Below are positions 1 to 64,000 of a stretch of 64,000 bases of DNA, one piece after another (position 1 is the first letter of the stretch; each line of letters starts with the position of its first letter). The translations under genes and the position numbers were made by a program. Location of the stretch: positions 13,907 to 77,906 of the forward strand of contig CADAIJ010000003.1 of the NCBI GenBank assembly GCA_902787955.1. The letters run 5' to 3'. Below the pieces are notes generated by a model. That model had not been told where the DNA came from, made no database searches, and saw only the letters and a list, made by a program, of their open reading frames with translations. The DNA is from an uncultured Erysipelotrichaceae bacterium. Lineage in GTDB: Bacteria; Bacillota_I; Bacilli_A; RFN20; CAG-826.

Positions 1-275
1 GAAACAGTGCCTTCTTTGAAGAAACTGCTGGTGTTGGATATAACTCCGATTATTACATGAACAACAAATTGTCAGATTCCGATCTCCAAAATGTTGAATC
101 ATGTGACCCAGATAACTTCTTAACTCCAACTATTTTATTAGTTGACTTCACTGCTGCTGCAGAAAATCCAGGCGTTACCGAAATTTTCTTCGGACTTAGC
201 GGCGACAAAGATTCAGATAAAGCTGAAATGCTTGCCGACTGCTGGTTACACACTGGCGACTTCGCTATTAAATAG
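1..275 (+). CDS. C-terminal fragment of a CDS that starts upstream of the window. It ends ...ADCWLHTGDFAIK at a TAG stop and may be an AMP-binding (acyl-CoA synthetase-like) enzyme ending at the WLHTGD hinge motif.
   Basis: Frame 3 is open from position 3 to the TAG stop at 273-275. The WLHTGD motif resembles the A8/hinge motif of adenylate-forming enzymes. An intrinsic terminator follows. Confidence 0.3.
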   Translation, partial: NSAFFEETAGVGYNSDYYMNNKLSDSDLQNVESCDPDNFLTPTILLVDFTAAAENPGVTEIFFGLSGDKDSDKAEMLADCWLHTGDFAIK

Positions 276-294
276 AAGTTAAGACCGGCTGAAA

Positions 295-330
295 AAAGAA
301 ACTTCGCAATTCAGTGCGAAGTTTTTATTT
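295..330. terminator. Bidirectional Rho-independent terminator between convergent genes.
   Basis: Perfect 8-bp stem ACTTCGCA/TGCGAAGT with a 6-nt loop. An A-run lies 5' and a T-run 3'. Confidence 0.6.
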
Positions 331-354
331 TTCTTATTTTTCCCAATGAGGGGA

Positions 355-837
355 TTATCTGTACTTTTTTTGATAAACCTTAAGGACAGAATTAGGTACT
401 AGTTTAGAAATATCTACTTTAGATAAATATAATTCGTGGATTGCACTTGATGAGATAAAGTTCGTTTCGGTATGAGACATAAAGAAAACGATATCAATTG
501 AGTTATCAATATAATAGTTTGCAGCGGTTAATTGGAATTCGTATTCAAAATCACTGACCGCTCTTAAGCCACGAATCATACATTTAGCATCATGACTCTT
601 AGCGTATTCCACGACAAGTCCTCTAGTTGTATCCACACTTACATTTTTTAAGCCAAGTTCTTTAATAGCTTCTGTTGCCATTAAGACTCTTTCTTCCACA
701 GTGAACTTAGAAGATTTATTTGGATTATCTGCGATTAAGATAATAACTTCATCAAAAACATTTAATGATCTTTTTAAGATATCAATATGACCATTAGTAA
801 TTGGATCGAAGCTTCCTGGATAAATAGCTTTATTCAT
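355..837 (-). CDS. coaD: Phosphopantetheine adenylyltransferase.
   Basis: 160 aa. The N-terminus reads GSFDPITNGHIDIL, the nucleotidyltransferase H/TxGH motif. Length and synteny with rsmD are conserved. Confidence 0.9.
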   Translation of the reverse strand: MNKAIYPGSFDPITNGHIDILKRSLNVFDEVIILIADNPNKSSKFTVEERVLMATEAIKELGLKNVSVDTTRGLVVEYAKSHDAKCMIRGLRAVSDFEYEFQLTAANYYIDNSIDIVFFMSHTETNFISSSAIHELYLSKVDISKLVPNSVLKVYQKKYR

Positions 838-839
838 TC

Positions 840-1376
840 TTATCTCCTTAATATATATACATAGGTTTGGGAATATTTATATTCTTTAAATTTAGAGAAT
901 AAACTTAAATCTATATCTAAATTATAATCACTTTCTAAAACAAGTATGCCATTTTTAGCTAAGGATGAACTATTTATAATAGCGTCCACGATCTCTTTAT
1001 AATCATATTTCTTATAAGGTGGATCAACAAAGATGATGTCATATTCTTCATTTGTGTTAAGTAAGAATGAGAAAGAATCTTCTTTATACATCTTAGTTTG
1101 GTCTAATACATCTAATGCGCGCGCGTTTTCTTTTATTACTTTAATAGCTTCTAAACCATTATCCACAAATGTTGATGATGATGCTCCTCTAGATAAACTT
1201 TCAAAGCCATATGAACCTGAACCAGCAAATAAATCTAAAACATTTTTGCCATTAATATCGTTTTGAAGAGCGGAAAACACTCCATTTCTTACTTTATCCA
1301 TTGTCGGTTTAGTTAAAGTAGTGTCAGGAGTTTTTAAGAGTCTTGAACGAAATGTTCCACCAGATATTCTTAACAT
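840..1376 (-). CDS. rsmD: 16S rRNA (guanine966-N2)-methyltransferase RsmD.
   Basis: 178 aa. Contains the SAM-binding LDLFAGSG motif and the N6-MTase VDPPY motif. It lies immediately upstream of coaD, as in Bacilli. Confidence 0.85.
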   Translation of the reverse strand: MLRISGGTFRSRLLKTPDTTLTKPTMDKVRNGVFSALQNDINGKNVLDLFAGSGSYGFESLSRGASSSTFVDNGLEAIKVIKENARALDVLDQTKMYKEDSFSFLLNTNEEYDIIFVDPPYKKYDYKEIVDAIINSSSLAKNGILVLESDYNLDIDLSLFSKFKEYKYSQTYVYILRR

Positions 1377-1729
1377 TGATGTTTTCCTTTTAAATTAAAG
1401 TCATTAAATAATTCTTTATTTATCTTTTCATATAATAGTCTAACTTCTTTATAGGCTTCATTATATTCTTTCACTAAAGGGTGATTATCTAAATTTAGTT
1501 TAGCTTCATAGAGTGCTTTTTGAGCGTCTTTAACTTCTTTTGAATCTTCTTTAAAAAATTTTAACGCATCATTATATAAAGTATTCGCCGTATCTTTCTT
1601 ATATGAAAGAACCATAACTTCTTCGTTATGATTAAGTTGCTCATCGAGTTCATTAAGTCTAATAACTCGAGGATCTTTTTCAATTCCTTCTTTAAGAAGG
1701 ATTAAGCTCTCATATAATTTATCATCCAT
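1370..1729 (-). CDS. YlbF/YmcA-family (UPF0342) regulatory protein.
   Basis: 119-aa helical protein placed ylbF-like upstream of rsmD-coaD. This is the conserved Firmicute gene order. Confidence 0.5.
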   Translation of the reverse strand: MDDKLYESLILLKEGIEKDPRVIRLNELDEQLNHNEEVMVLSYKKDTANTLYNDALKFFKEDSKEVKDAQKALYEAKLNLDNHPLVKEYNEAYKEVRLLYEKINKELFNDFNLKGKHQC

Positions 1730-1779
1730 AGCGTTATGTTATCAAATTTTCAAAATGTATGGTAGAATAGATTTTTGTT

Positions 1780-2349
1780 ATGAGTAAGTACTTTAAAATT
1801 GTTCAAGATAACGAACCATCATTAAGAGAAAGATGTAGAGTCGTCGAAAACCCAGATGATGATTCAATTATCGAATTAGTTAATAAGATGCACGATTATT
1901 TAGTTGCATCTCAAGATCCAAAAATTAAAGAAAAATATCAACTTAAAGAAGGCGTAGGTTTAGCCGCGCCTCAAATCGGAGAAAATATCCGCGCTTTAGT
2001 TGTCTATTATCCAATCGAAGAAGATGAAGATGGTAATCCTACTAAAGTAGTTGACCACCGCTTAATCAATCCTCGCATTATTTCTGAATCCGTTAAAGAA
2101 AGCTATTTAGGCGCGGGAGAAGGCTGTTTATCCGTAAAAGAAAACCATGAAGGCTATGTTTACCGTAAATTTAAAATAATTGTGAAAGCCTTTGATGCCG
2201 TTACTAGAAAAGAAAAAATTATTACCGCGAGAGGATATGAAGCAATTGTCCTCCAACACGAACTCGATCACCTAAATGGTGTTTTATATTACGATCACAT
2301 CAATAAAGAAAACCCATTTATTCGAAAAGAAGATGCGATTCGCATTTAA
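1780..2349 (+). CDS. def: Peptide deformylase.
   Basis: Carries the GLAAPQIG, EGCLS and HELDHLNG motifs. Confidence 0.9.
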   Translation: MSKYFKIVQDNEPSLRERCRVVENPDDDSIIELVNKMHDYLVASQDPKIKEKYQLKEGVGLAAPQIGENIRALVVYYPIEEDEDGNPTKVVDHRLINPRIISESVKESYLGAGEGCLSVKENHEGYVYRKFKIIVKAFDAVTRKEKIITARGYEAIVLQHELDHLNGVLYYDHINKENPFIRKEDAIRI

Positions 2350-2460
2350 GTTTTCTAATTGCTAATTGAATTTTATTTTATAACTAGTTATAATTTAGCC
2401 ACTAAATAAATTAACGAAAATAATTCATTAATTGCTGTTTTATTTATTGTTAGGAGACTT

Positions 2461-4122
2461 ATGGCTGAAACAAAATCCCCAATATCAGTTTACGCATTAG
2501 GCGGCTTATGCGAAGTAGGCAAAAACACTTATTGCATTGAATCAGATCGTTCACTCATCATTATTGATGCTGGTGTTCGTTTTCCTGACGCTAATTTGCC
2601 TGGGGTTAGCTATGTTATTCCTAACTATTCAAAATTAAATCATTCAAGACAAAAAATTAAAGCTTTAATTATCACCCATGGTCATGAAGACCATATCGGC
2701 GCTATTCCATTTTTAGTGCAAAGAGTATATATTCCAGTAATTTACGCGCCTAAACTTGCGGCAGCTTTAATTCGTCATAAATTAGAAGATGCTCGCGTTA
2801 GAGATAAAGTTAATATCGTTGAATATGATTCAGATACTATTTTAAATATTGATGATTTTACTGTTTCATTCTTCTATGTCACCCACTCCATCCCAGATGC
2901 TTATGGGGTTTGTGTGGATACTCCTCAAGGAAGAATTATTCATACTGGAGACTTTAAGATCGATTTGACTCCAGTCGGAAAACAAATTGAATTAAATAAG
3001 ATTTCCCGCTTAGGAAGCGAAGGAGTTGACCTTTTACTTAGTGACTCCACTAACGCGGAAATTGAAGGATATACCCCAAGTGAAACAAACGTTTTGAATT
3101 CAATTAATGATATTTTTGAAGGCACTCCAGGAAGAATTATTCTTTCTACCTTTTCTTCTAACGTTTCTCGTATTCAACAAATCGTTGAAGTTGCGGTTAA
3201 ACATGGAAGATATATCGCAATACTTGGTCGATCAATGGAATATGTTGTCCAAGTTGCTAGAGACTTAGGTTACATTAAGATTCCAGATTCAAGAATTATT
3301 CCAATTAACGAAGTTAACGATTATAAAGCTAACGAAATTTGTGTACTTTGCACTGGTTCACAAGGTGAACCAATGGCGGCTTTATCAAGAATCGCTAATG
3401 GAGAACATAAAGATTTATCCATTATTCCTGGTGATACAGTTGTTTTCTCATCCAGTGCCATTCCAGGAAATGGAGTTTTAATTGAAAGAGTTGTTAACCA
3501 ATTAGTTAGAAAAGGCTGTGAAGTCACAACTAATTCAATTCTTTATTCCGTTCACTCTTCGGGTCACCCATCTAAACAAGAATTAAGATTAATGTTACGT
3601 TTAGTTAATCCTAAATACTTTATGCCGATCCATGGTGATTATAGAATGCTTAAGATTCATGGCAAGATCGCGGAATCTTTAGGTATTCCTGAAGATCATA
3701 TCTTTGTCTTAGAAAACGGTGAATCAATTGTTTTATATAATCACGAAATACATCGTGGTCCTAAATATGATGCTTTCCCAGTATATATTGATGGAAAAGA
3801 TATAAGCGGACTATCTGAAGCCGTGATTAAAGATAGAGAAATATTAAAAGAAGATGGTTTAGTTTCAATTGTGGTTGGAATTAATTCCAAAACAAAGACA
3901 ATTAAATCTGCTCCAAAAGTCATTTCCTATGCTTTTACCGCGGATAAACAAATCATTGATGAAATAACAACTATTACCACTAAAACAATTAATACAATTT
4001 TAGAGAACAGCCAGTCCTTTAATGAACTTAAAACATACATTAAAGATGTTGTTTCTACTTATGTTTATCGTAAGACTGAACGTAGGCCAATGGTCGTTCC
4101 AGTAATCTTAGACGAAAAATAA
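2461..4122 (+). CDS. rnj: Ribonuclease J.
   Basis: 553 aa. Has the metallo-beta-lactamase HGHEDHIG motif, a beta-CASP region and a C-terminal domain. The RBS AGGAGA precedes the ATG. Confidence 0.9.
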   Translation: MAETKSPISVYALGGLCEVGKNTYCIESDRSLIIIDAGVRFPDANLPGVSYVIPNYSKLNHSRQKIKALIITHGHEDHIGAIPFLVQRVYIPVIYAPKLAAALIRHKLEDARVRDKVNIVEYDSDTILNIDDFTVSFFYVTHSIPDAYGVCVDTPQGRIIHTGDFKIDLTPVGKQIELNKISRLGSEGVDLLLSDSTNAEIEGYTPSETNVLNSINDIFEGTPGRIILSTFSSNVSRIQQIVEVAVKHGRYIAILGRSMEYVVQVARDLGYIKIPDSRIIPINEVNDYKANEICVLCTGSQGEPMAALSRIANGEHKDLSIIPGDTVVFSSSAIPGNGVLIERVVNQLVRKGCEVTTNSILYSVHSSGHPSKQELRLMLRLVNPKYFMPIHGDYRMLKIHGKIAESLGIPEDHIFVLENGESIVLYNHEIHRGPKYDAFPVYIDGKDISGLSEAVIKDREILKEDGLVSIVVGINSKTKTIKSAPKVISYAFTADKQIIDEITTITTKTINTILENSQSFNELKTYIKDVVSTYVYRKTERRPMVVPVILDEK

Positions 4123-4123
4123 T

Positions 4124-4666
4124 ATGCTTATCTTAGCTAGTCAATCTCCAAGAAGAAAAGAATTATTAAAGAAAATTGTTCCTGAATTTTTAATTATGCC
4201 TGCGGATGTTGATGAACATTTAAATGTTGATCCATACACTCTTCCTATGGAAGCGGCTTACTTAAAAGCAATGACTATTTTTAAAGATCACCCAAATGAT
4301 GAAGTACTTGGAAGTGATACAGTTGTTATCGTAGATGGAGAATTATTTGGAAAACCTAAAGATGAAAATGACGCTTATAGAATGCTTAAAGCGTTAAGCG
4401 GGAGAGACCATGATGTAGTTAGTGGCTATGCCTACGTTTCAAAGAAAAAAACCATCAAAGGGTCCACTAAAACAGTTGTTCACTTCAACGAACTAAGTGA
4501 TGAAACTATCTGGAAATATATAAAAACAGGCTCGCCTTTAGATAAAGCGGGAGCCTATGGAATTCAAGATGAAGAATTTCATCTAGTTAAATCTATAGAA
4601 GGAAGTTTAGATAACGTAATTGGACTTCCAACTGAAGATATTAAGAAAAATTGTTTTAGTGATTAA
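4124..4666 (+). CDS. maf: Maf-like nucleoside triphosphate pyrophosphatase.
   Basis: 180 aa with the N-terminal LILASQSPRRKELL signature. Confidence 0.85.
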   Translation: MLILASQSPRRKELLKKIVPEFLIMPADVDEHLNVDPYTLPMEAAYLKAMTIFKDHPNDEVLGSDTVVIVDGELFGKPKDENDAYRMLKALSGRDHDVVSGYAYVSKKKTIKGSTKTVVHFNELSDETIWKYIKTGSPLDKAGAYGIQDEEFHLVKSIEGSLDNVIGLPTEDIKKNCFSD

Positions 4667-5063
4667 GTCCTTTATAAATCTTTTCTGAATTAGATTTAGA
4701 AACTAAAGTAATCTTATTAGACATCTTAATGAATGAATCCACTCCGCACTCAGTGAGGAGTTTTTCATTTATAAGGTCATAATCTTTTAAAACTAAACTA
4801 ATACGTGAACCATTTAAAGAAGAAGATTTAAGATTTTCTTTGCCTCCAATTGCTTCAAATAATTTGGTAACAAATTCATCATCAACCGCATTAATTACTG
4901 GAGCACCTAAAGGTGATTCTTTTCTTTTCTTAAGTGAAATAAGGAAAAGAACTAAAACCACAATAAAAACGACACCCGCTAAACCTAAGGCAATATAAAT
5001 ACCATAATTAACGAGCCAGTCATTAAGCCAGTTTACGCTTGGATCAGAATCTGCATATATCAT
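4656..5063 (-). CDS. Membrane-anchored PTS EIIB-like domain protein with no active-site Cys.
   Basis: An N-terminal TM helix is followed by the EIIB(Glc)-like motif GGKENL...SLVLKD. The canonical HCATRLR segment is replaced by LNGSRIS. Confidence 0.5.
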   Translation of the reverse strand: MIYADSDPSVNWLNDWLVNYGIYIALGLAGVVFIVVLVLFLISLKKRKESPLGAPVINAVDDEFVTKLFEAIGGKENLKSSSLNGSRISLVLKDYDLINEKLLTECGVDSFIKMSNKITLVSKSNSEKIYKGLNH

Positions 5064-5102
5064 ATTAATTTACCTTGTTATATAATAACACAAGGAAATC
5101 TT

Positions 5103-5690
5103 ATGAGCAAAAACATTGAAATCGAAGCTAAAGTAATGATTAGTAAGAAAGGCTATGATGCCCTCCTTTTAGCGTATAAAGACTTAGAAGATAAAATATA
5201 TTCACAAGATAACTACTATATTGATAATAAGGAATTCATTATTAGCAAAAATAAACTTGGACTAAGAATCAGAAAAAAGAGCGATGACTATATTGAATTT
5301 ACCGTTAAAGAAAAGCTTAAAGAAGGTAAATTAGAAATAAACCAGCCGATTTCCTATAGGGAATTTGAAGAATTTAAGCAAAATGGAGTTCTTCCTAATG
5401 GAGAGGTTTTAAACTTTGTTAAAAGTAAGATAGATGTACCTGTTTCAGATTTAAAATGCTATGCGCTTTTAGTCACTAAAAGATTAGATATTAATTATAA
5501 AGATGGACTAATTTCAATTGATGAATCCACCTATAATAACATCACTGATTATGAAGTCGAATGTGAGTCTTCTTCAATGGAGCACGCGAAAGAATTATTA
5601 AAAGAATTCTTAAAAAATAAAAAGATTCCATATACCTGGAATCATGTTTCTAAACTTAAAAGAGCTAGAGAATCTATTTCGAAAGCTTAG
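5103..5690 (+). CDS. CYTH-domain (triphosphate tunnel metalloenzyme-like) protein.
   Basis: The N-terminus IEIEAKVMI resembles the CYTH ExExK motif. The protein is about 195 aa. Confidence 0.5.
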   Translation: MSKNIEIEAKVMISKKGYDALLLAYKDLEDKIYSQDNYYIDNKEFIISKNKLGLRIRKKSDDYIEFTVKEKLKEGKLEINQPISYREFEEFKQNGVLPNGEVLNFVKSKIDVPVSDLKCYALLVTKRLDINYKDGLISIDESTYNNITDYEVECESSSMEHAKELLKEFLKNKKIPYTWNHVSKLKRARESISKA

Positions 5691-6099
5691 TAATTTCAGA
5701 ACAATCTTCGTAGCAGTCTCCGGTACACGCCATTTCCGCAATGCGTCTAGCGCGAGGAATAAATGTTCTAATCTCTTCAGAATTATAACCAACTTGAATA
5801 CGATGATCATCCACCATAATTGGTCTTTTTAAGACAGAAGGGTTTTTACGAATAAAATCAACGAGTTCAGTAATAGTCATGTCTTCGACATCGACATTAT
5901 TTTCTTTGATGATTTTAGAACGTTGAGAAATGATATCTTCAGTACCATTTTCCGATTTAATTAAGATATCTTTTAATTCATCTGGATTTAAAACAGCATT
6001 AAAAATATTATGTTCTTCAAACGGAATTTTCTGTTCTTCGAACCATTTTTTTACTTTGCGGCAACTAGAGCACGATGGGGATGTATATATTTTTATCAT
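5674..6099 (-). CDS. spx: Spx/ArsC-family transcriptional regulator.
   Basis: The N-terminal CSSC (CxxC) redox motif sits in an IYTSPSCSSCRK context. The 141-aa protein has an ArsC-like fold. Confidence 0.75.
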   Translation of the reverse strand: MIKIYTSPSCSSCRKVKKWFEEQKIPFEEHNIFNAVLNPDELKDILIKSENGTEDIISQRSKIIKENNVDVEDMTITELVDFIRKNPSVLKRPIMVDDHRIQVGYNSEEIRTFIPRARRIAEMACTGDCYEDCSEITKLSK

Positions 6100-6227
6100 A
6101 GTTAGAATTTATAATTTATAACTATGCTTGTCAAACTTTATGTTAAAAATTGGGTGTAGAGATATGTGTGAAAGTGCTATACTAATTAAGATTATTTTTA
6201 TCTTTTAAGGAAGGAAGGTAATTAAAT

Positions 6228-7211
6228 ATGGACAATATCTTAAGTGGAATCAAGCCAACAGGTAAGTTAACTCTTGGCAATTATATCGGTGCTATTAAAA
6301 ACTTTGCTCGCATTCAAAATGAAGGGGATACCTTTGTTTTTATTGCAGATTTACACGCTTTAACTCTTCCAATTGAACCAGAAGATTTAAGAAATAATTC
6401 ACGTGATATCGCTGCTTATTACTTAGCGGCTGGTTTAGATCCAAAGTCCACTACTATCTTCCTTCAAAGTGACGTTCCTGCTCATAGTGAACTTGCTGTC
6501 ATTATGCAAAACTTCCTATATATGGGTGAATTATCCAGAATGACACAATTTAAAGATAAAGCTCAAAAGATGGACAATGAAGCTATTGGTTTAGGCTTAT
6601 TTGCTTATCCAGTTCTTATGGCTTGCGATATCGTTTTATATAATTCAAAGCGCATCCCAGTTGGTGAAGACCAAGTTCAACATGTTGAACTTTGCCGTGA
6701 CTTAGTAAAAAGATTTAATAACCGATATGGTGATACATTAGTTATGCCAAGAGCGGAAATGGTTAAAGTTGGTAAAAGAATTATGTCACTTAGTGATCCA
6801 ACTAAGAAGATGTCTAAATCTGATCCAAAAGGCGATATTTTCCTCTCTGATGATTTAAATGTGATGAGAAAGAAAATTATGTCAGCGGTAACTGACTTAG
6901 GACACGAAATTAAATATGATGTTGAAAATAAGCCAGGTATCTCAAATTTAATGACTATATATTCCGCTCTAACTGGTAAGGAATTCGCTGAAATTGAAAA
7001 AGAATTTGAAGGCAAAGGCTATGGCGACTTTAAGCGCGCTGTTGCAGATGCTGTTATAAATGAAATGGAACCATTCAAAAAACGTTATGAAGAAATCATT
7101 TCTTCTGGTTTAGTGGATGAAGTGTTAGAAGAAGGCGCTAAAAAGGCAAGTGTTATTGCTAATGAAACTTTAGCCCGCGTTCAAAAAGCTGTTGGTTTAT
7201 ATCATAAATAA
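6228..7211 (+). CDS. trpS: Tryptophan--tRNA ligase.
   Basis: 327 aa. Shows the class I TrpRS signature GIKPTGKLTLGNYIG and the KMSKS motif. Confidence 0.9.
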   Translation: MDNILSGIKPTGKLTLGNYIGAIKNFARIQNEGDTFVFIADLHALTLPIEPEDLRNNSRDIAAYYLAAGLDPKSTTIFLQSDVPAHSELAVIMQNFLYMGELSRMTQFKDKAQKMDNEAIGLGLFAYPVLMACDIVLYNSKRIPVGEDQVQHVELCRDLVKRFNNRYGDTLVMPRAEMVKVGKRIMSLSDPTKKMSKSDPKGDIFLSDDLNVMRKKIMSAVTDLGHEIKYDVENKPGISNLMTIYSALTGKEFAEIEKEFEGKGYGDFKRAVADAVINEMEPFKKRYEEIISSGLVDEVLEEGAKKASVIANETLARVQKAVGLYHK

Positions 7212-8035
7212 TGGATAGGTATTTAATCGCGATTGATATTGATGGAACTCTTTTAAATAAAGATAGAGTTATTTCAAAAGCGACGAAAGAATATCTTCTT
7301 AAATTATCAAACGAAGGTCATTTAATTGTTCTTGCAAGTGGTAGACCAATTCGTTCACTAGTCCAATTTCACAATGAATTAAAACTAGATACTCCCCTAA
7401 TTTGCTATAACGGAGCGCTAGTTTTTTCTTTAAATGATAAGAATTTTAAGACTAGAGAATATATCTTTAAAAAAGAAATTGTTAACGAAATCTATTATTC
7501 AATAAAGCCATATATTGATAACGCTATGTGCGAAACAAATACTGATATCTATATTGATAAAGTAGATGAAACTTTAGATATCTTCTTTTGGTATAAAGGA
7601 ATGAATATTCATCAAGGTGAATTTAAAGATATTTTAAAAGAAGATGTTATTACTTTTATTGCTAAACTTAATCAAAAAGGTATCGAACATAACGAAGAAA
7701 TCACCAAAAGATGTTCAAAATATGAAGGAATCGAAGAAAGATTCTGGAGAGGTCTTCCTTATGTTGAACTTTATCATAAAAAGGCTACAAAGGGTAATGC
7801 CTTATTAGATATCGCTGAATATTATAAGATTCCTCAGAAGAATATCATTTCTATCGGAGATAGCGATAACGACTTATATATGCTTCAAGTTGCAGGTTAT
7901 GGTGTGGCACTTGCTAACGCAAAAGAGTTCTTAAAAAGTAACGCTGATATAATTACTCAAAAATCAAATCATGAAGATGGAGTTATTGAAGCGATAGAAG
8001 ATATTTTTAACGGAAAATATAAATCAAAATTTTAA
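7211..8035 (+). CDS. Cof-type HAD-IIB sugar-phosphatase-like hydrolase.
   Basis: Has the IAIDIDGTLL motif I and a GDSDNDLYM motif IV. Confidence 0.8.
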   Translation: MDRYLIAIDIDGTLLNKDRVISKATKEYLLKLSNEGHLIVLASGRPIRSLVQFHNELKLDTPLICYNGALVFSLNDKNFKTREYIFKKEIVNEIYYSIKPYIDNAMCETNTDIYIDKVDETLDIFFWYKGMNIHQGEFKDILKEDVITFIAKLNQKGIEHNEEITKRCSKYEGIEERFWRGLPYVELYHKKATKGNALLDIAEYYKIPQKNIISIGDSDNDLYMLQVAGYGVALANAKEFLKSNADIITQKSNHEDGVIEAIEDIFNGKYKSKF

Positions 8036-8997
8036 TCTAATTCAGAAAGAATTTTTTTCTCATTCGCCGGAAGATTTGCGGTGAATTTTTTATTTTTGAG
8101 GTAATTTAAAGGTTCAGGAATATCTTTAAATTCTAATGAATAGGCATGTAAGAATTGATTCTCAAAACCATACAAGGATTTAAAGTCTTTATTAATCTTA
8201 AAATTCCCGTATTTAGCGTCCCCTACTACTGGGTAATTCTTACTAGCGAGGTGAACTCTAATTTGATGTGTTCTTCCGGTAACTAATTCAACATTAACTA
8301 ATGAATATCCTTTAAAGTGTTTATTAATTGAAACTTTAGATAACGCTCTTTGTCCGCCATCTTTTTCTTTTGTAACTTTAACTAAACCACTATTTGGATC
8401 TTTTAATAAAGGCAAATCAATTTCCATATAATTAGGGAAATAACCGATTACTAAAGCTAAATATGTCTTGGTTAATTCAGTTTTATCTTTAAATAATTTT
8501 TCTAAGCAATTTAAAGCGTTTAATGTTTTTGCATACGCAATTATTCCCGATGTATTTCTATCAAGTCTATGCGCTGGAGCAGGAGTAAAACCTTTATCAT
8601 TATTTGGGTCATACTCACCCTTAAAATATAAATAATTTAAGACATCATTAGTTAAAGTTACTCGCTTTTCATTAATATCTCCATGCACTAATAAGCCACG
8701 TGGTTTATTAATAAGGATGATGTTTTCATCTTCATAAATAATTTCATGAGGGAAGTCTTTTTTGATTGTTTCTTTTGGTTTAGAAAATTCTTTAAGTTGA
8801 TCTTCACTAACATATAATGTTATCTCTTCACCTTCATTAATGAAATAATCCTGTTTAACCCAGTGGCCATTCACTTTGACATCTTTCTTCCTGAATAATT
8901 TATAAACAAAAGAAAGAGGTGCCTCATTGAGGTATTTTTTAACAAATTTATCAATACGTTGGTTAGCTTCTTTTGAAGAGACAATTACTTTTATCAT
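8032..8997 (-). CDS. RluA-family 23S rRNA pseudouridine synthase (RluD-like).
   Basis: N-terminal S4 domain plus the catalytic HRLDRNTSG motif. Confidence 0.85.
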   Translation of the reverse strand: MIKVIVSSKEANQRIDKFVKKYLNEAPLSFVYKLFRKKDVKVNGHWVKQDYFINEGEEITLYVSEDQLKEFSKPKETIKKDFPHEIIYEDENIILINKPRGLLVHGDINEKRVTLTNDVLNYLYFKGEYDPNNDKGFTPAPAHRLDRNTSGIIAYAKTLNALNCLEKLFKDKTELTKTYLALVIGYFPNYMEIDLPLLKDPNSGLVKVTKEKDGGQRALSKVSINKHFKGYSLVNVELVTGRTHQIRVHLASKNYPVVGDAKYGNFKINKDFKSLYGFENQFLHAYSLEFKDIPEPLNYLKNKKFTANLPANEKKILSELD

Positions 8998-9026
8998 GGT
9001 AAATGATATTTTATATCAAAACATTG

Positions 9027-9055
9027 TTGTAATTAAGAAAAAGAAAATATATACT
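9027..9055 (+). promoter_or_regulatory. Putative sigma70-type promoter for tRNA-Ser.
   Basis: TTGTAA-17nt-TATACT, ending about 13 nt before the tRNA 5' end. Confidence 0.4.
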
Positions 9056-9068
9056 TTAACACAGCGCT

Positions 9069-9159
9069 GGAGGATTACCCAAGAGGCTGAAGGGGTGGGC
9101 TTGGAAAGCTCATAGGTTCCGAAAGGGGCGCTAGGGTTCAAATCCCTAATCCTCCGCCA
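9069..9159 (+). tRNA. tRNA-Ser (anticodon GGA).
   Basis: The acceptor stem GGAGGAT/ATCCTCC is followed by G and CCA. The anticodon loop is TTGGAAA. It has a long variable arm and a GGTTCAAATCC T-arm. Confidence 0.85.
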
Positions 9160-9164
9160 TCCTT

Positions 9165-9310
9165 AATTGTCGAGACACGTAAGTAAAAATACGTGTTTTT
9201 TATTACATTTTTAATATATTTACTATTTCTATGCCACCTGGTTGAGAGTCATATAGGGTTACTCTTTAAACCCCTTATAAAAATTGGATAGACACGAGGG
9301 TTTAACCCTC
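9165..9310. repeat. Composite repeat module, copy A. It consists of the motif TTGTCGAGACAC, hairpin 1, an AT-rich spacer and a degenerate hairpin 2.
   Basis: GACACGTAAGTAAAAATACGTGTTTTTT is a plus-strand terminator for the tRNA. AAACCCCTTATAAAAATTGGATAGACACGAGGGTTT is homologous to the modules at 11727-11900 and 23959-24163. Confidence 0.5.
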
Positions 9311-9454
9311 TTAACCATTTTGAAAAAGAAAAGATGATGAATGTTGTATCGCCCATATGTCCATTTTATTGTATGAAAGGTAAGGAGGGATTGTATTCTT
9401 TTTGATTGGGTTTTATATATTGTTTATTATGAAAACGAATTGAATGTTAAATTA

Positions 9455-10705
9455 TTAATTAAGCAAAAACTTTTTTAGTGGAATAACTTTGATTAAAAAT
9501 CCATCGTTTTCAATTATTTTTTCCTCTTCGTAAGTCACAATCATCAAATTGGATTTGGAATGATTAGCTTTTGCAAAAGCGATTAAATTATTAACTTCAC
9601 GATCATAGGCATCTTTTTCATCGATTGAATACGCTACTTGAATCGCGGTATTAAATTTGGAGAGATAAAAATCAATATCAGTTTTATTGCCTTTGAAGTA
9701 GTAAAGACAATCTTTGTGAGTTCTATATAAATGTAGAGCAACTATATTTTCTAATAGCGAACTTCTTTTATTATCTAAGAAAAGGTTTAATATCCCGTTG
9801 TCCATAAAATAATATTTAGGATTACTATTTTTATCTAAAAAAGAAGCACAATAATTTTCTAGTGTAAACAAGAGAAAAGCATCCTTACAATATCCACAAT
9901 AATCGATAACTATATCTTTAGATATCTTATATCCTATGCCAGTAATAATATTTTGAATCTTAGTAAAAGAAAGGTCATGCTTTACTGATTCAGCAATTTT
10001 TTTAACCATCAGTTTGATGCCGTTTTCATTTCTTATATTGTTATGAACAATAATATCATTATAAAGAACCTTTTGATAAATACTCGAAACATATTCTCTT
10101 TTGTTTTTAAAACTAATAGATTCAGGGAAACCACCATTAACAAAATAATCATTTAATAAACTATTTATTTGTCCAATCTCTTTAACAGAGTATCCATCTT
10201 TGTTTGCTTTGTTAGCTCTTAAAAACTCATCGAAAGAATACGTCATAATTTCCTTAGAAATGTATCTTCCACCTAGTTTTGCTTCCACTTCTTTTGAAAG
10301 CATTTTTGCGTTGCTCCCAGTGATATCAACTTTATATCCTTGATTTGCAACACGAATAGCAAACTTTTCCCAACCATCGATATTTTGAATTTCATCAAAA
10401 TAAAAATAATGTTTTTTATTAGTTAATTCTTCCGCGACTAAAAGAATGTCATCAAAATCATTAGCTGTGAATTCAATCAACCTTTCATCATCAAAATTAA
10501 TATAAATGATTTGTTTCCAATCAACACCTTCATTAATTAATTCTTGCACTCTTTTATAAAGTAATGTTGTTTTGCCTGCTCTTCTTAATCCAACTAGTAC
10601 ATAATTAATGTCTTTTTCTAAAACAATATTCCTGTCAATTATCACAGCATCTTTAATAACTTGATGTTGATCAAAGATAATTCTTTTTAAAGTCTCATGA
10701 TTCAT
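9455..10705 (-). CDS. AAA+ ATPase of the COG1373 family (AAA_14 + DUF4143), paralog 1.
   Basis: Walker A GLRRAGKTTLL and a Walker B-like FDEIQ. 416 aa with a DUF4143-like C-terminus. Confidence 0.8.
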   Translation of the reverse strand: MNHETLKRIIFDQHQVIKDAVIIDRNIVLEKDINYVLVGLRRAGKTTLLYKRVQELINEGVDWKQIIYINFDDERLIEFTANDFDDILLVAEELTNKKHYFYFDEIQNIDGWEKFAIRVANQGYKVDITGSNAKMLSKEVEAKLGGRYISKEIMTYSFDEFLRANKANKDGYSVKEIGQINSLLNDYFVNGGFPESISFKNKREYVSSIYQKVLYNDIIVHNNIRNENGIKLMVKKIAESVKHDLSFTKIQNIITGIGYKISKDIVIDYCGYCKDAFLLFTLENYCASFLDKNSNPKYYFMDNGILNLFLDNKRSSLLENIVALHLYRTHKDCLYYFKGNKTDIDFYLSKFNTAIQVAYSIDEKDAYDREVNNLIAFAKANHSKSNLMIVTYEEEKIIENDGFLIKVIPLKKFLLN

Positions 10706-10795
10706 AAATATTCCCTCTGTCGAGTATATTCTACAATATATATAGATATTTGTCGAGTATGTTATTCACTTATTAAAATTTGTGATTAAATATTA

Positions 10796-10993
10796 CTAGC
10801 ATGCGAACAAGCCTAAAGTAGTAGAAAGCAAGAACTCGCCTTTAAAAACAAAATTTTCAGCATATTGAGATTTTGCTAATCTTTTTAAAAATGCATCAAA
10901 GAAATAATCTTGAAGAATAACGTTTGAAGGAACTCCTTTTTGACTAGACAAATTTTTGATTCTAGCCTGTAATGAATTCTTATTAATTTTCAT
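10796..10993 (-). pseudogene. Truncated AbiEii/AbiGii-family nucleotidyltransferase toxin. Only the N-terminal 65 codons remain.
   Basis: SLQARIKNLSSQKGVPSNVILQDYFFDAFLKRLAKSQYAENFVFKGEFLLSTTLGL matches the conserved N-terminus of DUF1814 toxins. A TAG stop then follows, and unrelated sequence carrying the ATPase1 upstream repeats begins. Confidence 0.6.
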
Positions 10994-11606
10994 TCAAAAG
11001 CACCTCCATTAGACTATTTACTTTATCTTCGATTTTCATTTTACGTGCGTATTGGATAAGCCTATTCACATTTTTATCTTTTCTTTTGCTATACCAGGTT
11101 ACACACTTAACAAAAGATTCCGAATCCAGTTTTTTTCTATTTCTAATGAAATCGCATACTGTCTTTTCAATGTCGTAAACTTTGACCTTGTTGCCAAATG
11201 ATGTTTCAACTTCACTAATACCGAGATTATATGTCGTATCTCTTGTATCCGTATGAAGAATCACGCCATCTCTCGGAAGAGGAAATGGGCGATAATTTTT
11301 TGGAGCAGTTGCTTCTAAAGATGTTGGTATAAAATCACCAAGTCTATGAAGATAAGCAGCTCCATAGAAAGAATAAATTAGTTTCGGGTATTGATATTGG
11401 AAAATAAAATAATCATCCGTCATCCAATCTTCAGTTGAATAAAACCCTGGACACTGTTTTATAAGATTATATTTTTTAATATATTGTGAAAGGATGGATG
11501 TCGGAATATTTGCTTCGCTAACATCTCTTCCAGTAACATAACCGCCATTAGATTTAATAATTTTAGAAATCTTTTCAAAATTAGTCATACTTGCATTTCC
11601 AACCAT
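10983..11606 (-). CDS. AbiEi-family (type IV toxin-antitoxin antitoxin-like) protein.
   Basis: 207-aa protein directly upstream of the AbiEii remnant and overlapping it by 11 nt, the typical abiEi-abiEii operon arrangement. Confidence 0.45.
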   Translation of the reverse strand: MVGNASMTNFEKISKIIKSNGGYVTGRDVSEANIPTSILSQYIKKYNLIKQCPGFYSTEDWMTDDYFIFQYQYPKLIYSFYGAAYLHRLGDFIPTSLEATAPKNYRPFPLPRDGVILHTDTRDTTYNLGISEVETSFGNKVKVYDIEKTVCDFIRNRKKLDSESFVKCVTWYSKRKDKNVNRLIQYARKMKIEDKVNSLMEVLLNEN

Positions 11607-11726
11607 ATAATATTGTTTTGTGGTTTAATTTGCAATATGTTTACACATCCTGTTTATAACAACTTATGAGTTCACTAACATTTGATGCTAATGGAACATC
11701 CTCCATTCTTTCTTGAGTTTTATGTC

Positions 11727-11900
11727 CGTGTATCGACATTTGAGGGCACGATTGATTGTGAAGGCACGTACGAAAAGTGCGTGTTATTTCTTATTTTTGG
11801 GTCCTTTATTTGCTATATTTGGTCTTATGAATATAACTTTAATCAATTTGTATCTGGGCACATAAAAACCCCGTGAAAAATCTGGGCGGACACGAGGTTT
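11727..11900. repeat. Composite repeat module, copy B. It consists of the motif GTGTATCGACA, hairpin 1, an AT-rich spacer and hairpin 2.
   Basis: GGCACGTACGAAAAGTGCGTGTTATTTCTTATTTTT ... AAAAACCCCGTGAAAAATCTGGGCGGACACGAGGTTT. It is about 80% identical to copy C at 24010-24163. Hairpin 2 acts as a minus-strand terminator for ATPase2. Confidence 0.6.
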
Positions 11901-12022
11901 GAACATTGTTTAGTTTTTGTTTGATGGTGATTAGCCATCAAGCACAAAGCATTCATATTCAATAAGTTAAATATAAGTTTCATTATTCACATGAACCGTT
12001 GTAGTTTCTACATTTGGGTCGT

Positions 12023-13387
12023 TCATTCTAATAAAAAAGCTAAGTAATGTGGCAACACTAATAATATATTCCCATCTTCATCTATAGATTCCTTGATATT
12101 GAATTCACCAAACTTAATTAATCGTTTAACTTCTGGATAATCTATCTTATTTGAAATCACAGTTTTCGCGGATTTCGTTTTTCCTGATTTAGCCTTAACT
12201 TCCACCAAAGAGATATCTTTTTTATAGCGAGTAATAAAATCAATTTCTAAACCTGATTCTTTACCATAATAAAACAAATCTTTGCCATTCTTAGTAAAAG
12301 CATCAGCGATAATGTTTTCATATAGAGCGCCTTTATAAGAACCTAATTTACCAAATAAAACATCTTCATATACATCTTTTTCTAACATCGCCATAAAAAG
12401 CCCTGTGTCAGCGACATATAATTTAAAACATTCTTCAATCTTATTTCCTGATAATGGTAGTTCAAGTTGTCTAAGATTATAACAATATGTTACTAAACCA
12501 TAATCCACTAACCATTGAATTGCAGGATCATAAATTGTTGAGGTTGCCTTCTTGGCAACTTTTGAATACATAAACTTTTTATTCTCCTTAGCAAGTTGAG
12601 CAGGAATCGATGCGTAAACTTTATTTATTTTAGCGAGCAAAGCTTTATCAAGTTCTTCTTCTTCGTTTTCATTTAGATGCTTGCCATAATCATCTTTATA
12701 TCCTTCTAAAATATCATTTAAAACTGCTCTTACTTGATTTAGATCATTCGTTTTAAGAAAAGTATCTACTGCTTCTGGCATACCTCCTACACATAGATAT
12801 TCTTTAAAATAACGAGTCATCGCTTCATGGATTGGCTGACGAATATTCTCTTTAGCTTCAAAAGAGGATTTTAAATAATTAATGATATCTTGGCTAATAC
12901 CCTTAGCTAATAAGAACTCTTCAAAATCCATTGGTTTCATATAAACAACATGCTCGTAACCAATAGAAGCTCCACCATGATATTTTTTGTTATATCCTTT
13001 TAATCCTAATAAGGAGCCAGAAGCAATCACATCATAACGATCATCATTTTCTACGAATGATTTAAGAGACGCTCTAGCGCCAGAAGATTCTTGAATTTCA
13101 TCTAAAATGATTACTGTTTTATAAGGAATAAATTTAACATCAGGCCTTAATGCGGAAATATTGGTGGTAATAGTATTAACATCTAAATCTCCATTAAATG
13201 CGGTCTTAAGACTTGGCTCTAATTTAAAATTGATATAAATAACATTTTCATAGTTTTTATTTGCAAAATCTTTGATTGATGTTGTTTTGCCAGTTTGTCG
13301 TAATCCTTTTAATAGAAAAACCTTCCTTTTAGTTTTTAAGTTTTCTTTCCAACTAATAAGCTCTGCTTCAATTTTTCTTTTATACAT
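12023..13387 (-). CDS. AAA+ ATPase of the COG1373 family (AAA_14 + DUF4143), paralog 2.
   Basis: Walker A GLRQTGKTT and a Walker B-like ILDEIQ. 454 aa. Confidence 0.8.
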   Translation of the reverse strand: MYKRKIEAELISWKENLKTKRKVFLLKGLRQTGKTTSIKDFANKNYENVIYINFKLEPSLKTAFNGDLDVNTITTNISALRPDVKFIPYKTVIILDEIQESSGARASLKSFVENDDRYDVIASGSLLGLKGYNKKYHGGASIGYEHVVYMKPMDFEEFLLAKGISQDIINYLKSSFEAKENIRQPIHEAMTRYFKEYLCVGGMPEAVDTFLKTNDLNQVRAVLNDILEGYKDDYGKHLNENEEEELDKALLAKINKVYASIPAQLAKENKKFMYSKVAKKATSTIYDPAIQWLVDYGLVTYCYNLRQLELPLSGNKIEECFKLYVADTGLFMAMLEKDVYEDVLFGKLGSYKGALYENIIADAFTKNGKDLFYYGKESGLEIDFITRYKKDISLVEVKAKSGKTKSAKTVISNKIDYPEVKRLIKFGEFNIKESIDEDGNILLVLPHYLAFLLE

Positions 13388-13406
13388 ATAAATACCTCAA
13401 TTTTTA

Positions 13407-13490
13407 GACTTTTCCAAGCGAATTAACGACAATAGTATAGACTTTTCCAAGCGAATAATCAATAACTCTAAGGATTTTTCCAAGCGAATC
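13407..13490. repeat. Three direct repeats of GACTTTTCCAAGCGAAT in the 5' leader of ATPase2.
   Basis: Copies start at 13407, 13440 and about 13474, spaced 33-35 bp. They create the artefactual SLGKV repeats in the 80-aa ORF 13404..13646. Confidence 0.7.
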
Positions 13491-13527
13491 ATAACGGAAG
13501 ATATAGTCATACACTCTTTTTTGTGTA

Positions 13528-13627
13528 TGTGTACCGACAATTGGTATTTCAAACCCTTGTGTGTACGGACAATTGGAGACAGTATTTATTATATAGACAC
13601 GCGCCATCTTAGGAGCGTGTTTTTTTC
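13528..13627. repeat. Partial repeat module D. It consists of two TGTGTACCGACAATTGG-type direct repeats 32 bp apart plus hairpin 1. Hairpin 2 is absent.
   Basis: TGTGTACCGACAATTGG at 13528 and TGTGTACGGACAATTGG at 13560. Then GACACGCGCCATCTTAGGAGCGTGTTTTTTT follows. The architecture matches 23959-24057. Confidence 0.6.
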
Positions 13628-13659
13628 TACCCGCTTTATGATGCAAATAAAAACTTTAT

Positions 13660-13700
13660 ATAACAAAAAGGTGGGAGATGGATAACTCCTCTCCCTACCT
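13660..13700 (-). terminator. Intrinsic terminator for the secreted-protein gene.
   Basis: On the minus strand the hairpin AGGTAGGGAGAGGAGTTATCCATCTCCCACCT is followed by TTTTTGTT. Confidence 0.5.
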
Positions 13701-13783
13701 TATTCGTTGTTTATTTACTAATCTTAATTAGTTTTCTCTTCTTCTACGGATGAAGACAAATCCACTAAAAGAGACTAAGATAA

Positions 13784-14347
13784 TTATTCTGTTGGGCTGC
13801 AATTATATTTAAGGGTAATGGATGTAATTATGTTAGAACCCATAAGAGTGGCTGCTGATATTGAAAAGTATTTATTCCCGTCAAGTTGACTAAATAACTT
13901 TTCTTGCCCTGCGGTTATAGGAGTAAATGCTGCAAAATCATCTAGAGAATTTCTGCCAAGAACTTGAATATTATTATACTCATATCCATTATCCTTAGTA
14001 TCGATTCTTATAGAATAGAGCGATTGGAATTCACTCTTATTTGAAATTATGCCTCCCTTATTTCCCATGAACTGAAGACCTTCGTCGACCTTAGTGAAAC
14101 AATTATTTGCATTATTTACATTAAATGTTAAAGGATTCCCGCTTGTTGTATTAACCACAAAATCAGAATTGACACTTTCAATATCATTTTTGCAGTCAAT
14201 AACAAGCGTATAAAGTGGTATATCAGCTTTAACAATATTAACAGCTTGTAATCCATTAGAGTTAGACATTGCTGCTACACCAACAGTGCCAACGACTGCT
14301 GTACATATAGCGAGTGATGCTAAGATAAGTTTCTTATGACTATTCAT
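13784..14347 (-). CDS. Secreted hypothetical protein with a signal peptide.
   Basis: The N-terminus MNSHKKLILASLAICTAVVGTVGVAA is signal-peptide-like. A perfect RBS AAAGGAGGAATTATT precedes the ATG. Confidence 0.6.
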   Translation of the reverse strand: MNSHKKLILASLAICTAVVGTVGVAAMSNSNGLQAVNIVKADIPLYTLVIDCKNDIESVNSDFVVNTTSGNPLTFNVNNANNCFTKVDEGLQFMGNKGGIISNKSEFQSLYSIRIDTKDNGYEYNNIQVLGRNSLDDFAAFTPITAGQEKLFSQLDGNKYFSISAATLMGSNIITSITLKYNCSPTE

Positions 14348-14413
14348 AATAATTCCTCCTTTTAAGTGAATAGAATAATCCTCTAACGCACTTATGTTAA
14401 TAAAATTAAGAAA

Positions 14414-14432
14414 AGTGTTTCACATTGAAACT
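14414..14432. promoter_or_regulatory. Palindromic operator-like site AGTGTTTCACATTGAAACT.
   Basis: Perfect inverted repeat GTTTCA-CAT-TGAAAC, about 70 nt upstream of the 13784..14347 start codon. The same 19-mer recurs at 20462..20480. Confidence 0.5.
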
Positions 14433-14491
14433 ATTTTCATATTTAAACCACATCTAAAAGCGTTTAATTAAGATTAGAGATTTTAAGAGCA

Positions 14492-14523
14492 ATATAAAAA
14501 CCTCGTGAATAACACGAGGTTAA
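14492..14523 (-). terminator. Intrinsic terminator ending the surface-protein/mscS transcription unit.
   Basis: Perfect 9-bp stem AACCTCGTG/CACGAGGTT with a 5-nt loop, followed on the minus strand by TTTTTAT. Confidence 0.6.
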
Positions 14524-14548
14524 TCTTACAAATTAATCTATCTAGATA

Positions 14549-15571
14549 TTACTTTTTATCATCTATATCCTTAGATAAGTCTTTTTGTTCTTCGACGAAA
14601 GCTTCGACTACTTTTCTATCTTTAACGGATAATTTAGTTTCTTCACTTCCTTGATCATAAGAAACAGTGACTTGTGGGAATGGGATATTGACATTATTAT
14701 CATCAAAGATAATCTTAATTTCTCTATTCAAATCACGTTGAACTTGATAGATATCTGTTTCCTTACATTTAGCGACGAATAAAAGAACAACTGCACTATC
14801 AGCTAATTCGGAAACACCTTTATAGAATGGTCCTTCAACAATAGCAGGGATTTTTTCTTTAATCTTGTCTAAGTTCTCAGCAATAACTTTTTCAATAGCT
14901 TCGATTCTATCGCCATAAGAAACACCAACATAACATTTAGCGACTGATAATTCTTGGGTTTGGTTAACAATGGAACGAATATCACTATTATTCATAATCT
15001 TGATATTGCCACCAGCATCAACTAATTTAGTGGTTCTAATACCGATTGCTTTAACTTCGCCTCTCCAGCCATCGATGATAACGATATCGCCAACTTGGAA
15101 ATCGCCTTCAAAGACGATGAAGATACCGGCGAGGATATCAGACACTAAAGCTTGTGAACCAAGGCCTATAATAAGAGTTAAGACACCAGCAGAAGCAAGC
15201 ATCATTGTGGTATCTGCTCCCCAAGCACCCATAATGATGAATACGGAAGCGATAGCGACCACCCATTTAAGTAAATTTAAGAGAAGTAAGGCTATTGTAA
15301 TTGTCTTCTTCGATTCAAAGGTAATCTTCGCTAAAAGGGAGAGAATGAAGAACGCTGCCGCAGCAATTACAACAATCTGAACTGTTCTAATCATTGCTGG
15401 GAACCCTCTTGTCATCATATAGTTAACAAAGTCCCCTTGTCCTTCAACTGGCACGAAGATCGTTTCACTTCCAAATATCTGTTTATTGAAGACAAATGAA
15501 ACAATAACTCCAGCGGCGAATAGTCCGAATACTATCCAGCCAATTAGTTTAATTACTTTTTTCTTTTCCAT
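14549..15571 (-). CDS. mscS: Small-conductance mechanosensitive channel, MscS family.
   Basis: Three N-terminal TM helices and a conserved MscS beta-domain region (GDxVxIDGxxGEVxxIGIRTTKL). The start was chosen at MEKKK, which is preceded by the RBS AAGGAGG. Confidence 0.8.
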   Translation of the reverse strand: MEKKKVIKLIGWIVFGLFAAGVIVSFVFNKQIFGSETIFVPVEGQGDFVNYMMTRGFPAMIRTVQIVVIAAAAFFILSLLAKITFESKKTITIALLLLNLLKWVVAIASVFIIMGAWGADTTMMLASAGVLTLIIGLGSQALVSDILAGIFIVFEGDFQVGDIVIIDGWRGEVKAIGIRTTKLVDAGGNIKIMNNSDIRSIVNQTQELSVAKCYVGVSYGDRIEAIEKVIAENLDKIKEKIPAIVEGPFYKGVSELADSAVVLLFVAKCKETDIYQVQRDLNREIKIIFDDNNVNIPFPQVTVSYDQGSEETKLSVKDRKVVEAFVEEQKDLSKDIDDKK

Positions 15572-15598
15572 AAAAAATACCTCCTTGAATACATGCAT

Positions 15599-18391
15599 TT
15601 ATCTAACGGAAAAATAATAATTTTGAATTATTGATCGAGTGTATGTGTCGGTTGCTCCCAAATCATAACTATCAAAGGTCATCGACACTGAGACTTTTTT
15701 AGTTTTTAGTAACGCTAATAATTCATCACGATATTCGTAGTCAGTAGGAACAGTAACAACGCCTTCATTAATTCCATTATTAGCGAAGTTAGAAATATCA
15801 AACGGAATGTAGTATGTAGCGGCTTCATTATTAGGATCAAATATTTTTAATTTAGTATTAGATAATTTACCGCTCATACCAGGATAACGGAATAAACCTA
15901 TGTTGAACTCAATGTTATTTGAGTAAACTGTGTCGGATTTTATATAACCACCAACATATTCATTAGTAGTTGAGCCGTTTTCTTGCATATAACCTATTTC
16001 GGTATCATTAATAATCTTTTGACCTGTTCTACTACTAGTGACGTAGAAAAAGGCGTTATTATTATCTAATGCGGTAACATCAAATCCGGTAATTTCGAAG
16101 TATTGGAAACCACTTCTCTTTTCAAGAGGGAAAGTTAATGGGTTATTTGAATCGTTATTATCGGCTAAATAGAATGTTAAATCTAAATATTCATTCGCTT
16201 TATCACTGATACTACCGGAAACACCAATATATGTCTTACTATCGAATGTGTAATATTCATAGTGGATTTGAAGGTTATTAATATGTGAAGTTTCTTCAGC
16301 CATATCAATGATGCCTTCAAATACCACGGTTCCATGATCACTATGATCATAGACAACAAGGGAATAGGTATAGACGCCATTTTCAAAATCAATAGTTGAA
16401 AAATCAAGACTACTCGCACTCTTTATTTCTCCTGATTCTGGTAAGGTCAAATAAGGGTTAAGATTAGTAGCATCACCGCCATCAATTGGAGTTAGCCAAA
16501 GTCCTACTTTTTTATAGAATCCATCCGCAAATGTATCAGTGTAGTCCATGTGCCAACTAAGGACACGCTCATCGGTACTTTCGTAAACTTTAATGCCATC
16601 AAAACTAAGTGAATTGACATGGGCTTCACGACCTTCGCTATCAACGAATGTAATGGTACCGGTAGTATATTGGGTGTATTCTCCAACTGATTCTAAAAGA
16701 TATTCAATCATAAAATTGATTGGTTCATTAGTGTTTAAAGTCATATCGGCTGTATCAGAGACATAGATATAAGTATCATATGGGCTAAATTCAGCGCTTA
16801 GATTCTTATCTTCTAGAGCTTTTTCAGGATCTGGATTATAGAAAGTGATTCTTAATCTAACTAAATCATATTCTGGATCGACATAGTCGACAGTAACTGG
16901 GATTTGATGTTCGGAAGCAGTGAAATCAATTTCATCGTCAATTACAATTGAATTAATCTTGGTTTCTTCAACGAATGTAGCGACGAATTCATAATCTTTA
17001 TCAAGATAAGAAATAATCTTCATACCAGGCTCATATTCACCGCGTCCACTCTTCCAGAATTTAAAGCGATAACCTTCTGGAGGTGTGAATGGGTTTTCAG
17101 GAAGGGTATAAGTTTTGCCTTCTCTTAATGAGATGACAATTGGATCATCGGTCGAATCACCTGGATTAAGAGTGATGTTATATTTAACTGGCGCAGTTGA
17201 AGTATCGAAAACAATATGTTGTTCATCGGTTTCTTTCTCTTCTTCAGCGTAGCGGTAGGTAATGTAATATGAGAATCCATCAGAGTCATCGAAATTAAAC
17301 TGATTTTCATCAGCTGGATCATTAAGCGTGATTGTTTGATATTCACTAGTGACAGCAAGTTCAAATCGTTTAAGATTGTTTTGGCTATCAGATAATATCA
17401 AATTGAAGTTATCGAATAGTTCATCATCATATTCACAAGCGATAAGAACTTCAAAAGTTCCATCTGATAAATCAGGCACTAAATCTAAAGTCACGGAAGC
17501 TTCATCTTCCTTGATTGTGGTTATAAATTCATCATAAATATAGGTGCCAGTAGAAAGGTTTCTAACAATAACTTCATAAGAAGTTTCAGCATTTAAACTA
17601 GTGAAATAGAATTCATTCTTTCCTTCGGTCAAGTCGTATACTTGAAGCTCTGTGCCATCACTTCTGATGCTGATATCATATGTATCTTCTCCATTACCAG
17701 TTAGATATAATCTAACACCAACTTTATTTGCCCATGGAACAAGGTTAGTAACTTTAACAGAACCTTCATCTTTTGGTTCTGGAGTTTCTTCTTTTGTAGT
17801 AACTGTATCTTCGTATAAAACGTAATTATTATAGGTAGTATCAATGACGTAAACGGAATATTCAGTGTTTGATGTCAAATCAACGAATTCACCACTATTA
17901 GAGCCTTCAATGAGTGCATTGGATACAGTATAAGATTCATTCTCAAGTTTAATAATGCACTCATCATTATTGATATCCGCTAAATCGAGTTCATAAACAA
18001 TTGAGTTTGTAGTTGTCTCAATTTGATTCATTTTACATTTAGCGTTAAAGAAAAGATTGATGCCCATTAGTGTTGATAATGTTGTTACTACCACCATTGA
18101 GGCACCTGCTACAGTTGCGATTGTTGTGCCAATAGAGGCAGAGGAGCTGCCATTAGAAGAGCCTTTATTTGAGCCATCTTCTTTCTTGGAAGACTTATCT
18201 TTTCTTTCTTTTTTCTCTTCTTTAATCTTTTTGGACTCATTTAAAACAGGATTATCATTTATTTCATCACGAAGACGATCGTCATTATCAAAGTAGGAAG
18301 TTGATTCGTTATCTTGAGTGCTTCCAAACTCAAAATTAGGATTCTTGCCCTCGTTGGTAATTCTTTCAATGTTAAATTCGTCTCGTTTCAT
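15599..18391 (-). CDS. Large type-II membrane-anchored surface protein. It has a Lys/Glu-rich cytoplasmic N-tail, one TM helix and an extracellular domain of about 800 aa.
   Basis: 930 aa. A Ser/Gly-rich linker precedes a hydrophobic TM at about residues 88-115. The remainder is rich in T, D, Y and N with no enzymatic motif. Confidence 0.6.
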   Translation of the reverse strand: MKRDEFNIERITNEGKNPNFEFGSTQDNESTSYFDNDDRLRDEINDNPVLNESKKIKEEKKERKDKSSKKEDGSNKGSSNGSSSASIGTTIATVAGASMVVVTTLSTLMGINLFFNAKCKMNQIETTTNSIVYELDLADINNDECIIKLENESYTVSNALIEGSNSGEFVDLTSNTEYSVYVIDTTYNNYVLYEDTVTTKEETPEPKDEGSVKVTNLVPWANKVGVRLYLTGNGEDTYDISIRSDGTELQVYDLTEGKNEFYFTSLNAETSYEVIVRNLSTGTYIYDEFITTIKEDEASVTLDLVPDLSDGTFEVLIACEYDDELFDNFNLILSDSQNNLKRFELAVTSEYQTITLNDPADENQFNFDDSDGFSYYITYRYAEEEKETDEQHIVFDTSTAPVKYNITLNPGDSTDDPIVISLREGKTYTLPENPFTPPEGYRFKFWKSGRGEYEPGMKIISYLDKDYEFVATFVEETKINSIVIDDEIDFTASEHQIPVTVDYVDPEYDLVRLRITFYNPDPEKALEDKNLSAEFSPYDTYIYVSDTADMTLNTNEPINFMIEYLLESVGEYTQYTTGTITFVDSEGREAHVNSLSFDGIKVYESTDERVLSWHMDYTDTFADGFYKKVGLWLTPIDGGDATNLNPYLTLPESGEIKSASSLDFSTIDFENGVYTYSLVVYDHSDHGTVVFEGIIDMAEETSHINNLQIHYEYYTFDSKTYIGVSGSISDKANEYLDLTFYLADNNDSNNPLTFPLEKRSGFQYFEITGFDVTALDNNNAFFYVTSSRTGQKIINDTEIGYMQENGSTTNEYVGGYIKSDTVYSNNIEFNIGLFRYPGMSGKLSNTKLKIFDPNNEAATYYIPFDISNFANNGINEGVVTVPTDYEYRDELLALLKTKKVSVSMTFDSYDLGATDTYTRSIIQNYYFSVR

Positions 18392-18439
18392 ATTGTTAAG
18401 AAAGCCTCTTCGTTATTGAACGAAAAGGCTATTTTTGTA

Positions 18440-20392
18440 TTATTTATCTTTTTTCTTAAAGACTTTACCGACACTCTTTTCTTCAACTGGTGTCATTTCG
18501 CCTTTTCTTCTTGTTCTAATGTACCAGAACATAATTCCACCAAGGAGTAAGATTCCTAAGATGAAGGCGATAATAGTGAATGGACATGCATGAACAATTA
18601 AGACGATTAAATCTAAGATGAAGTTAGCAATTAAAGCACATGTTGCAATAAATGTTAATAAGACTTCTTTAGCGGTCATCTTTTCCTTAAACTCATCAAC
18701 CTTAGCGTTATTCTTAATTATTTTTTTATAAACATTTAATCTAAGTAAGACATAAAGTGCTGCCACTAGTGTGATTAAGATATTAATGATTAATAAGATA
18801 ACACCAATACAGAATCCGTGTGATGCACCACCTCCAGCGGCACCTTTAGTGATAAAGGCAAATTCTGATAATTTACTAACTTTGAAGACTAAATCATTTC
18901 CATCAACACTATAGTCACTTACAAATTCCATTTCATCCGCTGAATGGATGTGAAGAATTCTTGCTTTTGACATATCGATGCCATTTGGAATAGCCATGCG
19001 GACTGTAATTATTAATCCTGGTTTAATGTCAGATGGCTGAATAACTGTTTCAACGCCACCAACGATTTGGACTAATTTAACATCGTAAACACTAGCAATT
19101 TTCTCATTCTTTTCGAGCATTTGTTGGATTTTAGCGTAGTCTTCAGCTATATCTTTTTCAGCAACATCAGTTCTAACTTCTACTCTTAACTCAATGTTAT
19201 CTGGAATGACTTCGTCATCAACTTCGACAGTAACATCTGGGTTATTTGGATCGGTGACTTCGGCACCAACGATTTCAAAATCAACTGATGCTGTAGCTTC
19301 ACCAAATGTAACTTTCGCAGTGTATTTACCGACATTAATACATTCAGTTACTTCAGAACCATCTTTATAGTATTTGATTTGAGGGTTTGGGAATGCTTCT
19401 TTGTTATATCCTGATTCAAAAGTGGCTACTTTCTTAGTATTACTGAACTCTAAATCAGTAGGTGCATTAAGTGTTAATGTAAGACCTTCAGTGATTTCAC
19501 ATGGATCGGTTCCACCATTACAAGTTGCGGTAATTTTATTGCCGTCAGCAATGTAATCCCAATCATGATCGTGATTATAAGAATATGGATATCTTAATCT
19601 ACGATAAAGACCGTCATTATAATCTTGAGGTAATGGTTCATTGCCCTTGAAAAGTGTTCTTCCTTCTGTACCTGCTTCATCTGTCCATAAACCAAAATCA
19701 GCGCCTAATTCATAATGATACCTGCTAAAAACAGGGCGAATTGGAAGAACATTTTTAGACACAGCAGTCATATCAAGAGTAACATCTTTACCAAAATAGA
19801 AATAGCATTGTATAGAAGCTTCTTGGGTTTGATTCGCATAGTGACCATAAGCCACAATTGATCTAGTGGTTATTTTAACAGTTTCAGTAAATTCAAAGTA
19901 AGCATGGCAAAATGAGTAAAATGCCCAAGTATAATAATCGTGATTAGCGATAATATTTAATTCTCCATCACCTTTAATTGTCAAATTAGAACAGACAGCA
20001 ATACCATAAATTGCCCATGCTTCAGGTAATTTAATATTATTTACACCCTTCGCATTAATAGTGAACATATCGGAATCACCATAATAAAGAATTACGTGTT
20101 CAACATTGTCAAAACTTTCACCATTATAAGTAAAACTATGTTTAGGCGCTGTCGTAGAATCAAATGTATAGTTATCAAGAGTCAAAGTTGTAGTGCTTGG
20201 GTCATATGACCAGCCATCACCAGAAGTATGGTCAGATGTAACTTCTTCATCTCCGACATAAAGTTTATAGCTTACTGGATCCGCTTTAACTTCTTTAAAT
20301 TCAGCTTGATAATTAATGGCTAATGCAGCGGCAGATAATGATAAAAACGCTGTCGCAAGCGATATAACTAATCTTGATGTTTTCTTTTTCAT
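18440..20392 (-). CDS. Secreted/membrane protein with a signal peptide, a large extracellular domain and a C-terminal multi-TM anchor.
   Basis: The start was reassigned to MKKKTSRLVISLATAFLSLSAAALA, which has the RBS GGAG 9 nt upstream. The C-terminus has 3-4 hydrophobic helices. Confidence 0.6.
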   Translation of the reverse strand: MKKKTSRLVISLATAFLSLSAAALAINYQAEFKEVKADPVSYKLYVGDEEVTSDHTSGDGWSYDPSTTTLTLDNYTFDSTTAPKHSFTYNGESFDNVEHVILYYGDSDMFTINAKGVNNIKLPEAWAIYGIAVCSNLTIKGDGELNIIANHDYYTWAFYSFCHAYFEFTETVKITTRSIVAYGHYANQTQEASIQCYFYFGKDVTLDMTAVSKNVLPIRPVFSRYHYELGADFGLWTDEAGTEGRTLFKGNEPLPQDYNDGLYRRLRYPYSYNHDHDWDYIADGNKITATCNGGTDPCEITEGLTLTLNAPTDLEFSNTKKVATFESGYNKEAFPNPQIKYYKDGSEVTECINVGKYTAKVTFGEATASVDFEIVGAEVTDPNNPDVTVEVDDEVIPDNIELRVEVRTDVAEKDIAEDYAKIQQMLEKNEKIASVYDVKLVQIVGGVETVIQPSDIKPGLIITVRMAIPNGIDMSKARILHIHSADEMEFVSDYSVDGNDLVFKVSKLSEFAFITKGAAGGGASHGFCIGVILLIINILITLVAALYVLLRLNVYKKIIKNNAKVDEFKEKMTAKEVLLTFIATCALIANFILDLIVLIVHACPFTIIAFILGILLLGGIMFWYIRTRRKGEMTPVEEKSVGKVFKKKDK

Positions 20393-20461
20393 AAGAATAA
20401 TCTCCATAAATATATATTTAAGATAATATAGATTTACACATGTATAAATCTTATTAAGCAT

Positions 20462-20480
20462 AGTGTTTCACATTGAAACA
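20462..20480. promoter_or_regulatory. Palindromic operator-like site AGTGTTTCACATTGAAACA.
   Basis: Identical core to 14414..14432. It lies about 70 nt upstream of the 18440..20392 start and in the divergent region shared with the response-regulator gene. Confidence 0.5.
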
Positions 20481-20560
20481 TTTTGCTTTTTTAGCGAAGA
20501 TAACTGTGTAATAATTCTTGTCGATATATTAAATTATCAATATATAGAGGGTGAAACACG

Positions 20561-21157
20561 GTGAAACATACATTTGGTGAAGCGCTTCTAAAAGCAAGAA
20601 AACAAAAAGGATTATCCCAGCAAGAGCTTGCGGAAAGTATACCTGTCACTCGTGCTAGTGTCGCTAACTGGGAAGCAGATAGAAGACTTCCAAACGCTAC
20701 TATTATTGCTAAGATTGCTGAAGTGTTAGAAATAGATGTTAGCGAACTTCTTGATACCGCTAATAAAGATGATATTCACCCAAATGTTATTATCGTTGAT
20801 GACAATAAAATCGTTCTCACAGGTGGAGCACCAATTATTGAAAAAGCCCTTCCTAATGCGAAAGTCGCTTGTTTTACTAAGCCAAAAGAAGCGATTAAAT
20901 ATGCAAAAGAAAACCGCATCTCTTTAGCGTTTTTAGATATCGAACTCGGTTTAACAAACGGGATAGATTTGTGTAATGAGTTACTTGAAATTAACCCACG
21001 TATGAACATTATTTTCTTAACCGCCTATCCAGAATATTCGGTTGATGCATGGAACACTAAAGCGAGTGGGTTTATGGTTAAACCAATCACTTTTGAAGGT
21101 GTTAAAGAACAACTTAAGAAACTAAGACACCCATTCCCAACTGGAGGCATTATTTAA
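20561..21157 (+). CDS. Response regulator with an N-terminal XRE-type HTH and a C-terminal receiver domain.
   Basis: GTG start with the RBS AGAGGG. The HTH is LSQQELAESIPVTRASVANWE. The receiver has IIVDD...FLDIEL...K, with the phospho-acceptor Asp in FLDIEL. Confidence 0.7.
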   Translation: MKHTFGEALLKARKQKGLSQQELAESIPVTRASVANWEADRRLPNATIIAKIAEVLEIDVSELLDTANKDDIHPNVIIVDDNKIVLTGGAPIIEKALPNAKVACFTKPKEAIKYAKENRISLAFLDIELGLTNGIDLCNELLEINPRMNIIFLTAYPEYSVDAWNTKASGFMVKPITFEGVKEQLKKLRHPFPTGGII

Positions 21158-22431
21158 TGCCGGGTGACACTTTAATATATGCCTACTTTTTTATAGGCGG
21201 TGCTTTATTACTTCTTGTTTTATTAGGTTTAGTAGCCTCACTTAGTTTTCCTACTTTAGATAAAAAGAGCAAAATCTTTTTTATTTCATCTTTTTCAATA
21301 CTTGTTTTGAGTATTATCGCTTATATTATCGACTTATTTGTTTATACAAATCCTAGCCTTGCTTGGGTTGGAAAAATAATTGCGTTCTTTGAAACATTTT
21401 TACCATCTGTATTAATGCCACTTCTAACGATCTATGTTTTACTTTGCACGAAAAAAAGTATCCGTAAAAATGCCATTTTCTATATAAATATTGCCTTATG
21501 TGTGGTTTTAATAGCCTTACTTATAGTCACTCAATTTACGGATGGAATTTATTATTTTACCGACGAAAATGAGTTCGTTCGTGGTGACTTCTACTTTGTT
21601 TTAATTGTCCCGATGCTCGCGTTAATTGCCTTAAACCTTCTTCTAATTATTTATAATCGTAAGCTTCTAGATAAGATGTACTTTATCGCATTTCTTATAT
21701 ATTTAATTCCTTTATTAATAGTTATGACTTTGCAGACTTTTATTTCGGTCTTTATCCTTATTGTCTTAGCTATATCTATTAGCGCATTATCGATGTTTGG
21801 AATTATTATGTATGACCAAATAGATCAATACTTACGTCAACAAAGAGAAATAGCGGATCAACGCGCTAGTATCAAGGTGTTACAAATGAGACCTCACTTT
21901 ATCTATAACACAATGACAAGCATCTATTATTTATGTGTACAAGATCCAGAAAAAGCTCAACAAGTAACCCTAGACTTTACAACTTATCTTCGTAAGAACT
22001 TTAATGCAATAACTAGTAAAGAACCTATTCCTTTTAGTGAAGAACTTGAACATACTCGCGCTTATTTAGCGGTCGTTAAAGCTCAATATGAAGATAACCT
22101 TAAAGTGGAATTTGATACACCTCATACTAAGTTCCGTGTACCACCTTTAACTTTACAACCACTTGTTGAAAATTCCGTTAAATACGGACTAAATATTGAT
22201 TCTACTGAACCATTACGTGTTTCTATTAAAACAGAAAAAGTTGATAATGGCAGCGTTATTATCGTTAGCGATACCGGCCCAGGCATTTCAGGTGATGATA
22301 ATGGAGAACCACATATTGCTTTAAATAATATTCGTGAACGTCTATCGTTAATTAAAGGTACATTAACCATTTCACCAAATGAAAATGGGGGCACTATTGT
22401 TAGCATCTATATTCCTGATAATAACAAATAG
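21157..22431 (+). CDS. Sensor histidine kinase, LytS/YehU-like (multi-TM sensor + His_kinase + HATPase_c).
   Basis: About 6 TM helices. The H-box RPHFIYNTMTSIYYL and the SDTGPGISGDD G-box are present. Its start overlaps the stop of the RR gene. Confidence 0.75.
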   Translation: MPGDTLIYAYFFIGGALLLLVLLGLVASLSFPTLDKKSKIFFISSFSILVLSIIAYIIDLFVYTNPSLAWVGKIIAFFETFLPSVLMPLLTIYVLLCTKKSIRKNAIFYINIALCVVLIALLIVTQFTDGIYYFTDENEFVRGDFYFVLIVPMLALIALNLLLIIYNRKLLDKMYFIAFLIYLIPLLIVMTLQTFISVFILIVLAISISALSMFGIIMYDQIDQYLRQQREIADQRASIKVLQMRPHFIYNTMTSIYYLCVQDPEKAQQVTLDFTTYLRKNFNAITSKEPIPFSEELEHTRAYLAVVKAQYEDNLKVEFDTPHTKFRVPPLTLQPLVENSVKYGLNIDSTEPLRVSIKTEKVDNGSVIIVSDTGPGISGDDNGEPHIALNNIRERLSLIKGTLTISPNENGGTIVSIYIPDNNK

Positions 22432-22470
22432 AAACCCCATGAAAAACTGGATGGACACGAGGTTTAAACC
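22432..22470. repeat. Hairpin-2 element of the repeat family, acting as a minus-strand terminator for ATPase3.
   Basis: GAAACCCCATGAAAAACTGGATGGACACGAGGTTTAAACC is homologous to 11865-11900 and 24128-24163. Confidence 0.5.
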
Positions 22471-22476
22471 ATTTCA

Positions 22477-23730
22477 CTATATAGAGGAAACAGGAAGAAC
22501 ATAACAATCTTCACCGATTGAATAAATCGCGTGAGTAGTACACACTATTGCATTTTTGGTGCGTCTAAGCTTTGTTGATTTGAATAAGTCAAAGGCTTTT
22601 ATATCGTCCTTTTTATATGTTTCTCCACTTTTTAATTCCACTAGAGAAATATTACCGTCGAATACTATCACTAAATCAACTTCATTCTTATCAAAGGTTC
22701 TAAAATAATAGAAAGATGTATTGACATCCTTGTGGTTGTTTTTATAACTTTTAAGTATTTCATTGATAATATAAGTTTCAACGATATGTCCCTTTAAATA
22801 AGAGTTTTTTAATGTCTCTGGAGAATTAACTCTTGCTAAATAACACGCCAATCCTGTATCGGAGAAATATACTTTTGGTCTTTTAACAACCCGTTTAGAA
22901 ACACTTTCTTCATAATATGGTTGCAATAAATGGATTATATTTCCAGCTACCAAAACACTAATCCAAGATTGTACGGTTTTCATATCTATCCCAACTTCTT
23001 TTGCTAAATTGTCATAGATTAATTCTTGGCCAGTAAGAGAAGCTAATATTGTCATAAAATTAATGAATTTTTGCTTGTCTTTTAATGTTATTAAATCCGA
23101 GACGTCTCTTTCTAAGTAAGTTGTTACGTAATCTGAATAAAATGAACCAGTATCCAAATCCTTATTATCATAAAGTTCTGGATAAAAGCCTCTTACAATG
23201 TATTCATAAAGGTTATTCGTTTCAATCATATATGTATTACATCTTTCGTTAATATGATTGATATCAATTACAAATGGTTGTTCAGAAACATTATTAATCT
23301 CACTCAGAGATAATGGTTCCATTGAAATAAGACCAACCCGACCAGACATAGACTCAGTAATGCCTTTCATAAGTTTATAGGCTTGAGAGCCTGTCAAAAC
23401 ATACAAGCCTCTCTTTTTTCCAGACTTAATATGAGCATCCACTGCACCTTCTAAATAATCAAATAGCTCTGGAGCTTTCTGTATTTCATCAATAATATAT
23501 GGAGCTGGATGAAGAGATAAAAATTCAGCAGGATCATTTTTGGCTGCGTTTCTAACAAGTGGATCCGCTAAAGAAACATACCCGAACCCTAAATCTTTTT
23601 CAATCAAACCACATAAAGTCGTTTTTCCGACTTGCCTAGCGCCTGTAATAACGGTAACGGCTTTGTTTTTAATTGTTTTAATAATTTCTCGATAAATTGT
23701 TCTTTCAATCATTATTTTTACCTCAAACAT
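22477..23730 (-). CDS. AAA+ ATPase of the COG1373 family (AAA_14 + DUF4143), paralog 3.
   Basis: Walker A GARQVGKTTL and a Walker B-like IIDEIQ. 417 aa. Confidence 0.8.
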   Translation of the reverse strand: MFEVKIMIERTIYREIIKTIKNKAVTVITGARQVGKTTLCGLIEKDLGFGYVSLADPLVRNAAKNDPAEFLSLHPAPYIIDEIQKAPELFDYLEGAVDAHIKSGKKRGLYVLTGSQAYKLMKGITESMSGRVGLISMEPLSLSEINNVSEQPFVIDINHINERCNTYMIETNNLYEYIVRGFYPELYDNKDLDTGSFYSDYVTTYLERDVSDLITLKDKQKFINFMTILASLTGQELIYDNLAKEVGIDMKTVQSWISVLVAGNIIHLLQPYYEESVSKRVVKRPKVYFSDTGLACYLARVNSPETLKNSYLKGHIVETYIINEILKSYKNNHKDVNTSFYYFRTFDKNEVDLVIVFDGNISLVELKSGETYKKDDIKAFDLFKSTKLRRTKNAIVCTTHAIYSIGEDCYVLPVSSI

Positions 23731-23958
23731 ATTATATCTCGTAATTTTTGGAGTTCAACTCCTATTTTTTCATAACTAAATAGTAAGCGAAATCACTAAA
23801 CATTTTATGTTTTCAATACAAAAACCGAAAGATTACGGATTAAATAACCGAAACAAAACTAAAAGAATCCATCAATAAAACATGTTATTTCTTTTAAAAA
23901 ATAGGTTTTTATAAAAATCGACCAAAACAACAGTGCAATGCGATTTTAGTCGAAGAAG

Positions 23959-24163
23959 TATGTGTATCGACAATTAGTCTTAGAACCCTGTATGTGTATC
24001 GACAATTGAAGACATCAATGATTGTCAAGACACGTATAAAAAAGTTCGTGTTTTTTCTTATTTTTTGGCATTTTTTGCTATATTAGGTCTTGGAACACGG
24101 TTTTATTCAATTTATAACTGGACACATAAAAAACCCCGTGAAAATCTCGACGGACACGAGGTT
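23959..24163. repeat. Composite repeat module, copy C. It consists of two TATGTGTATCGACAATT direct repeats 32 bp apart, hairpin 1, an AT-rich spacer and hairpin 2.
   Basis: Direct repeats at 23959 and 23991. GACACGTATAAAAAAGTTCGTGTTTTTT at about 24037. AAAAAACCCCGTGAAAATCTCGACGGACACGAGGTTT at about 24127. Confidence 0.6.
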
Positions 24164-24182
24164 TATACTTTTTTTGCAATAA

Positions 24183-25415
24183 TTATCTTTTTAGCAAAAC
24201 TTCTTTTTCGTATTCTCTGACTTCTTTTAACATCTCAGCGTCACTTACCATATTTTGACGTTTAAGATATTCGTCCCAAACTTCTCCCCATGGTAATGTT
24301 TTTAATTCTTCTTGAAGCGCTAAAACTGAGGTATGATCGCCATTATCTTGAAGTTCTTTTAACTTATCCCATGGTGTTAATAAAGCCTTTAATAAAGCCT
24401 TTTCCATATTTCTTGCACCAATCACCATCGCTGCAATTCTATTAATAGAAGCATCAAAATAATCTAAACCGATATAACTTCTTTTTAATCCATCACATTT
24501 TACTAATTCATCAGCGACATCTTGAAGATCATCATTAAGTTTTAAAACGTGATCACTATCCCATCTTACTGGCCTAGAGACATGGAAGGCTAATTTGTTA
24601 TAGAAACAGTACATTGATGAAATCTTATCAGCGACATTTTCTGTTGGATGGAAATGACCGGTATCTAATAAGCAACAAATATTTCTACTGGCTGCGTAAT
24701 TCAAATAAAATTCATTACTACCTGTAGTGTATGATTCAACACCGATTCCAAAGACCTTACTTTCCACGGAAACATCCATAACTTTCTTATCATATTTATA
24801 ACCTGCAAGAATTTTATCTAAAGAATCTTTTAATCTCATTCTTGGACCTAATCTATCTGCTGGAACATCTTTGAGTCCATCAGGAATCCAAATGTTCATC
24901 AATGACTTTTGTCCTAGTTCTTTGCCAAACATTTCGGTGATTTTTAAGCCATTTATGCAGTGTTTTATCCAATAATTACGAACTTTTTCATCTGGGGAAG
25001 ATAAAGAAAGACCATCCACTAACATAGGGTGAGAAAAGATTGTTGGATTATAATCTAAACCCAAGCCTCTCTCTTTAGCGTATTTTACCCATTCTTCAAA
25101 TTGTTCAGGTCCAACATCACATCTTTGAACGATTTTACCTGTTTGATAAATAGCGTGGAGATTAATTTTTTTGCTACCTGGAATATAACTTAAAGCTTTG
25201 TCTAAATCCTTTGTTAATTCTTCAAAGTTTCTCGCTCTTCCTGGATAGTTACCCGTAGCTTGAATCCCACCAGTTAAATCTCCATCTCCTTCAAAACCTT
25301 TGACATCATCAAGTTGCCAACAATGAAGGGAAATCTTTGTTTCTTTAAGTTTCCTTAAAGCTTCAAATACATCCAATCCATAAGATGCATAAATTTCTTT
25401 GATTTGTTTTCTCAT
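24183..25415 (-). CDS. rhaA: L-rhamnose isomerase.
   Basis: 410 aa. The N-terminal region ...LHCWQLDDVKGFE... and overall similarity match the RhaA family. Confidence 0.85.
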   Translation of the reverse strand: MRKQIKEIYASYGLDVFEALRKLKETKISLHCWQLDDVKGFEGDGDLTGGIQATGNYPGRARNFEELTKDLDKALSYIPGSKKINLHAIYQTGKIVQRCDVGPEQFEEWVKYAKERGLGLDYNPTIFSHPMLVDGLSLSSPDEKVRNYWIKHCINGLKITEMFGKELGQKSLMNIWIPDGLKDVPADRLGPRMRLKDSLDKILAGYKYDKKVMDVSVESKVFGIGVESYTTGSNEFYLNYAASRNICCLLDTGHFHPTENVADKISSMYCFYNKLAFHVSRPVRWDSDHVLKLNDDLQDVADELVKCDGLKRSYIGLDYFDASINRIAAMVIGARNMEKALLKALLTPWDKLKELQDNGDHTSVLALQEELKTLPWGEVWDEYLKRQNMVSDAEMLKEVREYEKEVLLKR

Positions 25416-26719
25416 AATTCCTTACTCGCTTTCATTTGAATTTTGATATTTCCTAACGCGGTTGCTTCGATTGGATGAACAACCACTTTTAAATTTGTAT
25501 ATTCTTTAATTAAGCTATTGAGGTAGTCGTTTTTAGCTCCACCGCCTAATACATGTATTGCTTTATATTTTTTAGAGGTAATCTTTTCTAATTCATTTAC
25601 GGCGTTTTTATACGCTAATGCCATCGAGCGATATATGGATGAAAATACTTCTAAATCGTTTTTAGGTTGATTATCTTTTGGCAGTAACTTGAGTATTGCT
25701 TCTTTCATATTAGTAGGAGATAAAAGTGACTCATCATTTACATTAAATGTCATCCTATAGTTACTTTTAAAAATATTTTCATTAATATATTCTTGAGTTA
25801 AATGGGTTTCTTTTTTTACTCTATTAGCAATCCACATCCCCATGATGTTTTTTAAAAATCTAATGTAGCCCACTCCGCCTTCGTTAGTGTAATTAGCTTT
25901 TAAAGATTCATTAGTGATGATGGCTTTTTTTGATTTAATGCCTAATAAGGACCAGGTTCCACTACTAAGAATGATAGAATCATCATCAGTATCAATTGAT
26001 TCAAAAGCAGATGCGGTATCATGAGAAGCACATAAATATACTTTAGTGTTCCCACCTACTTTCTTTTGTATTAAAGGTAATAATTCCCCAACAAAATCTC
26101 CAGGTTGATTTATTTTTCCAAAGAGTTTTTTTGGGAAATTCAATTTATCTAACGTTTCATAATCGTATTCTTTATTTAAAGCGTTTAATAATGCACCAGT
26201 AGATTCGTTCGTGTATTCATGGGTTTTAATGCCAGTTAATTTATAAACAAAATAACTTGGAAGCATTAAATAATCAGTAGCTTCATTTAATCGACCATTT
26301 TTTAAATCATCATATAGTTGATAAATAGTGTCAAATGACGCGAATTGAATCCCAGTTTTTTCATATAGGTTTTCAAATGAAACTATTTTGTGAACATCAT
26401 CACTAGCTTTTAAGCATCTCTTATTTCGATAAGCATAAAAAGGAGGTATTTCTTTTTCCTTATTCATTAAAACATAATCAACTCCCCATGTATCGATAGA
26501 AAGTGATTCAATATTTTTATACTTTTTAAACGCTAATTTAATACCTTTTAATATTTCTTGATATAACCTTGGAATATCCCAAACTAAGCCATTTAGCGAA
26601 TCATCCATTCCCGTTTTAAAACGATGGACCTCATCTAAAATAATTTCTTCATTTTTAGTGTAACCCACAATATGACGGCCACTACTGGCTCCTAGATCAA
26701 TAGCAAGGTAATATTTCAT
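25412..26719 (-). CDS. rhaB: Rhamnulokinase (FGGY carbohydrate kinase).
   Basis: The FGGY N-terminus YLAIDLGASSGR. It sits between rhaA and rhaD. Confidence 0.8.
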   Translation of the reverse strand: MKYYLAIDLGASSGRHIVGYTKNEEIILDEVHRFKTGMDDSLNGLVWDIPRLYQEILKGIKLAFKKYKNIESLSIDTWGVDYVLMNKEKEIPPFYAYRNKRCLKASDDVHKIVSFENLYEKTGIQFASFDTIYQLYDDLKNGRLNEATDYLMLPSYFVYKLTGIKTHEYTNESTGALLNALNKEYDYETLDKLNFPKKLFGKINQPGDFVGELLPLIQKKVGGNTKVYLCASHDTASAFESIDTDDDSIILSSGTWSLLGIKSKKAIITNESLKANYTNEGGVGYIRFLKNIMGMWIANRVKKETHLTQEYINENIFKSNYRMTFNVNDESLLSPTNMKEAILKLLPKDNQPKNDLEVFSSIYRSMALAYKNAVNELEKITSKKYKAIHVLGGGAKNDYLNSLIKEYTNLKVVVHPIEATALGNIKIQMKASKEL

Positions 26720-26720
26720 T

Positions 26721-27539
26721 TTATTTTTCTTCGATAACTCCAGGCATCATTTTTAAATTCCAGAGTTTAGCTAAACCAATAATAACTTCATCCGGAATCT
26801 CATTAACAACATGGCCTAAAGTTAACATATAAATCTGAGCGGTCTTCTCGACGGTTTCGATTAAACCAAAAGCTTCATCAATATCATTTCCGGCGCCATA
26901 GATACCATGATTAGTCCAAGAAACAATTCGATGTTCTTTCATTTTATTAGCAGTGGCTTCACCAATTTCAGTTGTGCCACAAATCATACATGGTAAAACA
27001 CCAATTCCTTCTGGGAAAACAACAACTGCTTCGGTATTTGATTTCCATAGTTTTCTTGTAAAGACTACTTCATCAGTTGGTAAGCAAGCCCCCATACAAA
27101 TTGTATAGGTTGGGTGAGTGTGCATTATTACTCTATTATTTGGATTAACTTTTAATCGAGTAGCGTGGCTCATTAAGTGGGCTGGAAATTCGCTTGTGAA
27201 CTTGCCTCCACTTCGATAGCCCCATAACAAGTGGGCTATTTTGCCATTATTATCAATTTTTACTAACCCTAAATTCTCTTCTGGATCTTTAATTATATTT
27301 TTAAAATATTTACCAGTTCCTGTGACTAAAAAATATTTATTTCTAGTGATTTCATCCGCTTTAAAACCAAGTGGAATATCTCTTATAAATTCATCTTTTG
27401 GGAAATATTCTTTTACATACATTTCGTCGATAAGATATGAAATGTTACCGCCATTTCTTTCATCCCAACCTTGATGATACATATTGTTAGTAATTTCACT
27501 AACTTCTTTAACAAATTTTGATTCTAAAAAGTTTTTCAT
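26721..27539 (-). CDS. rhaD: Rhamnulose-1-phosphate aldolase (class II aldolase/adducin family).
   Basis: 272 aa with the Zn-binding His cluster MHTHPTYT. Adjacent to rhaB. Confidence 0.8.
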   Translation of the reverse strand: MKNFLESKFVKEVSEITNNMYHQGWDERNGGNISYLIDEMYVKEYFPKDEFIRDIPLGFKADEITRNKYFLVTGTGKYFKNIIKDPEENLGLVKIDNNGKIAHLLWGYRSGGKFTSEFPAHLMSHATRLKVNPNNRVIMHTHPTYTICMGACLPTDEVVFTRKLWKSNTEAVVVFPEGIGVLPCMICGTTEIGEATANKMKEHRIVSWTNHGIYGAGNDIDEAFGLIETVEKTAQIYMLTLGHVVNEIPDEVIIGLAKLWNLKMMPGVIEEK

Positions 27540-27541
27540 TT

Positions 27542-28189
27542 TTATTCACCTACTATTTTTAATAAATCTGATAAGACTTCTAACTTATATTTAACTTGCT
27601 TATGGGCGCACGCATCTCCGATTGCCACTGGAACAAATCCACCCACAACCGCCGCGTCAATACCAGCAAAAGCATCTTCAACAACGATACAATCTTTTGG
27701 TTCTAATCCAATTCTTTTTGCGGCAATTAAAAATACTTCTGGATCTGGTTTACTTTTCTTAATATCTGTACCATCCGCTATCGCATCAAAGGCATTAATT
27801 AAACCAACTCGAGATAAAATTAATTTGGTATTTTTACTTGATGATCCAATCGCGATTTTTAGGCCTTTATTTTTAAGTTCGTCTAATGTATCTCTTACAT
27901 CAACACTTACAAAATCAGGAGTTAAACCATTAAGTAGTTCGCGATAGGTGTTATTTTTTTCTTCAGCAAAAGCAAGTTTCTCTTCTTCGCTAAAATGATA
28001 TCCTTCTAAAATAATCTCTAAAGAAGCCATTCTACTAACCCCTCTTAAGCGATTATTCTTTTCTCGGTTAAAAGGAATATTTAATCGATTAGCTAACTTT
28101 TTCCAAGCTTTATAATGAAAGTCATCTGTTGATAAAATGACACCATCTAAATCAAATATTACACCCTTAATCATTTTTATTATCTCCAA
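27542..28189 (-). CDS. HAD-superfamily hydrolase, beta-phosphoglucomutase-like subfamily.
   Basis: The VIFDLDGVIL motif I and a C-terminal VEDAFAGIDAA. Confidence 0.7.
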   Translation of the reverse strand: MEIIKMIKGVIFDLDGVILSTDDFHYKAWKKLANRLNIPFNREKNNRLRGVSRMASLEIILEGYHFSEEEKLAFAEEKNNTYRELLNGLTPDFVSVDVRDTLDELKNKGLKIAIGSSSKNTKLILSRVGLINAFDAIADGTDIKKSKPDPEVFLIAAKRIGLEPKDCIVVEDAFAGIDAAVVGGFVPVAIGDACAHKQVKYKLEVLSDLLKIVGE

Positions 28190-29624
28190 TAAAATATTTT
28201 CTTAATAAATATGAAGGAGTACAGCTCCAAGCGTGGCAATAGCTTAAAACGGCTTTACCTCCATATGGACTTTCATCTTTATTATTTGGATTAAATAATT
28301 CGTAGAAAGTGTCTGCCCCATCATTAGCCATCGCGCCCCAATATTCATCCATAGTTGAGCGAGCTTCTTCTTTTAAACCGCATTTAATTAAAGCTTCAAT
28401 GTAATAGTGATACATATATGGAGTCACTATTTCTTCAAAAGATAATGATTTTAAATTATGAATAATTTGTTGATTTTTCTCCAAAGAGAAATCATTACCT
28501 AAAATCATCCAAACATTACTCGCTAAAGAGATTTGTCTATCTTTTCCACTAACATATACGCCAAGTTTTTCATCAAAGAAATGTTTAGATGCTTCTAATT
28601 TCTTTTTATAGTCGTCAATTAATAATTTGGTGTCTTTATTAGTAGCTTTATATAGTTCAATTAAATCTTTTAAAGCCACTAAATAAACGCCTTGCGCGCC
28701 ACACTGTTTATTTAATCTTAAGTTCCAATCTAAAAAGCACCATCCTAAAACGCTACTATCATTAACTATGTCATCAGTAAAATTGTTTTGAGCAAGTTCA
28801 ATTTGTTTAGTGGCAATTGGTAATAAATCAATCACAGTTTTTAAATCGTTCGTGTGCTTAAAATAATCATTAAGCGTGGAGATATAAAGCAAGGAATAAT
28901 CAAACATAAAGGTATCATCACCAGTAACCTTTGGACTAGTGAAAACACATGCTGGTACTCTTCCATCTTTATCCGTTACTCCTGCAAATAAATAAAGACA
29001 CCTTTTGACTAGATCATAGTTTTTATAAGTGTAATAATTGGTTAAAGCTTGAAGTCTTAAGTCACCAAGCCATAAACGACGATCTCTTTTTGGTCCATCT
29101 TCAAATTCATACTGCATGCATTCATGAAGAGTTAATAAAGCTACTTTATCGATATTCTTTTCTAAAGAATTATTACCAACATAATTAACTCTAACATTAT
29201 TAGAAGAAAGAGCATCGATATGAGCGCCTTTTAAGATAACTCTATATTTATTTGAAGAGGCAACTAATTCAACTTTAACATAACGGAAAGCATATCTTCT
29301 TTTTAGTTTTAAGGTAGTTGGTAAGATATCTAAATGAATTAATTCTTCTTGAATCCAACTTTTTGAAATCCAACCATGATATTCTTCCGTCTTTTCATTA
29401 ATTTCATCTTTATGTTCACAAAATTTTATTCTTAATAAAATAGGGGCGTCTACTGGAGAGCCTTCAAAATCTAAATCAAGGGATAAGAAGCCAGTGTAAT
29501 GAGTAACAAAATCAATTACAAAAGCCTCACCTACTTTTAATTCACTTGAAAAATCTTTATTGATATAAGTATGAAATAATTCAGGTTTTAATTGCTTGGC
29601 AACATTTAGTAATCTTTTGTTCAT
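28167..29624 (-). CDS. Six-hairpin glycoside hydrolase, GH78 alpha-L-rhamnosidase-like catalytic domain only.
   Basis: 485 aa with no signal peptide. Has DRRLWLGD and C-terminal ...SYCHAWS... segments like the GH78 (alpha/alpha)6 domain. Confidence 0.5.
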   Translation of the reverse strand: MNKRLLNVAKQLKPELFHTYINKDFSSELKVGEAFVIDFVTHYTGFLSLDLDFEGSPVDAPILLRIKFCEHKDEINEKTEEYHGWISKSWIQEELIHLDILPTTLKLKRRYAFRYVKVELVASSNKYRVILKGAHIDALSSNNVRVNYVGNNSLEKNIDKVALLTLHECMQYEFEDGPKRDRRLWLGDLRLQALTNYYTYKNYDLVKRCLYLFAGVTDKDGRVPACVFTSPKVTGDDTFMFDYSLLYISTLNDYFKHTNDLKTVIDLLPIATKQIELAQNNFTDDIVNDSSVLGWCFLDWNLRLNKQCGAQGVYLVALKDLIELYKATNKDTKLLIDDYKKKLEASKHFFDEKLGVYVSGKDRQISLASNVWMILGNDFSLEKNQQIIHNLKSLSFEEIVTPYMYHYYIEALIKCGLKEEARSTMDEYWGAMANDGADTFYELFNPNNKDESPYGGKAVLSYCHAWSCTPSYLLRKYFIGDNKND

Positions 29625-31330
29625 TATATTCTAGTATCCCATTTGCCACAGAAAGCATCAACTGGGCTAACTCCTTTAAATTCAGAATCACCCATTAATT
29701 TCTCAATTAATTTATCGAGAATAATATCAGTACTTCCATAAGTATTAATATATGTCTTTACTCTTGGAACATCTAATAGATGGTATGGATTTTCTAAAGA
29801 AATGAAGATTGTTGGCACACTATTAATGTAGGTCGGAACGTTTGCTCCCATTGGTTGAGCCCATTCAATTCTCACTACTGTTTGGTTGCTCTTAGTGGCC
29901 ATATTTGCCGAATAAATAATTAAATCGTAATTATTCTTAACTTCTTCTGAAGAGGCCATCATTCCTTCAAAGCCTGGCTTAGGTACAAATTTAGTTACTT
30001 CAAAGCCTTTTTCTTTTAATTTATTCATGAAGTTGTTATTAGCACTCATATCAACGCTAAAACCCATTTGCCCTTCACCAGATTCAATCGCATAAAATAA
30101 CACTCTTTTATATTTATTTGGATTAATTGGTAAAACGTTTTGAATGTTTTTTACTAAAGTAATTGAATAATCTGCGACTTCATAAGCGAATTTTTTATTA
30201 TTCTTATTGCCCACTACTTTATTAATATTTTCTAAAGTAGGAATCATTCGATCTTTATGAAGTTTTAATGATGCTTTTAAGGCTAGGATTTTTCTAACTG
30301 CATCATTTAATCTTTCTTCGCTAATAATACCTTCTTCGTATCCTTTTCTCATAAATGAAAAGTCTTCTTCAAGGTTTTTAGTGAATAAAAACATATCGCA
30401 TCCAGCGGCAATAGTTAATGGAACTAGTTTTCTTCTCTCCATAGCGATATTTAATCCCGCCATAGTCGTGGAATCTGTTATTACTAAGCCATTAAAGCCT
30501 AGTTTTTCTTTTAATAAACCAGTAACAATCTCTTTCGAAATGGTTGCAGGTAAAATATCTTCATCTTTCAAAGAAGGAGTGAGCAATTTGCTATAAGAAG
30601 GAAGCATAATGTGTCCCACCATAATGGTTTTAACACCTGCTTCAATGCAGCTTTTATATATTTCCCCATAACTATTATCCCATTCTTCTATTGTTAAAGA
30701 ATTGATTGAAGTTACTAGATGTTGATCTCTTTCATCCACTCCATCACCTGGGAAATGTTTAGCACAACCTGCTAATCCATATTTTTGTAATGAATTAATA
30801 TAATTAACGCCGCACTTTTTGACCATGTTTTTGTTAGAGCCAAAAGTTCTAGTGTTAGTAATTGGATTTCTGAAATTTAAATCAATATCAACAATTGGGG
30901 CAAAAGACCAGTTAACCCCACAAGAACTGCCTTCTTTTCCACAAATATCACCTAAAATAGAAGCATATTTAGAGTCATTAGTAGCGGCAATTGCTAATTC
31001 TGCTCCTAATTTGGTTCCGCTAGTGGAAACGCCGTTTCCTCCCGCTTCTAAGTTTGCTGAAATAAGCATTGGAATCTTAGAGTTATTTTGTAAATAGCTA
31101 ACTGTTTTAACAATTTCTTCATTATTCATGACGCGGCACATAATGCCACCAATTTTTAGAACGTTAGCTAAATAACTTAGATATTGTTCATCGCTTGAAT
31201 AAGCAATTAAACAAAATAGTTGTCCTATTTTTTCTTCGAGAGATAAATTAGATAGAGTATTTTCAACCCAATCAATATCTTCGTCATTTAGATAAAATGG
31301 TTTACTCTTGAGGTTTGTCATTAGTTTCAC
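29624..31330 (-). CDS. Glycoside hydrolase family 3 protein (beta-glucosidase/beta-hexosaminidase-like).
   Basis: The GH3 N-terminal domain motif KHFPGDG and an upstream catalytic region. 568 aa. Confidence 0.75.
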   Translation of the reverse strand: MKLMTNLKSKPFYLNDEDIDWVENTLSNLSLEEKIGQLFCLIAYSSDEQYLSYLANVLKIGGIMCRVMNNEEIVKTVSYLQNNSKIPMLISANLEAGGNGVSTSGTKLGAELAIAATNDSKYASILGDICGKEGSSCGVNWSFAPIVDIDLNFRNPITNTRTFGSNKNMVKKCGVNYINSLQKYGLAGCAKHFPGDGVDERDQHLVTSINSLTIEEWDNSYGEIYKSCIEAGVKTIMVGHIMLPSYSKLLTPSLKDEDILPATISKEIVTGLLKEKLGFNGLVITDSTTMAGLNIAMERRKLVPLTIAAGCDMFLFTKNLEEDFSFMRKGYEEGIISEERLNDAVRKILALKASLKLHKDRMIPTLENINKVVGNKNNKKFAYEVADYSITLVKNIQNVLPINPNKYKRVLFYAIESGEGQMGFSVDMSANNNFMNKLKEKGFEVTKFVPKPGFEGMMASSEEVKNNYDLIIYSANMATKSNQTVVRIEWAQPMGANVPTYINSVPTIFISLENPYHLLDVPRVKTYINTYGSTDIILDKLIEKLMGDSEFKGVSPVDAFCGKWDTRI

Positions 31331-32390
31331 CTCTATTTTTCTTTTCTTTATATTGCTTTATTATTTTTTTAATAAGGGTTCCGTTAGCTAAATCTTTACA
31401 GGTTTGTTCGTTATTTAAAAAGATTAAGAATCCCACTAATAAGACTGCAGTGACGATCGATTGAATACTCGCGGTAATTGTTTTCGTGTTAAATAAGGCG
31501 AACATAGAGCTTAATAAACTGATACAGATTGAGGCAATTAAATAGCCAATCTTGTCATTTGTGTATTTACCAATATATCCCCCAATAAACATTGGTAAAA
31601 AGGCGATGAACATAATTCCAATTGAACCAAAGTTTAATACAGAAGTAGCAATTTGGTTACCTGGGAGAACTTGTAAGAAACCAACTGTTCCCATTAACGC
31701 ACCACAGATTGTATAGCATATAATCGCGTTTGGAACTTCTTTAATCCCTGTATTAACAGCGATATTTTGTCCTGCTCTTAAAGCTTTGTAGTTAAAACCA
31801 AACTTAGAACGATCAAATACTAAATAAATAACACCTAAGGCTAAAACGATAATAATAAGATGAATCCACCAACTCTCTCTAAAGAAAATCATCGAGGCAT
31901 TGGATGTTTCAGTGGTAATGTATCTACCGCCACTAATCATATAAATAATGCCTTCAAATATTAAAGTGACACCTAAAGAAGTGATAATTGGAGGGAGTTT
32001 TAAAGCAACGTATAAAGCTCCTGATAAAGCACCTAAGACTGCTCCAACAATAATAGAAATTAAAAGCATTACTGGAGCACTTGCTCCACTTCCAGCTAAC
32101 ATTGCGTAAGTAATTTTAGCAGCAATAACGGAGGATAAAGTTGATAATGATCCAATCGAAAAGTCGAATCTTCCACTACTTAGGTTAATTGATAAAGCAA
32201 TTGTGGTAAGAAGGACAACCGCGGTATATCTAGTAAAGCCATAGAAAGAAACATCCGTAGTTAAAATCATTTGTCCGCTTGATAAACAGACAATTAAAAT
32301 AGCCATAATAACGAGAACAGGGATTGTAAAAATACCAAACGCTTTTTTACGAATGTCTTTAGCTTTTGATTGTTTATTAATTGCTTCCAT
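31302..32390 (-). CDS. ABC transporter permease (BMP/CUT2-type inner-membrane component).
   Basis: 362 aa, polytopic, with typical branched-chain/sugar ABC permease topology. It belongs to a 4-gene transporter cluster. Confidence 0.7.
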   Translation of the reverse strand: MEAINKQSKAKDIRKKAFGIFTIPVLVIMAILIVCLSSGQMILTTDVSFYGFTRYTAVVLLTTIALSINLSSGRFDFSIGSLSTLSSVIAAKITYAMLAGSGASAPVMLLISIIVGAVLGALSGALYVALKLPPIITSLGVTLIFEGIIYMISGGRYITTETSNASMIFFRESWWIHLIIIVLALGVIYLVFDRSKFGFNYKALRAGQNIAVNTGIKEVPNAIICYTICGALMGTVGFLQVLPGNQIATSVLNFGSIGIMFIAFLPMFIGGYIGKYTNDKIGYLIASICISLLSSMFALFNTKTITASIQSIVTAVLLVGFLIFLNNEQTCKDLANGTLIKKIIKQYKEKKNRGETNDKPQE

Positions 32391-32469
32391 AAATTACCTC
32401 CGCAATGTTAACTAAGTGCTTGCTATGCAGGAATTAACCCGCATAGCAAGACACGCTTTTATAATTTGA

Positions 32470-33639
32470 TTATTGTGGTGTTCTATCTAATTCAACAGCA
32501 GCTTTGAAGCTATCATATGATGCACCGATAAGTGTATCTAAAACTGTCTTATTGAAAATAGGATTAGTAACTGAATCTGCTGATTGGAATTTTTCGAATT
32601 CAGCAGAGCTCTTGGCTGTCCAATAACCTTGGCTAAGAGAGAAGGCATCGCCATTTGCAAGTCTAATGGCCTTACCATCGATAGCAGATTTAATAGCAGC
32701 AAAGATTGGCCCTAATGAAGAAGAATATTTACCAGCTAAGTATTTTAATGAACCGGTTTTCATGTGGGCTCCGTTAGCGGTTGTAAATGAATCGATATCA
32801 GAATATTCAAGGTTTGCTTTATCTAACATATCAGCAAAGAAAGTTGTGGTCATACCAACTGATAAGAATGCGTCTGGATTACCAGCAATAATTTCACCGA
32901 CTCTACCAAAGATTGCACCTTCACCATCAAAACCACTGCAATAATCAATTGTGACATCACCAGCGATATTTGAAGCGTCGAATTGAGCGCCATCACCAAA
33001 GACAGTGTAAACGATATTTTGACCGCTTTGTCCTTTGTAAGTATCACCTAAACCAGTTAATAAACCAGCCATACGGTATAAGTGCATTGGGTTTGGAATA
33101 AACGCACCATAAACGCCAACTTTAGAAACTTTTTTGGTTTCTTTATAATATTGACCCATTGCTAAGCCAGTATTATATTCGGTAACCATATCTGGGCCAA
33201 TTTGACCAACAAAGTATTCGAGATTCTTGCTAGCGTTATAGTCTTCATCACTCATCATTCCACTACCAATTGCAAAGTAAACTTTGTTTGTATTGCATAA
33301 TTGAGCAAGATCGCCACGGTTCTTATCAGCCATATCGATAATTGCTTTGCAGTTTTGACCAATAAATGTTTCTGCTTGAGCTCTTGCTTGTTCAGCAGAA
33401 TCGAGTTGTGGAGAATAAACAAATTCGTAGTTGTATTCTTTAGCAACATATTGTTGTAAATAGTTTTTGAAGCCGATTGCTTCATCACCACTTGCATCTG
33501 CAACTAAAACACCAACTTTGACAGTGCTATTACCACCGCCACAAGCAACAAGAGCCATACTTGCTCCGGCCAACGCGATAGCAGTGACCCCTTTAATAAA
33601 TTTTGAAATTGCCATAATTTCACTTTTTTGCATATACAT
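32470..33639 (-). CDS. BMP-family (basic membrane protein / PnrA-like) substrate-binding lipoprotein.
   Basis: Signal peptide with the lipobox LVACGGG. The periplasmic-binding fold sequence lies between the two permease genes. Confidence 0.7.
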   Translation of the reverse strand: MYMQKSEIMAISKFIKGVTAIALAGASMALVACGGGNSTVKVGVLVADASGDEAIGFKNYLQQYVAKEYNYEFVYSPQLDSAEQARAQAETFIGQNCKAIIDMADKNRGDLAQLCNTNKVYFAIGSGMMSDEDYNASKNLEYFVGQIGPDMVTEYNTGLAMGQYYKETKKVSKVGVYGAFIPNPMHLYRMAGLLTGLGDTYKGQSGQNIVYTVFGDGAQFDASNIAGDVTIDYCSGFDGEGAIFGRVGEIIAGNPDAFLSVGMTTTFFADMLDKANLEYSDIDSFTTANGAHMKTGSLKYLAGKYSSSLGPIFAAIKSAIDGKAIRLANGDAFSLSQGYWTAKSSAEFEKFQSADSVTNPIFNKTVLDTLIGASYDSFKAAVELDRTPQ

Positions 33640-33726
33640 ATTGTACTTATGCTATGCGTTACCTTTCATAAGATTAGAGTTGCTAGTACAAAGCAACGTT
33701 TATTTGTCCACCGAAGTGGTTAAAAC

Positions 33727-34755
33727 CTATCTTGGCAAGTTTTTAGAACGGTAATTGATACTTGCTACAAAGACGATAGCAAGGAAGAAAACACCGCTGA
33801 TAACTTGCACTAAACCATCTCTTGCTCCTTCCATTGATTGGAAAAGAATAAAGAGAATATTGGTCATGATGTTGTATGAAAATCCACCGATAAGAGCGGA
33901 ATATATCCTACTTCGAGCACCACCATTAATTGGCATGCCACCAAAGACAATAGCGATAAATACCGACATACCAATGCTACTAGCAGTTGTGGTTGATACT
34001 GTATGAGCGTAAACAACAGTCATTGAGCTTCCTAAACCAACTCCTAAACCTGCTAAAGCAAAAGCGATAATACCGAATAAAGAAATGGAAATACCGGTTA
34101 ACTTAGCGCATTTTTCATTGCCACCAAGGAACTTTTGTTTTCTACCAACTTTTGTAAAGTTAAATATAAAGACCATTGCTAAGATAAAGATGCCAAGCAA
34201 GATGATTTTAAATATAGGAGTGTCTAATGGTGCTAATTTATCCACGAGTTCAGAAGGTAAATTAATGCTATAAGAAGTTCCACTTGCACTGCCTTGAGAT
34301 TGAATTAAGAATGTGGCTAAAGCTGTTAAAACAGAAAGCATTGCAATTGTGGTAACAAACATCGGGAGATGAAATACACTAGCAATTAAAGCGTTTAATA
34401 ATGAACAACCAACCGCAACGAGGATACAGATGATAAATAATAGAGCGATACTACCTGTAGCTTTATAAACTAAAGTACCAATAACTGCAGAGAATAATGC
34501 ATTAGCGCCTAAAGATATATCAAACTGGCCAAGAGTGAATATGAATATAGCGCCAGTTGCTACTAAAACAAGAATCAAAGATTGATTTAATAAAGATCTT
34601 AAATTCATCATGATGTTATAGTCGTTAACATTTAAAATGATGATATAAAAGACGAAAAGTAAAATAAGCGCTAATAAAGGAAGCAAAGTAATGACTAACT
34701 TTTTAGCTTTATATTTATCAAATTTTGGTTTTTTATTTTCCATAACTTGTTCCAT
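33727..34755 (-). CDS. ABC transporter permease (second membrane component).
   Basis: 342 aa, polytopic, adjacent to the ATPase gene. Confidence 0.7.
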   Translation of the reverse strand: MEQVMENKKPKFDKYKAKKLVITLLPLLALILLFVFYIIILNVNDYNIMMNLRSLLNQSLILVLVATGAIFIFTLGQFDISLGANALFSAVIGTLVYKATGSIALLFIICILVAVGCSLLNALIASVFHLPMFVTTIAMLSVLTALATFLIQSQGSASGTSYSINLPSELVDKLAPLDTPIFKIILLGIFILAMVFIFNFTKVGRKQKFLGGNEKCAKLTGISISLFGIIAFALAGLGVGLGSSMTVVYAHTVSTTTASSIGMSVFIAIVFGGMPINGGARSRIYSALIGGFSYNIMTNILFILFQSMEGARDGLVQVISGVFFLAIVFVASINYRSKNLPR

Positions 34756-34766
34756 AAAAACACTCC

Positions 34767-36314
34767 TTAGATCATATAACCGATGATTTCGGCATCGCTT
34801 AAATCTTTACTTCTTAAGAATTCTTTATTAATTTTTCCATCTTTCATAATGATCAAACGATCACTCATGCCCATTAATTCCGGTAATTCTTCGGAAATGA
34901 TAATAATGGTCTTCCCTTCTTTTTTAAGACGATAAAGTAGTTGGTACATAGCTTGTTTAACACCGATATCAACACCACGTGTTGGGCAGTCTAAAACTAA
35001 GATTTCACTACCGCAGCCAATCCATTTACCAAAAACTACTTTTTGTTTATTACCACCTGATAGGGTTTGTACTACTTGAGAACTATCAGAACATTTAATT
35101 AATAAGGAGTCGATTTGTTTTTTAACATATTCATTTTCTTTAGAATAGAGAACTAAGAAATTCCCGATAGAGAAAATATCTAAACCAGCGATTGCGATAT
35201 TATCTTTAACGGATGCTGATAAAACTAATGACTCATTATCTCTATCTTTTGAGACATAGCCAATTTTCTTTTTAGTAGCGAAGATTTCGTTTTTAATCTT
35301 TTCGCCATTAACTAAAGCTTCTCCATCATCGAGTTTAACCGCGCCAAATAATGCTTTTCCTAAGGTGTGCATTCCGCAATGAGATAAACCACCAATACCG
35401 AGGATTTCTCCTTCATGAGCTTCTAAATTAATGCCATACATATGACCTTTTACAGTCGCATTTTTTAATTCAATTGTGACTTTTTCACCATGAGTTGGAT
35501 CATAATCACTACGATAATAATCACCTTCTAATTCACGGCCAATCATACTTAATCTAATTTGATCAGGATCGAATTCTTCTTTTTTGAATGTGCGGATGAT
35601 GTTGCCATCTCTTAAAACCGTTAAGGTATCGCAAACTTCCATAATCTCATCTAAATCATGAGAAATGAAAATAACTGCTCTATTTTCTTCTCTATAACGT
35701 TTAACTACTTTATAAAGAATTTCTCTTCCTTTTTGTGATAAGGCGGTTGTTGTTTCGTCAACGATTAAAATTTCAGGTTCTTTCATGATGACTTTAGCAA
35801 TTTCGACTAGTTTACGAGATTGGAAATCTAAAGCACCCATAATCATGGAACTATCAATATTATCAATTCCAATATTTCTTAATACTTCGTTTGCGCGTGC
35901 ATGCAGTTCTTTTTTATTAATAAAGCCATATTTACTAAATTGATTTAAATTACCTAAGAAAATGTTTTCAGCGACAGAAATACCTGCAATTGTTCCACTT
36001 TCTTGAACAATCATGCCGATTCCTTTATCTAAGGCATCGATCATACTTTTAGGAGCCCAGTTTTCACCTAAATATTTCATTTCACCGCTATCGGCTTTTT
36101 GCATTCCAGCAGCGATAGAGGAGATTGTTGATTTGCCAGAACCATTCTCGCCAATTAGACCTAAAACATCTCCACGATAGAGTTTTAAATCAACATTATT
36201 TAAAGCAGTAACAGGACCAAAAGTTTTAGTCATATTGGTGATTTCCAAAATCAAATCACCTTTATTTCGAGTAATGGAATTTGGCATTTTTAAACGCTCC
36301 TTTTGTATCGACAA
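34767..36314 (-). CDS. ABC transporter ATP-binding protein with two fused ATPase domains.
   Basis: The first domain has Walker A GENGSGKST, the signature LSGGNKQK-type motif and Walker B. The second domain is degenerate, as in CUT2/BMP-type importers. Confidence 0.85.
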   Translation of the reverse strand: MSIQKERLKMPNSITRNKGDLILEITNMTKTFGPVTALNNVDLKLYRGDVLGLIGENGSGKSTISSIAAGMQKADSGEMKYLGENWAPKSMIDALDKGIGMIVQESGTIAGISVAENIFLGNLNQFSKYGFINKKELHARANEVLRNIGIDNIDSSMIMGALDFQSRKLVEIAKVIMKEPEILIVDETTTALSQKGREILYKVVKRYREENRAVIFISHDLDEIMEVCDTLTVLRDGNIIRTFKKEEFDPDQIRLSMIGRELEGDYYRSDYDPTHGEKVTIELKNATVKGHMYGINLEAHEGEILGIGGLSHCGMHTLGKALFGAVKLDDGEALVNGEKIKNEIFATKKKIGYVSKDRDNESLVLSASVKDNIAIAGLDIFSIGNFLVLYSKENEYVKKQIDSLLIKCSDSSQVVQTLSGGNKQKVVFGKWIGCGSEILVLDCPTRGVDIGVKQAMYQLLYRLKKEGKTIIIISEELPELMGMSDRLIIMKDGKINKEFLRSKDLSDAEIIGYMI

Positions 36315-36514
36315 TAAAATTTTAAAATATGGGGCTTTAAGATATAACTCGCTTGGATATGGAATTTAAGATAGATTTTTATTCTTTTTTGAAAGGATGA
36401 TGAAACATAACAAAAGGGATTTTCTTAATTTTTTGAGTAGTATACATATTTTTACATTAATTTTTTGTTTATGTATTTATCATATGTTCTTTTTTTGATA
36501 AAATATCATGTGTT

Positions 36515-38995
36515 ATGGAAAATATTTACGAAATTATCCCCTTTAGTAATGAATTACCCACTGAGTTAAAGTGCCAATATATTGACAGTTATGTTAATAC
36601 TTTGTCCAAAGATACCACCATAATTTTTGTTTTGGATGGAGAAGCAAACATCATTTATGACGGTAATTCTTCGTTATTAAAACAAGATGATATTGTTCTA
36701 ATTAATAAAAATACTGTTTTTAATATTTCTTCAAACGGAGCTACCCTTTTAATCTTTGAATTCAATATAGATAACATATTAAAAACCAACGTTAAACGAA
36801 CATACTTTTTATGCAATTCTTCTTTAGATGAAGATAAAAGCAAATACCATCATTTGATTAGATTAATTGCGAGACTAATTAAAGATTATTCAGAACATCC
36901 ACAAAACATTTTTGCTCACCTTGCCGCGATATGTCAGATCTATGATGAATTATGTCTTAATTTCCTTTCCGATAATAATAGCATTAATAATACCCATAAG
37001 TATCAAGATAGGGTGCAACAAATCACCCATTATATTGATGAGCACTTTGAAGAAAATATAGCATTGTCCACTTTATCTAATGCAATTGGTTTATCCACTC
37101 CTTATTTATCTAGTTTCTTTGATAAATATATCGGGATGAATTTCCATCAATATTACACCGAATATCGCTTAAGCAAGGCCATTGATGAACTAATATTTAC
37201 TGATAAAACTATTGAGGATATTTCGTACTCATGTGGATTTAATGATGTTCGCTCCTTTGTTTATTCTTTTAAAAAGAAATATAAGATTTTACCTAGCATT
37301 TATCGTAAACAAAATAGAGTTATTCCGATTGATAAAAAATCATTATCTTATGATATTGAAAGAAAACACAATAAATACGAAAACAATTTAAGTACAATCG
37401 CTAAATATTTAGATGTGAAATATGAACGCTCCGATACATTAAAAGATGAATATTTAAAAGAAATAAAAATAGATGATATTGATGTAACTTCTCCAAAAGC
37501 TCAATTAAAGCACAATTTTAAAGTTTTCACTTCTGTTTCTCGCGCTAAAGAATTGCTATACGCTGATGTTCAAGAAATGTTAAAAGAACTTCAGAAAAAA
37601 GTCGGATTTAAGTACATTAAATTCCACGGCATTTTATCAGATGATATGCTCGTTTATAAAGAAGATGAATATGGTAATCCTACTTATAGTTTTGTTTTTA
37701 TAGATAAAGCATTAGATTTTATTTTGTCAATTGGTTTAAAGCCACTTATTGAATTTACGTTCATGCCAAAAGATTTAACTAATGCAAATGCACATAGTGT
37801 TTTTGCGTCTAAATTTTATATTGGTGAACCAAAAGATTACGATAAATGGGCTGATTTAATTAAAAATCTCATGTTACACCTTATCGATAGATATGGAATT
37901 AGAGAAGTGAGAAGTTGGCTTTATTGCGCTTGGAATGAACCTGACACCACCACATCATTATTTGGCTTTAAAAATGATAATGATTATTACAAACTATATA
38001 AAATTACATATGAGATAGTGAAGGGTTTTTCCTCACAGTGTCAATTCGGTTCTCCTTCCATTATTTTTTCTTACAAAGTTTATCAAGATTGGATTAAGAA
38101 ATTTATCGAATATTGTAATAACAATAACTGTAGACCTGATTTCATTAATATCCATTACTACGATAATGATTTTACTTTCGATAATATTTCATCTCATTCA
38201 CCAGCGAATCCATCTCACGGCCGTTTAAATATGGATTCTGAATCATTCAATAAGGCTATTGTGGATATTAAAAAATATATGAATGATTTAGAAGTCGGAG
38301 AATTACCAATTTATCTAACTGAATGGAATTTAACTGTTTCACACCGCAACTTATTAAACGATACAGTTTTTAAATCATGTTATTTAGCCAAGAACTTATT
38401 AGAAAACTATGATGAATTAGATAGTTTTGGTTATTGGGTTTTAACTGATTTAATTGAAGAAACTCAACCATCAATGTCTGAATTCCATGGAGGTTTAGGT
38501 TTATATACGTATCACCAAATCAAGAAACCGCACTTCTACATTTTTGAGTTTTTAAATACTCTTGGTAATTCTTTTATTGATAAAGGACCAGGTTATTTTG
38601 TTGCGAAAAAGCATGGTTGTATTCAAATAATTCTTTATAATTACGAGCATTTTAATCATTTATTTGCCTCAGGTGAAACATATGATATGACATATTTAAA
38701 TAGATACACCCCATTTTCTAATTTAGGAAAAATGAAAGTATCGTTAGACTTAAAAGGTTTTACCGCTAAAAAATGTCATATTGTTGAAAAAATAGTAAAC
38801 CAAAAACATGGATCCGCTTTTGATGAATGGGTTTCGATGTCCGCTCCTAAAATTGATGAACAAATCATCGATTATTTAAAGAGTATTTGTATTCCTAAAA
38901 TGAATACTAAAGATGAAGAAATAATAAATGGAAAAATAAGTATTTCAGCAACACTTTCACCATTAGAAGTACGTTTAATTGAAATCCACTATTAG
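36515..38995 (+). CDS. AraC-family transcriptional regulator fused to a C-terminal clan GH-A (GH39-like) glycoside-hydrolase domain.
   Basis: An N-terminal cupin-like region precedes the AraC HTH (IALSTLSNAIGLSTPYLSSFFDKYIGMNFHQYY...VRSFVYSFKKKY). The C-terminal ~500 aa carry the acid/base motif CAWNEPD and the nucleophile motif LTEWN, which are the spaced catalytic signatures of GH39/GH-A. Confidence 0.65.
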   Translation: MENIYEIIPFSNELPTELKCQYIDSYVNTLSKDTTIIFVLDGEANIIYDGNSSLLKQDDIVLINKNTVFNISSNGATLLIFEFNIDNILKTNVKRTYFLCNSSLDEDKSKYHHLIRLIARLIKDYSEHPQNIFAHLAAICQIYDELCLNFLSDNNSINNTHKYQDRVQQITHYIDEHFEENIALSTLSNAIGLSTPYLSSFFDKYIGMNFHQYYTEYRLSKAIDELIFTDKTIEDISYSCGFNDVRSFVYSFKKKYKILPSIYRKQNRVIPIDKKSLSYDIERKHNKYENNLSTIAKYLDVKYERSDTLKDEYLKEIKIDDIDVTSPKAQLKHNFKVFTSVSRAKELLYADVQEMLKELQKKVGFKYIKFHGILSDDMLVYKEDEYGNPTYSFVFIDKALDFILSIGLKPLIEFTFMPKDLTNANAHSVFASKFYIGEPKDYDKWADLIKNLMLHLIDRYGIREVRSWLYCAWNEPDTTTSLFGFKNDNDYYKLYKITYEIVKGFSSQCQFGSPSIIFSYKVYQDWIKKFIEYCNNNNCRPDFINIHYYDNDFTFDNISSHSPANPSHGRLNMDSESFNKAIVDIKKYMNDLEVGELPIYLTEWNLTVSHRNLLNDTVFKSCYLAKNLLENYDELDSFGYWVLTDLIEETQPSMSEFHGGLGLYTYHQIKKPHFYIFEFLNTLGNSFIDKGPGYFVAKKHGCIQIILYNYEHFNHLFASGETYDMTYLNRYTPFSNLGKMKVSLDLKGFTAKKCHIVEKIVNQKHGSAFDEWVSMSAPKIDEQIIDYLKSICIPKMNTKDEEIINGKISISATLSPLEVRLIEIHY

Positions 38996-39138
38996 TGGTT
39001 TTCGACAAAAGGGTAATCTCCTATTTTGTGTTTAAATCTTAATAATCAAAAAATGCTGTGTTAATTATAAGTGCTTTAAAATAGGAAATATATCGATAAA
39101 TTCTAATTTATTTAAGAAAAATCAATATTTGGTAGTTT

Positions 39139-41304
39139 TTATTTGAAAATTAAAGATATAACACTCTTTTTATTTTTATATTCGTAACTATAGCTCTTGG
39201 ATAAAGTCTTAACTAATGTGACTCCAAAGCCTCCAGGAGTGGTGTCATCATCATCTTTAGAAAGATGTTTATGAACATGTTTAACAAATGGGTTATAGTC
39301 TGCACCATTTGAAGTAATAACAACTTTAAGATCATCCTTTTCAAATGAGAAATCAATATCAATAACTAAATCTTCTCGTTTTTCATAAGAAATTTGGTTA
39401 TTAAGTAATTCATCTAAAGCAATTCCAACGTGGGCTTTAACTTCTTCATCTACTGAACCATAAACCTTATAAAATTCTTCCATTGTTTCATCAATAATGG
39501 AGTAGTCTTTCTTCTCAAAATGAAGTGATAATGAATTGTCTTTTCTTTCTAAAACAACCATGGTGATATCATCAAATTGTTCTTCTTCTTTAACGAAATC
39601 TTTTAATTTATTGTTAAAGTAGGTTATTTTTTCGTTTAAAGATGAATCTTTACATTCTTTTAATGTTTCAACGATACGATCATAACCAAATTCTTCATTA
39701 TCTTTGTTTATTGATTCATTTAAGCCATCCGTAAAGGTAAATAAGGTATCGCCTTGAACAAATGGAGATTTCTCTTCGATAAAGGTTAAATCTTCTTCTC
39801 CACCTAAGACAAAGTTAGATGTTCCATCAAGCTTAATAATCTCATTTTGATGGATTATATATGGTTTTTCATGGCCAGCGTTAACAAATCTTATCTCATT
39901 ATTCTTTGAATCGATAATCGCGACAAAAGCAGTAACGAATAAGGAAGAATCATTATTAATTGTTAATTCATTATTAACAGTTGCAATGGAGTCCACTAAA
40001 GAAAGACCGCTTAAAATCTTTGCTTTAAGCAAGGTCTTAGCTTTCATCATAAACATCGCTGCAGGTACGCCTTTGCCACTAACATCAGCAATTAATAAAA
40101 CTAAATTATCACCAAAATAGAAATAATCATAGAAGTCTCCACCAACAACTTTAGCAGGCTTAATATAAGCACTAAGTTTAACGTTATTATCCATGAAATT
40201 TCTACTAGGAAGTGCGCTCAATTGAATATCTGAAGCAATTGAAAGTTCAGCTTCTCTTCTCTCATTTTCTTTAGCTTCTTGTTTAATGATATTAACGTAA
40301 TTAACAATTTCTTGTTCCATGATTTCAAATGATGATGCTAAAGAGGCAATCTCATCACGGCTCTTAATATTTAATGGAACAGGAGTAATACCTTTATGTT
40401 CTTTTAAATCAGAAGAAATATTATCAGTTTGAGTAGTTAATTTATTTAAATTACGTGTAATTGTGAAATGGGATAAAAGCATATAAAGGACGATGGACGC
40501 CACCATAACAGAAGAAATAATAATAATTTCATTGCCTAAAATTTCACGGTCTTTTTTTGTCACTTCGTTTAAATCGTATTCAATAAAGAAGTCGGCAACT
40601 TCAACTTGATTGCCTTCGCCATCAGTTTGATAAATAGGGACAAAACGAGTTAAATATCCAGCAAGTTCAAATCCATAATAGTTTTCATCAACGACATCGA
40701 TAACTTTATCAAACTCCTTAATGGAATAATGGCTACCTGGAAGATGATAGAATTTATCATTCTCATTTGGATTTGTTATTCGAGAATCCGCGACGAAAAC
40801 AAGTCTAGTTTCGTTTTCAAGTTCATCTTTAAAACAAACATAGGCTGCACGACCACCACTAGAAAGAAATGCTTCAGTAATAATATGGGTTAGCTCGCGA
40901 TATTTACGTGCAAAATCAAAATAGGCTTGACTACCAATCATTGAATTTGGATCCGGAAAGATCCATGGTGCTCTTTTTTGAAAGTATTGTTCATACTCGT
41001 CAAAATTGTTATTGAAATCACCATCAAGAGTTTTGTCGTGAATGTCTTCGCGATTATAAACATCGTTTCTAACGTAACTAATAACATCTGCTAATTCTTC
41101 AGTAGAAGTAGCTCCGGTAAGTTCTTTTGTGTAATTAAATTCAACACTATATAAAGATTGATCAATATTTGTAATTAAAGTTTCCTTACTTCTATTTTGT
41201 TGGTTGATTGAAGAGATAGTTAAAGCTACTCCTGAACCAATCCCAGAAGCTAAAATGCCTAAAATTGCAATTTTTAAAATAATAGGAAACTTAACTTTTT
41301 TCAT
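39139..41304 (-). CDS. Membrane sensor fused to a PP2C-type (SpoIIE/RsbU-like) phosphatase and a C-terminal RsbW-like GHKL kinase domain.
   Basis: Two TM helices flank an extracytoplasmic domain of about 230 aa. The PPM motif is LIADVSGKGVPAAMFM. The C-terminal N-box ALDELLNN and G-box GGFGVTL are present. Confidence 0.65.
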   Translation of the reverse strand: MKKVKFPIILKIAILGILASGIGSGVALTISSINQQNRSKETLITNIDQSLYSVEFNYTKELTGATSTEELADVISYVRNDVYNREDIHDKTLDGDFNNNFDEYEQYFQKRAPWIFPDPNSMIGSQAYFDFARKYRELTHIITEAFLSSGGRAAYVCFKDELENETRLVFVADSRITNPNENDKFYHLPGSHYSIKEFDKVIDVVDENYYGFELAGYLTRFVPIYQTDGEGNQVEVADFFIEYDLNEVTKKDREILGNEIIIISSVMVASIVLYMLLSHFTITRNLNKLTTQTDNISSDLKEHKGITPVPLNIKSRDEIASLASSFEIMEQEIVNYVNIIKQEAKENERREAELSIASDIQLSALPSRNFMDNNVKLSAYIKPAKVVGGDFYDYFYFGDNLVLLIADVSGKGVPAAMFMMKAKTLLKAKILSGLSLVDSIATVNNELTINNDSSLFVTAFVAIIDSKNNEIRFVNAGHEKPYIIHQNEIIKLDGTSNFVLGGEEDLTFIEEKSPFVQGDTLFTFTDGLNESINKDNEEFGYDRIVETLKECKDSSLNEKITYFNNKLKDFVKEEEQFDDITMVVLERKDNSLSLHFEKKDYSIIDETMEEFYKVYGSVDEEVKAHVGIALDELLNNQISYEKREDLVIDIDFSFEKDDLKVVITSNGADYNPFVKHVHKHLSKDDDDTTPGGFGVTLVKTLSKSYSYEYKNKKSVISLIFK

Positions 41305-41307
41305 AAA

Positions 41308-41604
41308 TTATTTAACAGTTAAGATGTTAGCGAATCCAGTAACCTTAAAAACTTCTCTACAAACATTATTAAGGTTATGAATTTCTAATTTCTTATCTTC
41401 TTTTGCAAGGCTTTTCTTTAAAGCGAGAAGTAAACGAAGGCCTGCTGAAGAGATATATTCAGTTTCTTTCATATCGAAAATAACTAATTCTTCCTTAATA
41501 TCTTCTTCTTCAATTCTTTTATTTAATTCAAGGGATGAAACGGTATCAAGGCGACCATTAAATTCAATAATCATTTCGTTTCCATGTTTGATTCTAATTT
41601 CCAT
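41308..41604 (-). CDS. STAS-domain anti-sigma-factor antagonist (SpoIIAA/RsbV-like).
   Basis: 98 aa with the conserved phosphorylatable Ser context DMKETEYISSAGLRLLL. It lies 4 nt upstream of the phosphatase/kinase gene. Confidence 0.7.
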   Translation of the reverse strand: MEIRIKHGNEMIIEFNGRLDTVSSLELNKRIEEEDIKEELVIFDMKETEYISSAGLRLLLALKKSLAKEDKKLEIHNLNNVCREVFKVTGFANILTVK

Positions 41605-41739
41605 AGCAACCTCCAGTAATAATTATTAATGAAATTCTATACGATTAATCAACCACTTTGAATATGTATATGTTCAAAATTTCATTAATAGAATAAGACA
41701 AATAGAGAAAAACTGTTACTTTTTTATAAATTTATTCGA

Positions 41740-41766
41740 AATAAAAAGTCCCAAAAACAGGACTTC
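41740..41766 (-). terminator. Intrinsic terminator downstream of the channel gene.
   Basis: On the minus strand AAGTCCTGTTTTTGGGACTT is followed by TTTATTT. Confidence 0.5.
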
Positions 41767-41792
41767 CTATATGAAATTTGGATAAAAATGCA

Positions 41793-42731
41793 CTATTTAT
41801 TATCAGAATCTTGATTATCTTTAGAATCAGGTTGTTCTTCAACTTTAGGTTTTTCTAATTTTCCATCTTCGTTCTTGGTTTCGTTATAGTAGTTAACAAT
41901 AACACTGGTAATAGACGCGACAACGATGATTCCATAAATTCCTAATATAACAGAAAGTATTCTACTAATCGGATCAGTTACGGTAATATCGCCTAAACCA
42001 ATAGTAGTAACAATCGCAAATGAATACCATAGGCCATCGCTGATTGTTTTAACACTCTCTTCAGTAATCATGAAGAAGAATGAGAAAGAAACTATTAATA
42101 AAAATAAGCCATAAATAATTTCAAAGACATAAGTCTTTCTAATTATTCTAAGTAATCCACGTAATTGAATTTTAGAAAAAGCAAGACTTAAAACATCGGC
42201 AAAAGACACTAATAAAATTATTAATACTAAAAGAGTTAAAAAGGCGTAATTTGCTTCAGTTGGTACTGTAAGAATAATAGTAATCGCAAGAAATGAGGCT
42301 AGACCGGCAAGTAGCACATTATAAACAATTCTAAATGCGCCTTTTCTTTCGAGAATCAAACAAACACGATTAGCAACAATTGTTGCAAAATATAATACAG
42401 CGGCAATTGAATAAAAGACATAGTCGGTTTGATATATAGTCAAAACTAAGATGGCAATTGCTAAATAAACAACTGCAAAAGAAATGTTCTTAATCGTAGC
42501 AATCTTATTTTTATTATCTACGAAATATGCTTTTAAAGCTAAAAGGCCTTTCGAAATTAATAAAAATACAAAGACGAGAAATAAATAAATCTTAGAGGTA
42601 AGAGGCGAAGTTGAAATAATAGCCTCATGCATTGATAATAACGAAAAGATTACAACACCTAAAATCGATAAACCATAAACGATATAATAGATGGTATCTG
42701 AATTCTCTTTAGTAATTTTAAACTTTGCCAT
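41793..42731 (-). CDS. Ion-channel family protein with a K+-channel-like pore loop.
   Basis: Polytopic membrane protein. The pore-loop-like TTIGLGDI resembles the TxGYGD selectivity filter. Acidic C-terminal tail. Confidence 0.55.
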   Translation of the reverse strand: MAKFKITKENSDTIYYIVYGLSILGVVIFSLLSMHEAIISTSPLTSKIYLFLVFVFLLISKGLLALKAYFVDNKNKIATIKNISFAVVYLAIAILVLTIYQTDYVFYSIAAVLYFATIVANRVCLILERKGAFRIVYNVLLAGLASFLAITIILTVPTEANYAFLTLLVLIILLVSFADVLSLAFSKIQLRGLLRIIRKTYVFEIIYGLFLLIVSFSFFFMITEESVKTISDGLWYSFAIVTTIGLGDITVTDPISRILSVILGIYGIIVVASITSVIVNYYNETKNEDGKLEKPKVEEQPDSKDNQDSDNK

Positions 42732-42926
42732 AATTCTTTTATTTATTATAAATTTATAAAATTAATGTTTGTATAGTTTTGTTTTAAATTCATCTAGCAA
42801 AGAAGGCTTAAATGGGAAAAATATTCCCAAATATCGGACTTCCTACGTATTTATTATTATTTATTCCTTATTAATAAAATAAAAAAGGATCCGATATATC
42901 TCGGACCCGTCTTTATAAGGTTAATA

Positions 42927-43373
42927 CTATTCCTCTGGTTTTGCTTCAGGAACTTTTTCTTCTGCTGGAGCTTCTTCTTTACTAGGAGCAGGTTGAACAG
43001 GCGCAGACTCAACTTCAACAGTTTGAACGGCTGGTTTAATTTCCATTTCGTTCAATGCAGATGAATTAGCAAGTCTTTGTTGACGACGAAGTGTCTTTTC
43101 AACTTCACGATCACTGCTTTTGGCAAAGACGAGAAGATCAATAGTAGCAATAATTGCAGCAGCTGCTAAAACAATAACACCCCAAGTTCTAAAATCTAAG
43201 ACAATATTCTTTTCAGCTTGTTTAATGAAGTTATCTTCTAAACTACCTGGGAGATAGTGTCCAACAATTCCAAAGACTAAAGATGTTAAAGCTAAAACCG
43301 CTAATACACCAGCAACGATGTACCAAACTAGTTCTTTACCTTTAATTTCTCTTTTTGTAGCTTCTTTTTTCAT
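42927..43373 (-). CDS. Hypothetical membrane protein with a Pro/Ala/Glu-rich C-terminal tail.
   Basis: Two predicted TM helices. The C-terminus reads APVQPAPSKEEAPAEEKVPEAKPEE. Confidence 0.4.
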   Translation of the reverse strand: MKKEATKREIKGKELVWYIVAGVLAVLALTSLVFGIVGHYLPGSLEDNFIKQAEKNIVLDFRTWGVIVLAAAAIIATIDLLVFAKSSDREVEKTLRRQQRLANSSALNEMEIKPAVQTVEVESAPVQPAPSKEEAPAEEKVPEAKPEE

Positions 43374-43421
43374 AACTTTAAAATCTTACTACTATTTATA
43401 TTGCCTTGCAATTTACTTTTT

Positions 43422-44279
43422 TTAAGCTTGAGGAGCTTGGTTAGCTTGCATTTCTCTAATTGCTTCGTTGAAATCCGCTAAGAATTTGTCATAAACAGGT
43501 TTCCAAGCGAGTTCCCATTTTTGGGTTTTTTCACGAGCAATCTTCTTCACATCAGTAAAGATAACACCAAAGTTCTTTCCTTGTGGAACATCTCTACGAC
43601 CACTAGTCATTTCAATTAAAGCAAAAAGTGGATCAATTAATTCATAGTAATCAGTTGATGTGACTGGAGAATTTTGTCTTTCAAAATTGAATTGGTTAAC
43701 GCAGCGGCCAATATCGTTTTGAATGAAGTTAGATTGAGGAGTAGTTGCGCCTTTAGCTTCTTGACGAGCTTTGTTATATTCTGCAAATAAATGATCAAAT
43801 TCATCTAAAAGGAGCATATTAACTAAACCACGATAGAAGTTTTCGGTTTTAGCAATAACGTCATCAAGCTTATCAGCTTCATAAGCGTTTTCTTTCTTAG
43901 CAGCGTTAACGTGAGCAACGATAATGTGACGAATTTCTTCATAAACTGGAAGAACAAGTTCGAAAACTGCTAAATGTTGAGCATGGTCAACACGAAGTTC
44001 AGCATTATCACCTGCAACACGAACAATGGTAGATTCTGGAGAATAAATGCCATCGATTAATTCATTAATCTTAGCTAAGAGTTTTTCACCAGCTTCACCA
44101 GAATTGTCTAAGCAATTTTTAAGTGGAGTGTTTTGTGTGATTTCATTTTTGATGATTTCTTTACGAGCTTCATAAGCGCGAACTTCGTATTTATCTTTTC
44201 TCATGGTGTATTCAAGAGTGTTTAAGATAACGACGTTGTAGCGGATAAAGCTAGAAATCGCTGTTGTGTAATTATTCAT
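43422..44279 (-). CDS. Hypothetical cytoplasmic protein.
   Basis: 285-aa ORF. No recognisable motif. Confidence 0.35.
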   Translation of the reverse strand: MNNYTTAISSFIRYNVVILNTLEYTMRKDKYEVRAYEARKEIIKNEITQNTPLKNCLDNSGEAGEKLLAKINELIDGIYSPESTIVRVAGDNAELRVDHAQHLAVFELVLPVYEEIRHIIVAHVNAAKKENAYEADKLDDVIAKTENFYRGLVNMLLLDEFDHLFAEYNKARQEAKGATTPQSNFIQNDIGRCVNQFNFERQNSPVTSTDYYELIDPLFALIEMTSGRRDVPQGKNFGVIFTDVKKIAREKTQKWELAWKPVYDKFLADFNEAIREMQANQAPQA

Positions 44280-44284
44280 TCTAA

Positions 44285-45124
44285 TTACTTCCTTTCAATA
44301 AATTTCTCGAGATCCCAGAAATTTTCGATGATGTTTTTGGCATACTTCGAGACCGATAGTGGTGCCTGAGCCATACAGAAACTGTTCTCGTAGAATTCGT
44401 TAAACATTGATATATCATTGCCAGAATCACCCACGACAATGATATCTTCGGGGTTTATCTTATGATAATTTAAGTAATATTTCAAGCCTTCAGCTTTAGA
44501 ACATCCAACTGGAGAGAGTTCAATCATCTCTTTAGACCAGCTAGCTTCGACTTTATCACTATACTTTTCACGGATAACTTTATTGGCCTCTGATGCTTTG
44601 TTACAACCATCTTCACCAATTCCAAACATAAGCATTGCTTTATAAACGTGTCCATTATTTAAAGCGTTATAGAATTTCTTATTTTTTAAATGGAATCTTT
44701 CACGATAAGCACCTTGAGATAAATACCAGAATTGATATCCAATAGTATAGAAGAGCGAATCGAAGGATTTTGTGCAAATGTAATTATCATCATCCGCCAT
44801 TACAAGAAATCCTCTGATAGTGAATTCTTTTCTTAATTGTTCAATGATTTCAGTTAAAATGCCTGGTTCAAAACAAGTACTTTTAATTAATTCATTATTC
44901 GAAACAATATAAGAAGAATTACAACCGATAATATCAACATCGCGTTTAATTTTCTTAACGACTCTATTGCAATAACGACGGTTACGGCCTGAAACAAGAA
45001 CTAATCTATTACCATCATCAATAAATTTTCTTAAGAAAGCTAATGATTGAGGATTAATCATTCTAAATTTGTGTTTTGGATAAAATAAAGTTCCGTCTAG
45101 ATCAGTTGCTAATACTTTTTTCAT
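44285..45124 (-). CDS. Cof-type HAD-IIB hydrolase.
   Basis: LATDLDGTLF motif I and GDSGNDISMF motif IV. Confidence 0.75.
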   Translation of the reverse strand: MKKVLATDLDGTLFYPKHKFRMINPQSLAFLRKFIDDGNRLVLVSGRNRRYCNRVVKKIKRDVDIIGCNSSYIVSNNELIKSTCFEPGILTEIIEQLRKEFTIRGFLVMADDDNYICTKSFDSLFYTIGYQFWYLSQGAYRERFHLKNKKFYNALNNGHVYKAMLMFGIGEDGCNKASEANKVIREKYSDKVEASWSKEMIELSPVGCSKAEGLKYYLNYHKINPEDIIVVGDSGNDISMFNEFYENSFCMAQAPLSVSKYAKNIIENFWDLEKFIERK

Positions 45125-45169
45125 TGCCTCTATTATATAGATTTTTCAAAATAACAAAACAAAAATGTA

Positions 45170-45210
45170 ATTAAAAAATCCCAAGATTTCGGGAATCCTG
45201 GGATTTTAAT
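45170..45210 (-). terminator. Intrinsic terminator downstream of hpf.
   Basis: 9-bp stem AAAATCCCA/TGGGATTTT followed on the minus strand by TTTTTTAATT. Confidence 0.55.
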
Positions 45211-45226
45211 AAGTTTTGCTAGCAAA

Positions 45227-45784
45227 TTATGCTAATTCATTCTCCGCTTGGATAATACCATAACCGCCATCTTCACGAGTGTAAACAACGGTAACTTTAT
45301 TATCTTCTTCGTCTAAATAAAGGAAGAATGGGTGACCAAGAGCTTCCATACGGAAGATAGCTTCATCGATACTCATTGGTTCAAGGTCAACATTTTTAAC
45401 TCTGACGACTTCTTCGTCTTCTTCTTTTTCATCTGGATAAACTTCAATATTTTCAAAAGCGATGGCTTTGCCTAAGCTAAGCTTATCGCCACGGGAGCGA
45501 TCCATTCTAGTTTTAAGTTTACGCATTTGACCTTCAAGCTTATCAAGAGCAAGATCAACACCAGCGTATAAATCAGGATTTTTGACTTCAGCACGTAAGT
45601 CCATAAATGGAGTGAAGATGGTAATCTCTACCTTGGATCCGTTTTTATAGGATCTTACAACAACTCTGCATGAAACATCTTCATTAATAACTAAGTATTT
45701 ATCCATCTTTTTGAGCTTCTTCTCAATATTGGCACGGATAGCATCAGTTACTTCGATGTTTTTTCCAATAATTTGGGTTTTCAT
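45227..45784 (-). CDS. hpf: Ribosome hibernation promoting factor (long HPF).
   Basis: Start chosen at MKTQIIGKNIEVTD, which has the RBS AAGGAG. The YfiA/HPF N-domain is followed by a C-terminal dimerisation domain. Confidence 0.8.
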   Translation of the reverse strand: MKTQIIGKNIEVTDAIRANIEKKLKKMDKYLVINEDVSCRVVVRSYKNGSKVEITIFTPFMDLRAEVKNPDLYAGVDLALDKLEGQMRKLKTRMDRSRGDKLSLGKAIAFENIEVYPDEKEEDEEVVRVKNVDLEPMSIDEAIFRMEALGHPFFLYLDEEDNKVTVVYTREDGGYGIIQAENELA

Positions 45785-45897
45785 ATTTATGCTCCTTTCC
45801 AAATTACCCGATGGGGTTTTCTTAATTTTATTATCGCACAATGTAAAGAAAAAACCTATTAGGTTGATAATAATTTTCCCAAATAGGTCAGTTCTTA

Positions 45898-47067
45898 CTA
45901 TTTATTTAATAGATTTTTGATAATTTCAACTTTATCAAGCTTTTCCCAAGGGAGGTCTAAATCAGGTCTTCCCATGTGTCCATATGCCGCCAAATCTTTG
46001 TAATTAAAGGTTGGTTTACGGAGTGAGAAATTCTTAATAATCATACCTGGTCTACAATCGAAGACTTTATTAACTACATCAAGAATTTTTTCATCACTAT
46101 ATTTTGATGTTCCAAATGTAGATAAACCAATTGAGACAGGTTCTGGTCTACCTATTGCATACGCTAATTGAACTTCGAGTCTATCAGCAGCGCCCGCAGC
46201 AACTAAATTCTTAGCCATATATCGAGCCATATATGCTGCACTTCTATCTACCTTAGTTGGATCTTTTCCACTAAAAGCACCACCACCATGACGAGATGCA
46301 CCACCATAGGTGTCAACGATAATCTTTCTACCAGTTAAACCAGCATCAGAGGCAGGACCACCGATAACAAATAAACCGGTTGGATTAATTAAAATCTCAA
46401 AATCTGTGTTGAGTCCAAATGATTTAACAACTGGAATCATGATTTCATTTTTAATGTATTCTTTGAATTCTTTTTCATTAAAATCTGGATCATGAGAAAT
46501 TGACATTAAGACTGTTTTAATTCGAACATTTTTAGGGTCAGTATAATCGACTGTAACCTGGGATTTCATATCAGGTCTAGCCCATCTAAATTTGCCTTCT
46601 TTTCTTAATTTGGTGGCAGTTCTTACTAGTTTATGGGCAATTACGATCGCTAATGGCATATACCCTTCAGACTCATTAGAAGCATAACCAAACATGATAC
46701 CTTGGTCCCCTGCTCCTGTATCTTCTTCTTTACTTGCGTCAACCCCTAAAGCGATATCTCTAGATTGAGGTTTAATCTTCACATCAATCTTTACAGTTTT
46801 ATCAGAAAAACCAATATCAGGATTTGTGTAACCAATATCTCTAATAACATCTTTAACAATCTTTTCAAAATCAATCTTTGCGTTACTTGTGATTTCACCC
46901 CCAATTAAAACATAATCGGTTGTACAGAAAACTTCACAAGCCACTCTTGAATTCGGATCTTGCTTTAAACAATTATCTAAAACTGCATCAGAGATTTGAT
47001 CACAAACCTTATCTGGATGTCCTTCTGAGACAGATTCACTAGTGAATAAGTTTTGATATTTTGCCAT
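45898..47067 (-). CDS. metK: S-adenosylmethionine synthetase.
   Basis: 389 aa with the MetK signatures GGGAFSGKDPTKVDRSAAY and GHPDK. Confidence 0.9.
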   Translation of the reverse strand: MAKYQNLFTSESVSEGHPDKVCDQISDAVLDNCLKQDPNSRVACEVFCTTDYVLIGGEITSNAKIDFEKIVKDVIRDIGYTNPDIGFSDKTVKIDVKIKPQSRDIALGVDASKEEDTGAGDQGIMFGYASNESEGYMPLAIVIAHKLVRTATKLRKEGKFRWARPDMKSQVTVDYTDPKNVRIKTVLMSISHDPDFNEKEFKEYIKNEIMIPVVKSFGLNTDFEILINPTGLFVIGGPASDAGLTGRKIIVDTYGGASRHGGGAFSGKDPTKVDRSAAYMARYMAKNLVAAGAADRLEVQLAYAIGRPEPVSIGLSTFGTSKYSDEKILDVVNKVFDCRPGMIIKNFSLRKPTFNYKDLAAYGHMGRPDLDLPWEKLDKVEIIKNLLNK

Positions 47068-47245
47068 TTTGATAACCTCCTAAATAAACAAAAGGGCTCC
47101 CACTAGGTGGAAAGCCCTTTATAGGTCAGTTTCCTTCGCTTTATCGTTCGGATAGTGGGTATCCGCTTGGGAAGAGCACTTACTTATTAAAGAGTTGCTA
47201 CCGCGATTTTTCATCCCTCTTATCACGGTTCTTGATAAAACTGCA
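47068..47245 (-). promoter_or_regulatory. metK 5' leader with an intrinsic terminator just upstream of the RBS. It is a putative SAM-responsive riboswitch of uncertain class, resembling a divergent SAM-I.
   Basis: On the minus strand the promoter TTGCGA-17-TATAAT sits at 47249-47277. A leader of about 175 nt follows. It contains a possible P1 UUUUAUC/GAUAAAG, a GCAAC and AGUGCUCUUCCCAAGCGG resembling the conserved GGUGC..UUCC..GCAGCGG. The terminator AAAGGGCU-loop-AGCCCUUUUGUUUAUUU comes next, and then AGGAGG-ATG. Confidence 0.45.
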
Positions 47246-47282
47246 GTTATTATAAATAAAATATTAGGTATTCGCAACAGAT

Positions 47283-47534
47283 TTAGTTAGCTTTCAAACC
47301 TTTAGCTAATTGATCTGGACAAGATGTAGTTTTCGTTCTACTTCCACGACATTCGATACCATCAAGTCTTTTAATAGCTTCTTCAACGGACATACCAACA
47401 AGTAAACGGCATAATCCAGTTGTGTTACCTTGACAGCCACCGACGATTTCAACGTTTGTAATAATACCGTTTTCGGTAGTTACATACATCTTGCGGGAGC
47501 AGACATTTTGAGGAGTAATTTCAATAACAGGCAT
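47283..47534 (-). CDS. TSCPD-domain small protein (TIGR03905-like).
   Basis: 83 aa with the GGCQGN...GIECRG...TSCPDQLA pattern typical of the TSCPD domain. Confidence 0.5.
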   Translation of the reverse strand: MPVIEITPQNVCSRKMYVTTENGIITNVEIVGGCQGNTTGLCRLLVGMSVEEAIKRLDGIECRGSRTKTTSCPDQLAKGLKAN

Positions 47535-48166
47535 TATTTAACAATTTCTCCATAAACTTCACCGAATGCACTAGCAGCATTACATTCGTCAGTATCAATA
47601 TGCATTGCTAGAGCAAATTTTGGTGAAACACGGATAACTGTGTCATCAAAGATGGTTTTTCTACCTTTGCCAGTATCCACTAAAACGGAAACGATTTGTC
47701 CATTTTCAACACCGAATTCTTTAGCATCTTCTGGTGTCATGTGAATGTGACGTTTAGCAACGATAACGCCTTCTTCAATATCAACTTCACCAGCTGGACC
47801 TTTTAAAGTACATTTTGGTGAACCAGCAATATCACCGGATTCTCTAACTGGAGCAGAGATTCCTAATTGTCTAGCATCAGTAAATGAAACTTCAACTTGG
47901 TTAGCGTTTCTAACTGGACCAAGAATTGAGAATTTTAAACTTGGACGTGGGCCATTTGGATCTTTAGCGTTATAGCCAATGACGTCAATTCTATCTGTGG
48001 AAGCAAATTGGCCAGGTTGAGAAAGCATCTTACGAACTTCAAGTTCATGACCTTTTCCAAATAAGACTTCTAATGTTTCTTGTGTAACGTGTACGTGTCT
48101 CGCGCTTGTTTCTACAATAATCTTTTTCATACGATTCTCCTTTATTGCACGAGAGTATTTTAACAC
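47534..48166 (-). CDS. PduL-family phosphate acyltransferase (phosphate propanoyl/acetyl-transferase).
   Basis: Two repeated ARHxH motifs (SARHVHV and AKRHIHM) in a protein of about 210 aa. Confidence 0.7.
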   Translation of the reverse strand: MLKYSRAIKENRMKKIIVETSARHVHVTQETLEVLFGKGHELEVRKMLSQPGQFASTDRIDVIGYNAKDPNGPRPSLKFSILGPVRNANQVEVSFTDARQLGISAPVRESGDIAGSPKCTLKGPAGEVDIEEGVIVAKRHIHMTPEDAKEFGVENGQIVSVLVDTGKGRKTIFDDTVIRVSPKFALAMHIDTDECNAASAFGEVYGEIVK

Positions 48167-48238
48167 TAAATTAATATAATTAATATTTATTTTATTTTTC
48201 TTTGCTTTATATAAATAACATTGTAAAATTAAGCCGAT

Positions 48239-49726
48239 ATGGAAAACGAAATCGTCGATATTGAAAATCTAACCGAGAAGTTACTTGAACTCATTAGTAA
48301 TAAAGACGTAAAAGGAATACGCCAAATCTTTGAAGTTATTCCAACCATCGATATTGCCGATGCCTGTAACCAATTTGAAGACATTTCCAAATTAGTCTTC
48401 ATTTTTAAAACAGTTAAATCTGAATACACTGCCGACTTATTTACCGAACTTGATCCAGATGTTAAGCAAGAACTCATTAATATGATGTCTGATGCTGAAC
48501 TTGCTGAAATTCTTGATTCCCAATTTAACGATGACTTAGCAGACGATATCGAAGAAATGCCTGCAAACTTAGTTTCTCGTGTTTTAAGAAACGTTCCAAA
48601 AGAAAGACGCGCGGTCATTAATAAATTACTTAACTATCAAGAAAACACAGCGGGTTCAATTATGACCACTGAGTTTTTAACTCTTTTAGATAGTTTAACC
48701 GCAGATGAAGCCATCGCTAGAATTAGATCAATCGGTAAAGAAAAAGAAACAATTTATACCTTATTTATTATTGATAAGAACCGTAACTTAGTCGGTACTG
48801 TTGACTTAGATGATTTAATCTTTGCTAAAGGTGAAGAAAAATTATCCAAGATTATGAACCGTGACTTTGTCACAGTTAATGTTAATACCGACCAAGAAGA
48901 AGTTGCTAACATGGTTAAACGTTATGACTTAAACGCTATCGCAGTAGTCAATAACGATGAACGTTTAGTCGGTTTAGTAACAATCGACGATATCGTTGAC
49001 GTTATCGAACAAGAAGCTAACGAAGACGTCGCCGCTTTAAGCCACGTTGCTCCATTAGAAGATTCTTACTTAGATACTTCTGTAGCTAAGATGGCTAAGA
49101 AATGTATTCCTTGGATTATTGTTTTATTAGTCTTAGGAACATTCACTACGATGGTTTTAGATAAGATCGAAAAGAGTAATGTATTTACATTAGTCCCTGT
49201 CTTAATCTGTTTCGTTCCAACTCTTATGGATACAGGTGGTAACTCTGGTGGACAAACTATTGCCTTAATGATTAGAGGCTTAGGAACCAAGGAATTTACT
49301 CCTAAAGATTTCTGGAAAATCATTAAGAAAGAAGCAATGTCTGCATTAATTATTGCTGCTATTATATCAGCCTTTGCATTCCTTTGGTTCATGATTGAAC
49401 AATATACTGGCATTGTTACAAATACTCGTCCTGGATTCTCAGATCCTGCAACTGGTGAATTCTACACTATTTGGAACGGCAAATGTTGGAATATTGATTT
49501 CTTCAATGGCGCAATAGGGATTGCTTTAACAGTTGCAGTAACTTTATTCATTGCAGCCTTCATGGCAAAGATTATCGCAGTCTTACTCCCATTGGGCGTT
49601 GCAGCTTTAAAGAAAGATCCTGCTGTAATTGCTCAACCACTACTCACCACTATTATTGATGTAGTTTCATTATTATCTTATTTAGGCATTGCTAGTGTAT
49701 TTGCCGCAGCATTTAATTTAATGTAA
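48239..49726 (+). CDS. mgtE: Magnesium transporter MgtE.
   Basis: MgtE N-domain, a CBS pair, and 5 TM helices carrying the conserved PxxxDxxGN-like region (PTLMDTGGNSGGQ). Confidence 0.85.
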   Translation: MENEIVDIENLTEKLLELISNKDVKGIRQIFEVIPTIDIADACNQFEDISKLVFIFKTVKSEYTADLFTELDPDVKQELINMMSDAELAEILDSQFNDDLADDIEEMPANLVSRVLRNVPKERRAVINKLLNYQENTAGSIMTTEFLTLLDSLTADEAIARIRSIGKEKETIYTLFIIDKNRNLVGTVDLDDLIFAKGEEKLSKIMNRDFVTVNVNTDQEEVANMVKRYDLNAIAVVNNDERLVGLVTIDDIVDVIEQEANEDVAALSHVAPLEDSYLDTSVAKMAKKCIPWIIVLLVLGTFTTMVLDKIEKSNVFTLVPVLICFVPTLMDTGGNSGGQTIALMIRGLGTKEFTPKDFWKIIKKEAMSALIIAAIISAFAFLWFMIEQYTGIVTNTRPGFSDPATGEFYTIWNGKCWNIDFFNGAIGIALTVAVTLFIAAFMAKIIAVLLPLGVAALKKDPAVIAQPLLTTIIDVVSLLSYLGIASVFAAAFNLM

Positions 49727-49781
49727 GAAATAATTTCTTCTTGTTATAAGAAAATTAAAATTGTATATTATTTATCGCTGT

Positions 49782-49866
49782 GCAGTGATGGCGGAACTGG
49801 TAGACGCGTACGTTTGAGGGGCGTATAGGGCAACCTGTGTGAGTTCGATTCTCATTCACTGCACCA
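49782..49866 (+). tRNA. tRNA-Leu (anticodon GAG).
   Basis: Acceptor GCAGTGA/TCACTGC followed by A and CCA. Anticodon loop TTGAGGG. Long variable arm. Confidence 0.8.
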
Positions 49867-49876
49867 TTAATTAAAC

Positions 49877-49908
49877 TAAATTGTTCCTTAATATGAGGAA
49901 CTTTTTTT
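49877..49908 (+). terminator. Intrinsic terminator after tRNA-Leu.
   Basis: GTTCCT-TAATATG-AGGAAC followed by TTTTTTTATTTT. Confidence 0.5.
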
Positions 49909-49979
49909 ATTTTATAAAAATAAACATTAAGTAATATTTCACGAGGTTATAAGCGACAAAAACAAGTTCAGAAAAAAGG

Positions 49980-50297
49980 TTATTTTTTGTTAATAAAAAT
50001 TGAACTTAACTTATTATTTATTGAAACGAGTTTTGATACCTGAGTTTCTAAATCTTCTAATTTTAATTGTAGTTGCCTATATTCTTTCTCTAATGCCTTG
50101 TACTTTGCTGTTAATTCAGTGCAAGTTAATGTATCCGGGTGAGGATAATTTGTATAACGTTTATCGTTTTCAAAATATTTGTTCCAAAAGAAAACTGTTG
50201 AAGGAGCTATTTTGTATTTATCAGAAATTTCTGTAATAGTTTTTCCTTGTTTAAACTCATCAACTACTTTTTTCTTAAATTCTTGTGTATATGCCAT
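49980..50297 (-). mobile_element. Orphan IS3-family transposase OrfA-like HTH protein. No OrfB and no inverted repeats were found.
   Basis: 105 aa. The N-terminal HTH (KTITEISDKYKIAPSTVFFWNKYF) is followed by a leucine-zipper coiled coil. It is adjacent to tRNA-Leu. The downstream gene is unrelated. Confidence 0.5.
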
Positions 50298-50467
50298 TTT
50301 TATTTTTTTCCTATTTTTTATTATAATCTAACGTTAATATTTTTAAAATAAAAAAATCATAACACTCTTTAATTAAGCGCTTAATAGAATAATTACAACG
50401 GATAATAGAATTAAAAAGCAGGGACATTTTTTTGAAAATCCCTGCACAAGTCCACTATTTGGGAAAA

Positions 50468-51022
50468 TTAGACCACTAAATCTTTTTCGGTCCACTTAAT
50501 TATTTTAAAGATAAAACCAGTAGTTGGAATCTTAATCCAATAATTGAATCCAAGTATTTTAGAATTATAGGCACTAACCTTTTGACGATAAGAAGCTTCA
50601 ACATCATTAAAGAGGTTTAACGCTAATTGATATTCTTCATCGTTTTTAACTTCTTCATGTAGTTCAGCAAGGTTTAAGATGTTATGACTTCCGTGAATAA
50701 AAGTTAAAATCTTTTCGTCTCTTTCATCTTTTGATAAGGCTTGGAAGTTATCTACTCTTTCGAGTTTATTAATTGATTTAACATCTTCTTGTGGCACTAC
50801 GACATTATGCTTAACAAGAATCTTGATAATAGCGATCATTGAATCTCTTCTTTGCGTTAAAAGTAGATTAAGCGCATCACTAAGTTTCTTTAAAGAACTA
50901 CGGAAAATTGAAGAAAACACAAACGCAGTTAAAATAGCGATAAGCCATAAAGCAATAACGCCAAGAACAATTGCGAGGAGAACATATCCCCAGTTAGTTT
51001 GTAGCCATGTTGGATCACTCAT
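50468..51022 (-). CDS. LemA-family membrane protein.
   Basis: An N-terminal TM helix followed by a soluble domain of about 150 aa. The size and architecture fit LemA. Confidence 0.45.
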   Translation of the reverse strand: MSDPTWLQTNWGYVLLAIVLGVIALWLIAILTAFVFSSIFRSSLKKLSDALNLLLTQRRDSMIAIIKILVKHNVVVPQEDVKSINKLERVDNFQALSKDERDEKILTFIHGSHNILNLAELHEEVKNDEEYQLALNLFNDVEASYRQKVSAYNSKILGFNYWIKIPTTGFIFKIIKWTEKDLVV

Positions 51023-51124
51023 AATATTTAACGCTATAGAATATAGTCACCTTAATTGTGAATTTCAATATTTTTCAACTAAACACCTAAATGAAAGGGC
51101 ATTAATTGACAAAGTGATTAACTA

Positions 51125-52012
51125 ATGTTAATGTTTTCACGAGGACAAGTTATGGCAAAAAAGAATACAATAATGGCTATCATGTACGACTTTGATAAAA
51201 CACTTTGTACGACTGATATGCAAAATTATAGCTTTATTCCAGCATTAGGAATGACTCCAGCGGAATTCTGGGGTGCAACTGGTAAATTCTCTGAAGAAAC
51301 TGGTTGTGAAAGAATCCTTTCCTATATGTACATGATGATAAAACTATCTAAGGATAAAGGGATTAAGATTACGAAAAAATGGCTTAACTCTTTAGGAAAA
51401 GATGTTATCTATTTCCCAGGTGTTGAAAAATGGTTTGACCGCATCAACAAATATGGAAAAGAAAGAGGTGTTAAAGTTGAACACTATCTTTGTTCATCTG
51501 GCACAAAAGAAATTATTGAAGGCACCACAATTGCTAAAAAGTTTAGAAGAATTTATGGCTGTGAATTCCATTATGATAAGGATACACAAGAACCTGTTTG
51601 GCCAAAGTTAGCAATTAACTACACTCAAAAAACTCAATACTTCTTTAGAATAGCGAAAGGTGTTTATGATCAAAATGATGATAAGAACATTAACACCATT
51701 ACTAAAAAGAAAAGAATCCCATATTCTAATATCGTTTATTTAGGTGATGGAATGACTGATGTTCCATGTATGACTTTAGTTAAAGAAAAAGGTGGTAAGG
51801 CAATCGCTATTCACCAAAAGAAAGATAAAGATACCATGGTTAGCCTAGTTAAAGAAGGCCGTGTTAACTTTGCTTTTATCGCTGATTACTCCCCTGGAAG
51901 TGACCTCGATAAGACAATGAAAATGATTATCGATGGTATTTCTGTCCAAAATGCTTTAGCAAATAAAGAAGAAGCATTAATCGAAAAAATCTATAAAACC
52001 TATAAAGAATAA
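51125..52012 (+). CDS. HAD-like hydrolase. The start may instead be at 51152, MAKKN.
   Basis: Motif I AIMYDFDKTL and motif IV LGDGMTDVP. Confidence 0.6.
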   Translation: MLMFSRGQVMAKKNTIMAIMYDFDKTLCTTDMQNYSFIPALGMTPAEFWGATGKFSEETGCERILSYMYMMIKLSKDKGIKITKKWLNSLGKDVIYFPGVEKWFDRINKYGKERGVKVEHYLCSSGTKEIIEGTTIAKKFRRIYGCEFHYDKDTQEPVWPKLAINYTQKTQYFFRIAKGVYDQNDDKNINTITKKKRIPYSNIVYLGDGMTDVPCMTLVKEKGGKAIAIHQKKDKDTMVSLVKEGRVNFAFIADYSPGSDLDKTMKMIIDGISVQNALANKEEALIEKIYKTYKE

Positions 52013-52015
52013 TTT

Positions 52016-52708
52016 ATGAAAGTTACCGCAATCATACTAGTGGGTGGAAGTTCCACTCGCTTTGGAAGTGATATTCCTAAACAATTTTATAAAGTTAATG
52101 GAAAGCCTCTATTAGCCTATACTTTAGATTGCTTTGAAAATAATCCTGAAATTAATGATATCGTTATCGTCGCTAATCCAGCGTATAAGGATAATCTTGA
52201 AGAATTATTAAACACCTATTCCTATAAGAAAATTTCTCATTTAGTGGAAGGTGGAAAAAACCGTCAAGAAAGCGCCTTTTTTGGACTTTTAGCCATTGAA
52301 AACGAAACAGAAAAGATGGACCGCGTTTTAATTCATGATGGAGTTAGACCAATCATTCCCCCTGAAATTATTCACGAATTATTGCTAGCCCTTAACGATC
52401 ACTTTGGAGCAACTGTCGCAATTCCTTCAACTGACACGATGTGCTTAATTGATAAAAATAACGAAGAGGTTGTGGGAACACTTAATCGTGAAGAAGTTTA
52501 CGCTATTCAAACTCCACAAGCCTTTGTTTATCAAGCAATCTTAGAAGCTCATAAGCTTTACCAAGGCAAAAATGTTACCGATGATAGTCAACTTTTAAGT
52601 GGGGTTACGCCAATAAAAATTGTCAAAGGAAATAAAAAACTATTAAAAATAACAACAAAAGAGGATATTCTATTTCTCGAAGTTTATTTGAAAGAAGCGC
52701 AAAAATGA
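52016..52708 (+). CDS. IspD/TarI-family cytidylyltransferase (2-C-methyl-D-erythritol 4-phosphate or ribitol-5-phosphate cytidylyltransferase).
   Basis: The N-terminus AIILVGGSSTRFGSDIPKQF. Confidence 0.75.
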   Translation: MKVTAIILVGGSSTRFGSDIPKQFYKVNGKPLLAYTLDCFENNPEINDIVIVANPAYKDNLEELLNTYSYKKISHLVEGGKNRQESAFFGLLAIENETEKMDRVLIHDGVRPIIPPEIIHELLLALNDHFGATVAIPSTDTMCLIDKNNEEVVGTLNREEVYAIQTPQAFVYQAILEAHKLYQGKNVTDDSQLLSGVTPIKIVKGNKKLLKITTKEDILFLEVYLKEAQK

Positions 52709-53049
52709 TTGAATACAAAGAGGGAGATATCATTGAAGGAACTGTAATTTCGATTAGAAACTACGGTGCTATTTTGATATTTGAAAATAATAAAACTGGT
52801 TTACTTCATATTTCCGAAGTTACTAACGCTTTCATCCGTCATTTAGACCGCTACTTAACGATTGGTAAAACCTATCATGTCAAAGTCTTAAGCGTTGAAA
52901 ATGATGGTTTTATGAAAGTATCTATGTCAAAGATTACTCCAGAAGAAAAAGAAATCTATCGACAAGCAAATAATAAGAAAAAACCAGTTGATGAAGATAA
53001 TATAGACTTCACCGCTTTAAAAGAGCATTTAGAAATTTGGACAAAATAA
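52705..53049 (+). CDS. S1 RNA-binding domain protein (YabR/GSP13-like).
   Basis: S1 fold signature EGDIIEGTVISIRNYGAILIF...GLLHISEV. Confidence 0.7.
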   Translation: MIEYKEGDIIEGTVISIRNYGAILIFENNKTGLLHISEVTNAFIRHLDRYLTIGKTYHVKVLSVENDGFMKVSMSKITPEEKEIYRQANNKKKPVDEDNIDFTALKEHLEIWTK

Positions 53050-53063
53050 AGGAGACTAAATAT

Positions 53064-54344
53064 ATGCTTACTTTAAATTTTGAACACTTAATCGATAAGA
53101 TTGATTTTGCTAAATATCAAAGCAAAGTTAATGCAATCGATGAGATGATTGAAAAAAGAACTGGACCAGGTAATGACTTCCTTGGTTGGTTACGTTATCC
53201 AGAAACTTACGATAAAGAAGAATTAGAAGAAATTATTAAATCCGCGGCATTTGTGCGTGAAAATTTTGAAGTTTTAGTTGTCTGTGGTATCGGTGGAAGT
53301 TACCTTGGTGCAAGAGCAGGAATTGAAGCTTTAAAAGGTTTACATCCAAGAGATAAAATTGAAATTATCTTCTTAGGTCAAACATTCTCTAGTGATTATA
53401 TTTATGAAACACTTGAATATGTTAAAGATAAAAAATTCGCGATTAACGTTATTTCAAAAAGTGGCACCACAACTGAAACCGCAATCTCATTTAGATTATT
53501 AAAAGAATTACTCGAATCTAAAGTTGGCAAAGAAGAAGCTAGAAAAGCTATCTTTGCTACTACCGATAAAGAAAAAGGTGCTTTAAAAACATTATCCACT
53601 CAAGAAGGATATAAGACATTTGTTCTTCCAGGTGATGTTGGTGGACGTTTCAGTGTCTTTACCGCAGTTGGTTTATTCCCAATGGCAGTTGCTGGTATTG
53701 ATGTAAGAAAAGTTCTTGAAGGTGCTCACGCTTCGATGGAAGAAAATAGAGGCTCTGATTTAGCGAAAAATAAAGCTTATCAATACGCGATTGTGAGAGA
53801 TACTTTATTAAGAAAAGGCTATCCAGTTGAAATGTTTGTTACTTATGAACCAAGACTTGTTCAATTAGGTGAATGGTTTAAACAATTATTCGGTGAAAGT
53901 GAAGGTAAAGAGCATAAAGGTTTACTCCCAGATAGTGCTACTTTCTCTACTGATCTTCACTCTTTAGGACAATTCATCCAAGATGGTTCACCAGTCTTAT
54001 TTGAAACAATTCTCTTTGTTAATAAACCAAGACACGAAGTAGTTATTCCAGAAGATAAAGAAAACCTTGATGGCTTAAATTATTTAGCTGGTAAGAACTT
54101 AGCTTTCGTTAACGAAAAAGCTTATATTGGTACACTTGCCGCTCACGAAGAAACTGGCCGTGTTCCAAATATGCTTCTTAACTTAGATAAATTAGATGAA
54201 TTCGAACTCGGTTATATTCTTTACTTCTTTATGAAGACATGCGCTATGAGTGGTTATTTACTCGAAGTAAATCCATTCAATCAACCTGGTGTTGAAGTTT
54301 ATAAAAAGAATATGTTCCACCTTTTAGGCAAAAAAGGTTATTAA
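53064..54344 (+). CDS. pgi: Glucose-6-phosphate isomerase.
   Basis: Start chosen at MLTLNFEH, with the RBS AAGGAG 8 nt upstream. Bacillota-type PGI signatures include GIGGSYLGARAG. Confidence 0.85.
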   Translation: MLTLNFEHLIDKIDFAKYQSKVNAIDEMIEKRTGPGNDFLGWLRYPETYDKEELEEIIKSAAFVRENFEVLVVCGIGGSYLGARAGIEALKGLHPRDKIEIIFLGQTFSSDYIYETLEYVKDKKFAINVISKSGTTTETAISFRLLKELLESKVGKEEARKAIFATTDKEKGALKTLSTQEGYKTFVLPGDVGGRFSVFTAVGLFPMAVAGIDVRKVLEGAHASMEENRGSDLAKNKAYQYAIVRDTLLRKGYPVEMFVTYEPRLVQLGEWFKQLFGESEGKEHKGLLPDSATFSTDLHSLGQFIQDGSPVLFETILFVNKPRHEVVIPEDKENLDGLNYLAGKNLAFVNEKAYIGTLAAHEETGRVPNMLLNLDKLDEFELGYILYFFMKTCAMSGYLLEVNPFNQPGVEVYKKNMFHLLGKKGY

Positions 54345-54434
54345 TTTGCTATAAAACTTTTCAAAAACTAAGTTGACTATATCAAATATTTAATGATATA
54401 TTTATTAGGCACGCTTAGAGGACGTGTATTGAGC

Positions 54435-54510
54435 GGATGTTTAGCTCAGTTGGGAGAGCATCGCCTTTACACGGCGGGGGTCAGGGGTTCGAGCCCCTTA
54501 ACATCCACCA
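54435..54510 (+). tRNA. tRNA-Val (anticodon TAC).
   Basis: Acceptor GGATGTT/AACATCC followed by A and CCA. Anticodon loop TTTACAC. Confidence 0.85.
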
Positions 54511-54527
54511 TTCTCTAGGGTCCAAGT

Positions 54528-54611
54528 GGAGGAATAGCGAAGTGGCCAAACGCGGCTGACTGTAAATCAGTTCCTTAGGGTTCGGTAGTTCAAATCTACC
54601 TTCCTCCACCA
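54528..54611 (+). tRNA. tRNA-Tyr (anticodon GTA).
   Basis: Acceptor GGAGGAA/TTCCTCC followed by A and CCA. Anticodon loop CTGTAAA. Long variable arm. Confidence 0.8.
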
Positions 54612-54616
54612 CTCCT

Positions 54617-54692
54617 TGGGGTGTAGCCAAGCGGTAAGGCATCAGACTTTGACTCTGACATTTCGCTGGTCCGATCCCAGCCACCCCAACCA
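54617..54692 (+). tRNA. tRNA-Gln (anticodon TTG).
   Basis: Acceptor TGGGGTG/CACCCCA followed by A and CCA. Anticodon loop CTTTGAC. The D-loop AGCGGTAAG is Gln/Glu-type. Confidence 0.8.
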
Positions 54693-54695
54693 GAT

Positions 54696-54726
54696 AATAA
54701 GAAATCTCACTGAGAGATTTTTTTCT
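54696..54726 (+). terminator. Intrinsic terminator after the first tRNA triplet.
   Basis: AAATCTC-ACTG-AGAGATTT followed by TTTTTCTTTT. Confidence 0.5.
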
Positions 54727-54834
54727 TTTATATAAATATAAATCAATAAAATGAATAAAATTTCAAAAAAGTATGGATAATAAAATTATAATGTGCAATA
54801 ATATCAAAGCGATTTTTAGAAATCGCAACGGAAT

Positions 54835-54911
54835 CTCCCGTTAGCTCAGTTGGCTAGAGCACTCGACTTTTAATCAAGGGGTCGGACGTTCAAATCGTCT
54901 ACGGGAGACCA
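54835..54911 (+). tRNA. tRNA-Lys (anticodon TTT).
   Basis: Acceptor CTCCCGT/ACGGGAG followed by A and CCA. Anticodon loop CTTTTAA. Confidence 0.85.
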
Positions 54912-54914
54912 CTT

Positions 54915-55002
54915 GCCCAGGTGGCGAAATTGGTAGACGCAAGGGACTTAAAATCCCTCGAGTGCATAACTCATACCGGTTCAACTCCGGTCCTGGGCAC
55001 CA
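54915..55002 (+). tRNA. tRNA-Leu (anticodon TAA).
   Basis: Acceptor GCCCAGG/CCTGGGC followed by A and CCA. Anticodon loop CTTAAAA. Long variable arm. Confidence 0.85.
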
Positions 55003-55026
55003 TCAATACGCCACTTTTTAATTTAT

Positions 55027-55101
55027 TGGGGCGTAGCCAAGCGGTAAGGCAGCGGGCTCTGAACTCGCCATTCACTGGTCCGAATCCAGTCGCCCCAGCC
55101 A
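55027..55101 (+). tRNA. tRNA-Gln (anticodon CTG).
   Basis: Acceptor TGGGGCG/CGCCCCA followed by G and CCA. Anticodon loop CTCTGAA. It is a paralog of the TTG isoacceptor. Confidence 0.8.
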
Positions 55102-55120
55102 GTATCGAAAGGAGTTAAAG

Positions 55121-55642
55121 ATGAAAGAATTCAAAGGATTATTACTTAAATATCTTCCTATCTCAGCAATGGGAATTACTGTTCTTTGCTTAGGTCTTCT
55201 TTTTATCCCACAATCCTTTCTCCAATTTAAGGTAATTAATCAATACTCTGGATTTGAAGCCCTGTTCTTCTTCTCCTGGGGTAATGATTATCTTAGAAAT
55301 AATGCAGGAAGTAATGGCGGCCCAATCGTAATTGGTATCGTCGCAATGGTCTTATTGATCTTAAGCGCTCCACTTTATGCATTAAGCAAGAAGTCATCCG
55401 CCGCGATGCTCCTTGGTTCAATTCTAACAGTTATTGGTGCAGTCATATTCCTCTCTATGGAACTCTGGATCAAATCCGTTTATAAAGGAAATGGTTCCTC
55501 GTTCTATATGACCTATGTCATCGGAGGACTCCTCCTTGTTACCGGTGGTCTTGGAATATACGCATCAATCGTTAGACTCCTTGAAGAAAAGAATGCTCCA
55601 GTTAAATCCTCGACTAAGAGCTATTCTTACCTCAAAAAATAA
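55121..55642 (+). CDS. Hypothetical integral membrane protein with about 5 TM helices.
   Basis: The RBS AAAGGAG precedes the ATG. Hydrophobic segments throughout. Confidence 0.5.
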   Translation: MKEFKGLLLKYLPISAMGITVLCLGLLFIPQSFLQFKVINQYSGFEALFFFSWGNDYLRNNAGSNGGPIVIGIVAMVLLILSAPLYALSKKSSAAMLLGSILTVIGAVIFLSMELWIKSVYKGNGSSFYMTYVIGGLLLVTGGLGIYASIVRLLEEKNAPVKSSTKSYSYLKK

Positions 55643-55693
55643 TCATACGTTAGATAGATTAGAAAACTCGATCCAAATGGGTCGAGTTTTTTG

Positions 55694-56086
55694 TTATAAA
55701 TGAATGATTTCTTTTTTAGGTTTCTTATTAACTTTGTTAAAACCTTTTTTATTATTATGAAGATATAGTTGAGCAATTGAATCTCCAACAGGAGTTATCT
55801 TTAGATATAGATCATCATTTTCCTTATTATATATTTCTTTAAGATAATCTAATTTAACTAAATATTTAATATAAGCACAGACACGTCTACTAGGTATTGA
55901 TAATAAAGTTCCATAAGTTCTTAAATAAGTGAAAAGAATTGTTTCATTATCTTCTTTACCAGTGAGAATATTAAATACCCCTTTCGCGGTTGGATAAAAC
56001 TCCTTATCGTTAAGTTCGCTTATAGTAATAAGGATTTTATAATGGGCTAGTGATAATTCATCTTTAGACTTTTTTAAGCGCGCCAT
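55694..56086 (-). CDS. Hypothetical protein, possibly a winged-helix protein. Start chosen at MARLKK.
   Basis: ORF of about 130 aa. No diagnostic motif. Confidence 0.35.
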   Translation of the reverse strand: MARLKKSKDELSLAHYKILITISELNDKEFYPTAKGVFNILTGKEDNETILFTYLRTYGTLLSIPSRRVCAYIKYLVKLDYLKEIYNKENDDLYLKITPVGDSIAQLYLHNNKKGFNKVNKKPKKEIIHL

Positions 56087-56145
56087 AATAAAAATATTAT
56101 CACATTTATTGAAATAAAAAATCAAAGTTATATAATTACACCGAT

Positions 56146-56385
56146 ATGGAAGAAAAAGACGCAAATATTGAATTAATTAAAATCACTCTTGATAAGATTA
56201 GACCATTCATTAATCGTGATGGCGGAGATGTTGAATTTATCCGTTTCGAAGATGGAATTGTTTATGTTAAGATGATTGGCGCTTGCGAAGGCTGCGCTTT
56301 AATTGATAGCACCCTTTCCGAAGGAATTAAGATTATTTTAATGGAAGAAGTTCCAGGTGTTATCGATGTCCGTTTAGCGGAATAA
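56146..56385 (+). CDS. NifU-like (Nfu) Fe-S cluster scaffold domain protein.
   Basis: 79 aa with a CEGCAL (CxxC) motif in a NifU C-terminal-domain context. Confidence 0.7.
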   Translation: MEEKDANIELIKITLDKIRPFINRDGGDVEFIRFEDGIVYVKMIGACEGCALIDSTLSEGIKIILMEEVPGVIDVRLAE

Positions 56386-56453
56386 TTTATTTATATTAGA
56401 TTTATACCTCGTTAGTTATTGCTAATGGGGTTTTTATTTTTTAAGATAATAAT

Positions 56454-56852
56454 ATGCCTAAAAAATTGCGCAAAAAACATTTCTTAATATCTCTTACAAT
56501 TGCAAACTTTTTCCTTTGGGGTGCTGTGGATGGTTTTATAGGCGCTTTTGCCTTTATGTATTTTTTCATGCCTAAAGAATTCGCCGGATTTAACGAACTA
56601 TTTGTTAAATGGTTCAATGACTGTGGGTTTGATCCATCTTTACTTCAACCACTATTCGTAGTTGGAATTGCATTATCTGCGACGATTATAATTGCCTATA
56701 TCCTTAACTTCATTCTGGATATAGTGGCCCTAATAACTGATAAAAAGCCAATTGTTATCATTAATTTGATTCTCGCTATTATATCAATAAATCCATTCAT
56801 GATAATTAGTTCCGCTGCTCACTTAAAAGCGATAAATAACAACTGGGAATAA
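56454..56852 (+). CDS. Hypothetical membrane protein.
   Basis: 132 aa with 3-4 TM helices. Confidence 0.4.
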   Translation: MPKKLRKKHFLISLTIANFFLWGAVDGFIGAFAFMYFFMPKEFAGFNELFVKWFNDCGFDPSLLQPLFVVGIALSATIIIAYILNFILDIVALITDKKPIVIINLILAIISINPFMIISSAAHLKAINNNWE

Positions 56853-56941
56853 AAAGATTAAGAAGCACTAGAATAATTCTAAGTGCTTTTTATTTTATAT
56901 AAATATTTAATTATGCTAATATTTTTAAGCAAAGGAGGTTA

Positions 56942-58348
56942 GTGTTTATGATTAGTAAAAAAGTTGCTCTTGAAGTACTTAATGAAGCTCTTTCGACCGG
57001 TGCAGACTACGCGGAAATCTTTTTAGAAGATTCTATTGCTCGTGGTGTTTCAATTGAAAATGGAAAAGTAGATACTTCTTCATCTGTCACTGCCACTGGC
57101 TGTGGACTTCGTTTACTTAAAGAAAATAGAACCGTTTATGGTTACACTACCGATTTAACAAGAAACGGATTACTTAAATTAGCGGCTACTTTAAAGAAAT
57201 CTTTTGATGGTGAAAGAATCTTAACCGTTACAAAGTTTGATTTGGTTAAAGCTAAAAATAGAAATCCAATTATTAGATCTTATAACGATGTCTCTCGTGA
57301 AGAGATTATTAGTTTATTAAGAATTGGTGATGATGCGATTCAAGAATTAAAAGATCCTCGCATTGTAAGAACTATTTCTTCCTTCTCCTATCATCACCGT
57401 GATGTCACTGTCTATAACTCTAAAGAAAGATGGTTTAGAAGACAAACAGAATTTGGCCGCGCTGCTTATATGGTAGTCGCTGCTAATGAAAAAGGATTTG
57501 AAACTGGCTTTAGTGGTCCAGGTACTCAAACAGATATTTCTTATTTCACTAAGAAACTTAATCTTAAAGATATAGCTTTAGATACTGTTAGAGTGGCTTT
57601 ACAAAACTTAGAAGCTAAAGAATGTCCAAGTGGTGTCATGCCAGTCATTATTGGTAATGGTTGGGGTGGCGTTTTATTCCATGAATCATGTGGTCACCCA
57701 CTTGAAGCAAGCTCTTCCTTCTTAGGTTTATCTTGTTTCAGCGATAAAAATGGCGAAATGATTGCTAACCCAGTTGTTTCCGCGGTTGATGATTCCACAA
57801 TCCCAGGTGAATGGGGTTCAATCGATATCGATGATGAAGGCAATCCAGGACAAAAACGTCAACTCATCAAAGATGGTGTCTTAGTTGGTAACATGATTGA
57901 TGACTTTAATGGTAGACGTAAAAATATGGAAGGTAATGGTGCTTCTAGACGTCAAAACTATAAGTTCTGTCCAACTAGCCGTATGTCAAATACTTATATT
58001 GAAAACGGTAAGAGCACTAAAGAAGAAATTATTAAAGCCACTAAACTTGGTTTATATACTGTTGGCTTTAATGGTGGTTCCGTTAACCCTGCTACTGGTG
58101 AATTTAACTTCGGTTGTAGCGAAGCTTATATCGTTCGTGATGGTAAAATCTGTGAACCAGTTAAAGGTGCAACCTTAATTGGTAAAGGATTTGAAATCTT
58201 AAAAGATATCGATATGGTCGCTAATGACTTAGCTTTTGGCCAAGGTATGTGCGGCGCTGCTAGTGGTTCAATTAGAACTAATGTTGGTCAACCAACCTTA
58301 AGAATTTCCAAAGTCTTCGTTGGTGGAAGAGGAGGAGAATTAAAATAA
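56942..58348 (+). CDS. tldD: TldD-family metalloprotease.
   Basis: The HExxxH motif HESCGH in a TldD-like protein of about 465 aa. Confidence 0.8.
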   Translation: MFMISKKVALEVLNEALSTGADYAEIFLEDSIARGVSIENGKVDTSSSVTATGCGLRLLKENRTVYGYTTDLTRNGLLKLAATLKKSFDGERILTVTKFDLVKAKNRNPIIRSYNDVSREEIISLLRIGDDAIQELKDPRIVRTISSFSYHHRDVTVYNSKERWFRRQTEFGRAAYMVVAANEKGFETGFSGPGTQTDISYFTKKLNLKDIALDTVRVALQNLEAKECPSGVMPVIIGNGWGGVLFHESCGHPLEASSSFLGLSCFSDKNGEMIANPVVSAVDDSTIPGEWGSIDIDDEGNPGQKRQLIKDGVLVGNMIDDFNGRRKNMEGNGASRRQNYKFCPTSRMSNTYIENGKSTKEEIIKATKLGLYTVGFNGGSVNPATGEFNFGCSEAYIVRDGKICEPVKGATLIGKGFEILKDIDMVANDLAFGQGMCGAASGSIRTNVGQPTLRISKVFVGGRGGELK

Positions 58349-59673
58349 TGAAATACGATAAGTTTTTTGCTATTGCTAAAGAAAAAGGTATCGAAGAAAG
58401 TGAACTTAGAGTTTCTACTTCATACGCTTTAAACATTTCTCTCTTCCATGGTGAAATTAGCCAATACACTGTTGAAGATGGTTCAAGCTATACCGCTAGA
58501 GGTATCTTTAACGGTAAATTTGGTTCTGCTTCATCTGATGTCTATAATTCCAAAAAAGCCGAGTTCTTAGTGGATGAAATCGTTAATAACGCGAAAGTTA
58601 TTCAAAACGAAGATCCTGCTATCATATTTAAAGGTAGTGAAAAATATCACAAAATTAATACCTTTAGTAAAACTCTTGGAGAGATTTCGATTGATAAAAA
58701 GATTGAGACTTTATTCGCTTTAGAAAAAAGACTTAAAGAAATCGATTCAAGAATCGTCGAAGTCGAAGGAGTTGATTATAGTGAAGATGTTACATCTATC
58801 TCTATCTTTAATTCCCATGGTTTAAAACTCACTCAAAAACTAAATTACTATTATCTTTCTGGAGCAGTTGTCGCTAAAGAAAACGAACAAGTTAAAACTG
58901 CTTATGAAATTAAGATTGGTAATGACTTCTCAGAAGTTAATGTTGATGAGCTTGCTCACACTATTGTCAATAAAGCTCTTGCTCAACTTGGTGGGGAACC
59001 ATGTAAATCAAAGAAATATAAAGCAGTCTTAGCTCCTGAAGTTATGGCCGCGTTCGCTAGTGTTTATGTTGATCACGCTAGCGCTGAAAGTGTTCAAAAA
59101 CAATCATCCTTATTTATTGGTAAAGTTGGCCAAAGCGTTGCTTCTAAAAAAGTCACTATCGAAGATAAGCCTCTTCAAAAAGGCAATGTCTTCTCAAGAT
59201 GGTTTGATGATGAAGGTGTCGCAACATATAACAAAGCCATCATTAAAAAAGGTGTTTTACAAGGCTATTTGTATTCTTTAACCACTGCTGCTAAAGATGG
59301 TGTTACTTCCACTGGTAACGGTGCTAGACATGGCTCCAAGATTGGTGTTGAACCATTCGCCTTATATTTAAAACCAGGTAAGAAGAGCCAAGAAGAATTA
59401 TTTAAGAAAGTTAAAGATGGTGTTTATATCACTGAAGTCCAAGGCTTACACGCTGGTATGAACGGACAATCTGGTAACTTCTCCCTTCAATCTACTGGTT
59501 TCTTAATTAAAGACGGTAAACTTGATAAAGGCTTAGATGTTATTACAATATCAGGTAACTTAGTCGATGTTATGAATGATATCGTTGAAGTTGGCGCTGA
59601 TTCCAAGATCTTACTTGGTGGTAATACCTTCTCAAGCGTTATCGTTAAGAAGTTAGCGGTAGGCGGTAAATAA
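58348..59673 (+). CDS. pmbA: PmbA/TldE-family protein, partner of TldD.
   Basis: 441-aa TldD/PmbA fold paralog that lacks HExxxH. Its start overlaps the tldD stop. Confidence 0.75.
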   Translation: MKYDKFFAIAKEKGIEESELRVSTSYALNISLFHGEISQYTVEDGSSYTARGIFNGKFGSASSDVYNSKKAEFLVDEIVNNAKVIQNEDPAIIFKGSEKYHKINTFSKTLGEISIDKKIETLFALEKRLKEIDSRIVEVEGVDYSEDVTSISIFNSHGLKLTQKLNYYYLSGAVVAKENEQVKTAYEIKIGNDFSEVNVDELAHTIVNKALAQLGGEPCKSKKYKAVLAPEVMAAFASVYVDHASAESVQKQSSLFIGKVGQSVASKKVTIEDKPLQKGNVFSRWFDDEGVATYNKAIIKKGVLQGYLYSLTTAAKDGVTSTGNGARHGSKIGVEPFALYLKPGKKSQEELFKKVKDGVYITEVQGLHAGMNGQSGNFSLQSTGFLIKDGKLDKGLDVITISGNLVDVMNDIVEVGADSKILLGGNTFSSVIVKKLAVGGK

Positions 59674-59734
59674 TCTTACTTAACTAAACAAAAAACTCTA
59701 GGTTCACCCTAGAGTTTTTATTATAAATAATAAA

Positions 59735-61300
59735 TTAGTATTGAATCGTGGAGATATTGAATTCAGAAACGGAGTTCTTGAAGTTCTTAGTTTCAATCTT
59801 CTTTAAGATAGAAATTTGATTAGAAACTGATTCACGAATAACAATGCCGGTTGGAATTACTTCACCACCATGGCCACCGAAATAGGCTTCGTTAGATTCC
59901 ATAAAGTCAGAAGTAATAACGTAATATTCAGTACTATTATCGATAGCTTTATTAGATAAGTTATGCCATGTTGAATAGTTACCACCCATACCATTCTTTA
60001 AGAATTTAGTTTTAAGAACATCACCAGTAATCTTAATAATGACGACTTCATTATCGAATGGGAATGACTCATAAACTTGTCCATAGGTAATATCACCTTG
60101 AGCGATATCTTTACGAACACCACCGTTTCTATTATGGAAGGAAGCAACGATGTTATAGTCTTTAAAATCGACTGAACGTTTAACTTCTTCTTTCATAGAA
60201 TAAACCGCTAAGTTAGCTAAGGTATCTTGAATCTTTAAAGTACCATCAGTAGAACCTAAAACTTTAGCTTTAACTGTACCAATGATGTTTTCACTGTATT
60301 GATCGATTAAAGACTTAATATCTTTATCTTCAGCGTAGTTAACTGCGGTTGGGTTAGTATCAATTTCATGAACGCTGGTAGATACTTCTTTAGTAGATTT
60401 ATTAATCTTTAATTGAAGATGTGGAATCGTTTGAGCGTATGGTTCAGATTGAAGGAAGGCTAAATCAAAAGCTTCGTTATATAAGTTTCCGTTAGTGTGG
60501 GAGTGACCTCCGAAAACACCATTAATACCAAGATCAGTAGTATAAAGAGTATTTAATTCGACAGCATCTCTATGAGATGACCATAAAATAACATCGCACT
60601 TTTCTTCAGTTTTTAGTCTACTTGCTTCCGCTGTTACGATTTCAATTTCATTTTTAAAATCGACATCAGAAATAGCGGATGGAATAATCGAACGACGGAT
60701 ATTATCGCCGATTGTACCGATAATACCTACTTTATAATCACCACGAGTAATAACTCTACTTGGAGAATATAAATTTGCGATTTGTCTAGTAGAACGGTCA
60801 TAAATATTCGCACCTAAGATTGGGAATGTAGCTTTATTCTTGTTGTTTTCAATCCATTTCTTAGTCCAGTCAAATTCGTGGTTACCCATTGTCATTGAAT
60901 CAAAACCGATTACATCCATGGAATAAGTAACAAGATTTCCTCTAGTTAAGTTAGAGTCAGCGGAACCTTGCCACATATCGCCACCGGAAAGAATGACTGT
61001 GCCACCTGGGTTAGCTTCTCTTTTCTTATCAAAATAAGAACCAAGACGAGCTAAGCCAATTTGTTTTTCTTGAGCGTTATATTGAACTGCGCCATGAAAA
61101 TCACTTAATTCATAAATATCTAAATAATCATAAGTTCCATCGGTTTTAATAGCGCCTACATTTTTATTTTTAAATTCAGGAAGATTAGGAGTGTATGTTT
61201 CAATGTCTCCAGTAGCAGCGGCACCACCACAGCTAACTAAAAGAGGGAGTAACAAAAAAAGAGATAGTTTGTTTATCTTCATATTCTTAAATCCTTTCAT
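59735..61300 (-). CDS. Lipoprotein 5'-nucleotidase/metallophosphoesterase (UshA/YfkN family).
   Basis: Lipobox LLVSCGG. Calcineurin-like motifs D..GNHEFD. C-terminal 5'-nucleotidase domain. Confidence 0.75.
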   Translation of the reverse strand: MKGFKNMKINKLSLFLLLPLLVSCGGAAATGDIETYTPNLPEFKNKNVGAIKTDGTYDYLDIYELSDFHGAVQYNAQEKQIGLARLGSYFDKKREANPGGTVILSGGDMWQGSADSNLTRGNLVTYSMDVIGFDSMTMGNHEFDWTKKWIENNKNKATFPILGANIYDRSTRQIANLYSPSRVITRGDYKVGIIGTIGDNIRRSIIPSAISDVDFKNEIEIVTAEASRLKTEEKCDVILWSSHRDAVELNTLYTTDLGINGVFGGHSHTNGNLYNEAFDLAFLQSEPYAQTIPHLQLKINKSTKEVSTSVHEIDTNPTAVNYAEDKDIKSLIDQYSENIIGTVKAKVLGSTDGTLKIQDTLANLAVYSMKEEVKRSVDFKDYNIVASFHNRNGGVRKDIAQGDITYGQVYESFPFDNEVVIIKITGDVLKTKFLKNGMGGNYSTWHNLSNKAIDNSTEYYVITSDFMESNEAYFGGHGGEVIPTGIVIRESVSNQISILKKIETKNFKNSVSEFNISTIQY

Positions 61301-62094
61301 TATTTAAATGATATAAAATTTTCTTTCTTATTACAAATGACATATCCGTTTCGGTTATAAACGTCTTCTCTATTATAAGAAATAGAGTTTCCATCTATAT
61401 CAGAAAAATAGCCACCTGCTTCAGTGATAATAATATGCATCGCACAAGTATCCCATTCTTTCGTGTTATGGGTGGTACGATAACAAACATCGGCGACACC
61501 TTCTGCAATTAAACAACCCTTCTTAGATGAACCAGAAGTGATAATTGAAGGGATTTGTGCAGCGTTTTTCTTATAAAATTCCCAATCTTCGTCTCTTGTA
61601 TGGAAGTGAGAAACAAGGCCAATTAAATCTTTAGTTCTATTACTAACATGGATTTGTTTAACGTTGCCATTTGGTTCAATTTTATAAGCCCCTTTTCCTT
61701 TAATCGCGTAATAAATGATGTTATCCGCGGGAGTCATAATAACACCTAAAACTGGTTCATGTTTATACGCTAAACCGACATTAATAGAAAAATCGCCATC
61801 ATGGGCGATAAAATCTTTAGTGCCATCAATTGGATCGATAATCCAGACATAATCATTACTTAGTCTAGATAAATCATCACTACTTTCTTCAGTTAAGAAA
61901 GCATAAGATGGGAAATTTTTATGTAAATGCTCTCTTATAAGAGAATCTGCTAATTTGTCAGCTTTAGTGACCGGTGAATTATCTTCTTTGATTTCAACTC
62001 CTAAATTGCCGTCGTTATAAATCTTCATCACTTCAACGGATGCTTTTTTAACAACTTCTAAGACAACTTCGAGTTCTTTATTCACCGTCATCAC
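61300..62094 (-). CDS. Inositol monophosphatase / CysQ-family 3'(2'),5'-bisphosphate nucleotidase-like protein.
   Basis: The IMPase motifs FLTEES and WIIDPIDGTKDF. Confidence 0.7.
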   Translation of the reverse strand: MMTVNKELEVVLEVVKKASVEVMKIYNDGNLGVEIKEDNSPVTKADKLADSLIREHLHKNFPSYAFLTEESSDDLSRLSNDYVWIIDPIDGTKDFIAHDGDFSINVGLAYKHEPVLGVIMTPADNIIYYAIKGKGAYKIEPNGNVKQIHVSNRTKDLIGLVSHFHTRDEDWEFYKKNAAQIPSIITSGSSKKGCLIAEGVADVCYRTTHNTKEWDTCAMHIIITEAGGYFSDIDGNSISYNREDVYNRNGYVICNKKENFISFK

Positions 62095-63046
62095 CTCTTT
62101 TAGCTAAATCATCAAGATCATTAATAATCTTCATGCATTCATCCCAAGACCAATTATCAAGTCTTGCTCCTGATGCACAGCGATGTCCACCACCGCCATA
62201 CTTAGCAGCAATCTTTTGAATATTTAAGGTTTGAGATCTAAACTCGCAGCGGATAAATCCTTCTGGAGAGCGGGTCATAAGAATCCAAATTGGACAACCC
62301 TTAATATTTCCTAAAACATTAACGTTTTTCGAAATCTTATCAAATGTTAAATCATATTGTTCATAATCTTTTGGATCTGCGAAACAATAAATAACACCAT
62401 GCTCAGTTTGTTTAAATTTAGTAATTAATAAAGCTTGGTATTTAACGACATTTGCATCACTTTGATAAAGAATATCAAACATTGTTTTAGGATTAATTCC
62501 GATTTCATAGAGTTTAGCGACAACATAGTGAGTACGCTCATTAGTTGGGGCGTATCTAAATCTTCCGGAATCAGTACAAATTCCCAAATATAGGGCTTCT
62601 GCGGCTAAATTTGAGATTTTTAGATGATAATGAAGAGCGAATTCTGCAATCATTTGGCAAGCAGCAATTGCGCCATTATCAACCCATTTAATAGTTCCTT
62701 CGAATGGAACAGATTCAATATGATGATCGATTTTAATTATTTCTTTAGCGAGTTTAATTCTTTGTTCAGAGATACGAGCGATTTCAGAGCAGTCGACAAT
62801 AATCGCTAAAGATTCTTTAATTACATCGTCTGAAACTTCATCATATCTAGATAAACGTTCAAACATGTAATCTGGACCAAATCCTAAAGCGTAAACTTTC
62901 TTGTTCTTAAAATTATCACGAATAATTTCGCGTAGACCAATAGAACTACCATAGCAGTCACAGTCAGGATTAATATGACCATAAATGGTAATGGTGTCGT
63001 ATTGTTTAATCTTTTTTAAGATGGCTTTACAAGCTTTTTTGTCCAT
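62078..63046 (-). CDS. nrnA: DHH/DHHA1 phosphoesterase NrnA (oligoribonuclease / pAp phosphatase).
   Basis: DHH motif (KIDHH) and DHHA1 GGGH motif. Confidence 0.75.
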   Translation of the reverse strand: MDKKACKAILKKIKQYDTITIYGHINPDCDCYGSSIGLREIIRDNFKNKKVYALGFGPDYMFERLSRYDEVSDDVIKESLAIIVDCSEIARISEQRIKLAKEIIKIDHHIESVPFEGTIKWVDNGAIAACQMIAEFALHYHLKISNLAAEALYLGICTDSGRFRYAPTNERTHYVVAKLYEIGINPKTMFDILYQSDANVVKYQALLITKFKQTEHGVIYCFADPKDYEQYDLTFDKISKNVNVLGNIKGCPIWILMTRSPEGFIRCEFRSQTLNIQKIAAKYGGGGHRCASGARLDNWSWDECMKIINDLDDLAKRGDDGE

Positions 63047-63051
63047 TTAAA

Positions 63052-63462
63052 TTAAAACTCATCCTCTTCGTTTTTGTTTTCTTTTTCTTCTTCGGAGTCT
63101 TCAGAATCGCCGTCTTTTTCTTCGTAGACTTCTTCTTCGTCTTCTCCTAATTCTTCTTTAAGAAGTTTCTTTTCTTCTTCGTCGACATCTTCATCATCGT
63201 TACCGTAATCAGCAATATTTACATAAGTGTCTTTGAATTCATATCTACTTCTAAGATCCCAGGTATTACCTTCGAATGATGCAAAGCGACCATCAAGAGA
63301 TAATTGGGTGTAGAGTTTAGCCATTTCTTTTTTATATTGATTAGCGTCTAAGGTTCTACCACTTCTACTGATAACTGCTTCAAATAAATCTTTGAAAACA
63401 ATTTTGCCTTTTGATTCATTAATGACTTCAAATGCGAGATCTAATAATGATTTTTCTGACAT
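63052..63462 (-). CDS. rpoE: DNA-directed RNA polymerase delta subunit.
   Basis: The N-terminal HARE-HTH-like region SLLDLAFEVI is followed by a long acidic D/E tail. Confidence 0.8.
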   Translation of the reverse strand: MSEKSLLDLAFEVINESKGKIVFKDLFEAVISRSGRTLDANQYKKEMAKLYTQLSLDGRFASFEGNTWDLRSRYEFKDTYVNIADYGNDDEDVDEEEKKLLKEELGEDEEEVYEEKDGDSEDSEEEKENKNEEDEF

Positions 63463-63479
63463 AACTTTCCCTCCTAAGG

Positions 63480-64000
63480 TTACATTTTCTTTGGAGCACT
63501 AACCCCAATTAAGGTAAGTGCATTTTTTAAAACAATTTGACAAGCTTTTACTAAAGCAAGTCGGCTTGATGTGACGTCTAAGTTATCACGATCTATGACA
63601 CGACATTCACTATAGAAGGCATGAACGAAGCCTGCTAAACGTTGAATGTAAGTGGCAATCAAGTTTGGTTCGCGGTTAGCCGCGCTTGTTTCGACAAGTC
63701 TTGGGAAATCAAGTAAACACTTAATTAACTCGACTTCTGCAGGTTCTTTTAAGTTTTTGGCGCTTAAATCGATTTCAATATCGCTCGATTTTTCTAAAAC
63801 ATTGCATAATCTAGCGTGAGCGTATTGAGCGTAATAAACTGGGTTAGAAGAACTCTTTTCAGTCGCGAGATCTAAATCGAAATCTAAATGGGATGAAGCA
63901 GCACGTGAGACGAAGAAATATCTAACAGCGTCCACTCCAACATCTTCACAAAGTTCTCTTAAAGTGATACCTGCACCAGTTCGTTTTGACATTTTCATTT
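63480..64000 (-). CDS. argS: Arginine--tRNA ligase, C-terminal part. The N-terminus lies beyond the window end.
   Basis: A KMSKRTG (KMSK-like) motif followed by a DALR anticodon-binding domain. The ORF is open to the window edge. Confidence 0.8.
   Translation of the reverse strand, partial: MKMSKRTGAGITLRELCEDVGVDAVRYFFVSRAASSHLDFDLDLATEKSSSNPVYYAQYAHARLCNVLEKSSDIEIDLSAKNLKEPAEVELIKCLLDFPRLVETSAANREPNLIATYIQRLAGFVHAFYSECRVIDRDNLDVTSSRLALVKACQIVLKNALTLIGVSAPKKM

Follow-up and report, generated by a model that had tools for sequence, protein, structure and literature searches.

A conserved palindrome beside an XRE-receiver two-component system as the putative operator of a small surface-protein regulon in uncultured rumen bacteria

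In an uncultured Erysipelotrichaceae bacterium, two transcription units encoding secreted or surface proteins are preceded by the same palindrome, and one of the two copies also faces the genes of a two-component system (TCS). Which factor reads this element, and which genes does it control? We addressed this question in the window, the whole 64-kb stretch of DNA analysed here, and in related loci.

The palindrome and its genomic surroundings

An earlier note on this DNA had described a 19-mer, AGTGTTTCACATTGAAAC(T/A), at positions 14414-14432 and 20462-20480 (plus-strand coordinates), and these positions were borne out. Both copies are intergenic, and no third one occurs in the window even if up to three mismatches are allowed (two matches versus 0.11 expected). 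Read on the gene strand, the copies share a block of 27 nt, GTTTCAATGTGAAACACTnTnCTTAAT, which is identical at 25 of 27 positions and thus longer than the 19-mer. The description of the element as a 6-3-6 inverted repeat holds for part of the family but not as a general form: the invariant arrangement is 5-5-5, with the conserved core GTTTC-N5-GAAAC, which is embedded in the extended motif AAAAnGTTTCAAtsyGAAACACT on the target-gene strand.

Putative operator site 1 (20462-20484, minus strand; AAAATGTTTCAATGTGAAACACT on the target strand; core at 20465-20479) is located between the gene of a 650-aa protein and the response regulator (RR) gene, whereas putative site 2 (14414-14436, minus strand; AAATAGTTTCAATGTGAAACACT; core at 14417-14431) lies 3′ of the mscS terminator. 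The distance to the start codon, previously given as about 70 nt, is 69 nt from the end of the 19-mer to the ATG of the 650-aa gene at site 1 and 66 nt to the ATG of the 187-aa gene (14347, minus strand) at site 2. A weight matrix trained on 10 sites, all from other genomes and none from the window, assigned 35.7 bits to site 1 and 31.3 bits to site 2. The next-best position in the 64 kb scored 11.5 bits, and in shuffled windows the top score was 10.8 on average and 13.8 at most.

The 650-aa protein (18440-20392, minus strand) carries a signal peptide and C-terminal transmembrane segments and is encoded by the first gene of the operon divergent from the TCS. Its real start is at 20392 (MKKKTSRL), following a GGAG ribosome-binding site, and the protein matches no Pfam family above the cut-off. 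The second gene (15599-18391, minus strand) encodes a 930-aa type-II membrane-anchored surface protein and is directly followed by the last one (14549-15598, minus strand), which encodes an MscS-family mechanosensitive channel (PF00924, PF21082). An intrinsic terminator (AACCTCGTG-TTATT-CACGAGGTT, then a T-run; minus strand) closes the operon; gene calls and operon structure agree with the earlier annotation, and we place the terminator at 14499-14521. The second motif-bearing transcription unit consists of the gene of the 187-aa secreted protein (13784-14347, minus strand), which has no assigned function and for which only seven homologues were found.

On the other side of site 1, the RR gene (20561-21157, plus strand) encodes an XRE-type helix-turn-helix (HTH) domain (residues 5-68), a flexible linker and a canonical receiver (residues 75-185). 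Pfam detects the two domains in this order, the HTH at residues 10-63 and the receiver at residues 76-184, in agreement with the initial description as an XRE-HTH/receiver RR: PF01381 (HTH_3, 7.4e-14) and PF12844 (HTH_19, 1.8e-11) for the HTH, PF00072 (Response_reg, 9.7e-18) for the receiver. A LytTR domain was absent from the RR in the Pfam search. All phospho-acceptor residues are present, and none of 33 orthologues departs from D80, D81, D126, T154 or K174. The AF2 model (pLDDT about 90) places the helices of the HTH at residues 5-16, 20-26, 31-38, 46-56 and 60-68; PDB matches of this domain include SinR, ImmR and C.BclI, and the receiver is nearest in sequence to BtsR and LytR.

The histidine kinase (HK) gene (21157-22431, plus strand) begins with a start codon that overlaps the RR stop codon at 21157, and both adjacency and overlap of the two genes are conserved in all loci. 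About six to seven hydrophobic transmembrane helices, read from the translation like the H-box RPHFIYN, precede the His_kinase (PF06580, 4.3e-17) and HATPase_c (PF02518, 3.6e-07) domains, as expected from the original label of a LytS-like kinase. The first 240 residues of the kinase have no Pfam match at E ≤ 0.01, 5TMR_LYT included. In domain content and catalytic residues, RR and kinase correspond to a classical TCS.

Conservation of the motif and its linkage to the two-component system

The palindrome is a real element: some dozen related genomes from rumen bacteria retain it, always beside one unusual TCS. For this comparison, 12 independent loci were retrieved via their proteins and not via the motif, based on an RR identity of at least 67% and enough upstream DNA. 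The inspection of orthologous promoters suggested in the earlier note revealed the core in all 12 loci, in the region that separates the RR gene from the divergent operon of surface proteins, and the DNA flanking it cannot be aligned between the loci. The 201.7 kb of these loci contain 15 exact GTTTC-N5-GAAAC cores versus 0.2 expected. A metagenome scan with the RR as query gave only seven loci; the majority of the orthologous loci were obtained by looking up exact proteins.

Overall, 20 sites were collected and 19 of them entered the frequency table; seven collected sites are biased because they come from a scan with the motif as query, whereas the 15 protein-anchored sites are not. No tabulated site departs from the half-site sequences, which leaves 19 of the 20 unchanged; the central three to four bases vary. 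The twentieth site, the L018 copy before a 184-aa gene, deviates by one mismatch. The conserved flanks are asymmetric, with AAAA on one side and ACT on the other. None of the 19 tabulated sites shows compensatory substitutions in its half-sites, which, together with their invariance, argues for recognition of the sequence itself rather than of a hairpin.

The genes around the motif are also kept in part. Syntenic large secreted proteins are encoded at the position of the 650-aa gene in orthologous loci, a counterpart of the 930-aa protein is present in L018, and the orthologous operons contain either the MscS gene or, in its stead, a MIP channel gene. A second copy of the motif precedes a neighbouring secreted- or surface-protein gene in five other loci (L020, L021, L060, L092 and the already mentioned L018). 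In L020 this gene is a homologue of the 187-aa gene (48% identity), and in L021, L060 and L092 it encodes a surface protein of about 720 aa, for which Pfam detects Flg_new/LRR_5 in L092. The two-site layout, which pairs a copy at the divergent operon with another at a gene for a secreted protein close by, is kept in distant lineages. An origin of the second copy by gene duplication was rejected, as the 187-aa protein has no similarity to the 650-aa protein, the 930-aa protein or a 157-aa protein encoded in L008.

Throughout the loci, the RR gene is the only transcription-factor gene that consistently adjoins the motif. The recognition helix of the RR (S33 to R42) is invariant among orthologues of at least 70% identity; in L006, which encodes a 60% RR homologue, this helix is changed and the motif is absent, a covariation seen at this single locus. 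The divergent surface gene of L092 survives only as a decayed remnant, yet the motif in front of the RR gene is kept; this fits autoregulation and would be equally compatible with negative autoregulation.

We also scanned 185,579 species genomes with the exact pattern; no mismatches were allowed, so weaker distal sites may exist. The scan returned 70 stretches, and the window's own species was not among the matches. Seven stretches, comprising eight sites, belong to this clade, and in every one of them the RR/HK pair is less than 4 kb away. The remaining 63 belong to other taxa, a number within the estimated chance range, and in none of them is the RR encoded within the stretch examined. Testing the matches for stop-free frames did not discriminate, since true intergenic sites lie in stop-free gene extensions. 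Within the clade, linkage of the motif to this TCS is therefore exclusive. Neither an occurrence upstream of many unrelated genes nor an absence from orthologous loci, both named in the earlier note as evidence against a regulon, was observed: the window contains two sites, all in-clade matches are adjacent to the TCS, and the 12 orthologous loci carry the core.

Promoter context and modes of action

Downstream of the sites, we searched for promoters. A candidate extended –10 element of the RR promoter, TGTAATAAT (20507-20515, plus strand), has a hexamer that starts 30 nt after the motif, and orthologues show TGTATAAT or TAAAAT 25-28 nt after it. The candidate promoter of the 187-aa gene (14372-14400, minus strand) reads TTAACA-17-TATTCT, with the –10 starting 39 nt after the motif. 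Across loci, the predicted –10 hexamers are found 27-29, 39-40 or 50 nt beyond the motif, whereas the –35 hexamers are poor. Steps of about one helical turn in this distance are typical of activator sites. In AT-rich lineages, the –10 assignment is ambiguous.

XRE-type HTH proteins bind palindromes as dimers. We consider it about 75% probable that the palindrome serves the adjacent TCS as its operator, to which an RR dimer would bind and thereby activate a small local regulon. The multi-pass LytS-type kinase (PF06580) would phosphorylate the C-terminal receiver, and receiver-mediated dimerisation could pair two N-terminal HTH domains. These would then read the two invariant half-sites, GTTTC and GAAAC. 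With a centre-to-centre distance of 10 bp, both half-sites lie on one face of the helix. Bound upstream of promoters with a good –10 and a poor –35, the dimer would most likely activate transcription; an XRE-type protein can do so from a site next to the –35 region, as lambda CI does. Predicted targets are the divergent operon of large surface proteins and a channel (650 aa, 930 aa, MscS), the nearby gene of the 187-aa secreted protein and, probably, the RR-HK operon itself via the divergent promoter. Conservation and exclusive TCS linkage lend support to the initial proposal of a shared operator and putative regulon, and from the sequence data we infer the RR as the binder, the need for phosphorylation and activation as the effect.

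Alternatively, the RR could bind the palindrome as a repressor in the manner of XRE/CI/SinR proteins and be released or remodelled upon phosphorylation, with the site overlapping an unrecognised promoter. This seems unlikely, though it deserves to be weighed, as XRE-family regulators are mostly repressors. L090 has a perfect TATAAT 8 nt after the motif, the promoters in the window share a CTTAAT block at this place, and the retained motif of L092 would also be compatible with repression. However, the block 8 nt after the motif contains no usable –10 in most lineages. In higher-GC lineages, the best –10 hexamers (TAGAAT, TATAAT) are those 27-29 nt beyond the motif, and in L005 and L091 the –10 follows after 50 nt. 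These distances and the poor –35 hexamers place the site ahead of the core promoter rather than on top of it.

It appears quite improbable that another, unlinked factor such as a global regulator binds the palindrome and controls the surface-protein operon beside the TCS. The link between RR and DNA is deduced, and the asymmetric flank (AAAA/ACT) is not explained by a simple symmetric dimer, both of which leave some room for such a factor. A global regulator should nevertheless have further sites, and there are none in the rest of the window and no in-clade match of the genome scan away from the TCS; moreover, the motif stays with the RR gene where the target has decayed. Compared by eye with consensus sequences, the element fits neither cre, CodY, Rex or TnrA boxes nor the –35/–10 consensus of ECF promoters. 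For the latter (TGAAAC –35/CGTa –10), no conserved CGT is seen 16-17 nt after TGAAAC when all sites are read on both strands.

Least probable is a hairpin in RNA or DNA (a weak terminator, insulator or processing site) that binds no protein: the copies with their flanks fold at –7 to –13 kcal/mol (z-scores –2.6 to –5.6) and a T-run follows on the plus strand, but the half-sites are invariant as argued above, the outer pairings are not conserved, and the element would be untranscribed if the predicted promoters are right. As an intrinsic terminator the palindrome was rejected, because its stem of 5-6 bp is AT-rich and was not called by the terminator scan, no co-oriented plus-strand gene ends upstream, and the real mscS terminator is 70 nt away.

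A tandem repeat of the half-site, GTGAAACACGGTGAAACA at 20551-20568, had been noted across the RR start as possible autoregulation or chance. The repeat is present, but it consists of the Shine-Dalgarno sequence and RR codons 1-3. As an operator, the tandem GTGAAACA was discarded, because orthologues differ in its spacing (N4 to N6) and several lack it altogether. The repeat results from the Shine-Dalgarno sequence (GGAGGTGA) followed by Met-Lys-His/Gln/Arg codons.

Relation to known regulatory systems

The predicted mode of control, a TCS acting on a divergent operon through a palindrome, is not a new kind of regulation. Literature searches for an XRE-receiver regulator yielded only DigR, with its reversed domain order, and the archaeal LtrR, and no characterised member of the present RR architecture was found in the searchable literature or among solved structures. 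The motif AAAAnGTTTCAAtsyGAAACACT therefore provides a concrete candidate DNA target for an uncharacterised architecture, in which a LytS-type kinase lineage has replaced the customary LytTR or AraC output by an XRE HTH that precedes the receiver. The predicted compact regulon of large surface proteins and a channel would bear on the control of surface and adhesion proteins in uncultured rumen bacteria. Tentatively, the locus might represent the first defined operator and regulon of an RR with N-terminal XRE HTH and C-terminal LytR-like receiver that works with a 7TM-like PF06580 kinase. It could be a dedicated switch of uncultured rumen Erysipelotrichaceae/Bacilli for large adhesin-like surface proteins that are expressed together with a channel for water or tension (MIP or MscS), and this switch might turn a membrane or osmotic signal into surface remodelling from a site helically phased at about –47, –58 and –69.

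The closest parallels on the kinase side are LytS/LytR, BtsS/BtsR and YpdA/YpdB, which share a multi-pass sensor directly followed by PF06580 His_kinase and HATPase_c and, putatively in the present case, the control of a small local set of membrane or envelope genes beside the TCS. LytS/LytTR systems differ by their C-terminal LytTR output in place of the N-terminal XRE-type HTH, and the present kinase lacks a 5TMR_LYT match. LytTR regulators bind direct repeats, in contrast to the inverted repeat described here. From the YesM/YesN type (AraS/AraT, XynD/XynC of Geobacillus), the receivers of AraT and XynC are among the nearest in fold to that of the RR, and the cognate kinases belong to the PF06580 type. 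Unlike the RR, however, AraT and XynC carry an AraC-type HTH at the C-terminus and control genes for sugar uptake.

With Cro, CI, SinR and ImmR, the RR shares the five-helix HTH_3 fold and, at its putative operator, palindromic half-sites spaced by one turn of the helix. Instead of their C-terminal oligomerisation, peptidase or ligand domain, a fused phospho-receiver would exert control here. DigR of Myxococcus xanthus is an RR with an HTH_Xre output that regulates extracellular-matrix and surface composition (PMC3509222). Its order is reversed, with an N-terminal receiver and a C-terminal HTH, and its partner SgmT is a cytoplasmic orphan hybrid kinase that is not of the PF06580 type. DigR also comes from a different phylum.

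An N-terminal effector combined with a C-terminal receiver, as in the RR, is known from LtrR of Methanococcoides burtonii (PMC5847659), which is archaeal and has a different HTH. PhyR has the same order as well, but its effector is a sigma-like domain that acts by partner switching and not by DNA binding. A Foldseek search found no full-length analogue of the RR in the PDB; PhyR structures were the only full-length fold matches, and their global superposition on the RR is poor, with an rmsd of 13-16 Å.

The palindrome and the genes behind it

The 19-mer AGTGTTTCACATTGAAAC(T/A) occurs at 14414-14432 and 20462-20480, as the earlier note had described. Both copies lie in intergenic DNA, and the 64-kb window has no further match at up to three mismatches (0.11 matches expected). 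The first copy ends 66 nt 5′ of the start codon of the 187-aa gene (13784-14347, minus strand). The second ends 69 nt 5′ of that of the 650-aa gene, also on the minus strand, whose true start is the ATG at 20392 after a GGAG ribosome-binding site. Read on the gene strand, the block common to both upstream regions, GTTTCAATGTGAAACACTnTnCTTAAT (25/27 identical), is longer than the version first noticed; outside it, the two regions could not be aligned. A weight matrix trained on 10 protein-anchored sites, none from the window, gave the two copies 35.7 and 31.3 bits. No other of the 128,000 positions exceeded 11.5 bits, a value that shuffled windows also attain (best scores averaging 10.8, at most 13.8); the window therefore contains exactly two sites.

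The gene content also agrees with the first description. The 650-aa protein (18440-20392) carries a signal peptide and is followed by a type-II anchored 930-aa protein (15599-18391), an MscS channel gene (14549-15598) that starts straight after it, and a strong terminator at 14499-14521. Two + strand genes are divergent from this operon. The first encodes a response regulator (RR; 20561-21157) in which an HTH_3/XRE domain at the N-terminus precedes a C-terminal receiver. The second overlaps the RR stop codon with its start codon and encodes a histidine kinase (HK; 21157-22431) composed of a polytopic N-terminus, a PF06580 His_kinase domain and HATPase_c.

The second motif copy did not arise by gene duplication, as the 187-aa protein shows no relationship to the other proteins of the operon. 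The locus is flanked by three ATPase paralogues (AAA_14/DUF4143; 9455-10705, 12023-13387 and 22477-23730), and the 187-aa gene is located between one of them and mscS. In L013 and L093 (L-numbers denote comparison loci from other genomes), the ATPase gene directly follows mscS without a 187-aa gene; the 187-aa unit therefore looks like a lineage-specific insertion. Just past the two-component locus, an L-rhamnose isomerase gene (RhaA, PF06134 according to the annotation of L015; 24183-25415) opens a long minus-strand gene run, and no motif is associated with this gene. Six tRNA genes (Rfam RF00005) are clustered on the + strand at 54435-55098.

Conservation of the site and its linkage to the two-component system

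Thousands of RR relatives are found in the databases; the best 120 (70-94% identity) are all HTH-plus-receiver proteins from Bacilli and Erysipelotrichaceae MAGs, mostly of ruminant gut. Comparison loci were fetched via the proteins and not via the motif. In 12 independent loci (201.7 kb in total), we found 15 exact GTTTC-N5-GAAAC matches, compared with 0.2 expected from base composition. Wherever the RR is at least 67% identical and enough upstream DNA is available, a single site lies between its gene and a divergent large secreted or surface-protein gene, while the intergenic DNA around orthologous sites has diverged past alignment. Conserved sites amid unalignable DNA make a clean phylogenetic footprint.

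A frequency table of 19 sites shows both pentamers to be invariant, with a centre of AAT followed by two variable bases and with asymmetric flanks; the consensus on the target strand, that of the downstream surface or secreted-protein gene, is AAAAnGTTTCAAtsyGAAACACT. The 6-3-6 repeat initially proposed is present in 13 of these 19 sites, but the general form is 5-5-5. Just 3′ of the motif on the target strand are blocks conserved per lineage (window 14396-14416 and 20444-20464, minus strand): ACTnTnCTTAAT in the window and L018; ATTCTTTYC, beginning 12 nt past GAAAC, in L011, L013, L064 and L090, with a similar block at 13 nt in L014; and GAGGAACCCATCCTTATTAT or a near variant in L002, L020, L036 and L092. 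Both in the window and in L020, the two motif-bearing promoters of one genome have the same downstream block.

Synteny is kept as well, with the RR-HK pair divergent from an operon for one to three very large secreted or surface proteins, several of which contain Flg_new, Big_2, LRR_5 or CBM26 domains. The channel gene of the operon encodes MscS in the window, L008, L012, L013, L018 and L093, as opposed to a MIP aquaporin-type channel in L011 (2998-3714) and L014 (4404-5111). This exchange of MscS and MIP (aquaporin/glycerol facilitator) hints that the stimulus or output of the system is tied to osmotic or membrane stress.

Second sites recur in other lineages. The 187-aa family is tiny (7 homologues), and a 48%-identical member in L020, a distant, higher-GC lineage, is encoded directly 3′ of a gene pair for an XRE-receiver RR and a PF06580 kinase. 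An exact motif copy of its own, GTTTCAATCTGAAAC, precedes the ATG by 96 nt, and L020 has another copy in the divergent region 5′ of the RR gene. In L018, an 80%-identical homologue has a site with one mismatch. L021, L060 and L092 have a second exact site ∼60 nt 5′ of the start of a ∼720-aa type-II anchored surface protein (Flg_new and LRR_5 by Pfam in L092), encoded after the kinase. The divergent surface-protein gene of L092 (9840-9960) has decayed to a short frameshifted remnant (ATGAAAAAGGAACATTCATCGGGCTGA), yet the motif 5′ of the RR gene is preserved, as is the promoter. MAG RGIG3500 contains two paralogous RR/HK loci (L036 and L060, whose RRs share 73% and 77% identity with that of the window), each with the motif, reflecting either a duplication of the two-component system with a shared operator type or a strain mixture in the bin.

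Scanning a genome collection with the exact pattern AAWNGTTTCAANNNGAAACACT matched 70 stretches. Seven belong to this clade (Bacilli/Erysipelotrichaceae MAGs, six with names that mark them as ruminant-gut samples), and all seven encode an RR/HK orthologue within 4 kb of the match (tblastn). None of the other 63, from other taxa and mostly other phyla, encodes the RR within the retrieved sequence, and their number falls within the chance estimate of 35-180 from pattern length and base composition. The scan found no in-clade site away from the two-component system. Certain out-of-clade matches are more than lone chance matches: those in L046 (6092-7147) and L054 (Saccharicrinis MAG), with five copies at ∼260-nt spacing in L046 that suggest a tandem or interspersed repeat, and those at identical positions in two Chloroflexota contigs, L023 and L058. 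Neither pair is related to this two-component system.

These comparisons argue for the shared operator and putative regulon of the earlier note. Of the outcomes it had named as refuting, many sites before unrelated genes did not appear as far as exact-pattern scanning shows, and the palindrome was not lost from orthologous loci. This is a familiar type of two-component system, one in which a palindromic operator goes with a divergent target operon and a local regulon. The defined 23-bp site makes the regulon reading directly testable.

The candidate binding protein

The RR gene is the sole regulator gene consistently found beside the motif. The predicted structure of its product combines a standard five-helix XRE fold (pLDDT ∼90), a disordered linker (residues 66-71) and a canonical receiver. 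D80, D81, D126, T154 and K174 are kept in 33/33 aligned orthologues, in which the recognition-helix segment S33 to R42 (SVANWEADRR) is also invariant or nearly so, matching the invariance of the half-sites. The centres of the two pentamers are separated by 10 bp and lie on one helix face, as expected for an HTH dimer. L006 encodes the sole 60%-identical RR homologue found; four of six recognition-helix positions are changed in this protein, and the locus lacks GTTTC-N5-GAAAC. In this one case, the changed helix together with the missing motif is suggestive of the RR as the binder. At the usual place of the motif, the RR upstream region of L006 (1577-1630) contains another inverted repeat, GAATTCACCG-N18-CGGTGAATTC, which reaches a putative –10 (TATAAT) and may be an operator of a diverged specificity class.

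What is unusual here is the uncharacterised regulator architecture. We found no characterised bacterial regulator ordered XRE HTH then receiver in the searchable literature or among solved structures, by sequence or by fold, and NCBIfam has no family for the RR at its cut-off. Among the nearest characterised relatives, DigR of Myxococcus xanthus shows the reverse domain order, receiver then HTH_Xre (PMC3509222), and archaeal LtrR has the HTH-REC order (PMC5847659). For kinase and receiver, the nearest are the LytS/LytTR and YesM/YesN systems. In a search of a representative library, a few dozen 50%-identity clusters match near full length among the 150 best representatives, which makes the full-length architecture a modest family. 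By sequence, the receiver is closest to BtsR and LytR and therefore groups with receivers of LytS-type systems; by fold, AraT and XynC are nearest. The system looks like one of LytS lineage with its output domain swapped for an XRE HTH ahead of the receiver.

Predicted promoter placement and proposed mode of action

On the target side, good candidate –10 hexamers (TAGAAT, TATAAT, TATACT) begin 27-29 nt past GAAAC in higher-GC lineages, where promoters are readable. The candidate –10 begins at 50 nt in L005 and L091 (TTGCCG-17-TATAAT is readable in L091), and in AT-rich lineages, including both window promoters, the best candidate begins at 39-40 nt, with an alternative at 34 nt. Candidate –35 hexamers are poor. 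Towards the RR gene, (TG)TATAAT or TAAAAT is conserved, beginning 25-30 nt past the motif in most lineages but at 43-47 nt elsewhere. The predicted target-side –10 offsets place the motif centre near –47, –58 or –69, in steps of about one helical turn and upstream of the predicted core promoter rather than over it. This would be the pattern of an activator site, in line with the class I/II position suggested originally. We propose that an RR dimer bound at the motif would activate the target-side promoter; given the conserved RR-side –10 beyond the motif, the same dimer could also drive positive autoregulation through the RR-side promoter.

The main rival to activation is repression from the same site. 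That the element instead acts as a hairpin or terminator fails: a hairpin energy of –7 to –13 kcal/mol and a T-run on the + strand speak for it, but the half-sites show no compensatory change, the outer pairings are unconserved, the terminator scan did not call the motif hairpin, and no co-oriented gene ends upstream of it. An ECF-type promoter was likewise rejected, as no site has an ECF-type –10 at the right distance past TGAAAC. The GTGAAACACGGTGAAACA repeat over the RR start, which the earlier note had considered as a possible autoregulatory site, was rejected too: several lineages lack it, the gap between its units ranges from N4 to N6, and it is an extended Shine-Dalgarno sequence (GGAGGTGA) plus GTG-AAA-CAx (Met-Lys-His/Gln/Arg).

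Apart from the proposed activator site, a second, unrelated palindrome, GATAT-N6-(A/T)TATC, lies at 20523-20538, 3′ of the putative RR –10 and 5′ of the ribosome-binding site of the RR gene. It is absent from L008, L011, L018 and L090, where the region is ∼25 nt shorter, and is found upstream of the RR start in four lineages: the window (GATATattaaaTTATC), L013 (GATATacgaaaATATC), L014 and L064. Its possible roles are those of a second operator or of an alternative promoter, which in the window would read TTGTCG-17-TATATA.

Follow-up and report, generated by a model that had tools for sequence, protein, structure and literature searches.

Results

A single reading frame encodes a cupin-AraC-GH39 fusion protein

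In the 64,000-nucleotide stretch of DNA that was analysed (the window), an unbroken reading frame at positions 36515-38995 begins with an ATG and encodes a protein of 826 amino acids, and it is transcribed away from a ten-gene operon on the opposite strand:

36515..38995, + strand, whole gene including the stop codon, encoding the cupin-AraC-GH39 fusion (single open reading frame)
24183..36314, - strand, ten-gene operon, the presumed target of the regulator (Pfam, NCBIfam and PDB matches; gaps between genes of at most 87 bp)

The four parts of the protein run from a degenerate cupin and a dual AraC helix-turn-helix (HTH) through a disordered linker to a full-length GH39 domain:

36515..36814, + strand, about aa 1-100, N-terminal cupin-like beta-barrel, degenerate (strands at aa 4-83 of the AF2 model)
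36995..37315, + strand, about aa 161-267, AraC/XylS dual HTH DNA-binding domain (HTH_18 and PDB matches, seven helices in the model)
37316..37456, + strand, aa 268-314, inter-domain linker (aa 271-287 disordered, then two helices)
37457..38992, + strand, aa 315-826, full-length GH39 domain, a (beta/alpha)8 barrel with a C-terminal beta-sandwich (Pfam PF01229, 1w91, Foldseek)

The initial annotation had proposed that an AraC module is fused to a GH39-like glycosidase in this one reading frame, and the frame itself, the Pfam matches and the predicted fold all bear this out. As an alternative it had raised a sequencing frameshift. An error of sequencing or assembly that merged two adjacent genes, for an AraC regulator and a GH39 xylosidase, through a frameshift or a lost stop codon has as its sole hint two shorter homologues of 486 and 566 aa, which lie on contigs of about 2 kb and are probably truncated. 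Exactly the same 826-aa sequence is called on independently assembled contigs of a public sequencing run. The protein search returned more than 200 near-full-length homologues of the fusion, and relatives are encoded in no fewer than 469 species-level genomes; each of the 80 best matches is a near-full-length fusion covering at least 770 of the 826 residues of the query. Hundreds of genomes, spread over several phyla, share a colinear architecture of about 825-840 aa, HTH_18 followed by Glyco_hydro_39, and an end-to-end alignment of the query with 29 homologues, of which 28 are full length (38-85% identity), ran through the linker without a break. Given this recurrence and the identical protein from independent contigs, an artefact is rejected as extremely improbable. 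The query was also aligned with 81 fusions from related loci, and the counts of residue conservation given below refer to 82 distinct fusion proteins with pairwise identities down to about 35%.

The regulator half retains the HTH but has lost the cupin His/Glu site of its family

The description of the DNA-binding domain as a canonical AraC dual HTH is well supported. Pfam HTH_18 covers aa 187-266 over its full 80 positions (E = 2.2e-19; 69.9 bits against a cut-off of 33.6), HTH_AraC scores 32.3 bits against a cut-off of 26.6, and AraC-type domains in the PDB such as 3oou match aa 167-266 with E-values down to 2.5e-13.

The proposed cupin-like N-terminal domain stands as a fold, since a beta-barrel is predicted and Foldseek matches the N-terminal half of the model to structures of ToxT, a full-length AraC-type regulator, but its ligand site is degenerate. 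Both Cupin_2 (19.3 bits, cut-off 27.2) and AraC_binding (12 bits, cut-off 21.1) are below threshold in the query, and the positions of the cupin His-x-His-x3-Glu...His motif are occupied by T, S, T and F. Among 82 sequences the consensus is H29 in 65, H31 in 70, E35 in 76 and H69 in 68. Most family members pass both Pfam models, whereas the closest relatives of the query fail them and have the ligand positions replaced. Beyond the HTH, the linker falls below a pLDDT of 50 at aa 271-287 and forms helices within aa 289-309. With this disordered linker and a pTM of 0.64, the geometry of one domain relative to the other is uncertain in the AF2 model.

The GH39 domain is complete and its catalytic residues are invariant

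Pfam Glyco_hydro_39 (PF01229) aligns to aa 325-805 over positions 8-468 of its 472 (E = 1.6e-78; 265 bits against a cut-off of 26). The best match among solved structures is XynB1 of Geobacillus stearothermophilus (1w91, E = 1.6e-77), in which residues 11-481 of the chain align with aa 328-825. The initial annotation had pointed to two clan GH-A motifs about 130 aa apart; CAWNEPD (aa 471-477) and LTEWN (aa 601-605) are indeed present, separated by 128 residues and aligned with those of GH39 enzymes:

37931..37942, + strand, aa 473-476, WNEP motif with E475 as predicted acid/base (aligned to 1w91 and 2bfg)
38318..38329, + strand, aa 602-605, TEWN motif with E603 as predicted nucleophile (aligned to 1w91)

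By alignment, E475 corresponds to the acid/base E160 of XynB1, a position that was also aligned with the E160A mutant structure 2bfg, and E603 corresponds to the nucleophile E278.

Modelling of the domain and inspection of its catalytic pair, both suggested in the initial annotation, gave concordant results. The AF2 model of the domain, in which mean pLDDT exceeds 80 in most 10-residue blocks, is a (beta/alpha)8 barrel with a beta-sandwich like that of solved beta-xylosidases. Foldseek places 2bs9 and 1w91 at E = 3e-44 with a TM-score, normalised to the target, of 0.85, and eleven GH39 chains score 0.85-0.88 on the same scale. Both glutamates are present, and all 82 fusions have them and also H371, H547, Y549, N605, W641 and E649 without exception; N474 is kept in 79. 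The eight invariant residues agree with those given for catalysis and substrate binding in GH39 beta-xylosidases (PMC8543862). The invariance of eight active-site residues suggests purifying selection on catalysis in the fusion family, and the GH39 domain is complete and apparently active.

The substrate pocket differs in part from that of the characterised enzymes. When the -1 subsite list of PMC8543862 is placed in XynB1 numbering (our own mapping), 7 of the 10 residues are identical in the query (H54, F115, N159, H228, Y230, W316 and E324), and F166, Y283 and F322 are replaced by L482, V608 and I647, positions that are aliphatic across the fusion family. The active xylosidase XylP81 also lacks the equivalent of Y283 (PMC8543862). 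With aliphatic side chains at three pocket positions that are aromatic in the solved beta-xylosidases, the fusions need not have a xyloside as their substrate.

Comparison with solved GH39 beta-xylosidases makes the added module plain. XynB1 (1w91, 2bs9, 2bfg), XynB of T. saccharolyticum (1px8) and the D. thermophilum enzyme (6yyh) have the same two-domain fold (TM-score, normalised to the target, 0.85-0.86), and the solved enzymes share with the query both glutamates and the equivalents of H54, N159, H228, Y230, W316 and E324. However, they stand alone at about 500 aa, carry aromatic F166, Y283 and F322 where the query has L, V and I, and are without the cupin-HTH-linker module of about 315 aa that precedes the domain here.

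By profile, the closest named relative is the staphylococcal regulator AryK

At the level of profiles, the closest named relative is the Staphylococcus aureus virulence regulator AryK. The AryK profile (NCBIfam NF047455) is the best NCBIfam profile for all 30 family members tested, with a best E-value of 8.4e-67. The query scores 169.8 bits, far below the equivalog cut-off of 850 bits, and by this measure it is a homologue of AryK and not an equivalog. The match is colinear, profile positions 18-400 and 524-755 of 759 aligning with aa 29-413 and 582-824 of the query; aa 414-581, which carry the acid/base glutamate, are unmatched. This arrangement would be explained if the C-terminal region of AryK were a diverged GH39-type domain. 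The profile of Rsp matches the N-terminal part of the query alone (aa 35-323).

The AryK match bears on whether the GH39 domain of the fusion might bind a glycoside without hydrolysing it, as a pure ligand-binding module. The gap over the acid/base region suggests that the domain can decay without loss of the protein's regulatory role, and the three altered pocket aromatics would fit such a loss of catalysis. Nevertheless, among 82 proteins whose identity falls to about 35%, no or almost no substitution is seen at the two glutamates, the asparagine of the NEP motif, H547, Y549 and E649, a pattern that is unexpected if catalysis were dispensable. A pseudo-enzyme is therefore judged very unlikely, and a domain that is still catalytic is the preferred reading.

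The divergent operon encodes a sugar importer, glycosidases and rhamnose enzymes

From the regulator outward, the operon encodes an ABC ATPase, a permease, a 389-aa putative binding protein, a second permease, a GH3 protein, a GH78 protein, a beta-phosphoglucomutase, RhaD, RhaB and RhaA. Pfam matches bear out the divergent operon of ABC importer, GH3, GH78, HAD and rhaDBA genes described in the initial annotation. Its assignment of the importer to the BMP type found no support: the ATPase best resembles AraG, RbsA and XylG among NCBIfam profiles, and the 389-aa putative binding protein has no match in Pfam or the PDB. The probable start codon of the ATPase is an in-frame ATG at 36287; it is served by an AAGGAG ribosome-binding site and agrees with the call of a 506-aa ATPase gene in a related locus (L001).

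The GH3 neighbour closely matches the beta-glucoside phosphorylase BglP (5vqd, E = 1.7e-146). The GH78 neighbour had been called only GH78-like; the family assignment stands and the hedge can be dropped, as by its two domains and its match to Klebsiella oxytoca alpha-L-rhamnosidase (4xhc, E = 1e-125) it is a genuine alpha-L-rhamnosidase. The same match led us to reject the GH78 protein as a new phosphorylase paired with the beta-phosphoglucomutase. Given the closeness of GH3 to 5vqd, the phosphorylase partner of the beta-phosphoglucomutase is instead the GH3 protein.

The importer and GH3 are conserved beside the regulator but rhamnose genes are not

Across 87 related loci, the regulator gene is divergent from a homologous ABC ATPase gene in 58, usually with a gap of about 160-330 bp. 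The ABC ATPase is a neighbour in 72 loci, the permeases in 70 and 65, GH3 in 59 and beta-phosphoglucomutase in 30. Even in the two importer-free loci examined, the regulator gene is still divergent from another sugar ABC system with glycosidases. Divergence from a CUT2-type ABC importer and a BglP-like GH3 is thus seen in the window and in most related loci, and the conserved partner is a sugar ABC importer with a BglP-like GH3, often accompanied by beta-phosphoglucomutase.

RhaD, RhaB and RhaA occur in only 3, 1 and 2 of the 87 loci. Rhamnose catabolism is accordingly rejected as the conserved regulon, and the rhamnoside link is specific to the lineage of the window. The initial description of the regulator as divergent from a rhamnoside locus holds for the window, where rha genes are part of the divergent operon, but not for the family; its broader element, divergence from a sugar-uptake and glycosidase operon, recurs in the 58 loci. 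Such placement is typical of a local regulator.

A direct repeat lies between the regulator and the operon

The intergenic region contains a direct repeat and a promoter-like site:

36425..36435, + strand, candidate operator half-site 1, TTAATTTTTTG (direct-repeat arm)
36457..36467, + strand, candidate operator half-site 2, TTAATTTTTTG (10 bp upstream of the -35-like hexamer of the regulator gene)
36477..36504, + strand, promoter-like site of the regulator gene, TTATCA, 16-nt spacer, TG-TAAAAT (consensus match only)

The two copies of TTAATTTTTTG are 32 bp apart from start to start. The pair is invariant in four genomes, those of the window and of loci L008, L009 and L010, whose regulators are 90, 72 and 58% identical to that of the window and in which the flanks of the repeat diverge. 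The whole window contains 3 copies of the word against 0.7 expected, 2 of the 3 in this intergenic region. In more distant clades the pair is not conserved, being confined to the clade of the window, and when k-mer enrichment over 52 intergenic regions was used to look for a family-wide operator motif, the AT-rich words that emerged were all clade-specific. Of the two promoters, that of the regulator gene itself is nearer to the repeat than that of the ABC genes, and the repeat could be a promoter element instead of an operator. Because the promoter-like site ends 10 nt upstream of the regulator ATG, with no Shine-Dalgarno sequence, the regulator mRNA may be nearly leaderless.

Discussion

The fusion protein is probably a local one-component regulator of the divergent glycoside operon in which a still-catalytic GH39 domain is the sensing module, a reading to which we assign a probability of roughly 0.55. 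Under this scenario, a cytoplasmic AraC/XylS-type factor most likely controls the divergent operon for glycoside uptake and catabolism, probably by activation, and probably its own promoter as well. An imported glycoside, with a non-reducing end that may be beta-xylopyranosyl-like or beta-glucopyranosyl-like, would bind in the GH39 pocket and its binding would be relayed to the HTH. The GH39 domain most likely also hydrolyses the bound glycoside, and the protein would then be a trigger enzyme. In the lineage of the window the cupin is without the His/Glu site of its family, leaving no obvious place for a ligand other than the GH39 pocket.

The family as a whole allows a different account. As most members, among them those of Natronobacillus azotifigens and Paenibacillus tepidiphilus, have an intact cupin His-His-Glu-His site, the cupin could be the sensor family-wide and the GH39 domain a merely fused enzyme, that is, the cytoplasmic exo-glycosidase of the pathway tethered to a conventional AraC regulator. 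The cupin would then sense, for instance, a released monosaccharide as in AraC and RhaS, and no allosteric signal would pass from GH39 to the HTH. This fits the classical motif and passing Pfam cupin models of most members, a similarity to the NCBIfam RhaS and AraC profiles that reaches over the cupin region, and the invariant catalytic residues, as expected of a working enzyme. However, none of the four cupin ligand positions survives in the query or its closest relatives, yet the gene and its synteny were kept, and the stability of the fusion in at least 469 species-level genomes suggests that function, and not co-expression alone, links its parts. We consider a fusion of this kind rather doubtful, and sensing by the GH39 domain remains the preferred reading. 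It may take a more specific form, in which GH39 is an active retaining glycosidase whose occupancy or covalent glycosyl-enzyme state switches the HTH, and in which shared ancestry may explain the C-terminal domain of AryK and perhaps of Rsp and Rbf; this version is speculative and, as a whole, unlikely to be correct.

The N-terminal half follows a familiar plan. Like AraC, RhaS, MelR and ToxT, the query has an N-terminal cupin followed by a dual HTH, and like the genes of AraC, RhaS and MelR, its gene is divergent from its own sugar-utilisation operon. Its matches to the NCBIfam profiles of RhaS (E = 1.7e-16) and of AraC (E = 8.8e-16) fall short of the respective cut-offs. Canonical AraC/XylS regulators stop after the HTH, whereas the query adds a glycosidase domain of about 510 aa, and its cupin, unlike the canonical pattern, is without the ligand residues typical of its family.

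Trigger enzymes such as PutA, BirA, NadR and the AraC-family methyltransferase Ada combine a DNA-binding and a catalytic domain, and their substrate is the regulatory signal. The query likewise has both domains in one polypeptide, and the coupling of signal to DNA binding would be analogous. We found no glycoside hydrolase trigger enzyme with experimental support in the searchable literature.

AryK is a regulator with experimental support (PMC3922988). In both AryK (759 aa) and Rsp (701 aa) an AraC HTH near the N-terminus is followed by a long C-terminal region (PMC7241556), the same order as in the query, to which Rsp is the more distant. The two staphylococcal proteins control virulence genes, whereas the query is presumed to control the adjacent sugar operon.

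Bacteria of the gut and rumen commonly carry AraC-GH39 fusions, and the design is neither rare nor new. Cultured carriers include Butyrivibrio proteoclasticus P6B7, Anaerocolumna xylanovorans DSM 12503 and Blautia acetigignens. Such fusions are already annotated by NCBI and JGI and are mentioned in passing in the literature, in which our search for an experimentally characterised example found nothing. Published alignment work on GH39 xylosidases noted the AraC-like N-terminal domain of some proteins and removed it beforehand, and a 192-aa 'GH39/AraC' protein described in two papers gave no activity and is not a real test of the fusion. In databases the fusions are named 'xylan 1,4-beta-xylosidase', 'GH39 family glycosyl hydrolase' or 'helix-turn-helix domain-containing protein', each of which leaves one half of the protein undescribed.

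If the GH39 domain is indeed coupled to DNA binding, a carbohydrate-active enzyme would be the signal-receiving part of a transcription factor, in a family that is widespread in rumen and gut Firmicutes. If the state of the GH39 domain is itself the switch, the cell would read glycoside turnover directly rather than the concentration of free sugar. Only two characterised GH3 retaining beta-glucoside phosphorylases are listed in a 2022 review (PMC8950772), and the tight linkage found here gives these enzymes a physiological setting comprising an importer, the phosphorylase, beta-phosphoglucomutase and a dedicated regulator. Finally, the profile link to AryK suggests an origin for the unexplained C-terminal domains of staphylococcal virulence regulators; if a shared GH39 ancestry is true, AryK, Rsp and Rbf could be degenerate glycan sensors.

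A single reading frame joins an AraC-type regulator to a GH39 domain

The initial annotation described one ORF fusing an AraC-family DNA-binding module to a GH39-like glycosidase domain:

36515-38995, + strand: cupin-AraC-GH39 fusion gene, single unbroken ORF with ATG start, 826 aa

The uninterrupted frame was borne out, as were the quoted motifs CAWNEPD (aa 471-477) and LTEWN (aa 601-605). Pfam places Glyco_hydro_39 at aa 325-805 (model positions 8-468 of 472, E = 1.6e-78) and a whole HTH_18 at aa 187-266 (E = 2.2e-19), with a cupin signal at aa 33-85 below threshold. The top solved-structure match is the Geobacillus stearothermophilus beta-xylosidase XynB1 (1w91, E = 1.6e-77, over aa 328-825). 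In that alignment WNEP falls on the acid/base Glu160, a position marked by the deposited E160A mutant 2bfg, and TEWN on the nucleophile Glu278.

An AlphaFold2 model built from a 30-sequence alignment (mean pLDDT 83, pTM 0.64, domain-to-domain placement unreliable) has an N-terminal beta-barrel (strands aa 4-83) and a helical segment, a dual helix-turn-helix of seven helices (aa 161-267), a disordered linker (aa 271-287), an alternating strand-helix region at about aa 338-680 and then a beta-sandwich. As the first Foldseek matches in the PDB are the GH39 beta-xylosidases 2bs9 and 1w91 (E ~3e-44, target-normalised TM-score 0.85-0.86), the strand-helix region is identified as a (beta/alpha)8 barrel, the GH39-type fold expected of the C-terminal domain. 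The N-terminal half matches ToxT, a full-length AraC-type regulator.

The fusion is widespread

A protein search with the fusion gave 221 hits at E <= 1e-10; of the 120 that were listed, nearly all are near-full-length (~810-860 aa) with identical Pfam architecture. The listed homologues are spread over Clostridia, Lachnospiraceae, Paenibacillus and Natronobacillus, under names such as 'xylan 1,4-beta-xylosidase', 'GH39 family glycosyl hydrolase' and 'helix-turn-helix domain-containing protein'. When one genome per species was scanned, 469 stretches proved to encode relatives, of which the best 80 all match at least 770 of the 826 query residues. The nearest, at 90% identity, is in a rumen MAG labelled uncultured Erysipelotrichaceae, and further carriers include Butyrivibrio, Blautia, Catenibacillus, Anaerocolumna, Halalkalibacter, the actinobacterium Demequina and a Treponemataceae MAG. 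Because the fusion recurs in so many genomes and the exact same protein also occurs on contigs that were assembled independently, a frameshift artefact concealing two separate genes is excluded. The family is already annotated and widespread, though experimentally uncharacterised, and the window protein is a further member. No functional work on an AraC-GH39 fusion turned up in a literature search; the 'GH39/AraC' protein tested in two papers was 192 aa long and gave no activity.

The best NCBIfam match of the query, and of all 30 family members scanned, is AryK of Staphylococcus aureus (E = 8e-50 for the query and 8.4e-67 for the strongest member), with every score well short of the 850 bits required of an equivalog. 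Query and profile run colinearly, aa 29-413 aligning with profile positions 18-400 and aa 582-824 with 524-755 of 759. The segment with the acid/base Glu of the fusion is without a match. AryK would then be a relative that has diverged, with partial decay of its glycosidase-type domain. Experiments support a regulatory role for both AryK and Rsp, in which the AraC domain sits close to the N-terminus and the C-terminal region is left unexplained (PMC3922988; PMC7241556).

The GH39 catalytic residues are conserved, and the cupin of the window protein is degenerate

H371, E475, H547, Y549, E603, N605, W641 and E649 show no variation across 82 distinct fusion proteins, 79 of which have N474. The predicted catalytic Glu pair (E475 and E603) is intact, and the conserved residues correspond to catalytic and substrate-recognition residues that PMC8543862 lists for GH39 beta-xylosidases. 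Judged by these alignments, the catalytic apparatus of the family is under strong constraint. A GH39 domain that senses ligand but is catalytically dead is unlikely given this invariance.

The ligand need not be a simple xyloside, since three pocket positions that are aromatic in the G. stearothermophilus, T. saccharolyticum and D. thermophilum enzymes (F166, Y283 and F322 of XynB1) are aliphatic in the fusions (M/L at 482, V/L/I at 608, I/L/M at 647).

Most fusions (65-76 of 82 sequences) keep the classical cupin pattern His-Trp-His-x3-Glu...His. In the window protein the four motif-1 positions read Thr, Leu, Ser and Thr and the distal His is replaced by Phe, in agreement with the failed Pfam cupin models, and its closest relatives are similarly replaced. 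This leaves the GH39 pocket as the sole evident ligand site of this lineage. The main rival reading, which we regard as less likely, is a fusion of convenience: GH39 would serve the pathway only as an enzyme, and the product would be sensed by the cupin in those members that keep it intact.

The divergent operon and its conservation

Ten tightly packed minus-strand genes run from about 36287 down to 24183, in the order ABC ATPase, permease, 389-aa protein, permease, GH3, GH78, HAD-family protein, RhaD, RhaB and RhaA. They include:

34767-36314, - strand: AraG/RbsA/XylG-like double ABC ATPase (mechanical ORF from TTG at 36314)
32470-33639, - strand: 389-aa protein between the ABC permease genes, in the slot expected for a substrate-binding protein
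29624-31330, - strand: GH3 protein, full-length alignment to the solved retaining beta-glucoside phosphorylase BglP (5vqd, E = 1.7e-146)
28167-29624, - strand: short (485 aa) two-domain GH78 alpha-L-rhamnosidase (close homologue of Klebsiella oxytoca KoRha, 4xhc, E = 1e-125)
27542-28189, - strand: HAD-family beta-phosphoglucomutase (TIGR01990, 230.8 bits against an equivalog cut-off of 189.4)

The ATPase more likely starts at 36287 than at the TTG, since an in-frame ATG there follows AAGGAG and gives the 506 aa called in the related locus L001. The permeases, one on each side of the 389-aa protein, are BPD_transp_2 members. The 389-aa protein has no match in Pfam, NCBIfam or PDB sequences and its Paenibacillus homologue only a weak one to Peripla_BP_4; it may represent a divergent binding-protein family. 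BglP, one of only two GH3 phosphorylases characterised according to a 2022 review, belongs to enzymes that produce beta-glucose-1-phosphate (PMC8950772), which would account for the beta-phosphoglucomutase gene two genes away. Together with their co-occurrence at fusion loci, this suggests a beta-glucose-1-phosphate pathway.

Searched by tblastn against 87 loci carrying a fusion homologue, the window neighbours most often matched were the ABC ATPase (72 loci), permease 1 (70), permease 2 (65) and GH3 (59), followed by beta-phosphoglucomutase (30) and the 389-aa putative binding protein (26). GH78 (17/87) is confined to the clade closest to the window. Gene-level tables show the same module in three divergent members. 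The divergent operon with ABC importer, GH3, GH78 and rhaDBA noted at the outset is thus present in the window, but its rhamnose link is not conserved: RhaD, RhaA and RhaB were matched in three, two and one of the 87 loci, and the rhamnose pathway was rejected as a conserved partner. In the window rhaDBA follows the beta-phosphoglucomutase gene; the closest relative has rhaD in that position, where its locus stops.

Regulator and ATPase genes are divergent in 58 of the 87 loci, usually with a gap of ~160-330 bp. At the two importer-less loci examined the fusion gene is still divergent from another sugar ABC system and glycosidases:

L064 (3000-19000) and L082 (3000-19000): Catenibacillus scindens and Bacillota MAG loci with an SBP_bac_1/DUF3502 ABC system (BPD_transp_1 permeases in the MAG)

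One carries GH2 and an esterase, the other an apiosidase-like protein and GH5; the regulator family was therefore recruited to other glycan loci. This layout is as expected for a local regulator of a glycan-utilisation operon.

Other genes in the window are:

39139-41304, - strand: 721-aa protein with HAMP, SpoIIE-type PP2C phosphatase and HATPase_c_2 (anti-sigma-factor-kinase-like) domains, convergent with the regulator gene
20561-22431 (+) and 22477-23730 (-): genes just past rhaA, namely a 198-aa ORF, a 424-aa histidine kinase (His_kinase + HATPase_c) and an AAA_14/DUF4143 ATPase
18440-20461, - strand: 673-aa ORF without a Pfam match
15599-18391, - strand: 930-aa ORF

In L001 a STAS-domain gene (7603-7899) is called next to this phosphatase gene and in the same orientation, with its end 4 nt short of the phosphatase start; the two probably form a partner-switching module. 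The phosphatase gene is not conserved beside fusion homologues (1 of 87 loci).

A candidate operator

The intergenic region contains:

36425-36435 and 36457-36467: candidate operator direct repeat TTAATTTTTTG, 32-bp spacing
36477-36504, + strand: promoter-like site TTATCA-16-TG-TAAAAT with an extended -10-like element, ending 10 nt before the regulator ATG

The two copies do not vary between the window and three genomes with regulators 90, 72 and 58% identical, while the flanks diverge; the whole window has three copies against 0.7 expected by chance. Copy 2 ends 10 bp upstream of the promoter-like site. The motif is not common to distant clades of fusion loci, and the case for an operator is suggestive, not conclusive. 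As the promoter-like site lies so near the ATG and no Shine-Dalgarno sequence precedes it (36477-36517 region), the regulator mRNA may have little or no leader. The three related genomes carry an AT-rich -10-like stretch at the corresponding position.

Proposed role

We favour, at a probability of roughly 0.55, a one-component AraC-type regulator of the divergent importer/phosphorylase/rhamnosidase operon with a still-catalytic GH39 as its sensing module. A plausible physiological substrate would be a plant diglycoside processed intracellularly: GH39 or GH78 would take off the terminal residue (xylose-like or rhamnose), the beta-glucoside left over would undergo phosphorolysis by GH3, and beta-phosphoglucomutase and RhaABD would bring the products into central metabolism. 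Three new points are the most useful: the phylum-wide association of the fusions with BglP-type GH3 phosphorylases, the absolute conservation seen in the fusions' catalytic residues, and the profile-level tie of the family to the staphylococcal virulence regulator AryK.

Follow-up and report, generated by a model that had tools for sequence, protein, structure and literature searches.

A STAS protein and a membrane-bound PP2C/RsbW-like fusion protein as a putative partner-switching module with extracellular input and no sigma factor gene nearby

In a 64-kb window, by which we mean the whole stretch of DNA that was analysed, the gene of a 98-aa STAS protein and the gene of a 721-aa protein combining a membrane sensor, a PP2C/SpoIIE phosphatase and an RsbW-like GHKL domain form a two-gene operon. 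We interpret this pair as a phospho-switch of the partner-switching type that takes an extracellular input and probably acts on something other than a sigma factor; to this explanation as a whole we assign a probability of about 55%. Partner switching is best known for the control of sigma factors. The pair belongs to a large family in gut-associated Bacilli/Erysipelotrichaceae-like genomes that has a Cache-HAMP input, the domains of both opposing enzymes in one protein and no sigma factor nearby; among the matches listed, the closest named relatives are MAGs designated 'Bacilli bacterium', 'Erysipelotrichaceae bacterium' and 'Acholeplasmatales bacterium'. The positions of all features are collected in Table 1.

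Table 1. Features of the STAS/sensor fusion operon and its upstream region (positions in the window; res, residues of the encoded protein)
Feature	Position	Strand	Basis
STAS single-domain protein, anti-sigma-antagonist type, 98 aa	41308..41604	(-)	ORF, Pfam/NCBIfam
721-aa sensor/PP2C/RsbW-like fusion gene	39139..41304	(-)	ORF, Pfam, model
TM1, res ~6-32, N-terminus inside (MKKVK, +3)	41209..41289	(-)	hydropathy; helix 8-59 in model
Extracytoplasmic Cache/PDC-like sensor, res 33-250	40555..41208	(-)	Cache/PDC fold; no Pfam match
TM2, res ~256-282	40459..40539	(-)	hydropathy
HAMP-like helix-connector-helix and coiled-coil linker, res 283-365	40210..40458	(-)	Pfam HAMP; model helices 245-301, 318-364
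PP2C/SpoIIE phosphatase, res 366-588, metal-binding Asp390, Asp407, Asp526, Asp578/579	39541..40209	(-)	Pfam, Foldseek
RsbW-like GHKL domain, res 590-721	39142..39537	(-)	Pfam HATPase_c_2, RsbW profile match
Ser53 codon, predicted phospho-acceptor within Y-I-S-S-A-G-L-R	41446..41448	(-)	conservation
GGAGG ribosome-binding site, 5 nt 5' of STAS ATG	41610..41614	(-)	sequence
Promoter-like TTCAAA-17-TAGAAT, ~30 nt 5' of STAS start codon	41634..41662	(-)	consensus scan
Hairpin AAGTCC/GGACTT then TTTATTT, 3' of upstream K+ channel gene; likely terminator	41738..41767	(-)	direct reading; terminator scan did not list it

Both reading frames agree with a preliminary description of this DNA, which placed the larger protein 4 nt behind the STAS protein: 3 nt lie between the STAS stop codon (TAA) and the ATG of the fusion gene, which starts 4 nt past the last stop base. 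The small protein scores 51 bits against Pfam STAS (cut-off 22.6) and 52.6 bits against NCBIfam ant_ant_sig, and the Pfam domain E-values of both ORFs are well outside the range of chance. The adjacency of the two genes holds in all close orthologues: a STAS gene of ~98 codons ends 2–15 nt upstream of the fusion gene in L002–L007, L043 and L045 and is called immediately upstream of it in L082–L090. In the phospho-Ser context pointed out by the preliminary description, the predicted acceptor is Ser53, which we take to be the counterpart of RsbV Ser56 and SpoIIAA Ser58; it is not replaced in any of the 26 STAS proteins adjoining PP2C genes in Bacilli, Clostridia and Proteobacteria. Promoter-like sites are no commoner here than in shuffled sequence, so that the one ahead of the STAS gene is a plausible promoter only. 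The neighbouring gene upstream, on the same strand and at a distance of 188 nt, encodes a K+ channel (Ion_trans_2), and the hairpin in the interval is likely a terminator that parts it from the operon.

The 721-aa protein is built, from its N- to its C-terminus, of TM1, a Cache/PDC-like sensor, TM2, a HAMP segment, the PP2C domain and the RsbW-like GHKL domain. An AlphaFold2 model gives the same domain order with a pLDDT of 84.6, but its pTM is only 0.47, so that the folds of the domains can be trusted and their relative placement cannot. Two transmembrane helices around an extracytoplasmic sensor had already been proposed; hydropathy agrees, and the Cache-type fold and the HAMP segment are to be added to that picture, the latter with a marginal Pfam score (25.9 bits over residues 281–329, cut-off 25). 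According to Pfam, a Response_reg (REC) domain is absent from the fusion, the N-terminal 365 residues being TM-Cache-TM-HAMP. The sensor domain is less conserved than the cytoplasmic domains, with a major-residue frequency of 0.39 versus 0.67 for PP2C and 0.60 for GHKL; the GHKL domain is thus nearly as constrained as the phosphatase.

Profile and structure searches uphold the earlier assignment of the cytoplasmic half to a PPM/SpoIIE phosphatase and a GHKL domain, and all the motifs quoted for the two proteins were found, namely ISSAGLRLL (residues 51–59) in the STAS protein and DVSGKGVPAA (407–416), ELLNN (632–636) and GGFGVTL (691–697) in the fusion. The phosphatase matches Pfam SpoIIE with 140 bits (E 1.2e-40), its Foldseek matches are the PP2C domains of SiaA, RssB and SpoIIE, and Asp390, Asp407, Asp526, Asp578 and Asp579 are invariant in 87 of 87 clade sequences. 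The GHKL domain passes the Pfam cut-off for HATPase_c_2 (39.8 versus 27.4 bits, E 5.3e-10). As a single-sequence query against the PDB this domain gave matches at chance level only; a 28-sequence profile of it reaches Bacillus subtilis RsbW (6M36, E 7.7e-5), the anti-sigma-B kinase being its closest solved relative by profile. When the PP2C and GHKL part of the model was compared with the crystal structure of the RsbU and RsbW domains of Rv1364c (3KE6), Foldseek returned an E-value of 4.7e-19 over 363 columns.

Within the GHKL domain the N-box (D631-E632...N636) and the G2 box (G691-G692-x-G694) are intact, and Glu632, Asn636 and glycines 691, 692 and 694 are invariant in all 87 clade members. 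In GHKL ATPases the Asp of the G1 box contacts adenine N6 and is normally essential. Here this canonical Asp is replaced by Ser665, followed by Asn666, which is fixed in 86/87. The position holds Ser in 58 clade members, Cys in 11, Asn in six, Ala in four, Thr in two and His in one; Asp is present in only five and hence absent from 82/87. With Ser665 in place of the G1 Asp, it is not certain that the domain binds ATP and acts as a kinase, and its kinase competence is one that we infer. The protein could instead pair a phosphatase with a pseudokinase: the GHKL domain would not bind ATP and would be a mere docking or receptor site for the STAS protein, while another kinase acts on STAS or the phospho-cycle is vestigial. 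In favour of this, few clade members keep the Asp, whereas distant PP2C-linked kinases retain F-x-D-x-G at the G1 box, and the variety of substitutes suggests a position free of constraint. However, the invariant N-box and G2 box together with the fixed Asn666 are what one would expect if the nucleotide site still worked but contacted adenine differently, the conservation of the domain almost equals that of PP2C, and the invariant catalytic residues of PP2C as well as Ser53 of STAS imply an active phospho-cycle. Furthermore, no other RsbW-like kinase is present in the annotated locus of the window, L082, L089, L083, L085 or L088. We regard a pseudokinase as unlikely.

The preliminary description had noted that no sigma factor gene lies nearby, and this is borne out. 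A Sigma70 domain was not found by Pfam in the scanned ORFs of at least 70 aa of the window; the scan covered these ORFs apart from one of 930 aa at 15599-18391 and one of 515 aa at 34767-36314, the latter being ABC_tran in the identical locus L001. Neither is a Sigma70-family gene present in the ten Pfam-annotated orthologous loci (L001, L082–L090), and no rpoS-like gene was seen. The ~2.5–3 kb past each window end contain nothing relevant.

The neighbourhoods of relatives suggest a different candidate partner. An NRPS gene encoding ~2,400 aa adjoins the STAS-sensor pair in 10 of 15 informative relatives; NRPS genes and/or genes that join a MatE transporter to a HATPase_c_2 domain are present in L002, L005, L007, L083–L088 and L090. 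In four loci (L086, L087, L090 and L002) the MatE+HATPase_c_2 gene lies between NRPS and STAS and adjoins the latter, while L005 carries a C-terminal MatE-HATPase_c_2 fragment upstream of the NRPS and L083, L085 and L088 are NRPS-linked without the MatE fusion. MatE+HATPase_c_2 genes are also found directly upstream of PP2C genes in ~14 Clostridia loci. The transporter-borne HATPase_c_2 domains carry degenerate catalytic motifs, as would be expected of a receptor that only binds. Which residue the sensor fusion has at the G1 position was not correlated with whether a MatE fusion is present. A literature search yielded nothing relevant on a MATE/RsbW or NRPS/STAS link, although its coverage is incomplete and this is no proof of novelty.

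The window itself contains no MatE-HATPase_c_2 gene, no NRPS gene and no other HATPase_c_2 protein, as judged by Pfam and by phmmer with NRPS and MatE queries. Nevertheless, its fusion and STAS proteins are orthologous to the cluster-borne copies, with full-length alignment, the same architecture and 38–46% identity, and a rough NJ tree places the window clade amid members linked to an NRPS. The lineage of the window appears to have lost the linkage to NRPS and MATE, and the proposed receptor of STAS is not encoded within the 64 kb. The term 'stand-alone', used for the module in the preliminary description, applies to the window's lineage alone: in most relatives the pair is part of an NRPS/MATE-exporter cluster.

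These neighbourhoods also bear on the possibility that the fusion is an anti-sigma factor resembling CrsR and HsbR, whose GHKL domain would sequester a sigma factor encoded elsewhere until dephosphorylated STAS displaces it, with a transcriptional output. The nearest solved profile relative of the domain is RsbW, the survey for Sigma70 was confined to 64 kb of the genome, and CrsR and HsbR, which have the same PP2C-kinase order, bind an RpoS that is encoded elsewhere (PMC6482189). However, a Sigma70-family gene is found in neither the window nor the ten annotated orthologous loci, and what is conserved next to the pair is an NRPS and a MATE transporter bearing the same kind of domain, which makes a transcriptional output of this type improbable. 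Far less probable still is an action of STAS on the product of a neighbouring gene, either the same-strand K+ channel or a GGDEF cyclase as in HsbA-HsbD: a GGDEF gene does occupy the upstream position in the syntenic orthologue L089 and HsbA~P binds the cyclase HsbD (PMC6482189), but that position varies between a K+ channel (window), a divergent GGDEF gene (L089) and an unrelated 143-aa ORF (L082), and between the channel gene and the operon there is a hairpin with a T-run. With its position not conserved in these two syntenic orthologues, the K+ channel was rejected as STAS target.

We return to the partner-switching module with a non-sigma output as our preferred reading. The Cache/PDC-like extracytoplasmic domain would sense a ligand or condition, and the signal would travel via TM2 and the HAMP-like linker and shift the balance of two predicted cytoplasmic activities: the RsbW-like domain would phosphorylate Ser53 of STAS and the PP2C domain would take the phosphate off. 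The phosphorylation state of STAS would then be a readout of the external signal, and the dephosphorylated form would bind a receptor domain of the RsbW-like kind. The strongest candidate for it in sister lineages is the degenerate C-terminal HATPase_c_2 domain of the MATE exporter, in which case the NRPS product would be exported under the control of the switch; judged by gene adjacency and motif degeneracy, the transporter is a plausible non-sigma receptor of STAS. In the window's lineage the pair would have parted from the cluster, with the receptor gene outside the 64 kb; as the window lacks any such gene, the receptor of its copy is extrapolated from relatives at 34–46% identity.

A further-reaching version of this model is tentative, and we consider it possible but doubtful. 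The operon would belong to a new class of partner switch, in which a Cache-sensed cue sets the phosphorylation of STAS and the dephosphorylated protein docks on the pseudokinase tail of a MATE exporter, gating the export of a gut-bacterial NRPS product. The window copy would act in trans on such a transporter elsewhere or, once the cluster was lost, might have acquired a new receptor, and an altered mode of nucleotide binding might explain why the G1 Asp is lost across the clade while Asn666 is fixed. If STAS does dock on the transporter, a partner switch would gate the export of secondary metabolites post-translationally, and this would offer a way to test how small NRPS products are regulated in gut bacteria. 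Taken by itself, the window yields a signalling module of two genes whose annotation is sound.

A single protein holding kinase and phosphatase for one STAS substrate, as emphasised in the preliminary description, is confirmed at the level of its domains, yet it is less unusual than implied and lacks the G1 Asp. That the PP2C and kinase domains of one protein act on a neighbouring STAS is well established, with HsbR/HsbA, CrsR/CrsA, SypE/SypA and Rv1364c as examples. With partner switching of the RsbU/RsbV/RsbW type in general, the module shares a STAS protein with conserved Ser and a PP2C with intact aspartates, but not a sigma factor in the operon. The Bacillus systems RsbU-RsbV-RsbW-SigB and SpoIIE-SpoIIAA-SpoIIAB-SigF draw on the same three families of proteins and follow the same logic of a phosphorylated serine; they differ in that kinase and phosphatase have genes of their own, the operon includes the sigma factor and the G1 box of the kinase is canonical. 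Among PDB entries, Rv1364c of Mycobacterium tuberculosis (3KE6) matches the PP2C and RsbW-like unit best in both structure and sequence, with an identity of only 18%. In Rv1364c, PAS and STAS domains are also fused into the same chain. Rv1364c is cytoplasmic, whereas the protein studied here has a membrane sensor as input and its STAS is a separate ORF of 98 aa.

In HsbR/HsbA of Pseudomonas aeruginosa and CrsR/CrsA of Shewanella oneidensis a protein with PP2C and kinase domains acts on the adjacent STAS protein (PMC6482189). Here, too, PP2C is followed by a GHKL kinase/anti-sigma domain in one chain and a single-domain STAS gene adjoins. However, HsbR and CrsR are proteobacterial, take their input from a phosphorelay through a receiver domain at the N-terminus and bind RpoS with their kinase domain, whereas the present protein from Bacilli has TM-Cache-TM-HAMP as input, no linked sigma factor and no G1 Asp. 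SypE of Vibrio fischeri is a dual Ser kinase/phosphatase of the STAS protein SypA, whose downstream target is no known sigma factor (PMC8256260). Both SypE and, by prediction, the fusion unite Ser kinase and phosphatase domains for STAS in one protein, but SypE is a soluble response regulator, while the fusion has no receiver domain and a different domain order. The order in SypE is kinase-REC-PP2C. Compared with Chlamydia trachomatis RsbU (CT588), where RsbW is a separate protein, the RsbW-like domain is here fused to the phosphatase. The PP2C/kinase/STAS module HenR/Alr3423/All4160 of Anabaena regulates an enzyme and not a sigma factor (bioRxiv 10.64898/2026.04.08.717354); there the glycosyltransferase under control carries the STAS domain in its own chain, and one protein serves as kinase and another as phosphatase. 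Against this background three features are new: a membrane Cache-HAMP input module for a PP2C and kinase protein of this kind, the absence of the G1 Asp in most of the clade while N-box and G2 box are invariant, and the adjacency to an NRPS in the majority of informative relatives together with a MATE transporter that carries a degenerate RsbW-like domain of its own.

The STAS gene and the sensor-fusion gene were called at exactly the positions and sizes given for them in the preliminary description, and all motifs cited there were found in the two ORFs. The arrangement looks like a two-gene operon: a GGAGG ribosome-binding site lies 5 nt 5' of the STAS ATG, the junction between the genes reads TAA-ttt-ATG, a promoter-like TTCAAA-17-TAGAAT of a kind at least as frequent in shuffled sequence is located ~30 nt upstream of the STAS gene, the K+ channel gene is followed by a short hairpin and TTTATTT (read by eye; the terminator scan did not flag the hairpin) and the gene downstream of the sensor fusion is convergent. 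Convergent to the sensor gene, a single 826-aa ORF joins an AraC-type regulator, recognised by HTH_18 and a weak cupin match, to a complete GH39 domain (265 bits). This unusual regulator-enzyme fusion is kept in L001, a locus identical to the window. Elsewhere in the window, a 198-aa protein has its XRE-type HTH at the N-terminus, ahead of a receiver domain, which reverses the usual order, and its gene shares one base with the beginning of a LytS-like His_kinase/HATPase_c sensor gene. The ABC sugar transporter of the rhamnose block comprises two permeases, a likely lipoprotein and an ATPase; no Pfam match was obtained for the 673-aa predicted surface or membrane protein.

Features of the window and of related loci (L-numbers)
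Feature	Position	Strand	Remarks
STAS gene, 98 aa	41308-41604	minus	ORF call
Sensor-fusion gene, 721 aa	39139-41304	minus	ORF call
K+ channel gene (Ion_trans_2)	41793-42731		precedes STAS gene
AraC-type/GH39 ORF	36515-38995	plus	
XRE-HTH/receiver and LytS-like genes	20561-22431	plus	
HARE-HTH gene	63052-63462	minus	
Three paralogous AAA_14 + DUF4143 ATPase genes	9455-10705, 12023-13387, 22477-23730	minus	within 15 kb
Rhamnose/glycoside utilisation block	24183-36314	minus	RhaA, FGGY kinase, class II aldolase, HAD, GH78 rhamnosidase, GH3, ABC sugar transporter
Two large predicted surface or membrane proteins	15599-20461	minus	930 and 673 aa
Six tRNA genes	54435-55101	plus	Val, Tyr, Gln, Lys, Leu, Gln
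STAS-APH fusions	L069:11203-12381, L020:7710-8882, L004:14098-15252		also L016, L026, L042, L046, L052, L063, L065, L067, L079
STAS-HAD phosphatase fusion	L026:7931-9025		
Two adjacent modules with ABC exporter genes	L004:5977-15252		'Bacilli bacterium' MAG
Second stand-alone STAS gene, 101 aa	L082:15015-15320		
GGDEF gene	L089:8376-9479		
NRPS-linked cluster	L090:130-12154		

Pfam assigns the small protein to STAS (51 bits) and NCBIfam to the anti-sigma antagonists; for both proteins of the pair the two libraries agree at the superfamily level only. In the sensor fusion, Pfam identifies a SpoIIE/PP2C domain (residues 399-587, 140 bits, E 1.2e-40) and a marginal HAMP domain (residues 281-329, 25.9 bits against a cut-off of 25); the NCBIfam matches to SiaA, SpoIIE and RsbW are all sub-threshold. 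Hydropathy places TM segments at about 6-32 and 256-282, and with the positively charged N-terminus the ~220 residues between them are predicted to lie outside the cell. An AlphaFold2 model based on 87 homologues shows the same order of elements and has reliable individual domains (mean pLDDT 84.6), while its pTM of 0.47 makes the relative domain placement unreliable. The top Foldseek match of the model was 3KE6, a crystal structure of M. tuberculosis Rv1364c that comprises its fused RsbU and RsbW domains (E 4.7e-19, 363 columns), in accord with the sequence search, followed by the PP2C domains of SiaA, RssB and SpoIIE. The C-terminal HATPase_c_2 assignment, on which the preliminary description had staked its reading, is upheld by Pfam (residues 617-719, 39.8 bits; cut-off 27.4) and by a 28-sequence profile of the GHKL domain that matches B. 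subtilis RsbW (6M36, E 7.7e-5) with N-box and G2 box aligned.

Replacement of the STAS serine in orthologues, which would have told against the preliminary description, was not seen. Ser53, the second Ser of Y-I-S-S-A-G-L-R, is present in 26/26 STAS proteins encoded adjoining PP2C genes in the retrieved loci, including those from Clostridia, Magnetococcales, Aeromonadales and Binatia. In the 87-sequence full-length alignment the four PP2C metal-binding motifs, GGDF (D390), DVSGKG (D407), TDG (D526) and FDD (D578/579), are invariant, as are D631, E632, N636 and G691-G692-x-G694 of the GHKL domain. The G1 box of the window protein is T-S-N-G, compared with A-D-E-G in RsbW, S-D-Q-G in VicK and F-x-D-x-G-x-x-[YF]-[ND]-P in more distant PP2C-linked kinases. 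Across the clade the G1 Asp position is occupied by Ser (58), Cys (11), Asn (6), Asp (5), Ala (4), Thr (2) or His (1), and the following residue, Asn666, is fixed in 86/87 sequences and variable in the distant kinases. In GHKL ATPases the G1 Asp makes contact with the amino group of adenine and is as a rule indispensable, so kinase activity of this domain cannot be assumed, and the protein might be a phosphatase joined to a pseudokinase. We find this doubtful, since N-box and G2 are strictly conserved and the GHKL domain comes close to the PP2C core in constraint (mean major-residue frequency 0.60 and 0.67; sensor 0.39). The invariant PP2C residues and Ser53 would imply a live phospho-cycle, and with the GHKL conservation they make an active kinase whose adenine contact has changed appear more likely than a pseudokinase.

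In agreement with the preliminary description, no sigma factor gene was found in the window: neither Sigma70_r2/r4 nor another sigma domain was found by Pfam in its ORFs of at least 70 aa, all but those at 15599-18391 (930 aa) and 34767-36314 (515 aa; ABC_tran in L001) being scanned, and there was none among the Pfam-annotated neighbours in ten orthologous loci. The C-terminal domain, with its profile match to RsbW, might instead act as a CrsR-like anti-sigma factor toward a sigma factor encoded elsewhere, which we consider unlikely. The only RNA polymerase-related gene seen in the window encodes a HARE-HTH protein whose C-terminus is a long acidic tail and which resembles the Firmicutes RNA polymerase delta subunit.

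The full-length sensor-fusion architecture occurs in hundreds of metagenomic proteins (700-725 aa, 38-63% identity), the most informative name among them being 'SpoIIE family protein phosphatase [Bacilli bacterium]', and the PP2C and HATPase_c_2 core with other N-termini is widespread in Clostridia, Treponema, Synergistaceae and Proteobacteria. In L002-L007, L043 and L045 the fusion gene is preceded at 2-15 nt by the end of a ~98-aa STAS gene, and in all annotated orthologous loci such a gene was called directly upstream. Downstream of the orthologous pair in L082, at a distance of 5 kb, a second stand-alone STAS gene closes a uronate-catabolism operon.

In 10 of the 15 informative family loci (L002, L005, L007, L083-L088, L090) an NRPS gene adjoins the pair. 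The synthetases measure about 2,400-2,950 aa and consist of Condensation/AMP-binding/PP-binding modules and a terminal reductase-like domain; the order is described as C-A-T-C-A-T plus the reductase-like domain, at about 2,400 aa. They may resemble the small C-A-T-C-A-T-R synthetases of gut Firmicutes, which make dipeptide aldehydes and pyrazinones. Only 12-20 nt separate the NRPS end from the STAS gene in L083, L085 and L088, and in L086, L087, L090 and L002 a 580-590-aa gene with both MatE and HATPase_c_2 above cut-off is located between them; L005 has a C-terminal fragment of one upstream of its NRPS. L090 looks like a complete cluster, with the order PPTase, NRPS, MatE-HATPase_c_2, STAS, sensor fusion. 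The MatE-HATPase_c_2 family comprises hundreds of proteins that lack an informative name. Among the matches listed, 120/120 MatE-fusion proteins have both domains and are called just 'hypothetical' or 'ATP-binding protein', and at least 16 putatively share a contig with a listed sensor-fusion cluster, as judged by an equal length of the longest contig; in about 14 Clostridia loci such genes lie directly upstream of PP2C genes. Whereas PP2C-linked HATPase_c_2 domains retain their catalytic motifs, those of the transporters are degenerate (in the Bacilli clade G2 reads S-T-S-G; Clostridia show a degenerate G1 and frequent loss of the N-box Asn), as expected if the tail were a binding-only STAS receptor and the sensor the enzyme pair. 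The incomplete literature library searched yielded no paper in which RsbW-like domains or STAS proteins are tied to MATE transporters.

We favor, at a probability of roughly 55%, a partner switch in which the state of the Cache domain, relayed by HAMP, would shift the balance between C-terminal kinase and PP2C phosphatase. Phosphorylation of Ser53 would thus report an external signal, and dephospho-STAS would bind an RsbW-like receptor domain, in the relatives most plausibly the MATE exporter tail; for the window pair this receptor may be encoded elsewhere or have changed. This exporter-linked hypothesis is of more interest than the window pair itself.

Neither NRPS nor MatE genes were found near the pair in the window, L089 (63% orthologue) or L082 (59% orthologue). 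A rough neighbour-joining tree groups the three as a subclade within the NRPS-linked members, which suggests that standing alone is the derived state. L089 keeps MgtE, PTAC, TSCPD, metK, HPF, HAD and two unknown genes in synteny with the window. The gene directly upstream of the pair varies (K+ channel in the window, divergent GGDEF in L089, unknown 143-aa ORF in L082), which argues against a cis-encoded target and makes STAS action on a neighbouring gene's product very improbable. The GGDEF diguanylate cyclase gene of L089, in the place of the K+ channel, recalls HsbA-HsbD, but it is divergent and not conserved.

Other retrieved loci contain further STAS fusions. STAS joined to an APH-type (aminoglycoside-phosphotransferase-like) kinase, about 365-450 aa, adjoins PP2C(-HATPase_c_2) genes in Clostridia and Erysipelotrichaceae MAGs and is apparently another non-sigma output of partner-switch modules. 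In L026, a gene joining STAS to a Cof-type HAD phosphatase (Hydrolase_3, 183 bits) is immediately followed by a PP2C-HATPase_c_2 gene. In L004, genes for two ABC exporter half-transporters directly precede the STAS-sensor pair, and a convergent downstream module of PP2C-HATPase_c_2 (624 aa) and STAS-APH places two partner switches side by side.

Taken as a whole, the feature is real and its interpretation as a partner-switch module is supported. HsbR/HsbA and CrsR/CrsA share the PP2C-then-kinase order and the adjacent STAS protein, but have receiver-domain input and a captive RpoS (PMC6482189). SypE is a dual kinase/phosphatase whose partner SypA has a target that is not a known sigma factor (PMC8256260), and in Chlamydia the PP2C phosphatase RsbU bears a periplasmic sensor domain (PMC8256260; structure 6MAB). 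In Rv1364c a PP2C and an RsbW-like domain are likewise fused (3KE6), and a 2026 preprint describes a PP2C/kinase/STAS module that controls a glycosyltransferase (10.64898/2026.04.08.717354). The window system works like these modules and is a member of none: it has no receiver domain, fused STAS or linked sigma factor, and its G1 box is non-canonical.
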